Shown: positions 1 to 33,266 of the stretch, in pieces
How the letters are laid out: each line of letters opens with the position of its first letter
Numbering within the stretch: position 1 is the stretch's first letter
Source of the DNA: a virus
Strand: one strand, 5' to 3'
Length of the DNA: 33,266 nucleotides
IMG/VR virus record: IMGVR_UViG_3300009481_000051
Span: 1 to 33,266 of that record
Translations under genes and position numbers: made by a program
The notes under the pieces: generated by a model
Seen by the model: only the letters and a program-made list of their open reading frames with translations
Database searches by the model: none
Told to the model about the DNA's origin: nothing

Positions 1-85
1 GCGGCGCTAATCGTAATCACCACGCCAGAAACAGCCATGAGTATTTTACCGGACATGCCCGTCCACTTGGAAAGAAACAAGATAC
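1..85. repeat. Terminal overlap copy 1, identical to 33182-33266. It marks circular closure or terminal redundancy.
   Basis: Base-by-base comparison shows 1-85 = 33182-33266. The repeat lies inside a minus-strand ORF that reads through the junction. Confidence 0.95.
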
Positions 86-209
86 GGTCAAGTTGTTCAG
101 CGCGGGTGGCCGCATTCGGCGTGTCGGTTTGAAACCAGAAACGGTCCATTTTCGCGCAGTGTTCTTTCATCGCGGTAAACTCTGCCCGTTGTTCCGGTGT
201 CATGTCCAT
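1..209 (-). CDS. 5' part of a junction-spanning gene for a small protein with a C-terminal TM helix (holin/antiholin candidate). The full gene runs 209->1, then 33181->33142, and encodes 82 aa.
   Basis: Hand translation from ATG at 209 gives MDMTPEQRAEFTAMKEHCAKMDRFWFQTDTPNAATRAEQLDRILFLSKWTGMSGKILMAVSGVVITISAA. It continues in frame across the junction as YFALVKLLGVGS*. An AAAGG motif sits 4 nt upstream. The stop overlaps the next gene's GTG (GTGA). Confidence 0.6.
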   Translation of the reverse strand, partial: MDMTPEQRAEFTAMKEHCAKMDRFWFQTDTPNAATRAEQLDRILFLSKWTGMSGKILMAVSGVVITISA

Positions 210-271
210 AAGCCTTTGGTATCAGAACGCACAGTATCGGCGTAGTTGTCTTTTTAGTTATGGTTGCTCTG

Positions 272-508
272 TCATGCTGTTTGTGATGTGCCCGCGATTG
301 CTGCTCGTATTGGTGTTAAATCCTCATTGGTCCAAAAATCCCGTGCCAACATTATCCTCAAGTGTTCCCGATTGCGGGCGACCTCTTCCATCTCTTCCGG
401 GTCAGTTGATCCATTCAGACGGTTGATTACATCCACACTATCCAAACACGCAGAATAGGCCGCGGCTGCAACTTCTTCGGGTGTCGGCTCTGTTAAAACA
501 TCTTCCAT
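272..508 (-). CDS. Hypothetical acidic protein, 78 aa
   Basis: The ATG directly follows the tail-fibre TGA (TGAATG). The ORF is on the same strand as the surrounding operon. Confidence 0.6.
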   Translation of the reverse strand: MEDVLTEPTPEEVAAAAYSACLDSVDVINRLNGSTDPEEMEEVARNREHLRIMLARDFWTNEDLTPIRAAIAGTSQTA

Positions 509-1789
509 TCAGAACTTCCCTTCCAGTTTTTCCAGCCTTGCGGTAAGTTCTTGAATGGCGTTTACCAGAACTGGTATCAAGGCGGTTTCATTCAGTTTAA
601 GTTTGTCAGGATTTGAGGCATCAACAATAACCGGGTTGCCCTTCTCAATTGCCAGAACATCTTGAGCAAGGAAGCCGTAACGAACCGGCCCGTGCGCCTC
701 ACCGCCACGCTTTTCAGTGTATCTGTGAGAGCTTGGCTTAAGAAGATTGACAAAATCCAACCCTATGTGAACCCCACCAAATTCCGCCTTATCCCGCTTG
801 TCGGACGTAACAGTCCACGCAACCTGTACGTGAGCGCCAGTGACTGAACCATTACCCATTGTTACCGTGTTTGCCCCGTTCCCGGTCATGCCGTGGCCGA
901 TAACAATTTGATTGGCCTCGCCGTCCGCCTTGGCTCTTGTGCTTTGGCCGATATATATTGATTGCGAGGCGGTTATATTTGAAGTCGAGCCACCAGTTAT
1001 ATACCTGCCCGATTGATAGCCGATAGCGATGTTGTTGTTGCCAGTGGTCAATTTACTCAGAGATTGAAACCCAATAGCCGTGTTATCGCTGCCGGTTGTA
1101 ACATCGCCCAACGCCTGAATGCCAATAGCGAAGCCGCGCACAGCCGTTGTCGCAGTTTGGTAAGCCTGAAAGCCGATTGCTGTGTTGTTATTACCATTGC
1201 ACGCCTTCAGTGCGTCCGCACCTATCGCAACGCACTGAATGGCTGTTGTGTTGGCTGTCAGGGCGTCACTGCCTATCGCAATGTGGCTTATGCCTGTGGT
1301 GTTGCTGTCCAAGGCCGCTGATCCAAACGCGAGATTGGATGCAATGTCACCACCGCTGCGACCGATTATTGCTCCGTTTATAAGAGCATCGGTGGTTGAC
1401 GTGACTGAGTTGAAGGTAGTGTCGTCCGCCTGTGCAACGCCTTGATCAATCGCCTTGACCGCCGCTATATTCGTAAGCTCGCTATCCATCAGCGCCCCGG
1501 CAGCGGCTACATTTGTTGCGTCCGTCGCATCGGCTGCGGCCTCAACCCCGTCCAGCTTGGTGCCGTCTGCGGCCACGTCCCGCCCATCAACCGTGCCACC
1601 AAGTGTAATATTGTTGATCCCGGTGATGTTACCGGCAATATCAACGGCAAACTTTGATGTCCCGCCAACCTCTAACTGAATAAGCCGCGATGCCGCGCCG
1701 CTGGCAGTGTTGGTCACGTCAATGTTGATCCCGTACCAAGTGACGGCACCGTCATCCCATGTGTCGGTTAGATTGAAAATATCGGCCAC
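509..1789 (-). CDS. Tail fibre with YadA/Hep_Hag-like NxAIG repeats and a C-terminal S74 intramolecular chaperone (self-cleaving) domain
   Basis: GTG start with GGGAG 7 nt upstream. Repeated motifs are HIAIGSDAL, CVAIGADAL, NTAIGFQ (twice) and NIAIGYQ. The C-terminus reads TSDKRDKAEF...YGFLAQDV...LNETALIPVLVNAIQELTARLEKLE, typical of the peptidase S74 chaperone domain. Confidence 0.85.
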   Translation of the reverse strand: MADIFNLTDTWDDGAVTWYGINIDVTNTASGAASRLIQLEVGGTSKFAVDIAGNITGINNITLGGTVDGRDVAADGTKLDGVEAAADATDATNVAAAGALMDSELTNIAAVKAIDQGVAQADDTTFNSVTSTTDALINGAIIGRSGGDIASNLAFGSAALDSNTTGISHIAIGSDALTANTTAIQCVAIGADALKACNGNNNTAIGFQAYQTATTAVRGFAIGIQALGDVTTGSDNTAIGFQSLSKLTTGNNNIAIGYQSGRYITGGSTSNITASQSIYIGQSTRAKADGEANQIVIGHGMTGNGANTVTMGNGSVTGAHVQVAWTVTSDKRDKAEFGGVHIGLDFVNLLKPSSHRYTEKRGGEAHGPVRYGFLAQDVLAIEKGNPVIVDASNPDKLKLNETALIPVLVNAIQELTARLEKLEGKF

Positions 1790-1791
1790 GA

Positions 1792-4248
1792 TTATCTCCC
1801 TATCGCATTACCAAAATCGGGAAGCCGCGCTCCACCACCGCCAAGCAAGGGCTGTCCCGGTTTATAAAAAAAGTCAGTATCATACTTTCTGGCATTTCGC
1901 ATCCTCCGTCTGAAAGCGCGGTGCGCTCGCGGGTCTACCAGTTGCTCAAGTTGGTCCAAAACCTCGCGGTTGTAGGCCGCGCTCAACGCCCAATGCGACC
2001 CGCCCGGCGTGTATCTGCGCAGAAATCCAACAGCCTCACTGGCCGCGCCCGTTCTCTCGCCCTTCATCAGTTGCTGCACGTTGCCAGCCGTCAATCGCAA
2101 CACATCGTCAGCGAGGCTTATAGTCGGGCCTGTCAGGGTCTCCGGCAAACCACCACCAAAGCGGTTGTAATCATCAAACAGGAAATCCCCGAATAGACCA
2201 AGGCCACCACCCTGCGCTGCCGCTGCGGTCCAAAACTTTCCCGTGGTCATATCGCGCGGGTCTTTGCCCTTGCTGATTTCTTTCAGTTGAATTGCCACCG
2301 CGCCAAGCAATGTTGCACCAACACTAAAGCTCGCCAGATAGCCAATAGCCCCAGCCGGACGGCCTGCGTAGGCTTCACGCACAACATGGCTAATGTGAGT
2401 GGTCAAGACAGTGACCGGAAACATTTTATACTGCATCCCGGACAAGCCAATCTCACCAATAAGCGTGCCGGGCTGGACGCGATCAAGAATGGCCGTCTTT
2501 GCCCGCATACTGTGCGTTGGCACCGCAAACTCGGTAAGCGATAATATCATTTCCTGATATTTATCCGCCAACCGTTGCCCGGCCACTTCCTCAATTTCCT
2601 GCGCCCGCAGAATTTCAACGCCGCCCTCTTTGTGAACATTGGCCGTCCGCATCAAATCCCAATCGCGGGCGGTAATGCCGTAATCCGCAAAAGTCCTTGC
2701 TGTTCCCCGGTCAAAATCGCCAAGCGCCTTGCTGTTCCAGTCAGTGCCAGCGTGGCTCATAAACTCCAACCCGAACAAATGTCGTCGTTGCTCAGTAATC
2801 CAGCCAAGGCCGGTTGATCTTATTACCGCCTCGGCAGTTCGTGACGCCCATTCAACGTGCATTTCTTCAAGCTCAAACCGCGCTGCCGCGTGGCCAATGT
2901 CAACACCGTTTTTAAAGATCAGACCGGCCTTGCTTGCCTGCTCGCGCATGGCCGGGCTTGCCAACATTTTCGCCATCGCTCTGACTGACGGAATATGGCC
3001 CATGCCCACGCGAGCCTTTGTGATCCGCGCCGCGTTAATGTCCGTCACCGAACTAAACACCGCGCGACCAAGCTGCGCAGCGGCAAGGGATGAACGGGTT
3101 GCCGACATAAAGCGGGCAAAGCCGGGATGACGTGGCGCATTCACCCGGCCAGTGTATCGAGCATAAAGACTTTTGGCTGTCTCGGTCGATCCGTGCGCCT
3201 TGCTCTTAGGGCCGTGACGCAACGCCTCTATTCTTTTGGCGCTGTCGATAAGGTGCTGAAAGCCAAGGTCGGGGTTGGGACCGAGAACCTCCATCCGGGC
3301 GATGTCCATTGCCATACTGTCAATGTGACCCATCATAATCCGAAAAATGTCCTGACCGCGCCCAAATTCCTGATTGTATTCAAGCCAAGCCTGCGCGTCC
3401 TTGAATTTGAAAAATCTGTGATCGGCCTTGCGGTTGTAAAGCGCCGACCCTCGGTTGCCCGGCTTCTTCCGTGTCCATCCGTCAGTACGGGCCGCGTGGA
3501 AAGAGCTATGCAAGTGCTTCTCAATCGACCGAGCGGTGAACGGCAGGCCGGTTGTTTCGTCAATCATATTGACCAGATCAAGTCGCGGCAAAATGAAGTC
3601 GCGCCAACCTTCAAACCCAGCCTTAACGATTGCCCGCGCATCGTGAAACTGCGGCAACCCCCAATCGGCTCGCTTTGGAATATGGCCACCGGCTGCGTTA
3701 AACCGGGTGCGCAATTCCTCGAAAACGCCTGACGCTACCCGCGCAAAATCCCGCGCCCGAACATTGCCGCTTGACCCGCCGAATATCTCGGTCGCCACGT
3801 CATCAAGGAGCGCCTTGTTTCGGCGAACCGTGAACATTGTCGAGCGAAACGCCTTGATTGCGTCAGTCATTCGGCCCCGCATTTTGCCAACAATAACATC
3901 CCGCCGCCCAACCAGTGTTTCACCGCGAGCGCCAAGGCGTTGCTCTACAACGTCTTTTGCAAACGCGCCCGCGTCCTCCACATTAAAGATGTTTTTGTGC
4001 GTGGTCATGCGCGACAGGTTGCGCTGCGCGGTCGCCGCCTGCAATTGACTGACGCGACGGCGCTGTGCCGCCATTGTTTTAGCCGCTTTCAAGACAGTAC
4101 GCGCGGTCTGCGCTTGGGCCTGCGTGTGGCCCATGTTGTTGCGCATTGACGCAAATACGTTGTCGTATTCTTCCAGTATCACCCGCGCCCGCGCTGGATC
4201 AATATCGCCCGCGTCTACCGCTCGCTTAACGCAATCCTGCCAACTCAT
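1792..4248 (-). CDS. Large internal virion/ejection-type protein (818 aa) with a C-terminal TM and Gly-rich segment
   Basis: The ATG at 4248 forms an ATGA overlap with the upstream stop; the track's GTG at 4254 is an alternative. The gene sits between the internal proteins and the tail fibre. The hydrophobic segment is GAIGYLASFSVGATLLGAVAIQL followed by GGGLGLFGDFLFDD. Confidence 0.6.
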   Translation of the reverse strand: MSWQDCVKRAVDAGDIDPARARVILEEYDNVFASMRNNMGHTQAQAQTARTVLKAAKTMAAQRRRVSQLQAATAQRNLSRMTTHKNIFNVEDAGAFAKDVVEQRLGARGETLVGRRDVIVGKMRGRMTDAIKAFRSTMFTVRRNKALLDDVATEIFGGSSGNVRARDFARVASGVFEELRTRFNAAGGHIPKRADWGLPQFHDARAIVKAGFEGWRDFILPRLDLVNMIDETTGLPFTARSIEKHLHSSFHAARTDGWTRKKPGNRGSALYNRKADHRFFKFKDAQAWLEYNQEFGRGQDIFRIMMGHIDSMAMDIARMEVLGPNPDLGFQHLIDSAKRIEALRHGPKSKAHGSTETAKSLYARYTGRVNAPRHPGFARFMSATRSSLAAAQLGRAVFSSVTDINAARITKARVGMGHIPSVRAMAKMLASPAMREQASKAGLIFKNGVDIGHAAARFELEEMHVEWASRTAEAVIRSTGLGWITEQRRHLFGLEFMSHAGTDWNSKALGDFDRGTARTFADYGITARDWDLMRTANVHKEGGVEILRAQEIEEVAGQRLADKYQEMILSLTEFAVPTHSMRAKTAILDRVQPGTLIGEIGLSGMQYKMFPVTVLTTHISHVVREAYAGRPAGAIGYLASFSVGATLLGAVAIQLKEISKGKDPRDMTTGKFWTAAAAQGGGLGLFGDFLFDDYNRFGGGLPETLTGPTISLADDVLRLTAGNVQQLMKGERTGAASEAVGFLRRYTPGGSHWALSAAYNREVLDQLEQLVDPRAHRAFRRRMRNARKYDTDFFYKPGQPLLGGGGARLPDFGNAIGR

Positions 4249-7200
4249 AAGCACAACTCCACTTGCTCTATAAACTCGTCGTCAGCATCCAGCTCATCCG
4301 CCAACTCTTGCCGCGAGATAGTGCGAACCTCAAGATCGCCGTCAGCATTTCGAAACTCGGCCACCGGAACCTCGTCAAACATATCAGCTTGCGCACGGGC
4401 AACATCATCAAACAGCCCGCCCGGCGCATCAGCGCCACCACGCAAAGGTGCCGATTGCAACGCCTCTAGTCGATCAAGCGGTGTGATCGGCTCAACGCCC
4501 TCAATTAAGAACTGGTCGCCTGCCGCAGTTCCCTCGCTCGCCTGATCGTTGAGCGCATCACCTCTGTTGGCAGGCGATCCCTGTCCGCGTCCCGGTAAAT
4601 CGTAACCGCTTCCCGTGAGGGGGTTTTCACCCTTTTGGCCGCTGATTGGCTTTGTTTCGGTTTTCGGTCCGTTGTTGTCGATTTCGGCATATCCTGCCTC
4701 CTTGCCTTCGTTTCTCAACGTGAGAAAAGTTTCATGGGGTTTTACCCCCACATCATCCAAAACCTTTGGCGGGATTAGCCGCCCGGTGTTTACAAAACGC
4801 AACATCATGCGCCTGTAAGCGGCTCGCGGTGAAACATCCATACTGACAATTCGCACCTTGTAACCGGCATTTCTAAACCGTTGCGATGTAGCTCTAATAG
4901 ATGACGGGTTGGAGCCGACTTTTGGATAAACGATATTTGTTCCATCCTCAATCATCGCTGCCTCAAGCCAGAACGTCAATTCCGCCCCTTCTTCATGCAC
5001 CGCATTAGAGCCAATGCCGCCACGAAATTCCGGGATTGTCTTTTTGATGTCGTCTGCGTCAACTATTGCAGCGCCGCGAGCCAGAGCTATGTTGTTGGCA
5101 ATCGTTGATTTGCCAGACGCCGGTGGACCCAAAACGATTGTGACCTCTTTGTCAGCACGAACGCCCGTAAACTCTGCACCAGTTTCGCCAGACGCCAGTT
5201 GTTCCGCTCGATCTATCCACCGGGCAAGCGCCTGATCTGTGCCAACAACTTCCACGCCGTCAAAGTCATAGACCCTGTTATCGTGCCACGCCTGCGTGGC
5301 GTATCTCGGAAATGTCGAGGTTTCCGGCAGCGCCTCCATGTCAGCGATTGCCTTTGTCACAGCCGGGTGACTGTCTATTGTCGCGCGATCTGCACCAGCC
5401 GCGATAACATCCCCTAGATCGGCCCGCGCCTTTTCGTCCGGTGAAAACCCCTCGCGCAAATCGTCGTTCTCGGCAATCCGCGTGGCCTCGATCTGGTCAG
5501 CCACGCCCGCACCGGCTGGATCGTCAAAATCTAAGTTGGGATCAGGTGGTTGCTCGCCCGCATCAACAGATTTCGCGCCTTGTCTTGGTGTGCGAGCTTC
5601 AAGCCCAGCGATACCATTTCGCTGAACCTCTGTTCTGACAGCGGTGGCAACGGCTTCGGCTGCGTCCTTGAGGCGACCTTTTTCTTTATACGCTTTCGCT
5701 TGGGCATTGAGTGCCTCCGATATTGGCCCGGCTCTATGGGCTGTTTTTTGAATGACCGCCAGCGATTGCTCAACCTCTTGTCGGGTCTCCCGGTTGCCTG
5801 TGCGGTCCAGTATGTTTTCGCGGCCTGTCTCAACCCTGTCCGCTTCATTGTCCAGTGTGCGAAACAGATTACGATCTTCCCGCAAAATCCGCATAGCCCG
5901 CTCAAGCACTTTGGCCCGCTCAATAAAAAGGCTCTCAACCACCTCACTGTCGCCAAACAGGTCTTTGGTGGTTTCCCGCGCAACAGGCGTTTCAAGCGCC
6001 TGCGCCACAATGCTTTCAGCCTGTGCAGTTGTTTCCGGGTTTGTCTTTTCCAGCAACCGGGCGATAGGGCCGTGCATTTCAATATCTTCGACCTTACGCC
6101 CAATCATGGCCGCGAACCGCTCCGGTATAACCTCGTTGATAAACAGATCAAACGCCTCGTCTGACAGGCGGGATAATTCTTTGGCGCGGACAATACCCGG
6201 CCCACTTGGCAACTCCGAAATCGCCTCCGGGGCAATGCGCAGAACCTTGGCCGCGTCCCGCGCCATCGCGCCTGTCAGGCCGTCCGCGCTTTCCGCGATG
6301 TTTTTCATGGCCGCAATGACGCGCATATCGTCAATCGAAAATCCGTCAACTTCCTTAAACACCCTCGCGGCGAGTTTAATGTCCTGTCCCGGATCAGCCG
6401 CCATAAGACGATTTGCCAAAGCAACGCGCTGGTGGCCGTCCGCAATCGCCCGACCGCCGTCAGCGTATTCATAAACCAACGTGATCCCTGCCCGCTCCGG
6501 CATCCATTTCTTGATCTTCAACAGCTTTTCCGTGACGCCGCCGGATGCAACGGTCGCGCTCTTGAATTGGAAGCGATCAGGCTGCACCAGCAAATCACCG
6601 GGCGCAACCTCTTCAATCTCGCCGCCTAAGATCGTTTTTAAGGGCCGTGTGGCGGCTGTTGGGCGATCAGGCACTGGAACCTCAGAAAAGTTGTCAGCCG
6701 CCACACGCGCCGCAGATTGCCTTGCCTGCGCCTCATTTACAGCCGCAGGGTCGCCATCTGGCGCGGCAACGGCTTCATCCTCCAAATCATTGATGATTGC
6801 CCGCCCTACAGCCGGAGCCTCTGTGGCAATGTCATCGGTCAAATTTTCGGCCAGCGCTTTTTCTGCCGCCCGCGCGTCTGCGATTGCCCGCCCGCTACGC
6901 GCCAAACCACCAAGCAGACCACCCAACATTGCCGTTGCAAGGACCGCCGTTGTCGCGCTTTCCTCTGGTAAACCAAGATCGCGCATGAATTGATTTCGAA
7001 ACGCAACAGCCGGAACCTCACTGCCACCAGCAACAGCGGCCTCTATCATCATTGTCGCGCCAATCCCCATACGCGATGTTGCGCCAATCGGCAGGGTCAG
7101 TATGACCTCCGCATTGTCCATGCTTGCAGACAGTTCGCCCAGAAAATCCGCCACCCCACCAAAACGCCCACCGCGCTCAATTATATCTGTTCTGACGTGA

Positions 7201-7610
7201 TACCGTAAACGCGCCTCGGCCTCGAATTTTTCCCGCTGTTGGTCAGCGCTTATGCCCTTCATGTAGTCCGGGCGCGGCTCGCCCAACGCATCCAGCTTTT
7301 CGAGCGCTGCCTGATAACGGTCAACGTCATTGGTCCAAGCCTGCAACGCCTGCCCGCCAAGGAACGGGCCAAAATCTTTAAGCTCAGACCTGATTGCATC
7401 AATCTCCGGCTGACCTTGGCGGCGATCCAAAACAGAAAGAACGTGCAATTTCAGCCCGCCGCGTATTCTATGCTCAAGCCGTTCGCGCGATGAAATCTCA
7501 AAAAACTCTTGCGCCCGGTAAAACGACGCCTGTTGAACCTCGCGGAATGTTGTGACCGGCCCGCGCGTGAGACCTATAGGCTCTTTGGTGAACTCAAGAA
7601 GTCCGGTCAT
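4245..7610 (-). CDS. Multidomain ('polyvalent'-type) virion protein (1121 aa) with N-terminal hydrophobic segments, a ParB/Srx-like domain and a zeta-toxin-like P-loop kinase domain
   Basis: ATGA overlap with the upstream gene. ParB-like motif lies at aa ~332-440: VAPGDLLVQPDRFQFK...ITLVYEYADGGRAIADGHQRVALANRL. Zeta-like kinase motif lies at aa ~820-965: VTIVLGPPASGKSTIANN...IVDADDIKKTIPEF...HEEGAELTFWLEAAMIEDGTNIVYPKVG...AGYKVRIVSMDVSPRAAYRRMMLRFVNTGRLIP. Confidence 0.7.
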   Translation of the reverse strand: MTGLLEFTKEPIGLTRGPVTTFREVQQASFYRAQEFFEISSRERLEHRIRGGLKLHVLSVLDRRQGQPEIDAIRSELKDFGPFLGGQALQAWTNDVDRYQAALEKLDALGEPRPDYMKGISADQQREKFEAEARLRYHVRTDIIERGGRFGGVADFLGELSASMDNAEVILTLPIGATSRMGIGATMMIEAAVAGGSEVPAVAFRNQFMRDLGLPEESATTAVLATAMLGGLLGGLARSGRAIADARAAEKALAENLTDDIATEAPAVGRAIINDLEDEAVAAPDGDPAAVNEAQARQSAARVAADNFSEVPVPDRPTAATRPLKTILGGEIEEVAPGDLLVQPDRFQFKSATVASGGVTEKLLKIKKWMPERAGITLVYEYADGGRAIADGHQRVALANRLMAADPGQDIKLAARVFKEVDGFSIDDMRVIAAMKNIAESADGLTGAMARDAAKVLRIAPEAISELPSGPGIVRAKELSRLSDEAFDLFINEVIPERFAAMIGRKVEDIEMHGPIARLLEKTNPETTAQAESIVAQALETPVARETTKDLFGDSEVVESLFIERAKVLERAMRILREDRNLFRTLDNEADRVETGRENILDRTGNRETRQEVEQSLAVIQKTAHRAGPISEALNAQAKAYKEKGRLKDAAEAVATAVRTEVQRNGIAGLEARTPRQGAKSVDAGEQPPDPNLDFDDPAGAGVADQIEATRIAENDDLREGFSPDEKARADLGDVIAAGADRATIDSHPAVTKAIADMEALPETSTFPRYATQAWHDNRVYDFDGVEVVGTDQALARWIDRAEQLASGETGAEFTGVRADKEVTIVLGPPASGKSTIANNIALARGAAIVDADDIKKTIPEFRGGIGSNAVHEEGAELTFWLEAAMIEDGTNIVYPKVGSNPSSIRATSQRFRNAGYKVRIVSMDVSPRAAYRRMMLRFVNTGRLIPPKVLDDVGVKPHETFLTLRNEGKEAGYAEIDNNGPKTETKPISGQKGENPLTGSGYDLPGRGQGSPANRGDALNDQASEGTAAGDQFLIEGVEPITPLDRLEALQSAPLRGGADAPGGLFDDVARAQADMFDEVPVAEFRNADGDLEVRTISRQELADELDADDEFIEQVELCL

Positions 7611-10126
7611 TCCTTCTCCAATTCAATCATATCAAACGTGACAACCCCACCGCCCTCAATCGAAAACGCATCGCCCCACCTGTCGATTGGCAAATAGGTC
7701 GTGCCACCAAGCGGCTTCATCTGGTCGATACTTCGCCGCAGCGCGGCAGGCGAAAAAGTGTGTTCCTTGGCGCTCACCACCGTACCGTGGCGGGACATCC
7801 ATCTTTCCAGATTAGAAACATCCAGCGCCGCCTTGAACCGCTTGCGATCCCAGCCCGGCGGCGCAATTGTATCAAAGCCCATTGTTGAGATTACCCCGCC
7901 TGTACCGTCCTGTTGACGGCCAAGGGCAATCTGATAACCAGCCTCCAAGTCAAAGGGGGACACAGCGGTTTCACCCCGCGCCAAGGCAAGGCCGCGCCCG
8001 TACAACTTGGCTGTTTCGTCCACGTTTTTCAGCGCCGTGCCTGTCAGATAATTCTGCACCTGTATTTCGGACATCACCCCGCTGCGGCCAGCGAGCATAT
8101 CAATGGTTGAAGTCCCTTCAAGCGCCACATCTGCGCTGCCGCGCAAGATCGTTTCTGCCGCTGTCTGGTTCCCGCCAGCATAGACAGACCCAGAGATAAA
8201 CAGAGCAGGCGAGCTTTGGCCCATAGCCTCGAATATCGCATTTGCCTGATCGACACCAAGGCCAGCGGTGACGCCCAAAAACGCGACCTGTGCCGCAACG
8301 CTCGCATCCTCAAAGGCTGCCGTAATGGCAGAGATTTCATGCGCTTCCAGCGGCACAGGGTTTTCAAATCCTTCCCGTGCGACCGGCTCGGCAAGAGCGG
8401 CAACGCGCGAAACAATAACGGCCCCAACATCCGCAAGCGTTTCGGCACCCTCAAAACTGTCAAGCGCGATCCCGCGCGAACTGGCAAATTCCACTGGTTT
8501 GGTTCGGGCCAGTTCTGTCTGGTGCTCACTGAACCCGGCAAGTCGCTCTAACAGCGCCGCCTGTCGGGCGTGTATGCGGGTAAATTCGCCACCCTTGGCC
8601 GCGATGTTGGCGAGACGTTCTGACGCGCCCTCAATGACCTCATGTCTCTGTTGTGCGGTAAAACCTTGCTCCGCCATCATTTCAACTTGTTTGTGAAATG
8701 CTTGTGTGTCCCGGATTTCCGCAATCAAATCCGCATTGCCCTGCGCATCATCAATCAATTGTTCGTAATTCACCTGATCTGACGAAGTGCCGTCCCGGAT
8801 AGACTGATCCACCAGCGGCAGGCCAATAGTCTCGGCATCCACCCCATCCAACAACTTTTCGTATATCGGCATCAAGCGGGCCAGCACCTTGCCCTCGGCC
8901 TCAATATCAACCCCGCCCAAATCAACAATCGCACGCGCATCCGCGCCAACCTGATCCATGTAAAGACGCAAGTTTTCGGCATCCATCCCGTGCGTGGCCA
9001 CATAGCTGTCAGCGATATAGAGTTGCGTTTCCAGTTTTTCCAGCAACGCCGCATCACCGCTGGCATCCGCACGCATCTGGGCGCGAACAGCCTCCGGCAC
9101 AGCAATAGGCTGGCCACCCTCGTCGGACATGGTGATAAATGCGTTGATCGTGTCCGTAAACCCGGTCTCAACCTGACCGCGGACGGCCTCTGCCGCCGCC
9201 CGTTTTCTGGTTTCGGCGGTATATGCGCGGGTGCGCATTGTCTTTAGAAGTTCAAGGCTTTCCTTTGCGCCAAGCGGCGAATTGCCAGAATAAACCAGCC
9301 CCGCAAATTCCTCCACGAAGGCGGACGGGTTTTCGGTCTGACCAAACTGCGCCTCAATCATCAACCGAGAACCAGCTTGCGCCGTCTCGGCCAAGCTCTT
9401 TTCAATGCCCTTGGCTGTCAGTGTTGCCATGCGTGTCGGGTCGGCTTTGAATTGAACGCCGCCGACCTCAAATTCACCACGCGGCCCAAACCGCGAAAGT
9501 TGATCCAACGACAGGTTCATGGCGTCATCAAGTTGCTGGGCGGTCGCGCCTGAAATAGCCAGCGTTTCAATCGTGGTTCGCCCAACCGCCAAAGCCTCGT
9601 CAGTTGCCGCCCGGTGCTGGGCGCGGACCCGTGCTGCCGCCACTGCCGCCGTCCGCCGTGTCGCAACATCGGCACCCCGGCGGAAAGCCTCGTCAAAATC
9701 TATCGCCAATCCCGGCAATTGCGTTTTAACTATCTCCGCCTGCATTTCGCCTTTGATTTTTTCCAGTTGGGCTGTAAGCGCACCGACATCGCCATTCGCT
9801 GACAGCATCGCCGCCGTCAGGCGTTTATCCAAATCCTCCATTGTGCGCGTTGTGATGATTTTGTCAGCGGCACCCATGAAGGCTGCGGATTTTACCGTGA
9901 AGGCGTGGCGCGGCTCAAACGTGTTGTTGTTGATCTGCGCAAGCGCTTCTTCTTCACCAAGCCGCTGTTGTTCGTCTACAACGGCGGGCCGAATAAAGTC
10001 ACGCGCCTTTTGGAAGCCCGCCGAAATTGCGTCCATTGTGCGCTCTGGGCCACGACCTAATTCCGGGCGTGGAGCCGGGCGGGTTCCCTCGGGCAGAAAC
10101 GGCCCATATCTGCGAACCTCTGCCAT
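7607..10126 (-). CDS. Internal virion protein (839 aa, Ala/Glu-rich, helical), in the T7 gp15 position
   Basis: Long ORF on the operon strand, placed after the small TM protein and before the 1121-aa protein. Its stop overlaps the next ATG (ATGA). Confidence 0.55.
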   Translation of the reverse strand: MAEVRRYGPFLPEGTRPAPRPELGRGPERTMDAISAGFQKARDFIRPAVVDEQQRLGEEEALAQINNNTFEPRHAFTVKSAAFMGAADKIITTRTMEDLDKRLTAAMLSANGDVGALTAQLEKIKGEMQAEIVKTQLPGLAIDFDEAFRRGADVATRRTAAVAAARVRAQHRAATDEALAVGRTTIETLAISGATAQQLDDAMNLSLDQLSRFGPRGEFEVGGVQFKADPTRMATLTAKGIEKSLAETAQAGSRLMIEAQFGQTENPSAFVEEFAGLVYSGNSPLGAKESLELLKTMRTRAYTAETRKRAAAEAVRGQVETGFTDTINAFITMSDEGGQPIAVPEAVRAQMRADASGDAALLEKLETQLYIADSYVATHGMDAENLRLYMDQVGADARAIVDLGGVDIEAEGKVLARLMPIYEKLLDGVDAETIGLPLVDQSIRDGTSSDQVNYEQLIDDAQGNADLIAEIRDTQAFHKQVEMMAEQGFTAQQRHEVIEGASERLANIAAKGGEFTRIHARQAALLERLAGFSEHQTELARTKPVEFASSRGIALDSFEGAETLADVGAVIVSRVAALAEPVAREGFENPVPLEAHEISAITAAFEDASVAAQVAFLGVTAGLGVDQANAIFEAMGQSSPALFISGSVYAGGNQTAAETILRGSADVALEGTSTIDMLAGRSGVMSEIQVQNYLTGTALKNVDETAKLYGRGLALARGETAVSPFDLEAGYQIALGRQQDGTGGVISTMGFDTIAPPGWDRKRFKAALDVSNLERWMSRHGTVVSAKEHTFSPAALRRSIDQMKPLGGTTYLPIDRWGDAFSIEGGGVVTFDMIELEKE

Positions 10127-10130
10127 TAGA

Positions 10131-10622
10131 TCACCCCGTCAGCCTAAATTCATCAACCAGTATGCCGCCAGCGTTAAGCAGTCCGCCCGTGAACGCCGCC
10201 CGGCTTTCCGACATCAAGCCGCGACTTCGCAGCCGGGCCATACGGGCGCGGCGTTGCGTATTTTTCCTTGATATACCAATGCGCCTTGTCGCCTCGCGCC
10301 GTGTCGCCTCACCTATATTTACTGGTGTACCAACTCCAACATCAAGACCATTGGCCAATTGAACAACCGTCTGATCCGCGCGTAAAGTCTCAAATTCTCG
10401 CGCCAAATCACGCGCCCGTTCGGCACCCGCAAGTTCCTCGTCCTGCGCCTCTATTTCCGCAAACTTGGCTTCCTGTTTTAGCCGCGATCTTTCTGCCGCG
10501 CCCTTGCCTATAGCAGCGAATGCAGAGCCAATTGAAAGCACCGTTGAAACTGTTGAAAGCGCACTCACAGCGCCCGCTGCCGGGGCGATTGCTGCGCCTA
10601 TAGCCATGAACATTGTTGCCAT
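10131..10622 (-). CDS. Small internal virion/membrane protein (163 aa), in the T7 gp13/gp14 position
   Basis: Hydrophobic N-terminus MATMFMAIGAAIAPAAGAVSALSTVSTVLSIGSAFAAIG followed by a charged helical region. It immediately follows the nozzle gene. Confidence 0.5.
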   Translation of the reverse strand: MATMFMAIGAAIAPAAGAVSALSTVSTVLSIGSAFAAIGKGAAERSRLKQEAKFAEIEAQDEELAGAERARDLAREFETLRADQTVVQLANGLDVGVGTPVNIGEATRREATRRIGISRKNTQRRARMARLRSRGLMSESRAAFTGGLLNAGGILVDEFRLTG

Positions 10623-10623
10623 T

Positions 10624-13503
10624 TTAAAACCTCACATCATACGTTAGAGACCGCAAGTGCCACGCCGCAGGTTCTGTTTGCGATAATTCTAAGTGCGGCT
10701 CAACCTCCCATGCGCCAATGCCCTTTTCCCTGAACGCCTCTGTCACCAGAGTGTCTGCAAGAACGGCCTCAACCCGCCGCTCACTTTCTCTGACATTGAT
10801 CGTGTTCCCCGCGCGATCCGTAATATTTGCACCAGCCCGGTCCTTCACAATAAGCGACACGGCGACAACAGATTTTTCGTAAGTCATAGGCAGTTCGTGG
10901 CTGGCCCGACCTTCAAATCCAATTGTTGCCGTCAGGGTCTTGCGCCAATCCATCAGAACCGAGTGGATACGTTGGCGCTTCATTGTCGGGCTGACCTGTC
11001 CCGCCGCTTTATAGGTGTGAAGGCGAATTGTCGGCAATTGCGCAAAGCCAATTTCCGCCTCGAAATCAAACCGCCCACTCGACATAACAATTTCATCATC
11101 AGCCACATCGTAGGTTCCAAGAGGCAAGCCATCGCCAGACACAAACACCGTGTCCTGATCCAAGTGCGCCCCATCCGTCAGCGTCGGAATTGTATCAGCC
11201 CGCAGATTAACGCGGATCAACTCGCCCTCGGTCAGGGATAAGACAGTCAAGGTGATTGTTTGGGCTGACAGGTCAACCGTGTAATCGGCTGACGCTACCC
11301 GCGCCCAATCAACAGTCGCATCTGTCCTGTACCAAACGGCAACATCCGAAGTGGAAACCGGGCTGGTGAACGTGTAGGTAAACACGGTCTGCGCTTCCGA
11401 GGCCACAAAGTCGTCTATATCTGGGTTGGCGATTTTGACGCTGCAATCCGTCAAATAGTTCTCGTCAAGTTGCTCAAGATAAAAGCGTGCCACCGCCGTT
11501 GATGGATCCCCGACAACGCGCTCCACCACCGCGAAAGCCTCTCCGGCCTGCGATGTAATAAACGCTTTTGGTGTGGCTGCCGCAGTGCGCCCGCCCTCGA
11601 CTTTAATTCTGGTAAAGCCTGAAATCTGCAAGGCGCGGTCGATTGTTACCTGCGTGGCCAAGACGGTCTCGCCATCTTCATCGGTGCCGGTGTTGGCAAT
11701 CAACAAAAGGTCCGGCTGGTTGTCACCCGTTTTGCGTTTGAAGGCCATAGACCGTGGCGCTGCTATCCTGTGGCCGGACAGGAATGAAATTGATTGCGCT
11801 GTATAGCTCTGCTCCGCGTCCGAAAATAAAAACTCTCGCAGGCTTTGGCCGTCCCGCCCAACGAACAACGTGGCACCCTGTACATCAACGGGCCGTGTTT
11901 CCTCTTGTGACCCAACCCGCGTGGCAATCGGCAGGGCAATGTTGGCTGGCGTAATCGGTTCGTCCGGCACATATAATTCAAGGGCTGACGTGAATATTTG
12001 CAAATTACGGCCAGCGTGAATGTTGAGAATGGTCACTTGTTCGTCAGTGTCAGCGCGGGCGATAATGGGGCTGGTTGAAACCGGGTCCGCGTCCAACTTG
12101 AAATCAAACAGCGCACCCGCACGGGAGCCAATAAGCAAATCCGGCACGCCCTTAAATCCGCCCATCCAGTGACGGCCTCCATAGAACGTGCCGCAGCGCG
12201 GATACCCGCGTGCTGCCGACCAGAGCGCGGCGAAATGTTTAAGCCCGGCCTGTTTGCGGCTCACAACCGCCGTGCCGGTGCCAATACCAAGTGACACAAC
12301 CAGCAAGGCCCACGGCTGCACCCCGTCATCGCCAACAAACTCGATAAAGTAATTATCGCTACTGCCGTCCTGCGTCACGGTCACGTCTGTTATTCCGGTT
12401 AAGCCCTCAATCGCGGCTGTAAAGGCGGTTATGTTGGTGGCAGGCGTAGCGCTCCAAGCGGATAACGCGCTGATTTCTCCATTAAATTCGAAGTAAACCG
12501 TGTCCGAAACCGACATCCCCGTGAAGGTCGCGTATTGCTTTTCATTCACCCCTCCCGTGGTTGCGTCGTCAAAGCTGAAATCGGCGGTGGTGGTAAAGGT
12601 CACGTCATCCGAACGCCATTCTGCGGCACCACTCAGGTTTTGGATGATTTGTGGTGCCACGTCCTCATGGTAAAGAATTGCCGTTGACAGGCGTGCATTG
12701 ACTGAAATATCGCGCAATTGCGCGGACGTGTACGGCATAAATAACGACGCAACCCACGCGCCAGCCGAAAGCTCATAAACGTCCGCGCTGTTGCCGGTAA
12801 TAAGAACGCCATACTCGTTGTTAATATCAGCCGAAATACGCAGCTCCGCAAATTCATCTTCTTTGGTGGCTGTGTCCTCTGTCCAAAAGTCTATCTCTGA
12901 TATGGAAAGCTCCGCCGTGGTCATGTCCGTTGTGCCTGCCCTCACAATCCGCCAGTAGCGATCCGTTCCCATGTTGGACGCCGGAGCAACGGCAAATCGC
13001 CGATTATAAGCGACGTTGCCGACCTCTAGCGTGTCCCGTATTGTCCATGCGGCATTATCGGATGATGACTGCAACTCTACGTCCTCGTTATCCAGTGACG
13101 CAGGCAGGCTGGTGAAAAACAAGTCTTTGGCATCAACAGCCGCGACCGCGTTGGCAAGGGTGGTTCCAAAATCAATATGCAGCAAGACATAATCATCCTC
13201 GGTTCCAATTGCGCCAGTTGTCAAAACAACCGTTGACCTGTCGTTGTCTGTGGCGTTCCCCGCCGTGCCGCCGTTGGGCGCTGTTATCGTTGCTCCGCCG
13301 GTACTGATTGCCGACATGACACCGCGCAATCGCGCCCTGTACCGCCAGCCATCCCGACGCCTTGCGCCCGCTTCCGGCAGGACAACGACATTCTCCAACA
13401 GACGGGCGGAACTGTAAAAAAACGTAATATCCTCGCGGCTAAAGAGATTAGGCGCAAACTCACCGCTGGTATAGTTGGTTTGAACGTGGCGACCGTCTGG
13501 CAT
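10624..13503 (-). CDS. Tail tubular protein B/nozzle (T7 gp12-like, 959 aa) with an N-terminal discoidin-like insertion
   Basis: Its position after the gp11-like adaptor supports the call. The motif GYPRCGTFYGGRHWMGGFKGVPDLLIGSRAGALFDF resembles nozzle beta-propeller blades (from memory). The insertion carries DRYWRIVRAG...AELSISEIDFW. Confidence 0.6.
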   Translation of the reverse strand: MPDGRHVQTNYTSGEFAPNLFSREDITFFYSSARLLENVVVLPEAGARRRDGWRYRARLRGVMSAISTGGATITAPNGGTAGNATDNDRSTVVLTTGAIGTEDDYVLLHIDFGTTLANAVAAVDAKDLFFTSLPASLDNEDVELQSSSDNAAWTIRDTLEVGNVAYNRRFAVAPASNMGTDRYWRIVRAGTTDMTTAELSISEIDFWTEDTATKEDEFAELRISADINNEYGVLITGNSADVYELSAGAWVASLFMPYTSAQLRDISVNARLSTAILYHEDVAPQIIQNLSGAAEWRSDDVTFTTTADFSFDDATTGGVNEKQYATFTGMSVSDTVYFEFNGEISALSAWSATPATNITAFTAAIEGLTGITDVTVTQDGSSDNYFIEFVGDDGVQPWALLVVSLGIGTGTAVVSRKQAGLKHFAALWSAARGYPRCGTFYGGRHWMGGFKGVPDLLIGSRAGALFDFKLDADPVSTSPIIARADTDEQVTILNIHAGRNLQIFTSALELYVPDEPITPANIALPIATRVGSQEETRPVDVQGATLFVGRDGQSLREFLFSDAEQSYTAQSISFLSGHRIAAPRSMAFKRKTGDNQPDLLLIANTGTDEDGETVLATQVTIDRALQISGFTRIKVEGGRTAAATPKAFITSQAGEAFAVVERVVGDPSTAVARFYLEQLDENYLTDCSVKIANPDIDDFVASEAQTVFTYTFTSPVSTSDVAVWYRTDATVDWARVASADYTVDLSAQTITLTVLSLTEGELIRVNLRADTIPTLTDGAHLDQDTVFVSGDGLPLGTYDVADDEIVMSSGRFDFEAEIGFAQLPTIRLHTYKAAGQVSPTMKRQRIHSVLMDWRKTLTATIGFEGRASHELPMTYEKSVVAVSLIVKDRAGANITDRAGNTINVRESERRVEAVLADTLVTEAFREKGIGAWEVEPHLELSQTEPAAWHLRSLTYDVRF

Positions 13504-13505
13504 TA

Positions 13506-14141
13506 TCAGCCCCCGCCAAAGCGGGCCTCGGCTGCGGGATCGTGTCCGTCAACCAAAGCCTCTGTTGGCGATCCAAGAAGATCGGCTTGCACTGCCGATT
13601 TGAAATATCCGCCGCGCTCGCTCTCGCTCGGCGAGCCGCCTGCAAGCCTGTTGTGGTGTTCTTCTTTTGACCTGTTTTCTGTGATTGGCAGCGCCAGCGT
13701 TGCGGCCAGTTTTTCCACCGCCAGCTTGACAAAGAAGCCCGGCCACAGGCTTTCTGTTTTGCGGGCGGTGTACTCAATTACGCAAACCGTGTCGTTTGTA
13801 AGAATGTGACGCGCCTGAATTTCATAATTTGTATGTGGCCGTGATCCAACAGCCGTGGAGCGATAAACCTTGATTGGTTGACCAACCATTTCAGTCTGCG
13901 CTGTCGGCATTATGAAGCCGTTTGTCCATTCGGTCACTGGTGTAAATGCGCCGTCCACCGTCAGCGCCACCCGTTTACGCGCCCAGCGCCACTTGTGCAT
14001 CGCCAAGAGCGACAGGATTGTATCCTCATAAAGATTGTTGACTTTGCCGGACGTGTTTTCACCAGCCGCGATTGACGTAATATCAGGTTCACCAAGGCGG
14101 GCCAGTGCTGCGTTTGCTACTGCCAACTGATTTGCGGCCAT
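13506..14141 (-). CDS. Head-tail adaptor/tail tubular protein A (T7 gp11-like, 211 aa)
   Basis: AAGGGGA lies 8 nt upstream of the ATG. The N-terminus ANQLAVANAALARLGEPDITSI...LYEDTILSLLAMHKWRWA matches the pattern I recall for gp11-type adaptors. It is located directly upstream of the nozzle gene. Confidence 0.6.
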   Translation of the reverse strand: MAANQLAVANAALARLGEPDITSIAAGENTSGKVNNLYEDTILSLLAMHKWRWARKRVALTVDGAFTPVTEWTNGFIMPTAQTEMVGQPIKVYRSTAVGSRPHTNYEIQARHILTNDTVCVIEYTARKTESLWPGFFVKLAVEKLAATLALPITENRSKEEHHNRLAGGSPSESERGGYFKSAVQADLLGSPTEALVDGHDPAAEARFGGG

Positions 14142-14160
14142 CGGTGCATCCCCTTTGCTT

Positions 14161-14194
14161 TAAGAAAACGGGCCGGAGTTTCAACCCCGGCCCG
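14161..14194 (-). terminator. Rho-independent terminator downstream of the capsid/decoration genes
   Basis: The minus strand reads CGGGCCGG-GGTTGAAACT-CCGGCCCG followed by TTTTCTTA. That is an 8-bp GC stem with a 10-nt loop, lying in the 99-nt gap between genes. Confidence 0.7.
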
Positions 14195-14240
14195 CCCCAC
14201 AGACAACCCCCAAGCGGAAAGAATGAAGGCCGGTCTAACC

Positions 14241-14741
14241 TTATTGGGCAAGAACCCGAACGCGCAAGGTTGCTGACGCAAGGTCCAGCGTGCCGCCGCT
14301 TTCGTTGTTCATAACGACCTCAACCGTGTCAGCCGCGGAAACGTGGCAGGACATAATCATGCCCTGCAAATCCACGCTCAGAGAACACATGGCGAAGTCG
14401 CCCAGCACGGCCCCGGTGACAGTAACGGCCTCGATCGCCGTTGCCCCGTCTACCAAACTGCCCCAATCTTTTGTTTCAGAGCCTTCATAAGACCCCTTTT
14501 CTGAAACGCGGGCAATGGTGACAACATTGGTCGCCGATATTGCAGACACGTAACAGTTAAAGTTGCTCGCCGACGCGCTGACAAAGATCACATCGCCCAC
14601 GGTCAACAGGCCAGCAACGCCATCGAAATAGCTTGCCGCCTCAACCGTGGCCTGCGTGTCGCTGCCAGCATCATAAGCGAAGATTTTGTGACCGGCACCA
14701 GAGCCTGCCAAGTTTTCAAAGTTCCGTTGTGTAAACGCCAT
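14241..14741 (-). CDS. Putative capsid decoration/cement protein (166 aa)
   Basis: It starts 2 nt after the capsid gene stop and is followed by the terminator. The function is inferred from position only. Confidence 0.45.
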   Translation of the reverse strand: MAFTQRNFENLAGSGAGHKIFAYDAGSDTQATVEAASYFDGVAGLLTVGDVIFVSASASNFNCYVSAISATNVVTIARVSEKGSYEGSETKDWGSLVDGATAIEAVTVTGAVLGDFAMCSLSVDLQGMIMSCHVSAADTVEVVMNNESGGTLDLASATLRVRVLAQ

Positions 14742-14743
14742 GA

Positions 14744-15583
14744 TTAAGCCTCGTGCGTTAAAAGTTCAACGATACCAAGCGCGTCAATGTCAATGACGCC
14801 CGCCTTGAGAATGCCGTTGGCAAGCCATGCGGTTTTTTGTGGTATCCAATCCACCGAGGTTTTGAACCCCAGCGCTTCGGCCAGACCCATAGACGATTTG
14901 GCGTATGCGAAATTCATCCGGGAATTTGATGTCAGATCAAGTCCGCCCTCAGAGCGGGTGGCGATCCACTTGAAATCAAAACCCATGTATGAATTGATTT
15001 GGCCATTCACCAACGCTCGCACGCTCGCGTAATCGGCGCTGGTGGCCTCGCTGTCGCCAAGCAACCCCTCTTTTGAGTGGTGCGAACCGGCGTAACACCA
15101 CGGCTCGTCGTCGCCGACGCCTTGGTCACCCAGCAGCCGTGAGGCTTGGCGCAGTTTGGTAAGGTTCAGCGACGTGTCGGTCCCGCCGACGCTTTTGGCA
15201 ACTGTCAGCGTGGTGCTGGCAGCCTCCAAGCCGTCGATGATAAGCTGATCTTCCCGTCGCGTAATCGCGCCCGCGATTGCCTTGGCCAAAGCGGCCCGCT
15301 CAGAAACATTGGTTGCGGCATCATCAAAGATGTCGGTGTATTCAGCCGCGTTCCAATCTTCCAGCGTTGCCGTTTGATTGGTGTGGGCCAAGTTCATTGG
15401 CACAACATCCGTTTGGGGGACGCGAACCGTGGCCAAACCCGCACCCAGCTTTGGAAAGCGGTAGGTTGAGGATTTGGTGTGGCGCAAGACAACGGTATCC
15501 CGAAGTTTACCCATGTCTTGGTAGGCGTGCTTGATTTCACTGGCAAAGCCAGCGATTGCAGCCGCTGATAATGTCGTTGACAT
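14744..15583 (-). CDS. Major capsid protein (279 aa)
   Basis: GGAG lies 7 nt upstream of the ATG, after a 114-nt gap. The gene sits in the order scaffold, capsid, terminator. The N-terminal pattern AAIAGFASEIKHAYQDMGKLRDTV resembles capsid proteins I recall. Confidence 0.7.
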   Translation of the reverse strand: MSTTLSAAAIAGFASEIKHAYQDMGKLRDTVVLRHTKSSTYRFPKLGAGLATVRVPQTDVVPMNLAHTNQTATLEDWNAAEYTDIFDDAATNVSERAALAKAIAGAITRREDQLIIDGLEAASTTLTVAKSVGGTDTSLNLTKLRQASRLLGDQGVGDDEPWCYAGSHHSKEGLLGDSEATSADYASVRALVNGQINSYMGFDFKWIATRSEGGLDLTSNSRMNFAYAKSSMGLAEALGFKTSVDWIPQKTAWLANGILKAGVIDIDALGIVELLTHEA

Positions 15584-15697
15584 TTTTTAACTCCATAAGG
15601 TTTTCAAGGTTTTAAAACCGAGTGCCTTTGGAATTAGGGCCTGTGACCGGGTGCCGTCATCGTGCAGGGTCTGCGTTTTGACGGGACTATAAGCAGA

Positions 15698-15937
15698 TTA
15701 TTTGCGGTCTGTCAAAGGGGCAGGTTTATACCACCCTGCGATCAGGCCCTTTCGAATATATTTGGCAAGATGTTTGATCTGTGTCGCCATAACCCGGTTG
15801 TGCTGGCTCCGGCTGCGTTCCAGCGCCAGTACATCATGCGCGTAATGCCGCACAGTGTCGTTTACATCCGCGACTGTTGGGCAACGGCATAATGCCGTCT
15901 TAATCTCCGCAACAATCCAATCATCCGGCTCGGTCAA
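15698..15937 (-). CDS. Hypothetical protein (79 aa) with a TTG start
   Basis: This is the only ORF filling the scaffold-capsid gap. Its TTG start overlaps the scaffold TGA (TTGA). No clear RBS is present. Confidence 0.4.
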   Translation of the reverse strand: MTEPDDWIVAEIKTALCRCPTVADVNDTVRHYAHDVLALERSRSQHNRVMATQIKHLAKYIRKGLIAGWYKPAPLTDRK

Positions 15938-16896
15938 AGCGCCGTGATAACTGAATTGGCAGGGGCTGTGCCGTAGGCGGTTTCAAACATCTTTTCAGCC
16001 TTTTTAATGGCGTTGTCCCGCTCCGCCCCCGGCTTCATGCTCAGAGCCGCAGCGTGCGCTGCCTCGGCATCCCCCGGCGTCACGCCAGCATCCGCGTTGT
16101 TGGTAAGTGGGATTGGCATTTCGCCAACATACGGTGCCATCATTCGCTGAAATAGCGCCGTGGATTGGGCTGTCCCAACCATTTCGTTAAACTCGTCCCG
16201 ATCATCCTCTGTTGCGGTCCCGTTCTCAATGCTTTTGTCAAATATACCACGATTGAAATCAACCATCGCCTGCGCGGTTTTTTCGCCGCCAGTCATTTCG
16301 GCAAGATCAGCAAATTCGGCGTTGGCGGAAATCTCGGATTGTTTTTCCGGCGATATACCGATTGGTATCCCCGCCTCGGCTGCAAGCTCTGTTCCCTTAC
16401 GGATGAACGTCGAGAATTGCTTTTCGCCCATGCCAACCTCAAGCGCCGCCGTTTTGAAAGCGTCCATTATCGGCTGGCTTTCTTTGCTGTTTAACTCGGC
16501 AGCGATGGTGTCATCATCGCCTTTGGCCTCGATCTTGTAACCGTCGATATTGTCCGGCACCTTGCCGTCGCTGTCCGTCTTGCGGTTCGCAATCTGGTCG
16601 CGTGCGCCTTTGTAGGCTTTGGACAGACTATCGAGTGTATCCTTGTCGGTTTTGCCATACAAATGATCTGGCAATCCGTCCGGGCGGTATGGCCCGCCGT
16701 CGCCGTCGTTGTCGTCGCTGTTATCGCCTTTGTCGCCGTCGTTGTCGTCGCCGTCTTGCTTGTCGGTGGCCTTGTCCATAATGCTTTCGCCGCCGTCATC
16801 ATTACCCTTGTCGCCGTCGCCGTCGCCGTCGCCATCCTCTCCGGCTGGGGAAAAAACGGGCTGTTGAAGGCCCAGCATAAATTGTTCGAAAGTCAT
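15934..16896 (-). CDS. Scaffolding protein (320 aa) with an Asp/Gly-rich low-complexity N-terminus
   Basis: GGAG RBS. The gene lies between portal and capsid. The N-terminal tract is GEDGDGDGDGDKGNDDGG...DGDDNDGDKGDNSDDNDGDGG, and the rest is Ala/Glu-rich and helical. Confidence 0.6.
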   Translation of the reverse strand: MTFEQFMLGLQQPVFSPAGEDGDGDGDGDKGNDDGGESIMDKATDKQDGDDNDGDKGDNSDDNDGDGGPYRPDGLPDHLYGKTDKDTLDSLSKAYKGARDQIANRKTDSDGKVPDNIDGYKIEAKGDDDTIAAELNSKESQPIMDAFKTAALEVGMGEKQFSTFIRKGTELAAEAGIPIGISPEKQSEISANAEFADLAEMTGGEKTAQAMVDFNRGIFDKSIENGTATEDDRDEFNEMVGTAQSTALFQRMMAPYVGEMPIPLTNNADAGVTPGDAEAAHAAALSMKPGAERDNAIKKAEKMFETAYGTAPANSVITAL

Positions 16897-16932
16897 TTCA
16901 TCATTCTCCGCTTGGGGGTTTTGTCCCTGTTG

Positions 16933-17307
16933 TTAATTTTGCTGTTTGACCGGCGCTGGTGGCGCTGGTGGGTATAGAACCCGGTTTACCGCGTTGTGAA
17001 AGTCCAGCGAAATCTGTTCCATTTCTTTAATCGCAGGCCAGTCAGCAACACGGTTGCCGGTTTCGTCGTCCTGATACATGAAGCGATCAAGCTCTTTCAG
17101 ACATTCTTTGGTCACGTCCCGCATCCGGTTCGCGGCCTTGGTTATTCTGCGCTGATGTCCGCGACGTTTTACGCTGCGTGCTGTACTGTCGGAGCGGTCG
17201 ATCAAGGCTTTTTTTCCTTGCTCTGCCACTGCCTCCGCCGCTTCATCGTCAGTCAGTAATTTCCGCGTCGGCGAGCCGTCATTTGCCTTTGCCTTTGCCT
17301 TTGCCAT
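16933..17307 (-). CDS. Hypothetical protein (124 aa)
   Basis: I chose the internal ATG (MAKAKAKANDG...), which has AAGGAAGG upstream and lies 4 nt after the upstream stop. The longer track ORF would overlap the upstream gene by about 100 nt. Confidence 0.55.
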   Translation of the reverse strand: MAKAKAKANDGSPTRKLLTDDEAAEAVAEQGKKALIDRSDSTARSVKRRGHQRRITKAANRMRDVTKECLKELDRFMYQDDETGNRVADWPAIKEMEQISLDFHNAVNRVLYPPAPPAPVKQQN

Positions 17308-17311
17308 TGTC

Positions 17312-17623
17312 TTAGCCTTCCTTGTTGATTTCGAGTTTATCTTCAATATCAAAGTAGACCGCTGCCATTCCCTCGCGGAAAAAGCCCGCCTCGGCCCCTG
17401 ATCCCGGCACAAACCGGGTCACATGCACATATCGCAAGCGCATATCCTCTAGCACAGCCCTGCCTGCCGGTGTGTTAAAACACGCCCGGTAGGTTTCGGC
17501 CATAGCGTTTACTGCTTCACGCCGTTTGTCGTCCGGCGAAGTTGTCCCATCCATCGTCGCCCGGAATGCGGTCATTGACGCATCATCAAACGCGGGCTTA
17601 TTTCTTGGCCTCGCCATGTTCAT
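17312..17623 (-). CDS. Small portal-adjacent protein (103 aa), possibly Bbp19-family
   Basis: ATGA overlap with the portal stop. The pattern FNTPAGRAVLEDM...AGFFREGMAAVYFDI resembles the Bbp19-like family as I remember it (unverified). Confidence 0.5.
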   Translation of the reverse strand: MNMARPRNKPAFDDASMTAFRATMDGTTSPDDKRREAVNAMAETYRACFNTPAGRAVLEDMRLRYVHVTRFVPGSGAEAGFFREGMAAVYFDIEDKLEINKEG

Positions 17624-19272
17624 GCCGCAGCCTCCATTCCTTGTTTCTCAAGACGCTGAACCTCTGCCGTGGCAGCGCCCGGCTCCGCTCCGGCTTCCTG
17701 CGCCTTCAATTCAGCGGCTGTGGCCTTGAGTTTTTCGCGCACGGGCTGCGGGTTCATGTGTCTTTGGTCAATGTCCATAAGCTCCGCAACATCATCCATG
17801 ATGCTTTCCATATTGACCATGAGGTGTTGAAACTCCGGCCCGCCAACCTGACCAAGAAGCTCCACAAAGTTAATCAGGTTTTGAACCTCATTCATCGCCT
17901 CGGCCTTGGCGAGCGGGGAAGTCATTTTGACCCGGATCAGGAATTGGTCAATATCAACTGCCAGTCCGGCTGGCATCAATTGCTTGCTGTCCAAAATATC
18001 AACACAGCGCTGCACAGCCGGAACCACAAATTCACCGTGCAACCGACCAAGCCCGCCAGCCGCGTCGGCGATCAACTCCCGAATGCGCTCAACAAACTCT
18101 GTGGCGCTGCGCACTGGCCCCGCCTCGCTTGGCAGCGAATTGTCGCCCAATACCTTTTTGATATTTTCGTGCAGCTTTTCGAGCAACACCTCACCAAAGC
18201 CCAGCGTTGATGGGTTTTCAAGTCGCATAAGGCTCGGGCCTTGCGGTCCGCCATTACTGCGAACTTTGATAACCGAGTGCGGCTTTAAAACCAGAGACTG
18301 CGCATCGTTTACCAGCGCATCGTCGGTGCTTGTCCAAATACCACCGACCGTAATCATGGCTGACCGCAGCGTAAGTTCCACGATTTTGTTGGCGGTTCTC
18401 ACGTCCGGCAATGCGAATATACCCGGACCCCGGCCCATATTCTCGCCCGCCAGCACCATATTGCGCGGCGTAATGAACGGGCTGGAAATATATTGCCTGC
18501 TGACAATCCGTTCGTTCTTGTTGTCCGAAATTTTGGCGTGGACCTCATACCGGAATGGCCGGTCTTTTTTCTCTTTGATGTCGTGATCCCGATAGCAAAT
18601 GATGCAAAGATCAACGTCTGGCGGGTCTGTCATTGCCGCCTTTTCGGTCAATAGCTGACCAAGTTTCGCGTCCTTCCACATCCGCTGAATGTCATCGGCT
18701 TTTTGCGTGTCCCAAAAAAACCACTTATCAACAATGCCGTTTGGTCCCTTTTGTGGCCAGAACGTGCCAAGCGGCATTGACGTGAAGATCACAGGCGGAC
18801 CAATCAAATCCTCATTGGGCATCATCATCATGCCACCCATGCCTATCTGGTAATCAAGATAAACCTCATGGCTGGTTGTGGCAAAGCCCGGCCCTTGGAA
18901 CACGGCCTGCGTAATCGCCGTTGAGGCCTCCAGCTCCGCAATAACCTGCTTTTTGCTTTTGCCGCCCGTGAAGTTTGCAAAGACTTCTTCGGAAATCAAT
19001 TTCACCGCCGGGCCAAGCTCAATTTCGTAAAACGGGCTTGATTGCGGCGTGAAGTCTGACGAATACCGATTGGCTGACCGGATCAGGGATATTTGCGCTT
19101 GGCCGTCCCAATTGATCGCTGGCTTTTGTTCGCCATCAACCCGCCCGTCAATAATGTTGCGGTCTGGGAAATACAGGTCCATCGCCTCGCGGTAGATCGT
19201 ATTCGCTGCGGATTTTTCGGCCTCGGCTTTTTTGACGCGGCGCTTGACCTGCGATTTGCTCCATTGCGCCAT
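17620..19272 (-). CDS. Portal (head-tail connector) protein, 550 aa
   Basis: The size fits, and the gene lies upstream of scaffold and capsid and downstream of TerL. It has an acidic/Ala-rich C-terminal tail. Confidence 0.75.
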   Translation of the reverse strand: MAQWSKSQVKRRVKKAEAEKSAANTIYREAMDLYFPDRNIIDGRVDGEQKPAINWDGQAQISLIRSANRYSSDFTPQSSPFYEIELGPAVKLISEEVFANFTGGKSKKQVIAELEASTAITQAVFQGPGFATTSHEVYLDYQIGMGGMMMMPNEDLIGPPVIFTSMPLGTFWPQKGPNGIVDKWFFWDTQKADDIQRMWKDAKLGQLLTEKAAMTDPPDVDLCIICYRDHDIKEKKDRPFRYEVHAKISDNKNERIVSRQYISSPFITPRNMVLAGENMGRGPGIFALPDVRTANKIVELTLRSAMITVGGIWTSTDDALVNDAQSLVLKPHSVIKVRSNGGPQGPSLMRLENPSTLGFGEVLLEKLHENIKKVLGDNSLPSEAGPVRSATEFVERIRELIADAAGGLGRLHGEFVVPAVQRCVDILDSKQLMPAGLAVDIDQFLIRVKMTSPLAKAEAMNEVQNLINFVELLGQVGGPEFQHLMVNMESIMDDVAELMDIDQRHMNPQPVREKLKATAAELKAQEAGAEPGAATAEVQRLEKQGMEAAA

Positions 19273-19273
19273 G

Positions 19274-19744
19274 TCAGCCGCCTATAATTGGCTGCGCTCG
19301 CATCACGGGAACACCCGATCTGGTGGTGCGAGGGGCGCGGGCTTTGGGGGTTTCGACCTTCTTAGGCTTGCTTTTGTTTCGACGGCGGGCCAGTCGTTGT
19401 GACCGCGTTCTGCCGTTCTTGTCAGATACCTCACCGACCAAAAACGCGCGGCCTTTGCGTTTAAACAGGCGCTGTTGTTCGCCGCGCTGCGTTGACCGCG
19501 CGGCCTCCTCATTCTCTCGCTGCGTTGGGTTGTCAGTAATGCCAGTGGCTGGTTCTGGCGCAGGATCAACCTTTCTGCGCCTTGTTGGTTGGCCACCGCC
19601 CTGTCCGCGTTCCCGAGATAATGCGGGCGGCTGGTTTTGCCGGTGTCGCGCCTGTTGTTCGTGCGCAGGCTTTACGCCCGGCCTTTTCCCCTCTCTGCGC
19701 CTTGGTTGGCCACCGCCACCGACCGCGCCGCTGGCGCTGCTCAT
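19274..19744 (-). CDS. Highly basic Arg/Lys/Gly/Pro-rich, disordered-looking protein (156 aa)
   Basis: The ATG forms an ATGA overlap with the upstream stop. Its own stop lies 1 nt before the portal ATG. It contains an internal repeat, GGGQP(R/T)RRR. Confidence 0.5.
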   Translation of the reverse strand: MSSASGAVGGGGQPRRREGKRPGVKPAHEQQARHRQNQPPALSRERGQGGGQPTRRRKVDPAPEPATGITDNPTQRENEEAARSTQRGEQQRLFKRKGRAFLVGEVSDKNGRTRSQRLARRRNKSKPKKVETPKARAPRTTRSGVPVMRAQPIIGG

Positions 19745-20145
19745 GGTTTTTTCCACATATAAAGGCTCATGTCGTATCCTCCCGGACTAAGGCTATCCGC
19801 TGGGCCGCAGTCATACTGGAAATTGAACGCTCTGGCAAATGTTATAGCTACAGCATCATCAGACCTGATCCACGCCCGCAAAACATCGTAAGGGCCGACA
19901 TGCTCAAATGACCGCCAGCGCTTAATCAGCGGACGCATAGCCAAGGCCGTCAGACCAACACCGGGAAAACCAACGAACCAACCCCGCCTGTCTCCGTCAG
20001 GAACCACCATTGCCGCCGCAATCAGCCTGCCGTCATCGGTCTCTAGGCACCATTGCCATCTGGCGTTCTGCAAGCCTGTGGCGATGGACCTGTATTGCGC
20101 ATAGCTTTCATCAATCGTTCTTTGATCGTTTTGTTGCGACAACAT
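19741..20145 (-). CDS. Hypothetical protein, possibly with a small GNAT-like fold; start uncertain
   Basis: The ORF is open up to 20265, but that start would overlap the upstream gene by 155 nt. The ATG at 20145 minimises the overlap. ATGs at 20193 and 20202 have G-rich upstream sequence and remain alternatives. Confidence 0.45.
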   Translation of the reverse strand: MLSQQNDQRTIDESYAQYRSIATGLQNARWQWCLETDDGRLIAAAMVVPDGDRRGWFVGFPGVGLTALAMRPLIKRWRSFEHVGPYDVLRAWIRSDDAVAITFARAFNFQYDCGPADSLSPGGYDMSLYMWKKP

Positions 20146-20575
20146 GGCCGGTAGGGTCTGTGTCCCCGCCAGACGTTGGAATAACTTCGCCATACCCTTC
20201 ATCCCCCGGTGATCGACCGCTTTCATCCTGCCGGACAACCGGCCTTGTGGCCTTTGTTTTGACATCCCCGCTTACCATGCGCTGGGCATCAGCCCCGCCG
20301 TCAATGTGTTCCGGCTTTAAGTCGATAAAAAACTCTTGACTGTCCGCCCTGATCCACAGCCCCGGCTTGACGGGTAATTGTTCAGCCTGTGTGACGCGCA
20401 AGAACGTAGTCCGGCGTATGTGAATGCGGCCCTGACTGTCCAACCTCACGCTTTCCGGCCAAGGCCATGCGTCATTATCCACCACGACAAAGCGCGGCAA
20501 CATCGCCACATTGCCCTTGCAGGCGGCAAGCAGTGTTTTACGGCTTAAATCAATGTTGATGTCAGTCAAAGACAT
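20111..20575 (-). CDS. Hypothetical protein (154 aa)
   Basis: ATG at 20575 with GGAGGGG 6 nt upstream. It overlaps the TerL 3' end by 14 nt. Confidence 0.55.
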   Translation of the reverse strand: MSLTDINIDLSRKTLLAACKGNVAMLPRFVVVDNDAWPWPESVRLDSQGRIHIRRTTFLRVTQAEQLPVKPGLWIRADSQEFFIDLKPEHIDGGADAQRMVSGDVKTKATRPVVRQDESGRSPGDEGYGEVIPTSGGDTDPTGHVVATKRSKND

Positions 20576-22193
20576 TAAAATCCCCTCCACCGGCTGTCAC
20601 AACAACGGCCTTGTCTGACTTGCGCCGCCCGCCGATCCTCTCAAACTCGCCCATACCAAGCAGACCGTAGCCACCGCCGTCACATGGATGTGAGTAATCA
20701 TTCTTGACTGGCTTGTCAGAGAACGCAACCTCACCCGAGACCTGATAACGCTTGTAATGCCACGCCCCTGCAAGCCCTTTGCGAAACTTCGGGCAGCGCT
20801 CCGCCGACACCAGCAACCCCGGCTTGCCGTCAATAATGCGCTCGCACGGCCCAGCCAATGCGGCAATCCTCATTTTCGGGTCTTGGCTTGGCGCGGGTCT
20901 ACAGTCAAACCCGTGTTCAGCCCGAAGATAATCAAAGCTCGCGGTCTCGAATATTTCATCCCGGCTAACCCCGGCTGGATCACCCCAAAACGTGCCTATT
21001 TTGCCTTCCGTCACTTGTTTGGGGAAATGCTTCACCAAGTAGCTCGACACCAACTCGCCGAACCTCTTAACACCCATATCATAACAAACGACCTCGCCTT
21101 GCGCCAAGTGATTGCCGCGCGGGTGGCGTTGAAAAAAAATGGCGCTGGGCTGTAGCGTGCCGCCGCCAATATCCATTCCGACAACGACTTCTTCATCCTG
21201 CAATATCGCCATGCCTGAAATAGCCTGAGTGGCGTCGTGGTACTGTGGGACGCAGCGCCGCCCATCCTGCACGTAAACATAAACGCCCTGCAAGTAGCTT
21301 TGGATTTCTGCCAGCGTTTTCCCCGCCAGCGCCCGCCCGTAATAACTGTTGGCACCCAGCGGGTTTTCTTCGGCTGATACTCGGGACAGCGCCACCATGT
21401 TTTCGGCCCACGGGCTGACAATCCAGTGACGATCCGCAGCGGCAATTACCTCGATAGGGCAATCAACCCACTGCACCCGGCCCTTGAAGTAAATCAGAAC
21501 CTCCGCCGAACTGATCTTGACGCCCTCATGCTCCGGGAAATTTTCATCGTTGATGACCGCCCCGCCCCTTATTGGCGTGACCTCTAACACGCCCGGCGGC
21601 TGGTGGTAAAACTCGTAGCCGTCTGGCCGGTTCACCTTGTCCCATTCATAAAGCCAGTGGTCGGCGTCAGGCGCGTTTGTGTCACCCCACATGCCGGACC
21701 ACGTTGAAACGCGCTCGTTGATCCCGAAGCGACCAACCCGCTCGGTCACGCGAGAGACCACGGAGCGCGGTATTTCCCTAATTTCGTTAAGCGCCGCACC
21801 AGTCAATTCCAGCGACAACAGTTTTTTTACATCAGCCGGACGGTCAAGCGCAATGAAGTTGGTTTCGATTTCCAGCTTGCCACCGCGTGGCTTGAAATAA
21901 TGTGTCGGCGGGCTGCGCCAGATTATATCCCCGGTTTTGTGCGCGGGATAAACTTGTTGGAATGTGACGGCGGTGGTAGAGCGCAACTCAGGCATTGTGT
22001 TGCGAATGATGGCAAACCGCGAGCGCCTAACGCCGTCCGGGCTTGGGGCTTGAGCCGCCCCGATCTGCGCAATGCGCATCAACAGCGGCACGGTCTTGCC
22101 CGATCCGACAGGGCCAATTGCAAAGGATGCAAAGTTTCTGTCGTTTAGGATGTTAAACGCCACAGGGCTGGTTTCGAAATTCCACTCAGGCAC
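20562..22193 (-). CDS. terL: Terminase large subunit (543 aa)
   Basis: GTG start with AAGGAG 7 nt upstream. Walker A is FAIGPVGSGKT, followed by FAIIRNTMPELRSTT. Size and position are typical of TerL. Confidence 0.9.
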   Translation of the reverse strand: MPEWNFETSPVAFNILNDRNFASFAIGPVGSGKTVPLLMRIAQIGAAQAPSPDGVRRSRFAIIRNTMPELRSTTAVTFQQVYPAHKTGDIIWRSPPTHYFKPRGGKLEIETNFIALDRPADVKKLLSLELTGAALNEIREIPRSVVSRVTERVGRFGINERVSTWSGMWGDTNAPDADHWLYEWDKVNRPDGYEFYHQPPGVLEVTPIRGGAVINDENFPEHEGVKISSAEVLIYFKGRVQWVDCPIEVIAAADRHWIVSPWAENMVALSRVSAEENPLGANSYYGRALAGKTLAEIQSYLQGVYVYVQDGRRCVPQYHDATQAISGMAILQDEEVVVGMDIGGGTLQPSAIFFQRHPRGNHLAQGEVVCYDMGVKRFGELVSSYLVKHFPKQVTEGKIGTFWGDPAGVSRDEIFETASFDYLRAEHGFDCRPAPSQDPKMRIAALAGPCERIIDGKPGLLVSAERCPKFRKGLAGAWHYKRYQVSGEVAFSDKPVKNDYSHPCDGGGYGLLGMGEFERIGGRRKSDKAVVVTAGGGDFNVFD

Positions 22194-22313
22194 CGGGTCG
22201 CTCCTTTTTTAGTCGGCAGGCGGCACCGGGAAACCACCCCCAGCGTTATCCGCCTGCCTAAACCCGGATACGGTCACACAACGAGGGGTGCAGGTGCCGG
22301 TCGGGGTTGTTTC

Positions 22314-22610
22314 TTATCCGCTGTCGCCCAACAGCCCACGCCGCACAGTCCGGCGCTCATAGATTTCATGCGTGCGCAATTCAAACACGCGACGGCCTGT
22401 GTCAAGCGCCTCGTTTATCGCCGCTTCAATAGCTTTGGTATCGTCGGCACCGAACCACGCCGGGTAACGGCGAACCGTCCCGTCCTTTTTGTTGATCGTG
22501 TGTGTAACGATACAGGTCATGGGCTTTGCCTGCACGTCAGTTGGCGGCACATATTCGTCCTTCACACCTTCTGCTTTTCCGCTTGGTTTTGTCTGCTTAT
22601 CGTCAGTCAT
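22314..22610 (-). CDS. Hypothetical protein (98 aa)
   Basis: ATG (MTDDKQTKP...) preceded by GAGG. It forms an ATGA overlap with the upstream wHTH gene. Confidence 0.55.
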   Translation of the reverse strand: MTDDKQTKPSGKAEGVKDEYVPPTDVQAKPMTCIVTHTINKKDGTVRRYPAWFGADDTKAIEAAINEALDTGRRVFELRTHEIYERRTVRRGLLGDSG

Positions 22611-22909
22611 ATTAACCTCATTTGTGTTGGCCGGACAGGAACCATTTCCCACAGGCTCTGTTTTTTCCCGAATTGGGAAAGGTTTGTGCCGTTCGCCCGG
22701 ATCAACCCGGCGTTCTGCAATTCTGTCAATCGCGGCCTGACCGAGACCAGTGGGCGCTCAAGGAAGTCTGCGATCCGCTCAACATCAATTGGACCAGCCG
22801 ACATGATGATTTCAAGCACCATCGCCTGCAACGTCATCGGTTTTGTTGGTGCTGCGGCCTTGCTGGTCGCTGTGTTCTGGTAGCCTACGCCCTGCGTGTT
22901 ATATGGCAT
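22607..22909 (-). CDS. Winged-helix (MarR-like) DNA-binding protein (100 aa)
   Basis: Internal ATG with GGAGGG upstream. The motif LQAMVLEIIMSAGPIDVERIADFLERPLVSVRPRLTELQNAGLIRANG fits a wHTH pattern. Confidence 0.6.
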   Translation of the reverse strand: MPYNTQGVGYQNTATSKAAAPTKPMTLQAMVLEIIMSAGPIDVERIADFLERPLVSVRPRLTELQNAGLIRANGTNLSQFGKKQSLWEMVPVRPTQMRLI

Positions 22910-23186
22910 CGTCACCCTCCGAATAATCCCCGTATAGCTCGCCGCGTTTTCGCTTGACCTTTGGCGGCTGTAGGGCTGGTTGTTCCCGATAAACCTCAAC
23001 GCGATCACCATGACCGTTGAGTGTGCCGATGACGACCAGCAGGCCGTCATCGCGCCAGCCTTCAAACGTGACCAGCTTGAAGGGCTTACCGGGCAACCTG
23101 CTTATGCAGCGCGGCACCGCCAGAAAATTATGGCAGCGGGCGATTGCGCTATCCCGCCACGCCTTGCGGATTATTGCTTGGCTCAT
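22899..23186 (-). CDS. Hypothetical protein (95 aa)
   Basis: ATGA overlap with the upstream gene. Same-strand operon context. Confidence 0.5.
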   Translation of the reverse strand: MSQAIIRKAWRDSAIARCHNFLAVPRCISRLPGKPFKLVTFEGWRDDGLLVVIGTLNGHGDRVEVYREQPALQPPKVKRKRGELYGDYSEGDDAI

Positions 23187-23389
23187 ATCGGCAACTGGTT
23201 CTTGTAATTCGTATACGCGCTGGACCCAATCATCGCCAACTCAATCTCGTCAGCAATTCGCGCCAAATAGTCAGTCGATAGACCCAAGTTGTCATCTGCG
23301 ACGGCTGTCAGCCTTCCATCTGCGGCAATAAAGACACGCATCAACGTAATGCCTTCGTGTGCCTGTTCGTAGTTCTTTTTCCCGGTCAT
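23183..23389 (-). CDS. Hypothetical protein (68 aa)
   Basis: Internal ATG (MTGKKNYEQ...) with GAAGGGGA upstream. The remainder of the 169-aa track ORF overlaps the VRR-NUC gene and was discarded. Confidence 0.55.
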   Translation of the reverse strand: MTGKKNYEQAHEGITLMRVFIAADGRLTAVADDNLGLSTDYLARIADEIELAMIGSSAYTNYKNQLPI

Positions 23390-23426
23390 TGTGATATTCC
23401 CCTTCTTGGTTTGGTTCCGCCTGATC

Positions 23427-23810
23427 CTACAGCTTTTTAACCCGTGTTGGCAATCCCGCGACCTCAAGAAACCGCTCAAGATCATCCAGCGATCGCACCA
23501 CCACGAACGACCAGCCCTGTGCGTTAAACAGGCCACGCACCCTCTGTTGCTCCGGCGAAAGCACACCCTTGGCCGTCTTAACTTCAAGCCCGTACAATGT
23601 CCCGCCGCAAGCCACGCACAGGTCGGGAAAGCCGGGTAGTTGCCCCATGCGTCCTTGCAGCGCGTTGGCGCGTCTGGCGGCGTCACCCGCAAGCGGTATG
23701 CCGTTGGGCGTATGCCAGAAAAACGTCAGCGCCGGATCAAGCACCGCCGCAAGATAATCAGCCATATGAATTTGCAATTGGGTCTCTGGGTTGAGGCGCG
23801 ATCTGGTCAT
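23427..23810 (-). CDS. VRR-NUC (PD-(D/E)xK) nuclease (127 aa)
   Basis: Motif GFPDLCVACGGTLYGLEVKTAKGVLSPEQQRVRGLFNAQGWSFVVV. I chose the start at the first ATG after the upstream stop; 23855 is an alternative. Confidence 0.7.
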   Translation of the reverse strand: MTRSRLNPETQLQIHMADYLAAVLDPALTFFWHTPNGIPLAGDAARRANALQGRMGQLPGFPDLCVACGGTLYGLEVKTAKGVLSPEQQRVRGLFNAQGWSFVVVRSLDDLERFLEVAGLPTRVKKL

Positions 23811-23823
23811 TTTTTTACCAATC

Positions 23824-24258
23824 TCAACAATGTGTTTGGTTGTCTGATGGTTCATCCTCTCTGTTTGGTGGGGTGGGTAGGGGTTGCCAAACATCATCCC
23901 CGTACTCTTTGCTCTTATGGAAAAATACGGGTCGTGTAAGTCCGCCTCTATCCTCATCAGATCGAAAGCCTTTATGTACGGTGTCAAAACGACAACGAAC
24001 AATCAGGTTCATCATCCTAGGATAACACACAAGAAATGTCGTTCCATCCTTTGGCGCTGACCCTATATCTCGCCACTTGCTTGGCTCGTCCACCAGTGCG
24101 GCAAGAACTCGGTTCGCGTTCCGCTCGGTCAGTCCTTTGATTGTGGTGCAGCCCCCGACGCCGTCAATTCCGTAAATCTTGCCAGACCTCCAGTTTTCCT
24201 CATCCTGCATTCCATAGGGTTGGTATATGTACGGTCCTTTCGGCTCTACGTTTGTCAT
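23824..24258 (-). CDS. DUF551-like phage protein (144 aa)
   Basis: The motif WRDIGSAPKDGTTFLV is typical of a common phage family of unknown function (from memory). Confidence 0.55.
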   Translation of the reverse strand: MTNVEPKGPYIYQPYGMQDEENWRSGKIYGIDGVGGCTTIKGLTERNANRVLAALVDEPSKWRDIGSAPKDGTTFLVCYPRMMNLIVRCRFDTVHKGFRSDEDRGGLTRPVFFHKSKEYGDDVWQPLPTPPNREDEPSDNQTHC

Positions 24259-24383
24259 GTGTCTGTTTCCTTTATTAGTGCAGCGCGGACGCGGGCATCG
24301 TAGTCGGCTTGGGCGGTGTGCGGGCGGGGGGATGCGTGTGACACCACTTCAACCCCGTCCTGACCAGATGCGTAGGCAGACAT
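24255..24383 (-). CDS. Possible small protein (42 aa), below the ORF track's size cutoff
   Basis: Hand translation gives MSAYASGQDGVEVVSHASPRPHTAQADYDARVRAALIKETDT*. Its stop forms an ATGA overlap with the next gene, and it fills the 147-nt gap after TerS. The RBS is weak. Confidence 0.35.
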   Translation of the reverse strand: MSAYASGQDGVEVVSHASPRPHTAQADYDARVRAALIKETDT

Positions 24384-24405
24384 TCTGCGTTCTTTGGTTA
24401 TTTCA

Positions 24406-24861
24406 TCAGTCATCGGTATCCCCCTCGGTAAATTTTACGACAGCCTTCCTGTCGGTAACAGGCGCGATCTGGTTCATGGTAAATGTATTCTCGTTTTCTC
24501 CGGTCGGCCCGTCAACCCCCGGTTCTTTCCAATCGTGATTAACCTCCAGATTGAACTGTGCGCCCCGGCTCATTTTATTATCGTACAGCGCTTCCTCTGC
24601 AAATTCCTCAATTCGCTGCCTCGCACGCGCGTAAACGTGTGAATATTCATCCTTTGTCGCGTAGTTTATCAACCCCTTGCGAGACAGGCCCAGAAACAGC
24701 GCCAAGCCGGACATCGTTGGAACTCTTGTTGTGGGCAGTTCGATTTTATTCCCGTCAGCGCCGATGACTATTTCAACGCCACCACGGCTTTTGAAGTATT
24801 CTTCAATCCGTTCCTGCAAGTGCTTTTCCGACTTGAACGCGAGTTTTCCCCTAGTTGCCAT
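24406..24861 (-). CDS. terS: Terminase small subunit (151 aa)
   Basis: HTH motif PTMSGLALFLGLSRKGLINY and RGAQFNLEVNHDWKE match the TerS pattern I recall (Terminase_2-like). The ATG shares one base with the MTase stop. Confidence 0.7.
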   Translation of the reverse strand: MATRGKLAFKSEKHLQERIEEYFKSRGGVEIVIGADGNKIELPTTRVPTMSGLALFLGLSRKGLINYATKDEYSHVYARARQRIEEFAEEALYDNKMSRGAQFNLEVNHDWKEPGVDGPTGENENTFTMNQIAPVTDRKAVVKFTEGDTDD

Positions 24862-25487
24862 TATTTTGTAACCTTAAAAACCATGAAATACGAATGGTAG
24901 ACCCTCGCGTGTTTTTGCTTTGGCCGCTGACCGTTGACCTTTGGTTGTGGCATCCTGTGCTTCGCGTTGAGGATAAACATATCCAACAGACGAAACCCTA
25001 CTTCTGCCGCCCACACTGTTGCTAAGATGTGCGTAGGTTTTAGCGCGTGATTGTGGATTATGTCCTGACACTTCAAAATCATAATGCCTTTATCCCGCAA
25101 GACCCTTGCTACGTCCGCGAATGTCTGGCGATAGTGTTCTTCCAGCTCGTTATACCTCCAATATCCAGAAAACTTGTCCGCCATCACCATTCCGCCGTTT
25201 TCGTTTCTAGCCCCCGGCTTACTGGCTTTGACGTAACAAAGGAACGGAGGGTCGAACACAACACTTTTTAAGGCGTCGTTTATTACGGGAATGTTGGTTG
25301 ACGACGCGGTGATTGTGTCAGCCAGTCCCTCGTGAATATCGAACCGAAGGCCCGGCCGGGACGCCATCCTTTTATAGAACCCACCGTTTCCAAAAGTAAC
25401 ATCGCAATCGAACATTTCCCCATTGTTATGCAACTCCATTATCGCCGTGAGGATTTCCGTTTGATCGTATGATGTTGTTTTAATCAT
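24861..25487 (-). CDS. DNA methyltransferase (N6-adenine or N4-cytosine class, 208 aa); no cognate restriction enzyme seen
   Basis: SAM motif TFGNGGFY comes first, then catalytic motif VVFDPPFLC (DPPF). No restriction-enzyme-like neighbour is present. Confidence 0.75.
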   Translation of the reverse strand: MIKTTSYDQTEILTAIMELHNNGEMFDCDVTFGNGGFYKRMASRPGLRFDIHEGLADTITASSTNIPVINDALKSVVFDPPFLCYVKASKPGARNENGGMVMADKFSGYWRYNELEEHYRQTFADVARVLRDKGIMILKCQDIIHNHALKPTHILATVWAAEVGFRLLDMFILNAKHRMPQPKVNGQRPKQKHARVYHSYFMVFKVTK

Positions 25488-25710
25488 CTTGATACCGGGC
25501 CTTAAGCATGGCGTCGGCCTGCGCCCACGCCTCGTCTGCGATTGATTTCAGGGAAACGGCTTTGTCGGCTGTGAGGGTGATGATAGCCGGTAATGCTGCC
25601 ATAGCAAAAGCGTCGCGTAGGCTCATGCCTGCGTGGTGCTCAAATTCCACGACTGGATAGGCTGGCCCGCCGTCGCTTCCGTCTTTGCGCAGTTCCAAAT
25701 GTGATGTCAT
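25480..25710 (-). CDS. Hypothetical conserved phage protein (76 aa)
   Basis: The ATG abuts the upstream stop. The motif GMSLRDAFAMAALPAI recurs in small phage proteins (from memory). Confidence 0.55.
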   Translation of the reverse strand: MTSHLELRKDGSDGGPAYPVVEFEHHAGMSLRDAFAMAALPAIITLTADKAVSLKSIADEAWAQADAMLKARYQDD

Positions 25711-26547
25711 TCAGTTGATCCTTTTCTGCTTTGCCGCCCTCTTGGTCATGGCGGTAATTTCTCCTTGAATGTCGCCGTCAGACTGACCGCCCTTTTTTTT
25801 GGGCGGGGAAGGCTGTCGGCCTTTGCCGTTTTGGCGCGGCATCGCCTCTTGTTCTGTGTCTTGATCTTGTTCTTGATCTTGTTCTTGATCTTGTTCTTGT
25901 TCTTGTTCTTGTTCTTGTTCTGTGTATAGCATAGGCATGGTAGAGGGTATGCGTTGGGTATCCGATAGGGTATGCCAGAGGGTATCGAAAACAATGTCTT
26001 GCGGGTCTGTTTTTGACAGGATGAAAGCGGCCTGAACGTCAAGCGGGGCTTGTTTTGACCACGCTTTCAGGCGATGAAATATCATATCTTCCATTTTCGA
26101 CCGTGCGTCCGTGATGTTCCAGCCGTCGCCACCTTTGGCTGAACCAATGGCTTTGTGTAATATATGGTGGCTGAACGTCAGAAATGCGGCGATTGTCAGA
26201 ACGCTTTCGGGCGCGTGGTCAAACTCTTTTTGCATCCGGCCAATTGCTTCCTGCGGCCCTTGTGGCGCGTTCTTTAATTCCCAATTCCTGATCCGACACA
26301 ACGCCTCATGGTGATCATAATCTATCAGCCCCGCAGCTTCTAGCTGGCCCAGCGCGTCAAGAATGTCAGTCTTGCCGGTGTCAAGATCGTCAGCAATCAC
26401 AACAGGCGCGATCCGGTACAGCCCCAGCGCGTTTCTCATGGGGCTGGTGTGCAGGTACACATAGACCAACTTTGTTGCAGCAGATAGCGGCCTGAATTTT
26501 CGAGACCGCCAGATCGTGCTGGCAATTATCCCCCAAGCATCAGCCAT
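25711..26547 (-). CDS. Putative replication initiator/organiser-like wHTH protein (278 aa) with an (E/D)Q repeat linker
   Basis: The N-terminus WRSRKFRPLSAATKLVYVYLHTSP...LGQLEAAGLIDYD resembles phage replication-organiser N-domains. The low-complexity tract is EQEQEQEQEQDQEQDQEQDQD, and the C-terminus is basic. Confidence 0.45.
   Translation of the reverse strand: MADAWGIIASTIWRSRKFRPLSAATKLVYVYLHTSPMRNALGLYRIAPVVIADDLDTGKTDILDALGQLEAAGLIDYDHHEALCRIRNWELKNAPQGPQEAIGRMQKEFDHAPESVLTIAAFLTFSHHILHKAIGSAKGGDGWNITDARSKMEDMIFHRLKAWSKQAPLDVQAAFILSKTDPQDIVFDTLWHTLSDTQRIPSTMPMLYTEQEQEQEQEQDQEQDQEQDQDTEQEAMPRQNGKGRQPSPPKKKGGQSDGDIQGEITAMTKRAAKQKRIN
25848..25925. repeat. Hexanucleotide tandem array (CTTGTT/CTTGAT, 13 units) inside the replication-like gene
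   Basis: Read directly from the sequence: cttgtt ctgtgt (cttgat cttgtt)x3 (cttgtt)x4 ctgtgt. GATC sites at 25863, 25875 and 25887 are 12 bp apart. Confidence 0.9.
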
Positions 26548-26757
26548 TCAAGCAGCTTTCGGGGCTTCAAAAACCCGGACAAGCGCGACAACCTTGTGCC
26601 TGTTGTCATCCCACCAATATTTTGTTGCCCCGGCGGCTCGTTCCATTTCAGGCCCGCCCAACTTACTACCGCCAGCTGCTACAATCTTAACCGCAACCCC
26701 GACCAACTTATGGTCAAGCGCCGCTACCGTGTGTGCATTGTGAATTGTGACCTGCAT
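26548..26757 (-). CDS. Hypothetical protein (69 aa)
   Basis: Its stop abuts the next ATG. Operon context. Confidence 0.5.
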   Translation of the reverse strand: MQVTIHNAHTVAALDHKLVGVAVKIVAAGGSKLGGPEMERAAGATKYWWDDNRHKVVALVRVFEAPKAA

Positions 26758-26761
26758 AATT

Positions 26762-27109
26762 TTACCCCTGTGCTTCCCGGAAGTCGTCGTTTCTCATTGT
26801 CCCGCCACCAATTCCGGGCTTGGCGACATCATCGTATTTATGATTTGTCTTAATCCGGGTTAGCTCGCGCGACAAATACGCGCCCAGCCGTTGTTCAAGT
26901 GTGAATGCGTCCGTGCCTTGAAACACCTTTAAAACCCACGCAGCAACATGCGGCTTGCACTCCAACATGACCTTGAATTTTGTCTGCATTTCAGGCTTTG
27001 GCAATAATTCCGCCTCGGCACGCACCATCGCGGCACCCAACGTACCACCATCAGCGGTCTGTATTTCCTTCGCCCGCTCCGTAATTTTTTTCTCGCTTGT
27101 TTCAGCCAC
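26762..27109 (-). CDS. Hypothetical protein (115 aa), first gene of the leftward block
   Basis: GTG start with GGTGGGG upstream. It lies downstream of the predicted leftward promoter. Confidence 0.55.
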   Translation of the reverse strand: MAETSEKKITERAKEIQTADGGTLGAAMVRAEAELLPKPEMQTKFKVMLECKPHVAAWVLKVFQGTDAFTLEQRLGAYLSRELTRIKTNHKYDDVAKPGIGGGTMRNDDFREAQG

Positions 27110-27227
27110 TTAACCGCCCCACCAGATTTTATTTACAAAAAAGTTGACTTTATTTACGAAAAGGGGTTGCGAAGGTCAAGCGCTTTCTTTACAAGGGGTG
27201 TTGTAACCACAAAAGGGGAAATATGAT
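27110..27227. promoter_or_regulatory. Divergent control region with a three-copy TTT(A/C)TTTAC motif and a predicted leftward sigma70-like promoter
   Basis: The motif occurs at 27128-27136, 27149-27157 and 27184-27192. The minus strand reads TTGACC (27179-27174), then 17 nt, then TAAATA (27156-27151). This is the only sizeable AT-rich non-coding gap between divergent genes. Confidence 0.55.
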
Positions 27228-27791
27228 ATGACAAAGTACAAAATCACAGCAAAAACTAAAGTCCACTTTGGTATCACCCTACACCAAATTCAAGCAACAG
27301 TTTCTTTCGGCACTGTCGTGAAGGGTGAAATCGGCGGCTGGATCGAAACCGAGAAAAACCTAACTCAAGACGGCAATGCGTGGGTCTCTGGCAATGCGCA
27401 GGTCTTTGGCGGTGCGCAGGTCTCTGGCGATGCGCAGGTCTCTGGCGATGCGCAGGTCTTTGGCGATGCGCAGGTCTTTGGCAATGCGTGGGTCTCTGGC
27501 AATGCGCAGGTCTTTGGCGGTGCGCAGGTCTCTGGCGATGCGCAGGTCTTTGGCAATGCGTGGGTCTCTGGCGATGCGCAGGTCACACCACTTTATGTTC
27601 AGGGGTTAATGTGGCCGGTAACAATTACAGACAAGCACATCAGAATTGGCTGTGAATTTCACCCAATCTCTGAGTGGGAGAAGTTCGACAGTCGCCGCAT
27701 TCTTGAAATGGGAGGCAAGACCGCGCTGAAATTCTGGCAGACGTACAAAAATTTCATCTTGGGTATTGCCAAGACCGAAGAGCGGGGTTGA
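27228..27791 (+). CDS. Hexapeptide-repeat (left-handed beta-helix/bactofilin-like) protein (187 aa), first early gene
   Basis: AAGGGGA RBS. Twelve G-[NDG]-A-[QW]-V-[SF] hexapeptides are flanked by a conserved-looking N-terminus (GITLHQIQA...[13 protein letters not shown]) and C-terminus ([22 protein letters not shown]). Confidence 0.8.
27372..27587. repeat. 12 tandem copies of an 18-bp unit (GGCRRTGCGYRGGTCTYT)
   Basis: Read directly from the sequence. Units 1-3 (27372-27425) are identical to units 7-9 (27480-27533). All frames on both strands stay open across the array. Confidence 0.95.
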
Positions 27792-27803
27792 GGATATATC
27801 ACA

Positions 27804-28082
27804 ATGGAAATAACCCACAACATAGACCTATGCTTGCCCGAGGGCCAGCTAGAGGACGTTGCCGCGACTTTCGACATCACAACCGAAGTCGTTGATCGTG
27901 AACCTCATTCATGGGGCGAAGGCCGGGGTAGCAGAACAGATCACAAAGCCGCACTGGTCAGCGTTAAACTTGGTGACGCGACCATTGGCCGTGATCAGTC
28001 TGATTTGATGTTTGGCCCTGATATTGTCGGAGCCGAGGCGACGGTAGAGATATTGCTTAACGATGGAGACTTGGAGCTATGA
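27804..28082 (+). CDS. Strongly acidic small protein (92 aa)
   Basis: GAGGA upstream. By eye, about 20 Asp/Glu against about 6 Lys/Arg. ATGA overlap with the next gene. Confidence 0.6.
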   Translation: MEITHNIDLCLPEGQLEDVAATFDITTEVVDREPHSWGEGRGSRTDHKAALVSVKLGDATIGRDQSDLMFGPDIVGAEATVEILLNDGDLEL

Positions 28083-28312
28083 ATGACCGAACGCCGTCAC
28101 ACGACGATCCGATCTTTGAAGCGTATATCAGGCTGTCATCCGGTCTGCATTTTGCAATCGGCTATCTTAAAGCGTGTCCGGCTGACAATTCGGTCCGACA
28201 GGCTTTACTGCCAGAACTTGAAGCGGCAGCGGCACAGGGCAAGGGAAAATTTCTACAAAGCATTTCAGAAACATATGGAGGCGTCGGCGATGACAATCAC
28301 CCGAAAGGCTAA
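28079..28312 (+). CDS. Hypothetical protein (77 aa)
   Basis: Coupled ATGA start. Operon context. Confidence 0.5.
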   Translation: MNDRTPSHDDPIFEAYIRLSSGLHFAIGYLKACPADNSVRQALLPELEAAAAQGKGKFLQSISETYGGVGDDNHPKG

Positions 28313-28658
28313 ATCTTTACAGGCGGAAAAGGCCAAGGCCGTCAAATATCCGGTCGAGTATTTGGATAGAATAGGCCATCCTGATTGCATGCTGGAAGGA
28401 TTACCCGGCAACCTGCGTGAACCCTACGCCCGCTGGTATTTATTCGGGGCTGAACCCAGCCAATTCCTGCGGGCCGTCATCGACAATGATTTGTTTATGG
28501 CAATGGCCTCAACCGACAGGTGGAGCATCAAGCAACTGCGCGAGACAGTGTTTTGGTTTATCGACCACGCCCCTGCCGCGTGCCACAAAGGCCGTGCGCA
28601 GGCTTGGCAAGATGCCGGTGGCTGGATTGGCCGCGCCAAGGAAAGGGGCGAGTTATGA
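28290..28658 (+). CDS. Hypothetical protein (122 aa)
   Basis: Internal ATG at 28290 preceded by GGAGG 8 nt upstream. The long track ORF (28083-) overlaps the previous gene in another frame. Confidence 0.55.
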   Translation: MTITRKAKSLQAEKAKAVKYPVEYLDRIGHPDCMLEGLPGNLREPYARWYLFGAEPSQFLRAVIDNDLFMAMASTDRWSIKQLRETVFWFIDHAPAACHKGRAQAWQDAGGWIGRAKERGEL

Positions 28659-28873
28659 AATGTCGGTGGCACAAATGCCGCAACAAATTCAAGCCTCGCC
28701 ACCATATGCAGACGTTTTGCTCCGATGATTGTCAACAGCAACGGGCCGCGTGGAAACGGATCAGAGGTGCAGCGCTCGTTGATCCTCTCTTAAATGACGA
28801 TCCGACTGCGCTTGAACGTCACCGCGAAAAGATTTTGAAAGAGGTGGGTCGTGCCAAAAAAAATACCGAGTGA
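28655..28873 (+). CDS. Small FCS/TRASH-like zinc-ribbon protein (72 aa)
   Basis: ATGA-coupled ATG with GGAAAGGGG upstream. The Cys pattern is CRWHKC...FCSDDC. Confidence 0.6.
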   Translation: MKCRWHKCRNKFKPRHHMQTFCSDDCQQQRAAWKRIRGAALVDPLLNDDPTALERHREKILKEVGRAKKNTE

Positions 28874-29123
28874 CAAACTGACCGACTGGCCGCTGGCCGA
28901 TCAGGCGCTTGCCGACCGCATGGCCGCTACCGTGGCGGGACAGGTCTCATGGGTTGATCTTGGCCGCACGGAAACCTGCGCTGAATGCCAGCACTACAGC
29001 GAAAAGGGATCATCCAGTGACGGCTTTGGTTATTGCGGAGAAGCAACCTCGCGCAACGGAAACAAGATGGTAAAGAAAATTCCCAGAACCGCCCGCGCTT
29101 GTAGTCTGTTTGGCACCGAATGA
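28851..29123 (+). CDS. Cys-rich hypothetical protein (90 aa)
   Basis: GTG start after GAGGTGGG. The Cys pattern is CAECQH...GYCGE...ACSLF. Confidence 0.5.
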   Translation: MPKKIPSDKLTDWPLADQALADRMAATVAGQVSWVDLGRTETCAECQHYSEKGSSSDGFGYCGEATSRNGNKMVKKIPRTARACSLFGTE

Positions 29124-29515
29124 GTGCGCGATCAACAAGCAAAAGGCTCCACCTGATTGACAGCCTACTTGGCGGCAAAAAATACAACCCCCGCAAGATA
29201 ATCTGTCCCGCCTGTGCGTTGCCCATGTATGTAAGCCCAAGAGAAACCAATGCAGAATTTACGCTGCGTTACACAATCATAACCGGGGCAGAGCCAACGG
29301 CAAAAGAGATAAAGCGGCGGGTTGCAACAGTCGATCACGTCAAATCCCAAAGAAACGGGGGATCACTACGTTGGGGCAACTTGGTCTTAATATGCCAAAG
29401 CTGTAACGTCGAAAAAGGCCCTCGCCCAATCAGCGAGTGGGCTGCATGGCGGGCCATCAAAGGTCGACCCATTCCGCCACAATTTATAAAAAAGCTCGAA
29501 AGGAAAGAGAGATAA
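29120..29515 (+). CDS. HNH endonuclease (131 aa)
   Basis: The motif VDHVKSQRNGGSLRWGNLVLICQSCNVEKG is preceded by a CPAC pair. ATGA-coupled start. Confidence 0.8.
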   Translation: MSARSTSKRLHLIDSLLGGKKYNPRKIICPACALPMYVSPRETNAEFTLRYTIITGAEPTAKEIKRRVATVDHVKSQRNGGSLRWGNLVLICQSCNVEKGPRPISEWAAWRAIKGRPIPPQFIKKLERKER

Positions 29516-29516
29516 T

Positions 29517-30308
29517 ATGACCAACAGCAACCATGACGATCCGTTTGGCCTGCCGCCGCTTAAAGAGCCTCACGAAGATATAACAAACCAAGACGGCGCA
29601 AGATATTACCACCGCCTGACGCAAGGGTCCGAAGAATGGCATGATCTGCGCCGGGGCTTAATTACTGCCAGCACAATGAACCTAATTTTGACGCCAACCC
29701 TAAAGCTCGCGGCCAACAACACTACGCGAACACTCTTGTATGAGCTCGCTGCCCAGCGGATCACCGGAAAAACAGAAATCGGTTTTGTCAGCTATGACAT
29801 GGAGCGTGGCAAGCTGGCCGAAGTGGACGCGCGGGAAGTGTACAGCAAAAACATTGCCGATGTATCCGAGTGCGGCTTTGTCGTGACCGAGACGACCGAG
29901 GGTGCGACCGTTGGTTACAGCCCGGATGGATTGGTCGGCATGGACGGCCAAATCGAAATCAAATCACGCCTGCCCAAATATCAGGTTAAAACAATTGTTG
30001 AACATATGGCCGCTGGCGTAAAAGCCGATACAGTCATCCCGCCGGAATTTATGCTGCAAGTACAGGCTGGCCTGTTTGTAACCGGGCGCATTTGGTGCGA
30101 TTTCGTCACCCATTCCAACGGCTTCAACATGGCCGTGATCCGATGCCATCCCCTGCATGACTATCAAGAGGCCATCGCCAAGGCAGTCACTGCCGCCGAA
30201 GAACAAATCCAGCGCATTGTCCGGGAATACCAAGCCATCACAGCCGACAAAAACGCAACCATCTGGCCTGTTGATTGGGTCGATTATCATGAGGAAATCA
30301 CTGTATGA
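29517..30308 (+). CDS. YqaJ-type (lambda Exo-like, PD-(D/E)xK) recombination exonuclease (263 aa)
   Basis: AAGGAAAGAGAG RBS. Motifs are GSEEWHDLRRGLITAST, ERGKLAEVDAREVY and YSPDGLVGMDGQIEIKS. Confidence 0.85.
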   Translation: MTNSNHDDPFGLPPLKEPHEDITNQDGARYYHRLTQGSEEWHDLRRGLITASTMNLILTPTLKLAANNTTRTLLYELAAQRITGKTEIGFVSYDMERGKLAEVDAREVYSKNIADVSECGFVVTETTEGATVGYSPDGLVGMDGQIEIKSRLPKYQVKTIVEHMAAGVKADTVIPPEFMLQVQAGLFVTGRIWCDFVTHSNGFNMAVIRCHPLHDYQEAIAKAVTAAEEQIQRIVREYQAITADKNATIWPVDWVDYHEEITV

Positions 30309-30943
30309 CCGATCTTTCAAAAACCATCGAACCCAAAAGTGACCAGTTGAACGCTGACGATCTGATTGCCGGGCCCCGCACTATTACCGTGACGGACGTT
30401 CGCGGCGTGAGCGGTGACGCCCAGCCCATTTCCATCCACTATGAAGGCGACAACGGCAAGCCCTACAAGCCGTGCAAGTCCATGCGCCGGGTGCTGGTTG
30501 TGGTCTGGGGAGCGAGCGGGGCAGACTACGCCGGGCGATCCATGACCCTGTATCGCGACCCGAATGTAAAGTTTGGCGGGATCGCAGTCGGCGGCATTCG
30601 GATCAGCCACATGAGCCATATCAACGATAAAGTCACAATGTCGCTGACCGTAAGCCGGGCAAACCGCAAACCCTACACCGTCAACCCGCTCAAGGGCGCG
30701 GACCAGAACACGACCGCCACCGGACAAAATGTCGATCCCGCAGCCGCAGCGGCGGCGGCACTAATTGCAGCGCAAAACGCGGCGGCAGGTGGCACCAGCG
30801 CGTTTCAAATCTGGTGGAACACCGACGAAGGCAAGGAGGCACGATCATTTTTAACCAGCGACATGGAGGACTTGAAAAAAATATGTAAAGAAGCCGACGA
30901 CCAACAAGACCAATCAAATGGAGAAGAGCATGCCGACGAGTAA
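30305..30943 (+). CDS. Conserved phage protein (212 aa) coupled to the exonuclease; candidate ssDNA-binding/annealing partner
   Basis: ATGA overlap with the exonuclease gene. The protein has a beta-rich N-domain (KFGGIAVGGIRISHMS), an Ala-rich linker and an acidic C-terminal tail (DDQQDQSNGEEHADE). The function is inferred from position. Confidence 0.6.
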   Translation: MTDLSKTIEPKSDQLNADDLIAGPRTITVTDVRGVSGDAQPISIHYEGDNGKPYKPCKSMRRVLVVVWGASGADYAGRSMTLYRDPNVKFGGIAVGGIRISHMSHINDKVTMSLTVSRANRKPYTVNPLKGADQNTTATGQNVDPAAAAAAALIAAQNAAAGGTSAFQIWWNTDEGKEARSFLTSDMEDLKKICKEADDQQDQSNGEEHADE

Positions 30944-31247
30944 AAACAAACGCAGCAACGGAAACACGGCGATCAGACCAGCCACGAAGAAGCCCGCCCC
31001 AGCGGCAAAAGCGCCGACACACGCTGTTGTTGTCTCAGGTCACGGACCAGACGGCTGGGAACAACTGGCCCTTTATCAACCGGGCGGCCAACTACCAACA
31101 GCACCGGGAATGCTGACGGCAATCAGCCGTATCCGTGATGGAGGCCACAGGTCCGTAAACATCGCAGGCTTGATTGAAGTCGATTTGGGGCAGTACCGGG
31201 CATTCAAGGCCGAGGCTGTGCCTGTCGAAGAAACTCCGGCGAAGTGA
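30930..31247 (+). CDS. Hypothetical protein with a basic N-terminus (105 aa)
   Basis: ATG at 30930 with GGAG 6 nt upstream. The ATG at 30918 is an alternative. Confidence 0.5.
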   Translation: MPTSKNKRSNGNTAIRPATKKPAPAAKAPTHAVVVSGHGPDGWEQLALYQPGGQLPTAPGMLTAISRIRDGGHRSVNIAGLIEVDLGQYRAFKAEAVPVEETPAK

Positions 31248-31626
31248 GTACAAAGTTGCACTCTAAGGGCCACCAGATCGCCGCAAACAAGGCGCGCGGG
31301 GGGTATGCCCAAAACACGTCTGCACGGAGTGTGGTGGCCCCTACAAGCGCAGACGCAGGGACGCAGATTTTTGCTCTACCGGGTGCGCGAACAAGTTCAA
31401 CAACCGTCGTCGCCTGCGCGGTGAACAGATTTACGATCTGTTTATGATTAACCGCCATGATCGAGGCTTTGCCAAAACGGCAAGGGTTTGGTTTCGCCTG
31501 ACGCGATTGGCCATGTACTGGCGGGACGATGACAAAGCCAAACGCGATGGTCGCAGGTCATGGGCGAGGCGCGATAAAGTCATGGCGCGAACCGCATGGG
31601 CGATGGCTACTGTAATGAAGGGATAG
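31244..31626 (+). CDS. FCS/TRASH-like zinc-ribbon protein whose frame is interrupted: a -1 shift at the G6 run (31298-31303) is needed for a continuous product
   Basis: The GTG at 31244 overlaps the upstream stop (GTGA) and opens frame 2 (MSTKLHSKGHQIAANKARGG). The protein-like sequence VCPKHVCTECGGPYKRRRRDADFCSTGCANKFNNRRR...MINRHDRGF... lies in frame 1. Frame 1 has no ATG, GTG or TTG between its upstream stop (31264) and 31444. Confidence 0.55.
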
Positions 31627-31628
31627 GG

Positions 31629-31841
31629 CTAAACGAACTCGTCACATGCGGCGCGGTGGACGATCCTTTGAAAGGTCAGTCCCCGCGCCGTTTCCAATGT
31701 GTCTTTGCGCGAAGGCAAAAACAGAGTGTCAGACCAAGCCCGGCAGATTTCTTTTTCAGTCTCTGTACTCAATTTCATCGTCGCGCACCCGCTCAACGTC
31801 GCGGACACGATCACGCACAGCATCAGCTTTTTCTTGGTCAC
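31629..31841 (-). CDS. o-spanin (outer-membrane lipoprotein, 70 aa)
   Basis: GTG start after GAGGGA. The signal peptide and lipobox read MTKKKLMLCVIVSATLSG|C. The gene starts inside the i-spanin gene in another frame (86-nt overlap). Confidence 0.7.
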   Translation of the reverse strand: MTKKKLMLCVIVSATLSGCATMKLSTETEKEICRAWSDTLFLPSRKDTLETARGLTFQRIVHRAACDEFV

Positions 31842-31962
31842 GTTCCCTCGCTTTCACGATCTGGTTTTCAAGCGCGTCATTGACCGCCTTGGCTTTCCAG
31901 CGAAATAACCCGGCGATGAATGCCAGAATAATCAATCCATAGATTTGCAGTTTGAGGTTCAT
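31756..31962 (-). CDS. i-spanin candidate (68 aa): N-terminal TM plus a charged coiled-coil
   Basis: The TM segment IYGLIILAFIAGLF is followed by KAKAVNDALENQIVKARERDQEKADAVRDRVRD. ATGA-coupled start. It is short for an i-spanin. Confidence 0.6.
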   Translation of the reverse strand: MNLKLQIYGLIILAFIAGLFRWKAKAVNDALENQIVKARERDQEKADAVRDRVRDVERVRDDEIEYRD

Positions 31963-32201
31963 GCCTGTTCACCGCCCATGTCGCGGCAAACAACTTCTAT
32001 CCAAACCAACGTGGCCGGAATTGTGGTAAAATATTGTCGTATGTTTCGCTCTACCGTTGTCGTTTTCTCAAGGCAATCGTTTAAGCTGGCGTGAAATTCA
32101 ACAACCTCCGGCTGGTGTGCAGCCGTTACAACGCCAGCGTTGCAGCTCAGAATGCCGCTCGCCAGCGTTGCGCAGACATGGACAATGGCAATAAAGGACA
32201 T
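31959..32201 (-). CDS. Secreted or lipoprotein-like small Cys-containing protein (80 aa)
   Basis: The N-terminus MSFIAIVHVCATLASGILSC is a hydrophobic signal with a lipobox-like ILSC. The ATG has GGGGGA 7 nt upstream and overlaps the endolysin stop. Confidence 0.5.
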   Translation of the reverse strand: MSFIAIVHVCATLASGILSCNAGVVTAAHQPEVVEFHASLNDCLEKTTTVERNIRQYFTTIPATLVWIEVVCRDMGGEQA

Positions 32202-32866
32202 CACAAAATCCCCCGGCGCTGTTTGCTCACGCGGCTGTAAATGATGTAGCCAGCAAAGCCGACAACTGCCACCAGACCCACCGCAACGATTGCCTGTGCG
32301 ATAGGATCAAGCGCACCGATTGCCGCCAGCGCTGATCCGCTGGCCGTGGCCACCGTGCCGATTGCCGCCTTGTTGGTCCCGCTGTCAAAAAAGCTGGCCG
32401 TCTTGGGCTTGGCCTGCGTCAGCCATTCAGAGACATTGAAGCCGGGGCAGGCTTTGTTGGCAAACTCGTTGTGGCCCTTAACCCATTTTATCGTAGGATA
32501 CCGGGCTTTCAGTTCTTTAAGTTTCGCGCGCAGCCATGCGTCTTGCTTCGGTGTGAAGTGGTCGAAGAACTGGTCGGTCGCCGCACTGCCGTGACCGCCG
32601 AAAAGCACCAGCCCAATAGTGTTGCGGTTGTGGCCTTTGGTGTGCGCACCAATGTCATCAAACACATCGCCGTCACCGTCCAAATCGCGGCCCTTGGCTT
32701 CGGTGCCGTCACGGTCGCAGCCAAGGGCGTAACCTACGTCGCGCCAGCCGCGTTCTTCGACGTGCCAACGCTTGATTTCCGCCATTTTTTCGTCTGCGGA
32801 TTTGCCCGCCATCCAGTCGGGCCGCGTGTCGCTGCAATGAATGATTACGCCTTCGATCTGTCGCAT
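32201..32866 (-). CDS. N-acetylmuramoyl-L-alanine amidase endolysin (Amidase_2/T7-lysozyme-like, 221 aa) with a C-terminal transmembrane tail
   Basis: ATG at 32866 with GGAGAGGGAG upstream. Motifs are VIIHCSDT, RGWRDVGY and KGHNEFANKACPGF (His/His/Cys zinc-ligand pattern). The C-terminus reads IAQAIVAVGLVAVVGFAGYIIYSRVSKQRRGIL. Confidence 0.88.
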   Translation of the reverse strand: MRQIEGVIIHCSDTRPDWMAGKSADEKMAEIKRWHVEERGWRDVGYALGCDRDGTEAKGRDLDGDGDVFDDIGAHTKGHNRNTIGLVLFGGHGSAATDQFFDHFTPKQDAWLRAKLKELKARYPTIKWVKGHNEFANKACPGFNVSEWLTQAKPKTASFFDSGTNKAAIGTVATASGSALAAIGALDPIAQAIVAVGLVAVVGFAGYIIYSRVSKQRRGIL

Positions 32867-32929
32867 GGGTCTCCCTCTCCATCGGTGCCGAATGATCGAC
32901 AGGTAGCACAACCACAGAGGTAGGGCAAA

Positions 32930-33145
32930 TCAATCCTGTTTTTGCGCGTTGGCCTCTGGCGCTTCGGCGTCAATCTCGCGTTCAAGCCGTTGAATTTCGC
33001 CAAGCAGATAATCTTGGCCGGGATCAAGCGCGGGCGGCTGCAGGGCGAACCAGAAAACCAGCCCAATAACGCCGACAGCGCCAGCAATATAGAGATACCA
33101 AAGAACCCCCGTCTTTACGTGGTCTTTTGTGACTGCGTATTTCAC
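32930..33145 (-). CDS. Holin candidate (71 aa) with a single N-terminal TM and a charged C-terminus
   Basis: The GTG start forms a GTGA overlap with the junction-spanning gene. The TM segment is GVLWYLYIAGAVGVIGLVFWFAL. It lies immediately upstream of the endolysin. Confidence 0.55.
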   Translation of the reverse strand: MKYAVTKDHVKTGVLWYLYIAGAVGVIGLVFWFALQPPALDPGQDYLLGEIQRLEREIDAEAPEANAQKQD

Positions 33146-33266
33146 GAGCCAACCCCTAGCAGCTTTACAAGAGCGAAGTACGCGGCGCTAATCGTAATCA
33201 CCACGCCAGAAACAGCCATGAGTATTTTACCGGACATGCCCGTCCACTTGGAAAGAAACAAGATAC
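33142..33266 (-). CDS. 3' part of the junction-spanning small TM protein gene; bases 33182-33266 duplicate 1-85
   Basis: It reads in frame from the copy of bases 1-85 and ends ...ISAAYFALVKLLGVGS* at 33142. Confidence 0.6.
   Translation of the reverse strand, partial: ILFLSKWTGMSGKILMAVSGVVITISAAYFALVKLLGVGS
33182..33266. repeat. Terminal overlap copy 2, identical to 1-85
   Basis: Direct comparison of the two ends. Confidence 0.95.

Follow-up and report, generated by a model that had tools for sequence, protein, structure and literature searches.

The window analysed here (33,266 nucleotides of IMG/VR record IMGVR_UViG_3300009481_000051) belongs to a podovirus-type phage of ~33.2 kb, the host of which is presumably a marine alphaproteobacterium. 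The gene under study (Table 1) translates without internal stops into 1,121 amino acids, as the first-pass annotation had it, and identical copies of the protein are recorded in three independent assemblies. It shares an ATGA overlap with each neighbour, its start codon with the stop of the upstream 839-aa gene and its stop codon with the ATG of the downstream ~820-aa gene, and a ribosome-binding site (GGAGAAGGA) lies immediately 5′ of it; the gene is translationally coupled within a tail-tube and internal-protein operon of the epsilon15/BcepC6B type. Seven metagenomic relatives share one gene order, whatever cassette type they carry (see below): MCP, tube A, tube B, a ~180-aa internal protein, an 840–1,120-aa protein (with an SLT domain in three), the ParB-module gene (that is, the counterpart of the present gene), a ~820-aa protein and the fibre. 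The ~820-aa protein is a homologue of BcepC6B gp17 and of the epsilon15/phiV10 gp17 type, and in 56 of 76 genomic loci it comes immediately after the ParB-module protein; sister-phage homologues of the upstream 839-aa protein carry an SLT lytic transglycosylase domain that the present copy lacks. The initial placement of the gene in the internal (ejection) protein operon of a podovirus-type module holds, although the ~820-aa virion protein separates it from the tail fibre that had been taken as its neighbour, and the structural module resembles those of epsilon15, phiV10 and BcepC6B more than that of T7, to which it had been likened. Large structural genes overlap it on both sides and the 20 smaller ORFs of the window contain no epsilon- or PezA-like Pfam domain, in agreement with the earlier remark that no epsilon-like antitoxin lies nearby; nor is an immunity gene adjacent to it or co-varying with its cassette within ±10 kb.

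Table 1 Features of the locus and of the 1,121-aa protein (positions in the window)
Feature	Position	Strand	Remark
Downstream ~820-aa virion structural protein (phrog_684)	1792..4254	−	
Whole gene	4245..7610	−	1,121-aa polyvalent protein of predicted internal/ejection type
Constant acidic C-terminal tail, aa 1014–1121	4248..4571	−	28 D/E versus 8 K/R
Variable cassette, aa ~713–1013	4572..5474	−	Zeta-like kinase module in this phage
Zeta_toxin (PF06414) P-loop kinase core, aa 820–968	4707..5153	−	Pfam and model
Helical continuation of the ParB/Noc-like module and coiled helical region, aa 441–712	5475..6290	−	
ParB/Srx-fold lobe, aa 332–440	6291..6617	−	Invariant FQFK, DGHQR, N437
N-terminal constant region, aa 1–330	6621..7610	−	Kept in most relatives, whether or not they have a cassette
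Two Gly/Ala-rich hydrophobic segments, aa ~167–200 and 218–238	6897..7112	−	
Upstream 839-aa partner protein	7607..10126	−	Positional equivalent of epsilon15/phiV10 gp15
163-aa internal virion protein (phrog_418)	10131..10622	−	First of the ejection-protein block

No database family was found for aa 1–330. The two hydrophobic segments noted in the first pass were confirmed within this region; their 19-residue Kyte–Doolittle maximum (1.6) is borderline for membrane helices, their position is conserved across the family and they are candidates for membrane insertion. The hydrophobic region also matches, weakly, the middle proteins of the epsilon15/phiV10 gp16 type (hhalign probability 72%, E=3e-5), and BLASTP against phiV10 gp16 gave no significant similarity. 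The acidic tail at the other end, with its GLFDD and DMFDE motifs, is kept in most family members, including most of the cassette-less forms.

The module that follows the N-terminal region has a predicted ParB/Noc-like fold spanning aa 332–~550. In a Foldseek search, the AF2 model of aa 325–650 (pLDDT 84) has Noc/ParB structures as its top PDB matches (7nfu, E=6e-5; 6sdk, 7bnk and 6t1f, probability 1.0 over ~220 columns), with sulfiredoxin ranking after them; the invariant positions of the lobe are FQFK (aa 347–350), DGHQR (aa 391–395) and N437, and a DLFG β-hairpin is invariant at aa 550–553. The ParB/sulfiredoxin motif previously assigned to aa 332–440 is thus supported by structure but not by sequence, as neither Pfam (E<=1) nor a PDB profile search returned a ParB/Srx match, and hhalign against an approximate Spo0J sequence gave none, the NTP-binding residues not being alignable by sequence. 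In BFVD, the top matches are phage proteins of 1,100–1,400 aa, some annotated as ‘Large polyvalent protein associated domain-containing protein’; the module matches the C-terminal extension of the long ‘portal protein’ PHROG 21 and recurs, in Alphaproteobacteria, in prophage proteins of 770–3,864 aa with InPase, LPD38 and MuF_C, those of 2,800–3,700 aa having it alongside InPase, LPD38, MuF_C, ART-PolyVal and an SNF2 helicase.

This recurrence makes the 1,121-aa protein a polyvalent protein as Iyer et al. (2017, J Bacteriol, PMC5512222) use the term, and the label given to it in the first pass is technically correct. ParB-type domains are hubs of phage polyvalent proteins, which are predicted to be packaged and injected along with the DNA (PMC5512222). 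The present protein shares with them the character of a large multidomain protein encoded among virion genes, with unrelated enzymatic domains and a ParB-superfamily hub, and its relatives carry a zeta-like kinase, RelA/SpoT, ART-PolyVal, GNAT, InPase, LPD38 and MuF_C. It differs in being small (1,121 aa, with two recognisable enzymatic or binding modules), in having no MPTase processing peptidase, in a ParB-like module that escapes Pfam by sequence and resembles chromosomal ParB/Noc (N-terminal lobe plus helical domain; likeness to DdrB is not shown) and in a payload that forms an internal cassette flanked by constant ends. The zeta-like kinases described in that study occur only in conjugative-element proteins and MuF fusions, not in a podoviral ejection-protein scaffold (PMC5512222).

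The kinase that had been proposed at nt ~4716–5153 was confirmed, both by Pfam (Zeta_toxin PF06414, aa 820–968, E=2.2e-18; score 66.9 bits, cut-off 22.3 bits) and by structure prediction. Its family profile matches zeta (1gvn, E=4e-9) and PezT (2p5t, E=7e-6), and these are also the best structural matches of the AF2 model (pLDDT 92.6), which superposes on zeta (3q8x/1gvn) with TM 0.67 and an rmsd of 2.7 Å over 203 columns. The kinase residues comprise Walker A GPPASGKS (K834), D851-x-D853, K856, VHEE (H872, E874), PKVG (aa 896–899, in place of GTXR), R934, R938 and R944; D853 aligns to the catalytic D67 of zeta and R938 to R158, and zeta E100 has no counterpart. Among 139 wider zeta-cassette representatives (<=50% identity), the Walker A lysine, DxD, K, VHxES, PKVG and the three arginines are conserved in 135–139, and from these phosphotransfer residues we judge the kinase to be catalytically intact. 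Whereas fold, Walker A lysine and the catalytic Asp and Arg are those of zeta and PezT (1gvn, 3q8x, 2p5t), the kinase here has no GTXR motif and no partner antitoxin, sits inside a virion-module protein, carries the invariant VHxES and PKVG signatures and has its own N-terminal β-hairpin and helix extension of ~55 aa (aa ~765–819). The zeta part also matches the ‘minor head protein’ PHROG 16619 and a head-morphogenesis protein of cyanophage PSS2, and the cassette is found, along with LPD38 and RadC, in proteins of 239–6,889 aa.

BLAST mapping of ~120 homologues separates a constant scaffold (aa 1–712, with a family-wide breakpoint at aa ~712) and a constant tail from a variable stretch between them (aa ~713–1013). 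The cassette is of the zeta type in 70 of 120 homologues (four of which also have ART-PolyVal) and of an alternative type in 30; the other 20 match none of three cassette profiles, and 17 of these are short forms that have no cassette. The alternative profile matches Tas1 (6ox6, E=4e-14), the T6SS-delivered (p)ppApp synthetase toxin of Pseudomonas aeruginosa, a domain absent from this window. In syntenic sister phages, the slot holds the Tas1-like RelA/SpoT domain, an added ART-PolyVal or GNAT domain, or nothing. In these comparisons, the zeta module acts as an exchangeable cassette for which sister phages substitute a Tas1-like toxin domain. A functional pairing of ParB and zeta is not indicated: the ParB module is part of the scaffold that stays constant, whereas several inserts alternate in the slot, zeta being one of them.

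We consider it reasonably probable that the 1,121-aa protein is the middle protein of the internal (ejection) block, that it follows a polyvalent four-part plan and that its payload, an intact kinase of the zeta family, is delivered along with the DNA as infection begins. Packaging and ejection are suggested by gene position and analogy, and the context likewise favours the earlier reading of an injected effector. Podoviral ejection proteins are mosaic and contain membrane segments; in the cytoplasm, T7 gp16-C binds DNA (PMC8954989). Those compared here (T7 gp14–gp16; P22 gp7, gp20 and gp16; epsilon15/phiV10 gp15–gp17; BcepC6B gp15–gp17) share with the present protein hydrophobic segments, an operon slot that follows the tail-tube genes and the gene of a small internal protein, mosaic enzymatic domains (for example, SLT in T7 gp16, in BcepC6B gp16 and in the upstream protein of sister phages) and, in the epsilon15-type middle proteins, constant ends around a variable middle, although pairwise similarity to it is not significant and no characterised podoviral ejection protein has a ParB-like or kinase domain. 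Given that membrane segments do so in gp16-type proteins of T7 and P22, the N-terminal region and its hydrophobic segments may build or anchor a trans-envelope channel in the inner membrane after ejection. The ParB/Noc-like module, probably the core function since no family member lacks it, would then lie on the cytoplasmic side and bind, clamp or nick DNA in a nucleotide-dependent manner; the third part would serve as the exchangeable payload slot; and the acidic tail may be required for the protein to enter the particle or to touch the protein that follows it.

The MuF polymorphic toxins of temperate phages, hypothesised to be carried in the capsid and to reach the host along with the DNA (Jamet et al. 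2017, PMC5576092), are similar in combining a head- or virion-associated constant domain with variable toxin domains, including RelA-like/(p)ppApp synthetase (Apk2, PMC12226406) and ART. The present protein differs in that it has no MuF domain, its variable part is internal rather than C-terminal and its gene is not followed by the small downstream immunity ORF that lies beside 89% of MuF toxin genes (PMC5576092); MuF toxins are also mostly from siphoviruses of Firmicutes, whereas the hosts here are Alphaproteobacteria and the modules podovirus-type. If the payload were truly toxic, one would expect an immunity gene to go with it, as with MuF toxins; the lack of one counts against our proposal.

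Alternatively, though we think it unlikely, the protein may not be ejected at all and may instead be a particle-retained tail-hub or assembly component, or a non-virion morphogenetic factor, with the kinase-like domain serving as an assembly NTPase or acting only late, inside the producing cell. Epsilon15 gp15, gp16 and gp17 reportedly form, according to some genetic work, a tail hub and not an internal core, and the missing immunity gene would be less puzzling if the enzyme is never active in a surviving cell. However, the slot domains (Tas1-like, ART-PolyVal and GNAT) have their known relatives among delivered toxins and host-modifying enzymes, other phages carry ParB-like and zeta modules as fusions to portal or MuF-type head proteins, and otherwise syntenic phages naturally have cassette-less forms, so that the cassette is dispensable for particle assembly. 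Moreover, a review places the epsilon15 proteins of this block among the gp14–16 homologues (PMC8954989).

We hold it very unlikely that the payload is a classic zeta toxin, as first suggested, which would phosphorylate the 3′-OH of UDP-GlcNAc to yield a product that inhibits MurA, the weakened peptidoglycan easing DNA entry or later lysis. Zeta and PezT are its nearest matches, both among solved structures and by sequence, the residues equivalent to D67 and R158 and the Walker A lysine are conserved, and the upstream partner here lacks the SLT domain found in some sister phages; furthermore, cell-wall weakening has already been proposed for zeta-like kinases in polyvalent proteins and MuF fusions (PMC5512222), and the earlier statement that none of these roles is established overstates the novelty. 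Nevertheless, UNAG binding by zeta toxins requires the GTXR motif (PMC6362051), which aligns here to Y-P-K-V-G-S and is absent in all 70 zeta-bearing homologues and all 139 wider representatives. As GTXR is replaced by another invariant signature (VHxES, PKVG), the substrate is probably not UDP-GlcNAc; another small phospho-acceptor, for example, a nucleotide or nucleotide-sugar-like molecule, is more likely, and members of the zeta family are known that act on other substrates (AvrRxo1, ng_zeta1 and PezT-Mtb). In addition to the unmatched E100, the presence of zeta among sister phages is uncorrelated with the absence of SLT, a block in cytoplasmic precursors would be too slow to aid DNA entry, and the suggested late assistance in lysis is unlikely because the phage encodes its own amidase endolysin.

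The D-x-D-x-x-K that follows the P-loop is common to zeta and PNK kinases. A polynucleotide 5′-kinase that acts on DNA or RNA ends, of phage or host, together with the ParB-like DNA-binding or nicking module (possibly in repair after anticodon nucleases or restriction enzymes, or in end processing of the entering genome) has equally little probability: the family profile also matches the Pnkp1 kinase domain (4xrp, E=1.5e-6) and PHROG 505 ‘polynucleotide kinase’ (E=1e-6), Clostridium PNK structures match with TM 0.50 and a DNA-binding fold lies in the same polypeptide, yet zeta/PezT align better (TM 0.67 over ~200 columns versus TM 0.50 over ~150) and more strongly by sequence, no phosphatase or ligase partner domain is present and the cassette is independent of the ParB module, being swapped for the Tas1-like domain, absent, or found in many other proteins at unrelated positions.

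We prefer the reading of a delivered zeta-family kinase. As the Tas1-like cassette shows, the slot accommodates domains that act in other systems as delivered antibacterial toxins. Given that this domain of the sister phages is an adenosine-nucleotide pyrophosphokinase, the likeliest physiological role of the present payload would be to perturb the nucleotide or metabolite pool of the host rapidly and enzymatically, which may serve takeover of the host or the countering of defence or competing elements.

The last 85 nt of the window (33182-33266) are identical to the first 85 (1-85), a direct overlap that marks the contig as a circularly closed assembly of a genome of ~33.2 kb (~33,181 bp); a second assembly of the same phage measures 33,251 nt. 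The target ORF was confirmed at 1,121 residues, the same protein having been assembled independently from three samples, and it shares an ATGA overlap with a neighbouring gene at both its start and its stop, with large structural genes on either side. The tube A, tube B and small internal-protein genes come before it and the fibre gene after it, an order repeated in seven relatives. In epsilon15/phiV10, BcepC6B and similar phages, tube B is followed by one or two small internal proteins, a protein of ~700-840 aa, a middle protein of 390-760 aa, a gp17-type protein and the fibre; this matching gene order makes the target equivalent in position to the middle protein of the epsilon15 type. The first-pass annotation had placed it in the internal (that is, ejection-protein) slot of a podovirus, and its position after the tube proteins and the small internal protein agrees with this, although the gene does not directly adjoin the fibre gene as that annotation had it, because the gene for the ~820-aa gp17-type protein stands in between. 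Homologues of this ~820-aa protein include the epsilon15/phiV10 virion protein of the gp17 type and BcepC6B gp17, and Vibrio VP2, F116-like Pseudomonas phages and Pelagibacter podophages encode further ones.

Elsewhere in the window, neither a tRNA nor an integrase-sized ORF was recognised, and a megablast comparison of the remaining sequence with phage genomes gave no near relative. The small terminase gene lies ~2.2 kb upstream of that for the large subunit, with six or seven small unannotated ORFs in between and a DNA methyltransferase gene immediately before it, and the gene for a YdcK-type protein opens the plus-strand early block. A sister phage with the Tas1-like cassette (L005) carries, adjoining its head genes, a 63-aa gene that matches signal sponges of an anti-CBASS/anti-Thoeris family, and nothing similar was noticed in the window.

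Coordinates of features in the window and in relatives (head to fibre genes in order; L-numbers denote loci of relatives)
Feature	Location	Strand	Details
Large terminase	window 20562-22193	minus
Portal		minus	PF12236
T7-type scaffold		minus
Major capsid protein		minus	PF19821
Tube A-like protein		minus	211 aa
Tube B-like protein		minus	959 aa
Internal virion protein		minus	163 aa; phrog_418
Upstream neighbour of target	window 7607-10126	minus	839 aa
Target	window 4245-7610	minus	1,121 aa
Downstream neighbour of target		minus	~820 aa; phrog_684
Fibre		minus	S74 chaperone domain
Endolysin (amidase)	window 32201-32911	minus	phrog_822, E=3e-44; downstream of fibre gene, just before circular junction
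P22 gp3-type small terminase	window 24406-24861	minus	GP3_package, E=2e-14
DNA methyltransferase	window 24861-25487
YdcK beta-solenoid/bactofilin-like repeat protein	window 27228-27791	plus	187 aa; PF18836, E=6e-10; phrog_5070, E=3e-44
D-[LM]-F-[GD]-[DE] motif	window 5949-5963		aa 550-554
D-[LM]-F-[GD]-[DE] motif	window 4404-4421		aa 1064-1069
D-[LM]-F-[GD]-[DE] motif	window 4371-4385		aa 1076-1080
Middle ejection-block protein, phiV10	L082:9797-11599
Middle ejection-block protein, BcepC6B	L090:3011-5302
Middle ejection-block protein, Pseudomonas phage YA3	L092:3198-5120
Upstream protein with SLT domain (PF01464), three sister phages	L083:6789-10001; L087:6834-10004; L088:6834-10013		1,056-1,070 aa
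Giant prophage protein, Halocynthiibacter	L017:5805-16877		giants span 3,284-3,864 aa
Giant prophage protein, Mameliella	L019:5850-15701
Giant prophage protein, Salipiger	L038:5280-16871
Hypothetical protein, Ruegeria phage 45A6	L089:4781-14879 (KT820175.1 24146-35884)		3,912 aa; with ParB-like module
Acb2_Tad1_hairpin gene, sister phage	L005:206-397		63 aa; PF24729

BLASTP detected no significant similarity between the target and phiV10 gp16, or between the 839-aa neighbour and the phiV10 protein in the same position, and phmmer of the whole target and both large neighbours against the PDB returned nothing useful (for the neighbours, no matches). Profile comparison (hhalign) showed weak similarity of the hydrophobic N-terminal region (aa 142-238) to the epsilon15/phiV10 gp16 type, with a probability of 72% and E=3e-5; for the target tail, E was 0.05. 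The two hydrophobic segments reported previously are seen at aa ~167-200 and 218-238, in conserved positions; they are Gly/Ala-rich and only borderline as membrane helices. The middle proteins of phiV10, BcepC6B and YA3 have their N-terminal ~300 aa and last 40-60 aa in common, whereas the region between differs (in BcepC6B gp16, it contains an SLT domain), so that constant ends around a variable middle are a plan common to epsilon15-type middle proteins and the target family. The closest isolate, 'Dunaliella viridis virus SI2' (37 kb), encodes a syntenic protein of 792 aa that spans only target aa 142-712 and the last ~45 residues, and thus is without the kinase. In T7, SLT lytic transglycosylase activity is carried on gp16; the 839-aa upstream protein of the window has no SLT domain. 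A link between the zeta cassette and SLT absence upstream was considered and rejected, as the two do not correlate among sister phages.

A search of 5.8 billion proteins yielded 317 target homologues, mostly on 33-37-kb contigs. When the best 120 of these were mapped onto the target, recurrent breakpoints emerged at aa ~712 (a sharp one) and at aa ~1010-1075. Between them lies a variable cassette; the scaffold before it (aa 1-712) and the strongly acidic tail after it are constant. The zeta-like cassette is found in 70 of the 120 (four of which add ART-PolyVal; PF18760, E=8e-20) and an alternative cassette of ~290 aa in 30; the other 20 match none of three cassette profiles, 17 of them being cassette-less short forms (765-858 aa). 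One homologue (P0104) also has a GNAT domain, for which another (P0107) gives a sub-threshold match only. Pfam does not recognise the alternative cassette, and its profile matches a small alarmone synthetase (8vx3) and, at E=4e-14, the T6SS toxin Tas1 (PDB 6ox6), which identifies it as a pyrophosphokinase of the RelA/SpoT type, a kind known from delivered (p)ppApp-synthesising toxins (PMC12691689, PMC12226406). Some members add a second ParB-like segment. Seven metagenomic relatives (three with the zeta cassette, three with the Tas1-like one and one with none) have the same gene order around the target, and none of them has a small ORF after the target gene; in three of the seven, an SLT domain is present in the upstream protein.

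The zeta-like P-loop kinase that had been noticed at nt ~4716-5153 agrees in position with a match to Pfam Zeta_toxin (PF06414) at aa 820-968 (E=2.2e-18; 66.9 bits versus a cut-off of 22.3). An AF2 model of aa 765-1000 (pLDDT 92.6) likewise resembles zeta best (3q8x/1gvn; Foldseek E~1e-9, TM 0.67, rmsd 2.7 Å), together with PezT, and AvrRxo1 and polynucleotide kinases come next. In HMMER alignments to zeta/PezT, K834 corresponds to the Walker A lysine K46, D853 to the catalytic D67 and R938 to R158, and these three residues are invariant in 139/139 representatives of the kinase cassette at ≤50% identity; the Walker A lysine, D-x-D, K856, V-H-x-E-S, P-K-V-G, R934, R938 and R944 are each present in 129-139 of the 139. 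The zeta fold would fit a classic kinase of UDP-GlcNAc (UNAG), as the first-pass annotation implied when it called the layout typical of UDP-GlcNAc-phosphorylating zeta/PezT enzymes, but this reading fails on the motif that defines the substrate. GTXR (zeta G117-T121) binds UDP-GlcNAc and is required for it (PMC6362051), whereas the zeta segment E-G-T-G-R-T is replaced in the target by Y-P-K-V-G-S (K897-V898-G899-S900, whether aligned to zeta or to PezT), and GTxR is absent at this site from all 70 zeta-bearing family members. Furthermore, UNAG phosphorylation has no kinetic logic for entry, and lysis, in which late assistance had been envisaged, is already served by the phage's own amidase (phrog_822); because of this dedicated endolysin, we consider a late lytic role unlikely. 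At the level of sequence, this is the conservation pattern expected if the enzyme is active and its substrate site, though itself conserved, is unlike the UNAG site, and this branch probably acts on a substrate other than UDP-GlcNAc. Different substrates have been documented for AvrRxo1, ng_zeta1 and PezT-Mtb within the zeta family, the last of these also being without GTXR. Matches to Pnkp1 and in PHROG would point instead to a polynucleotide kinase, a reading that is weaker by every score and does not account for the independence of the cassette from the ParB module. At E≤1e-30, an exhaustive profile search with the kinase cassette gathered 1,164 clusters (50% identity); the proteins concerned span 239 to 6,889 aa and carry it at many positions, some together with LPD38 or RadC.

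The constant scaffold contains a predicted ParB/Noc-like module. An AlphaFold2 model of aa 325-650, built from a 22-sequence alignment (pLDDT 84), has Noc/ParB structures as its best PDB matches (7nfu, E=6e-5; also 6sdk, 7bnk and 6t1f; all with probability 1.0 over ~220 columns), with sulfiredoxin next, and the match takes in the ParB N-terminal lobe (aa 332-440) and the helical domain behind it. Phage ParB/Spo0J models are among the BFVD structure matches, some of which bear the name 'Large polyvalent protein associated domain-containing'. Of the ParB/Srx domain annotated at nt ~6291-6617, the fold is therefore retrieved by AF2/Foldseek (aa 332-440), whereas the sequence searches were negative: ParBc (PF02195) and related Pfam models gave no match in the target at E≤1, the family profile of the module found none in the PDB, and hhalign against an approximate Spo0J sequence was negative, so the ParB fold is evident from the predicted structure only. 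D-G-H-Q-R (aa 391-395) is invariant and occupies the expected site after strand 3; it may correspond to the arginine-containing G-x-x-R pocket motif (GERR in ParB), and the QPR and ENLQR boxes may have their counterparts in FQFK and N437, a correspondence drawn manually that no alignment supported. A partition ParB (ParABS) is not indicated, the domain being embedded in a virion-module protein and none of the scanned window ORFs being recognisable as ParA-like. A functional pairing of ParB with zeta was considered and rejected, because their distribution is that of independent modules. Separately, a D-[LM]-F-[GD]-[DE] motif recurs in the target, one copy being invariant in a beta-hairpin of the constant module and others lying in the constant tail and, in relatives, near module boundaries; it could be a docking or processing site.

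Bacterial genomes also contain the ParB-like module, at 76 loci that belong almost entirely to Alphaproteobacteria (Rhodobacteraceae, Stappia, Aureimonas, Brevundimonas, sphingomonads and Hyphomicrobium). Many of these loci lie within megabase contigs and are thus prophages; the best match is a Rhodobacteraceae MAG (66% identity). The proteins range from 770 to 3,864 aa, and a gp17-type gene directly follows in 56 of the 76 loci, with tube genes before in about 27. Giant forms carry InPase, LPD38, MuF_C, ART-PolyVal and SNF2 helicase domains, which are hallmarks of polyvalent proteins (Iyer et al. 2017, PMC5512222), and the Halocynthiibacter, Mameliella and Salipiger proteins are such giant polyvalent proteins in isolate genomes. 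The two that were Pfam-scanned (Halocynthiibacter and Mameliella) each have InPase, an SNF2-type helicase, MuF_C, LPD38 and ART-PolyVal. The protein of the cultured roseophage 45A6 is 40% identical over target aa 347-646. The target itself combines disparate domains (ParB-like and zeta-like kinase) in one ORF of a tail/internal-protein operon, and modules homologous to its own co-occur with PF18760, PF18857, PF18819, PF18823 and RadC; on both domain criteria of Iyer et al. 2017, the earlier label 'polyvalent' is apt. Packaging and injection of polyvalent proteins is a prediction in the source paper also (PMC5512222).

No epsilon-like antitoxin had been noticed nearby, which is in line with the large structural neighbours and with the absence of an epsilon/PezA Pfam domain from the 20 small window ORFs scanned. 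All window ORFs of at least 45 aa were further compared with the surroundings of the gene (±10 kb) in eight relatives, three with the zeta cassette, three with the Tas1-like one and two with none, whose genomes were partly covered; only antisense ORFs inside the cassette itself followed the zeta pattern, and no gene co-varying with the cassette was found within this range. Whereas 89% of MuF toxin genes have a small downstream ORF (PMC5576092), no adjacent, recognisable or co-varying immunity gene came to light for the target in the regions compared; a cis-inhibitory role is conceivable for aa 765-819.

Taken together, the target is best read as an ejection-block polyvalent protein, for which we infer packaging, ejection, topology, substrate and role. 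The hydrophobic N-terminal part may serve a channel or membrane step, the constant ParB/Noc-like module would likely engage DNA on the cytoplasmic side, the cassette would be an exchangeable payload (here a kinase for a probably nucleotide-like acceptor) and the constant tail may direct incorporation into the particle. T7 gp16-C similarly joins a cytoplasmic DNA-binding hub to membrane segments (PMC8954989). The Tas1-like adenosine-nucleotide pyrophosphokinase in the same slot of sister phages suggests a shared purpose, which may be to strike host nucleotide metabolism or signalling at entry. A non-ejected structural or assembly role is conceivable but sits poorly with the natural occurrence of cassette-less forms and with the toxin-type domains that can take the place of the kinase. 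A far more specific scenario, which we regard as improbable in its entirety, is that a ParB-type nucleotide-gated DNA clamp in the ejection protein holds, ratchets or shields the genome as it enters, on the cytoplasmic side of the channel, that the slot behind it is a payload bay for interchangeable nucleotide-directed enzymes, and that the GTXR-less 'VHxES/PKVG' kinases (a large subfamily of >1,000 clusters at 50% identity) phosphorylate a nucleotide-type molecule (NAD-related or immune-signalling), disarming host defence at entry without an immunity gene.

These observations add no new category, as the concept of polyvalent injected proteins with ParB-type and zeta-type domains was published in 2017, ParB-superfamily domains have been described as hubs of such phage proteins (Iyer et al. 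2017, PMC5512222) and MuF polymorphic toxins with (p)ppApp synthetases are already characterised. In the literature searched, we found nothing specific on a virion-packaged zeta kinase in podoviruses, and no description of the scaffold (the middle protein in the ejection block of small alphaproteobacterial phages resembling epsilon15/BcepC6B), of an internal cassette between constant ends or of the lack of the UNAG motif in this large zeta-like branch. The family provides a compact natural experiment on the cargo that phages deliver with their DNA: otherwise syntenic phages of ~33-37 kb differ in one internal slot of one ejection-block protein, which is filled by a zeta-like kinase or a Tas1-like pyrophosphokinase, gains an ADP-ribosyltransferase or stays empty, so that cassette swaps offer a direct test of what virion-delivered enzymes do. 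The zeta-kinase family, moreover, is seen to have a large and conserved branch that is uncharacterised biochemically.

What the first reader, a model, noticed from the sequence alone, without database searches (positions are those of the whole stretch)
27228..27791. The first early gene is a beta-helix hexapeptide-repeat protein built from 12 near-identical 18-bp DNA repeats
The gene immediately downstream of the divergent control region encodes 12 consecutive G-[N/D/G]-A-[Q/W]-V-[S/F] hexapeptides (27372-27587). These lie between a conserved-looking N-domain and a C-domain ([22 protein letters not shown]).

At the DNA level the units are almost identical, and one 54-bp block (27372-27425) is repeated exactly at 27480-27533. 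This points to recent expansion or contraction by slippage or recombination, so copy number is probably variable between isolates.

The first-injected, first-expressed position is where podoviruses usually place host-takeover or anti-restriction functions; T7 Ocr is the classic example. Regular beta-helices with a periodic Asp, such as the pentapeptide-repeat DNA mimics, show that this kind of fold can imitate DNA or form filaments. The function of this family is unknown.
Basis: partly seen in the sequence, partly recalled or inferred. Interest (0 to 1): 0.65.

Follow-up and report, generated by a model that had tools for sequence, protein, structure and literature searches.

The report
Variable-length beta-solenoid early phage protein
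The gene is real and belongs to a very large, functionally unstudied family of early phage proteins in which a fast-changing repeat "rod" of variable length sits between two conserved end domains; a near-identical phage carries exactly half the repeats.

Summary
ORF 27228-27791 (187 aa) contains 12 in-frame 18-bp units (27372-27587). The exact duplicate is 70 bp, not 54 bp.

The units share every Gly, Ala and Val codon (0 synonymous vs 113 non-synonymous pairwise differences). A 99.8-100% identical phage contig from another sample has a clean 108-bp (6-unit) deletion. Related cultured Vibrio phages also differ in array length.

The protein has three parts:
- a YdcK-like N-terminal cap (PDB 2F9C/2PIG);
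- a hexapeptide solenoid (Pfam PF18836; PHROG 5070/7964, function unknown);
- a roughly 65-aa C-terminal domain with a near-invariant IGC..H....W core and no Pfam or PDB match.

The same C-domain is more often carried on pentapeptide-repeat solenoids, which sit in the same genomic slot. In over ten loci that slot is the early operon, beside the immunity switch or recombination genes.

"First-injected" is unsupported: the assembly is circular and the small terminase is P22-gp3-like. The charge data do not support an Ocr-like polyanionic DNA mimic. Acyltransferase and bactofilin membership tests fail.

Best reading: a non-enzymatic early accessory protein with a length-tolerant rod presenting a conserved C-terminal head. 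Its target is unknown. It is a new member of a known but uncharacterised family.

The parts
27110..27227 (.). 118-bp AT-rich intergenic region between divergent genes. It holds three direct repeats, TTTATTTACAA-like, at 27128, 27149 and 27184. It is the presumed control region for both transcription arms of the genome.
   Evidence: ORF layout; repeats. No sigma-70 consensus match lies inside it, so promoter function is inferred from the layout only.
27213..27219 (+). Shine-Dalgarno-like AAGGGGA, about 9 nt upstream of the ATG
   Evidence: Read from the sequence.
27228..27791 (+). CDS of 187 aa plus stop: the modular beta-solenoid protein
   Evidence: phrog_5070 at 2.9e-44, phrog_7964 at 1.5e-43, PF18836 at 6e-10; more than 6,000 homologous clusters.
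27228..27371 (+). N-terminal YdcK-like cap domain (aa 1-48): a beta-hairpin plus the GGWIE..NL motif
   Evidence: phmmer to PDB 2F9C, E 2e-17, aa 15-108. AF2 pLDDT about 80-86. Foldseek to 2PIG: 60 columns, rmsd 3.6 A, 28% identity.
27372..27587 (+). Array of 12 x 18 bp, giving 12 hexapeptides G-[N/D/G]-A-[Q/W]-V-[S/F/T]. If it is a left-handed beta-helix, this is 4 coils.
   Evidence: TRF; unit list; codon homogeneity; family consensus G-N/D-A-R/Q/W-V-S/Y/F.
27372..27441 (+). First copy of the 70-bp exact duplicate, a substrate for unequal recombination
27480..27549 (+). Second copy of the 70-bp exact duplicate. The 108 bp separating the two copies is exactly what is missing in the related contig L001.
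27588..27788 (+). C-terminal domain (aa 121-187): four short strands plus a long helix, with no Pfam or PDB match. It is shared with pentapeptide-repeat phage proteins.
   Evidence: AF2 pLDDT 90-95. No Pfam hit. No PDB fold or sequence match. 1,155 cluster representatives, with the domain always C-terminal. Architectures.
27645..27677 (+). Near-invariant core [11 protein letters not shown] (I140, G141, C142, H145, W150): candidate functional site
   Evidence: Conservation over 212 sequences: I 0.94, G 0.99, C 0.97, H 0.92, W 0.98.

Best explanation
The gene encodes a small cytoplasmic, non-enzymatic accessory protein. It is transcribed as the first gene of the rightward (early, non-structural) arm of a roughly 33.2-kb podovirus-like genome.

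The protein has three modules:
1. A YdcK-like N-terminal cap.
2. A hexapeptide beta-solenoid 'rod'.
3. A conserved C-terminal 'head' of about 65 aa with the core IGC..H....W.

Shown here: the rod is encoded by DNA repeats that are homogenised within each phage lineage, which is concerted evolution. These repeats gain and lose whole units by recombination between identical blocks. The window has 12 units and its near-identical relative has 6. Family members range from 5 to 26 units with no preference for whole turns.

Also shown: the same head domain is carried on a different kind of solenoid (pentapeptide repeats, and a GGxIx repeat) in proteins that occupy the same genomic slot.

Inferred: the head is the conserved working part, a binding or oligomerisation module that possibly uses C142 and H145. 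The rod is a length-tolerant rigid scaffold or spacer.

Most speculative step, which I put at about 25-30%: the protein acts early in infection by binding and modulating a host DNA-processing or defence enzyme. That would make it analogous in role to lambda Gam, P22 Abc or Lar, whose genes sit in the same kind of early recombination neighbourhood.

The stated confidence of 0.6 applies to the architectural and evolutionary model plus the 'non-enzymatic early accessory protein' reading. It does not apply to the specific target.
For: Anatomy.

Family membership: PF18836 and PHROG 5070/7964; the YdcK crystal structure is the only solved relative.

Not an enzyme by sequence:
- No Hexapep PF00132 hit, and Bactofilin is below threshold.
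- The NCBIfam YdcK equivalog scores 66.8 bits against a cutoff of 350.
- The units are insertion-free with only 3 variable positions.

Concerted evolution: 0 synonymous against 113 non-synonymous differences among the units, and each lineage has its own fixed codon set.

Copy-number change:
- L001 is 99.8-100% identical over 15.9 kb, with a clean 108-bp deletion between the 70-bp duplicates.
- Vibrio breoganii phage isolates have identical N- and C-domains but arrays giving 200, 255 and 260 aa. Two further isolates have disrupted arrays.
- Family range is 5-26 units, and all three phases modulo 3 occur.

Modularity: the C-domain search gave 1,155 clusters, always C-terminal. Of the top 148, 81 are pentapeptide, 18 hexapeptide and the rest other or fragments. 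P0270 has the same N-cap and C-domain around a GG[T/E]I[R/W] repeat.

Conserved core residues.

Position:
- Early regions in an Autographiviridae phage, a Kafunavirus, Sfi19 and Zobellviridae phages.
- Next to HTH/Cro switches and ERF, AAA_24, YqaJ or PDDEXK recombination genes.
- Abutting a Lar restriction-alleviation gene and methyltransferases in one locus.
- The pentapeptide versions are in the same slot, upstream of ERF and NinB.
Against: - No experiment or publication bears on the function.
- AlphaFold did not fold the array with confidence in two runs. The solenoid therefore rests on homology to YdcK, and the oligomeric state is unknown.
- Proximity to recombination genes is typical of many early genes and is weak evidence for a target.
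- About half of the hexapeptide-family members carry unrelated C-terminal domains: type B (hhalign probability 0.1%) and DUF7666/DUF5758. The N-cap plus rod may therefore be more than a passive carrier.
- The 12 versus 6 difference comes from two short-read metagenome assemblies and could in principle be a collapse.
- Early transcription of this particular gene is inferred from layout. No sigma-70-like promoter was found in the intergenic region.
Confidence: 0.6

Rival explanations
1. The solenoid surface itself is the active part. The protein would be a rod-shaped nucleic-acid mimic, as Qnr/MfpA pentapeptide-repeat proteins or Ocr are. It would titrate a DNA-binding host enzyme such as a restriction enzyme, RecBCD or gyrase, and rod length would set the length of 'DNA' mimicked.
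For: The head domain is shared with genuine pentapeptide-repeat proteins (PF00805), and that fold is an established DNA mimic (general knowledge; reviewed in PMC10886550, which was listed but not read). The gene is early and lies near recombination, Lar and methylase genes. Arrays are mildly acidic on average.
Against: The charge is weak and not conserved. It averages -0.6 per coil with a range of -2.2 to +1.1. Arg is the most frequent residue at exposed position 4, and the whole window protein is -1. Rod type and length vary freely, while the C-domain is what is conserved.
Confidence: 0.15
2. It is a polymer-forming, bactofilin-like cytoskeletal protein that builds filaments in the infected cell. 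This is how NCBI names several homologues.
For: Sub-threshold Pfam Bactofilin match (20.6 bits against a cutoff of 27.9). Precomputed PF04519 hits on many homologues, and the source name 'polymer-forming cytoskeletal protein'.
Against: The score is below the gathering threshold. The best-supported relative is YdcK, annotated as belonging to the 'trimeric LpxA-like' class. Both solenoid ends carry folded globular domains, which would block end-to-end polymerisation; this last point is an inference.
Confidence: 0.07
3. It is a hexapeptide-repeat acyl- or acetyl-transferase, as several GenBank records call homologues. It would modify a host or phage substrate, like the prophage enzyme NeuO.
For: Hexapeptide periodicity; 'putative acyltransferase' or 'transferase' labels in records; NeuO shows that prophages can carry repeat-variable hexapeptide transferases (PMC3046976).
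Against: No PF00132 Hexapep hit. LpxA matches only at E 0.5. The units are perfect and loop-free, with no conserved His or other catalytic residue in the array. Length varies from 5 to 26 units, which is incompatible with a fixed active site. In NeuO the variable repeat is a 7-bp unit in the 5' region, not the hexapeptide coils themselves (my recollection of that paper's content beyond the abstract).
Confidence: 0.03
4. The 18-bp repeats act at the DNA level, for example as origin iterons or a recombination hotspot, and the coding capacity is secondary.
For: The array lies 0.7 kb from a DnaD-like replication initiator gene. Lambda-type origins are iteron arrays inside genes (general knowledge).
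Against: The protein family is conserved at the amino-acid level in thousands of phages whose DNA repeat sequences and codons differ. All unit variation is non-synonymous and in frame. No spacing between units. The array length halves in a near-identical phage.
Confidence: 0.03
5. The 12 versus 6 unit difference is an assembly artefact, a collapse or expansion of a short-read de Bruijn graph, rather than a biological polymorphism.
For: Both sequences are metagenome assemblies. L001 is a k141 contig, and arrays of this family visibly break assemblies: Ca. Glomeribacter contigs of 314-754 bp end in arrays, and two Vibrio phage records have frameshifted or interrupted arrays. The exact 187-aa protein is on record nowhere else.
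Against: The longest exact repeat (70 bp) is shorter than k = 141, so the structure is resolvable. The deletion is a precise, in-frame, single recombination product between the duplicates. The two genomes are truly different strains, with 14 SNPs elsewhere. Independent isolate genomes show the same kind of variation, and the family spans 5-26 units.
Confidence: 0.2

Closest known systems
YdcK (Salmonella/E. coli; PDB 2F9C, 2PIG; Pfam PF18836 B_solenoid_ydck; NCBIfam NF040481)
   Same: The N-terminal cap and the first coils are homologous (phmmer E 2e-17, aa 15-108; Foldseek 60 columns at rmsd 3.6 A). It has the same hexapeptide solenoid repeat type. Its function is also unknown.
   Different: YdcK is a 326-aa chromosomal protein with irregular coils throughout and no IGC..H..W C-domain. 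The window protein scores 66.8 bits against the equivalog cutoff of 350. The phage protein has perfect, DNA-level tandem units and variable length.
PHROG 5070 / 7964 (phage proteins of unknown function; e.g. Streptococcus phage Sfi19 orf229, Vibrio phage 1.139.A NVP1139A_58)
   Same: Direct family membership for aa 2-120 (E about 1e-44). Same early-region location. Same variable arrays.
   Different: C-terminal domains differ between members. Only about half carry the domain found here.
Phage and prophage pentapeptide-repeat proteins (Pfam PF00805), and by extension Qnr/MfpA/AlbG
   Same: They share the same C-terminal domain of about 65 aa and the same genomic slot. They have the same design: cap, variable-length solenoid, then a C-terminal helix-containing domain. 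In Qnr and MfpA a C-terminal helix mediates dimerisation into a rod (general knowledge).
   Different: A five-residue repeat and a right-handed quadrilateral helix, against a six-residue repeat. A different N-cap. No evidence here for gyrase binding or for strong acidity.
Left-handed beta-helix acyltransferases (LpxA, NeuO of prophage CUS-3)
   Same: Hexapeptide periodicity with three units per coil. NeuO is prophage-encoded and repeat-variable.
   Different: No Hexapep Pfam hit, no catalytic loops or residues, and no fixed length. In NeuO the variable repeats lie outside the hexapeptide coils.
Bactofilins (PF04519)
   Same: A beta-solenoid of similar width, and a weak profile similarity.
   Different: Below the Pfam threshold. 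Folded caps at both ends rather than disordered tails. Different handedness, if the protein is YdcK-like.
Early anti-nuclease or anti-restriction proteins (T7 Ocr, lambda Gam, P22 Abc2, Lar)
   Same: A small early accessory gene placed beside recombination or anti-restriction genes.
   Different: No sequence or fold similarity, and not strongly acidic. The functional analogy is a hypothesis only.

Membership tests
Pfam PF18836 YdcK beta-solenoid repeat | Score at or above the gathering threshold (30 bits) | tested here: met
   38.7 bits, E 6.1e-10, 3 stretches.
PHROG 5070 / 7964 | Significant profile match | tested here: met
   E 2.9e-44 and 1.5e-43, but only over aa 2-120. The C-domain matches other PHROGs, 31567 and 37032.
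NCBIfam NF040481 YdcK family (equivalog) | Full-length match at or above 350 bits | tested here: not met
   66.8 bits, covering profile positions 20-125 of 326 only.
Left-handed beta-helix fold | Three hexapeptides per coil forming a triangular left-handed prism in a structure or a confident model | tested here: inconclusive
   Sequence homology to the solved YdcK structure, and a homologue record labelled 'trimeric LpxA-like'. However, the array has AF2 pLDDT below 50 in both models.
Hexapeptide acyltransferases (PF00132) | Hexapep profile match | tested here: not met
   No PF00132 hit at E up to 0.1. LpxA in the PDB matches only at E 0.52.
Hexapeptide acyltransferases (PF00132) | Conserved catalytic residues or loops interrupting the coils | tested here: not met
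   The units are uninterrupted. Only positions 2, 4 and 6 vary, and no conserved His is present.
Bactofilin (PF04519) | Score at or above the gathering threshold (27.9 bits) | tested here: not met
   20.6 bits.
Bactofilin (PF04519) | Polymerisation into filaments | not testable with these tools
   Needs purified protein or cell imaging.
Pentapeptide-repeat proteins (PF00805; Qnr/MfpA type) | Five-residue A(D/N)LXX repeat | tested here: not met
   The unit is six residues and there is no Pentapeptide hit. Only the C-domain is shared with such proteins.
Polyanionic DNA mimics (Ocr-like) | Dense, conserved negative surface charge | tested here: not met
   Array -5 over 72 aa; whole protein -1; family mean -0.6 per coil with a range up to +1.1.
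Known anti-phage defence proteins (PADLOC) | Profile match | tested here: not met
   No hit at E up to 0.1.
Early (pre-replicative) phage genes | Location in the early operon, outside structural and lysis modules | tested here: met
   The window layout and more than 10 related loci.
Early (pre-replicative) phage genes | Early transcription measured | not testable with these tools
   No expression data. No sigma-70-like promoter was found in 27110-27227.

The most novel reading that the evidence does not exclude
These proteins form a widespread, unrecognised class of phage early effectors. A conserved Cys/His/Trp C-terminal head is displayed on interchangeable beta-solenoid rods (hexapeptide, pentapeptide or GGxIx). 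The DNA repeats of the rod make its length hyper-evolvable. Rod length would be under arms-race selection because it tunes how the head, or the rod as a nucleic-acid-like decoy, engages a host nuclease or defence complex. That would make this a protein-level 'contingency locus' in phages.
Probability: 0.15. Interest if true: 0.75.

Novelty: new member of a known kind. Interest (0 to 1): 0.5.

Why it matters
The family is very large: more than 6,000 clusters at 90% identity for the N-cap plus rod, and about 1,155 clusters at 50% identity for the C-domain. It occurs in phages of Proteobacteria, Firmicutes, Actinobacteria, Bacteroidota, Saccharibacteria and others. It sits in the early region wherever that can be judged, and it has no known function.

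Early accessory genes of this kind are where anti-defence and host-takeover functions are usually found. A conserved head on freely exchangeable, length-variable solenoids is a clear and testable design.

There are also practical consequences. These arrays are mis-annotated as CRISPR spacers or as 'acyltransferase', 'glycerol kinase' or 'MFS transporter'. They break short-read assemblies. Their length polymorphism could serve as a strain marker.

Tried and rejected
- Megablast of window 20000-33266 against 50,697 phage genomes gave no match.
- Exact-pattern scans for the array's 5' flank in IMG/VR and in JGI metagenomes found nothing. Only one close relative, L001, is available. The exact 187-aa protein is not on record elsewhere.
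- The word-indexed homology search with the 68-aa C-domain failed because the query was too short, which wasted one search. It was replaced by the exhaustive HMMER search.
- Two AlphaFold2 runs, on the 12-unit protein with 30 sequences and on the 6-unit allele with 38 sequences, both left the array below pLDDT 50.
- Foldseek against the PDB (twice) and BFVD, plus a PDB profile search of the C-domain, gave only YdcK, uncharacterised phage proteins, and a spurious WD40 hit produced by summing many insignificant repeats.
- Pfam at E up to 10 on the isolated N- and C-domains found nothing credible. PADLOC found nothing.
- The type-B C-terminal tails (GCF.GT..EF) are not demonstrably homologous to this C-domain (hhalign probability 0.1%).
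- A requirement for whole beta-helix turns, meaning unit number as a multiple of 3, was rejected because all three phases occur.
- Stand-alone C-domain proteins were rejected as probable fragments, since they cluster with full-length proteins.
- A D135/H137/C142/H145 metal site was considered. The predicted strand register puts H137 and H145 on opposite faces of the hairpin, and no model coordinates were available to check this, so it is left open.
- Nine literature searches found no functional study of this family.
Full report
1. THE OBSERVATION

The ORF 27228-27791 (+ strand, 187 aa) is present. It has a Shine-Dalgarno-like AAGGGGA about 9 nt upstream of the ATG, and its N-terminus (MTKYKIT) matches that of its homologues.

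Tandem Repeats Finder reports an 18-bp array at 27372-27584 with 11.8 copies, 86% matches, no indels and a score of 300. In frame it reads: [72 protein letters not shown].

Identity runs for 70 bp (27372-27441 = 27480-27549), with a spacing of 108 bp or six units.

The units differ only at amino-acid positions 2, 4 and 6:
- All 12 Gly codons are GGC, all Ala codons GCG and all Val codons GTC.
- The phage's large genes use these codons at 0.47, 0.40 and 0.22.
- There are 0 synonymous and 113 non-synonymous pairwise codon differences.
- By my arithmetic, the chance of this codon uniformity is about 3e-17.

2. WHAT THE PROTEIN IS

Pfam gives PF18836, the YdcK beta-solenoid repeat (38.7 bits, above the threshold of 30). 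Bactofilin is sub-threshold at 20.6 against 27.9, and there is no Hexapep hit.

PHROGs gives phrog_5070 and phrog_7964, both 'unknown function', at about 1e-44, but only for aa 2-120. Residues 104-180 match different PHROGs.

The only solved relative is the structural-genomics protein YdcK (2F9C/2PIG), at E 2e-17 over aa 15-108. The NCBIfam YdcK equivalog is far from met, at 66.8 against 350 bits. PADLOC finds nothing.

Two AlphaFold2 runs gave the following:

| Region | pLDDT |
|---|---|
| N-domain | about 80-86 |
| C-domain | about 90-95 |
| Repeat array | below 50 |

Foldseek recovers only YdcK for the N-domain (60 columns, rmsd 3.6 A) and nothing for the C-domain. BFVD returns only uncharacterised phage proteins.

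The solenoid fold therefore rests on homology to YdcK. I could not confirm its handedness or its oligomeric state.

3. FAMILY ANATOMY

More than 6,000 clusters match the protein. The 120 best share one plan:
- a conserved N-domain of about 48 aa (…TL.RI.A…G..GGWIE…NL…);
- 5-26 hexapeptides with the consensus G(0.89)-N/D(0.53/0.40)-A(1.0)-R/Q/W-V(0.96)-S/Y/F;
- a C-terminal domain of about 70 aa, which comes in several types.

Among proteins with the same linker as the window, the cap-to-head spacing falls in all three phases modulo 18. Unit number is therefore not constrained to whole turns.

An exhaustive HMMER search with the window's C-domain found 1,155 cluster representatives at E up to 1e-3, and the domain is always at the C-terminus. 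The top 148 break down as follows:

| Architecture | Count |
|---|---|
| Pentapeptide repeats A[D/N]LxG (4-22 units) with a different N-cap | 81 |
| Hexapeptide arrays | 18 |
| Other (including short arrays and GGxIx or NSSVx-type repeats) | 31 |
| Short ORFs | 18 |

The short ORFs are probably fragments. Both short representatives that I looked up (P0124, P0137) cluster with full-length proteins. P0270 has the window-type N-cap and C-domain around a GG[T/E]I[R/W] repeat.

Over 212 sequences the C-domain core is nearly invariant: I140 0.94, G141 0.99, C142 0.97, H145 0.92, W150 0.98, I158 0.97. It has no Pfam family and no PDB relative by sequence or by fold.

The type-B tails seen in gut-phage relatives are not demonstrably homologous to it.

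4. ARRAY DYNAMICS

P0001 is encoded on the ENA contig ERZ27249630 k141_87541 (33,251 bp; locus L001). It is the same protein with one substitution (T29A) and exactly six fewer units.

At the DNA level L001 is 99.8-100% identical to the window over 15.9 kb. The only length difference is a clean 108-bp deletion whose junction lies inside the 70-bp duplicate.

Outside the array the two genomes differ by 14 SNPs:
- 8 in terL;
- 1 at 26677 and 4 in the 115-aa ORF beside the control region;
- 1 in this gene.

The 5.8 kb downstream is identical. These are therefore distinct but very close strains.

The L001 array equals window units 7-12. A simple duplication of L001's six units would not give the window's order. 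The most economical history is a single deletion from a 12-unit ancestor.

Five related Vibrio breoganii Zobellviridae isolates have identical N- and C-domains. Three have arrays giving 200, 255 and 260 aa. One has a frameshifted array and one an interrupted array.

Each lineage's array uses its own fixed codon set: GGC/GCG/GTG in L007, GGT/GCA/GTC in Sfi19, and GGT/GCT/GTG in the Vibrio phages. That is the signature of concerted evolution by repeated unequal recombination.

All of these are short-read assemblies, so a collapse cannot be excluded for any single case. Arrays of this family do break assemblies, as in the Ca. Glomeribacter contigs of 314-754 bp. However, the 70-bp repeat is shorter than k = 141, and the pattern recurs independently.

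5. GENOMIC SETTING

The window has an 85-bp terminal direct overlap and is therefore a circular assembly of about 33.2 kb. It has no tRNA genes and no nucleotide-level relative among sequenced phages.

The minus strand carries, running leftward from the control region:
- a 115-aa ORF and a 69-aa ORF;
- a DnaD-like initiator;
- a methylase;
- a P22-gp3-type small terminase;
- TerL;
- a T7-type portal;
- the capsid;
- tail tube A and B;
- internal virion proteins;
- a tail spike;
- across the circular junction, an amidase endolysin.

The plus strand from 27228 to about 31250 carries this gene, several small ORFs, an HNH endonuclease, a YqaJ exonuclease and phrog_11517.

The whole genome is thus two divergent arms leaving one 118-bp intergenic region (27110-27227). 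That region contains three TTTATTTACAA-like direct repeats but no sigma-70 consensus match. The gene is indeed the first on the rightward arm.

The nearest portal is that of 'Dunaliella viridis virus SI2' at 47.6%. Next come Methylophilales, Pelagibacter, Vibrio and Liberibacter podophages. The closest genomic relatives of the protein are in Alphaproteobacteria, at 62%.

Because the map is circular and the small terminase is of the headful type, 'first-injected' has no support.

6. CONTEXT OF HOMOLOGUES

| Locus | Context |
|---|---|
| Aeromonas phage Aer_P220 (Autographiviridae) | Early genes upstream of the RNA polymerase |
| Edwardsiella Kafunavirus | 3.2 kb from the left end |
| Streptococcus phage Sfi19 (orf229) | Between the lysis and replication modules |
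| Zobellviridae Vibrio phages | Among small early ORFs |
| L006 | HTH switch, AAA_24, then the target, then YqaJ |
| L007 | HTH switch, then a 70-aa ORF, then the target |
| Acetobacter garciniae prophage (L014) | Cro/YdaS \| HTH, 163 aa, target, ERF, YqaJ, RNase T |
| L025 | ERF, SSB, Lar_restr_allev, then the target, then MT-A70 |
| L026 | HTH switch, Rha, target, PDDEXK, AAA_24, helicase |
| L027 | Target, then primase, DnaB and ligase |
| L028 | HTH, ERF, SSB, then the target |
| L029, L030 (pentapeptide versions) | Same slot, upstream of ERF and NinB |

None of these lies in a structural module. The weak PHROG tail-fibre hits (E about 1e-3) are repeat-composition matches.

7. MECHANISM

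Shown:
- a three-module protein;
- a rod encoded by homogenised, recombining repeats of variable length and of interchangeable type;
- a conserved head;
- an early, non-structural location.

Inferred:
- The protein is not an enzyme. There are no catalytic loops or residues and no fixed length.
- The head is the selected working part.
- The rod is a rigid, length-tolerant scaffold. In left-handed beta-prisms three hexapeptides make one turn (PMC7890094). Each added unit should therefore turn the head by a third of a turn, and three units should add one coil.

Speculative, at about 25-30%: the protein modulates a host DNA-processing or defence enzyme, by analogy with what lambda gam, P22 abc and lar do from equivalent positions.

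The polyanionic-mimic idea is weakened by the charge data. The window array is -5 over 72 aa and the whole protein -1. The family mean is -0.6 per coil with a range up to +1.1. Arg is the commonest residue at exposed position 4.

In the canonical [LIV]-x-x-x-[STAV]-x register, V5 and A3 point inward and the N/D residue sits at a prism vertex next to Gly. Its periodicity therefore has an obvious structural reading.

8. NOVELTY AND VERDICT

The gene is a new member of a database-recognised but functionally uncharacterised phage family. Nine literature searches found no study of it.

- direct evidence for copy-number change;
- the concerted-evolution signature;
- the shared C-terminal head on hexapeptide, pentapeptide and other solenoids;
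- the conserved early-operon slot.

Interest is moderate at 0.5. The family is large and unexplained and the hypothesis is testable, but no function has been demonstrated.

Noticed in passing
window 1-85 and 33182-33266: An 85-bp exact terminal direct overlap. The window is a circularly assembled, apparently complete phage genome of about 33.2 kb, organised as two divergent arms leaving one intergenic region.
   Followed up: partly
L005, L008-L011 (GenBank MG592510, MG592419, MG592418, MG592579, MG592511): The deposited Vibrio phage records annotate 'CRISPR spacer' ncRNA features inside the homologous gene. These are false CRISPR calls caused by the 18/54-bp coding repeat. Other records label homologues 'glycerol kinase', 'MFS-type transporter' or 'acyltransferase'.
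   Followed up: partly
L010 (Vibrio phage 1.209.O) and L011 (1.139.B): In two of five related isolates the array carries a frameshift or in-frame stops. The gene is either dispensable for lab growth or these are repeat-induced assembly errors.
   Followed up: partly
window 25847-25921: A second coding tandem repeat: a 6-bp unit x 12.5 (TCTTGT on the + strand). It encodes an (E/D)Q linker, EQEQEQEQEQDQEQDQEQDQD, in the DnaD-like replication initiator (25711-26547, minus strand). Its length is identical in L001.
   Followed up: partly
window 27128-27194: Three direct repeats, TTTATTTACAA / TTTATTTACGA / TTTCTTTACAA, spaced 21 and 35 bp apart in the divergent intergenic region. They are candidate operator or promoter elements. 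No sigma-70 consensus promoter was found there.
   Followed up: partly
window 26939-27044 and 20595-22008: SNPs between the window and L001 are clustered: 8 in terL, and 4 within about 105 bp of the 115-aa ORF next to the control region (three of these within 4 bp at 26939-26942). The 5.8 kb downstream of the array is identical.
   Followed up: no
window 4245-7610 (minus strand, 1121 aa): A large virion-module protein whose aa 816-956 match P-loop ATPase and polynucleotide-kinase PHROGs (phrog_2071, phrog_505). Its aa 247-700 match a giant-protein PHROG and a portal-associated PHROG. This is an unusual enzymatic domain for an internal or ejected virion protein.
   Followed up: no
L016-L018 (Ca. 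Glomeribacter gigasporarum contigs of 314-754 bp): Several tiny contigs of one genome assembly consist of little more than this gene's N-domain and array. Assemblies break at these repeats, and the genome may hold several copies.
   Followed up: no
P0121 (295 aa): A protein with pentapeptide repeats followed by two tandem copies of the C-domain. In the first copy the invariant Cys is replaced (IGR instead of IGC).
   Followed up: no
window 29120-30308: An HNH endonuclease gene (29120-29515) directly abuts the YqaJ exonuclease gene (29517-30308) in the same early arm. The neighbouring 212-aa phrog_11517 protein may be the missing annealase partner.
   Followed up: no
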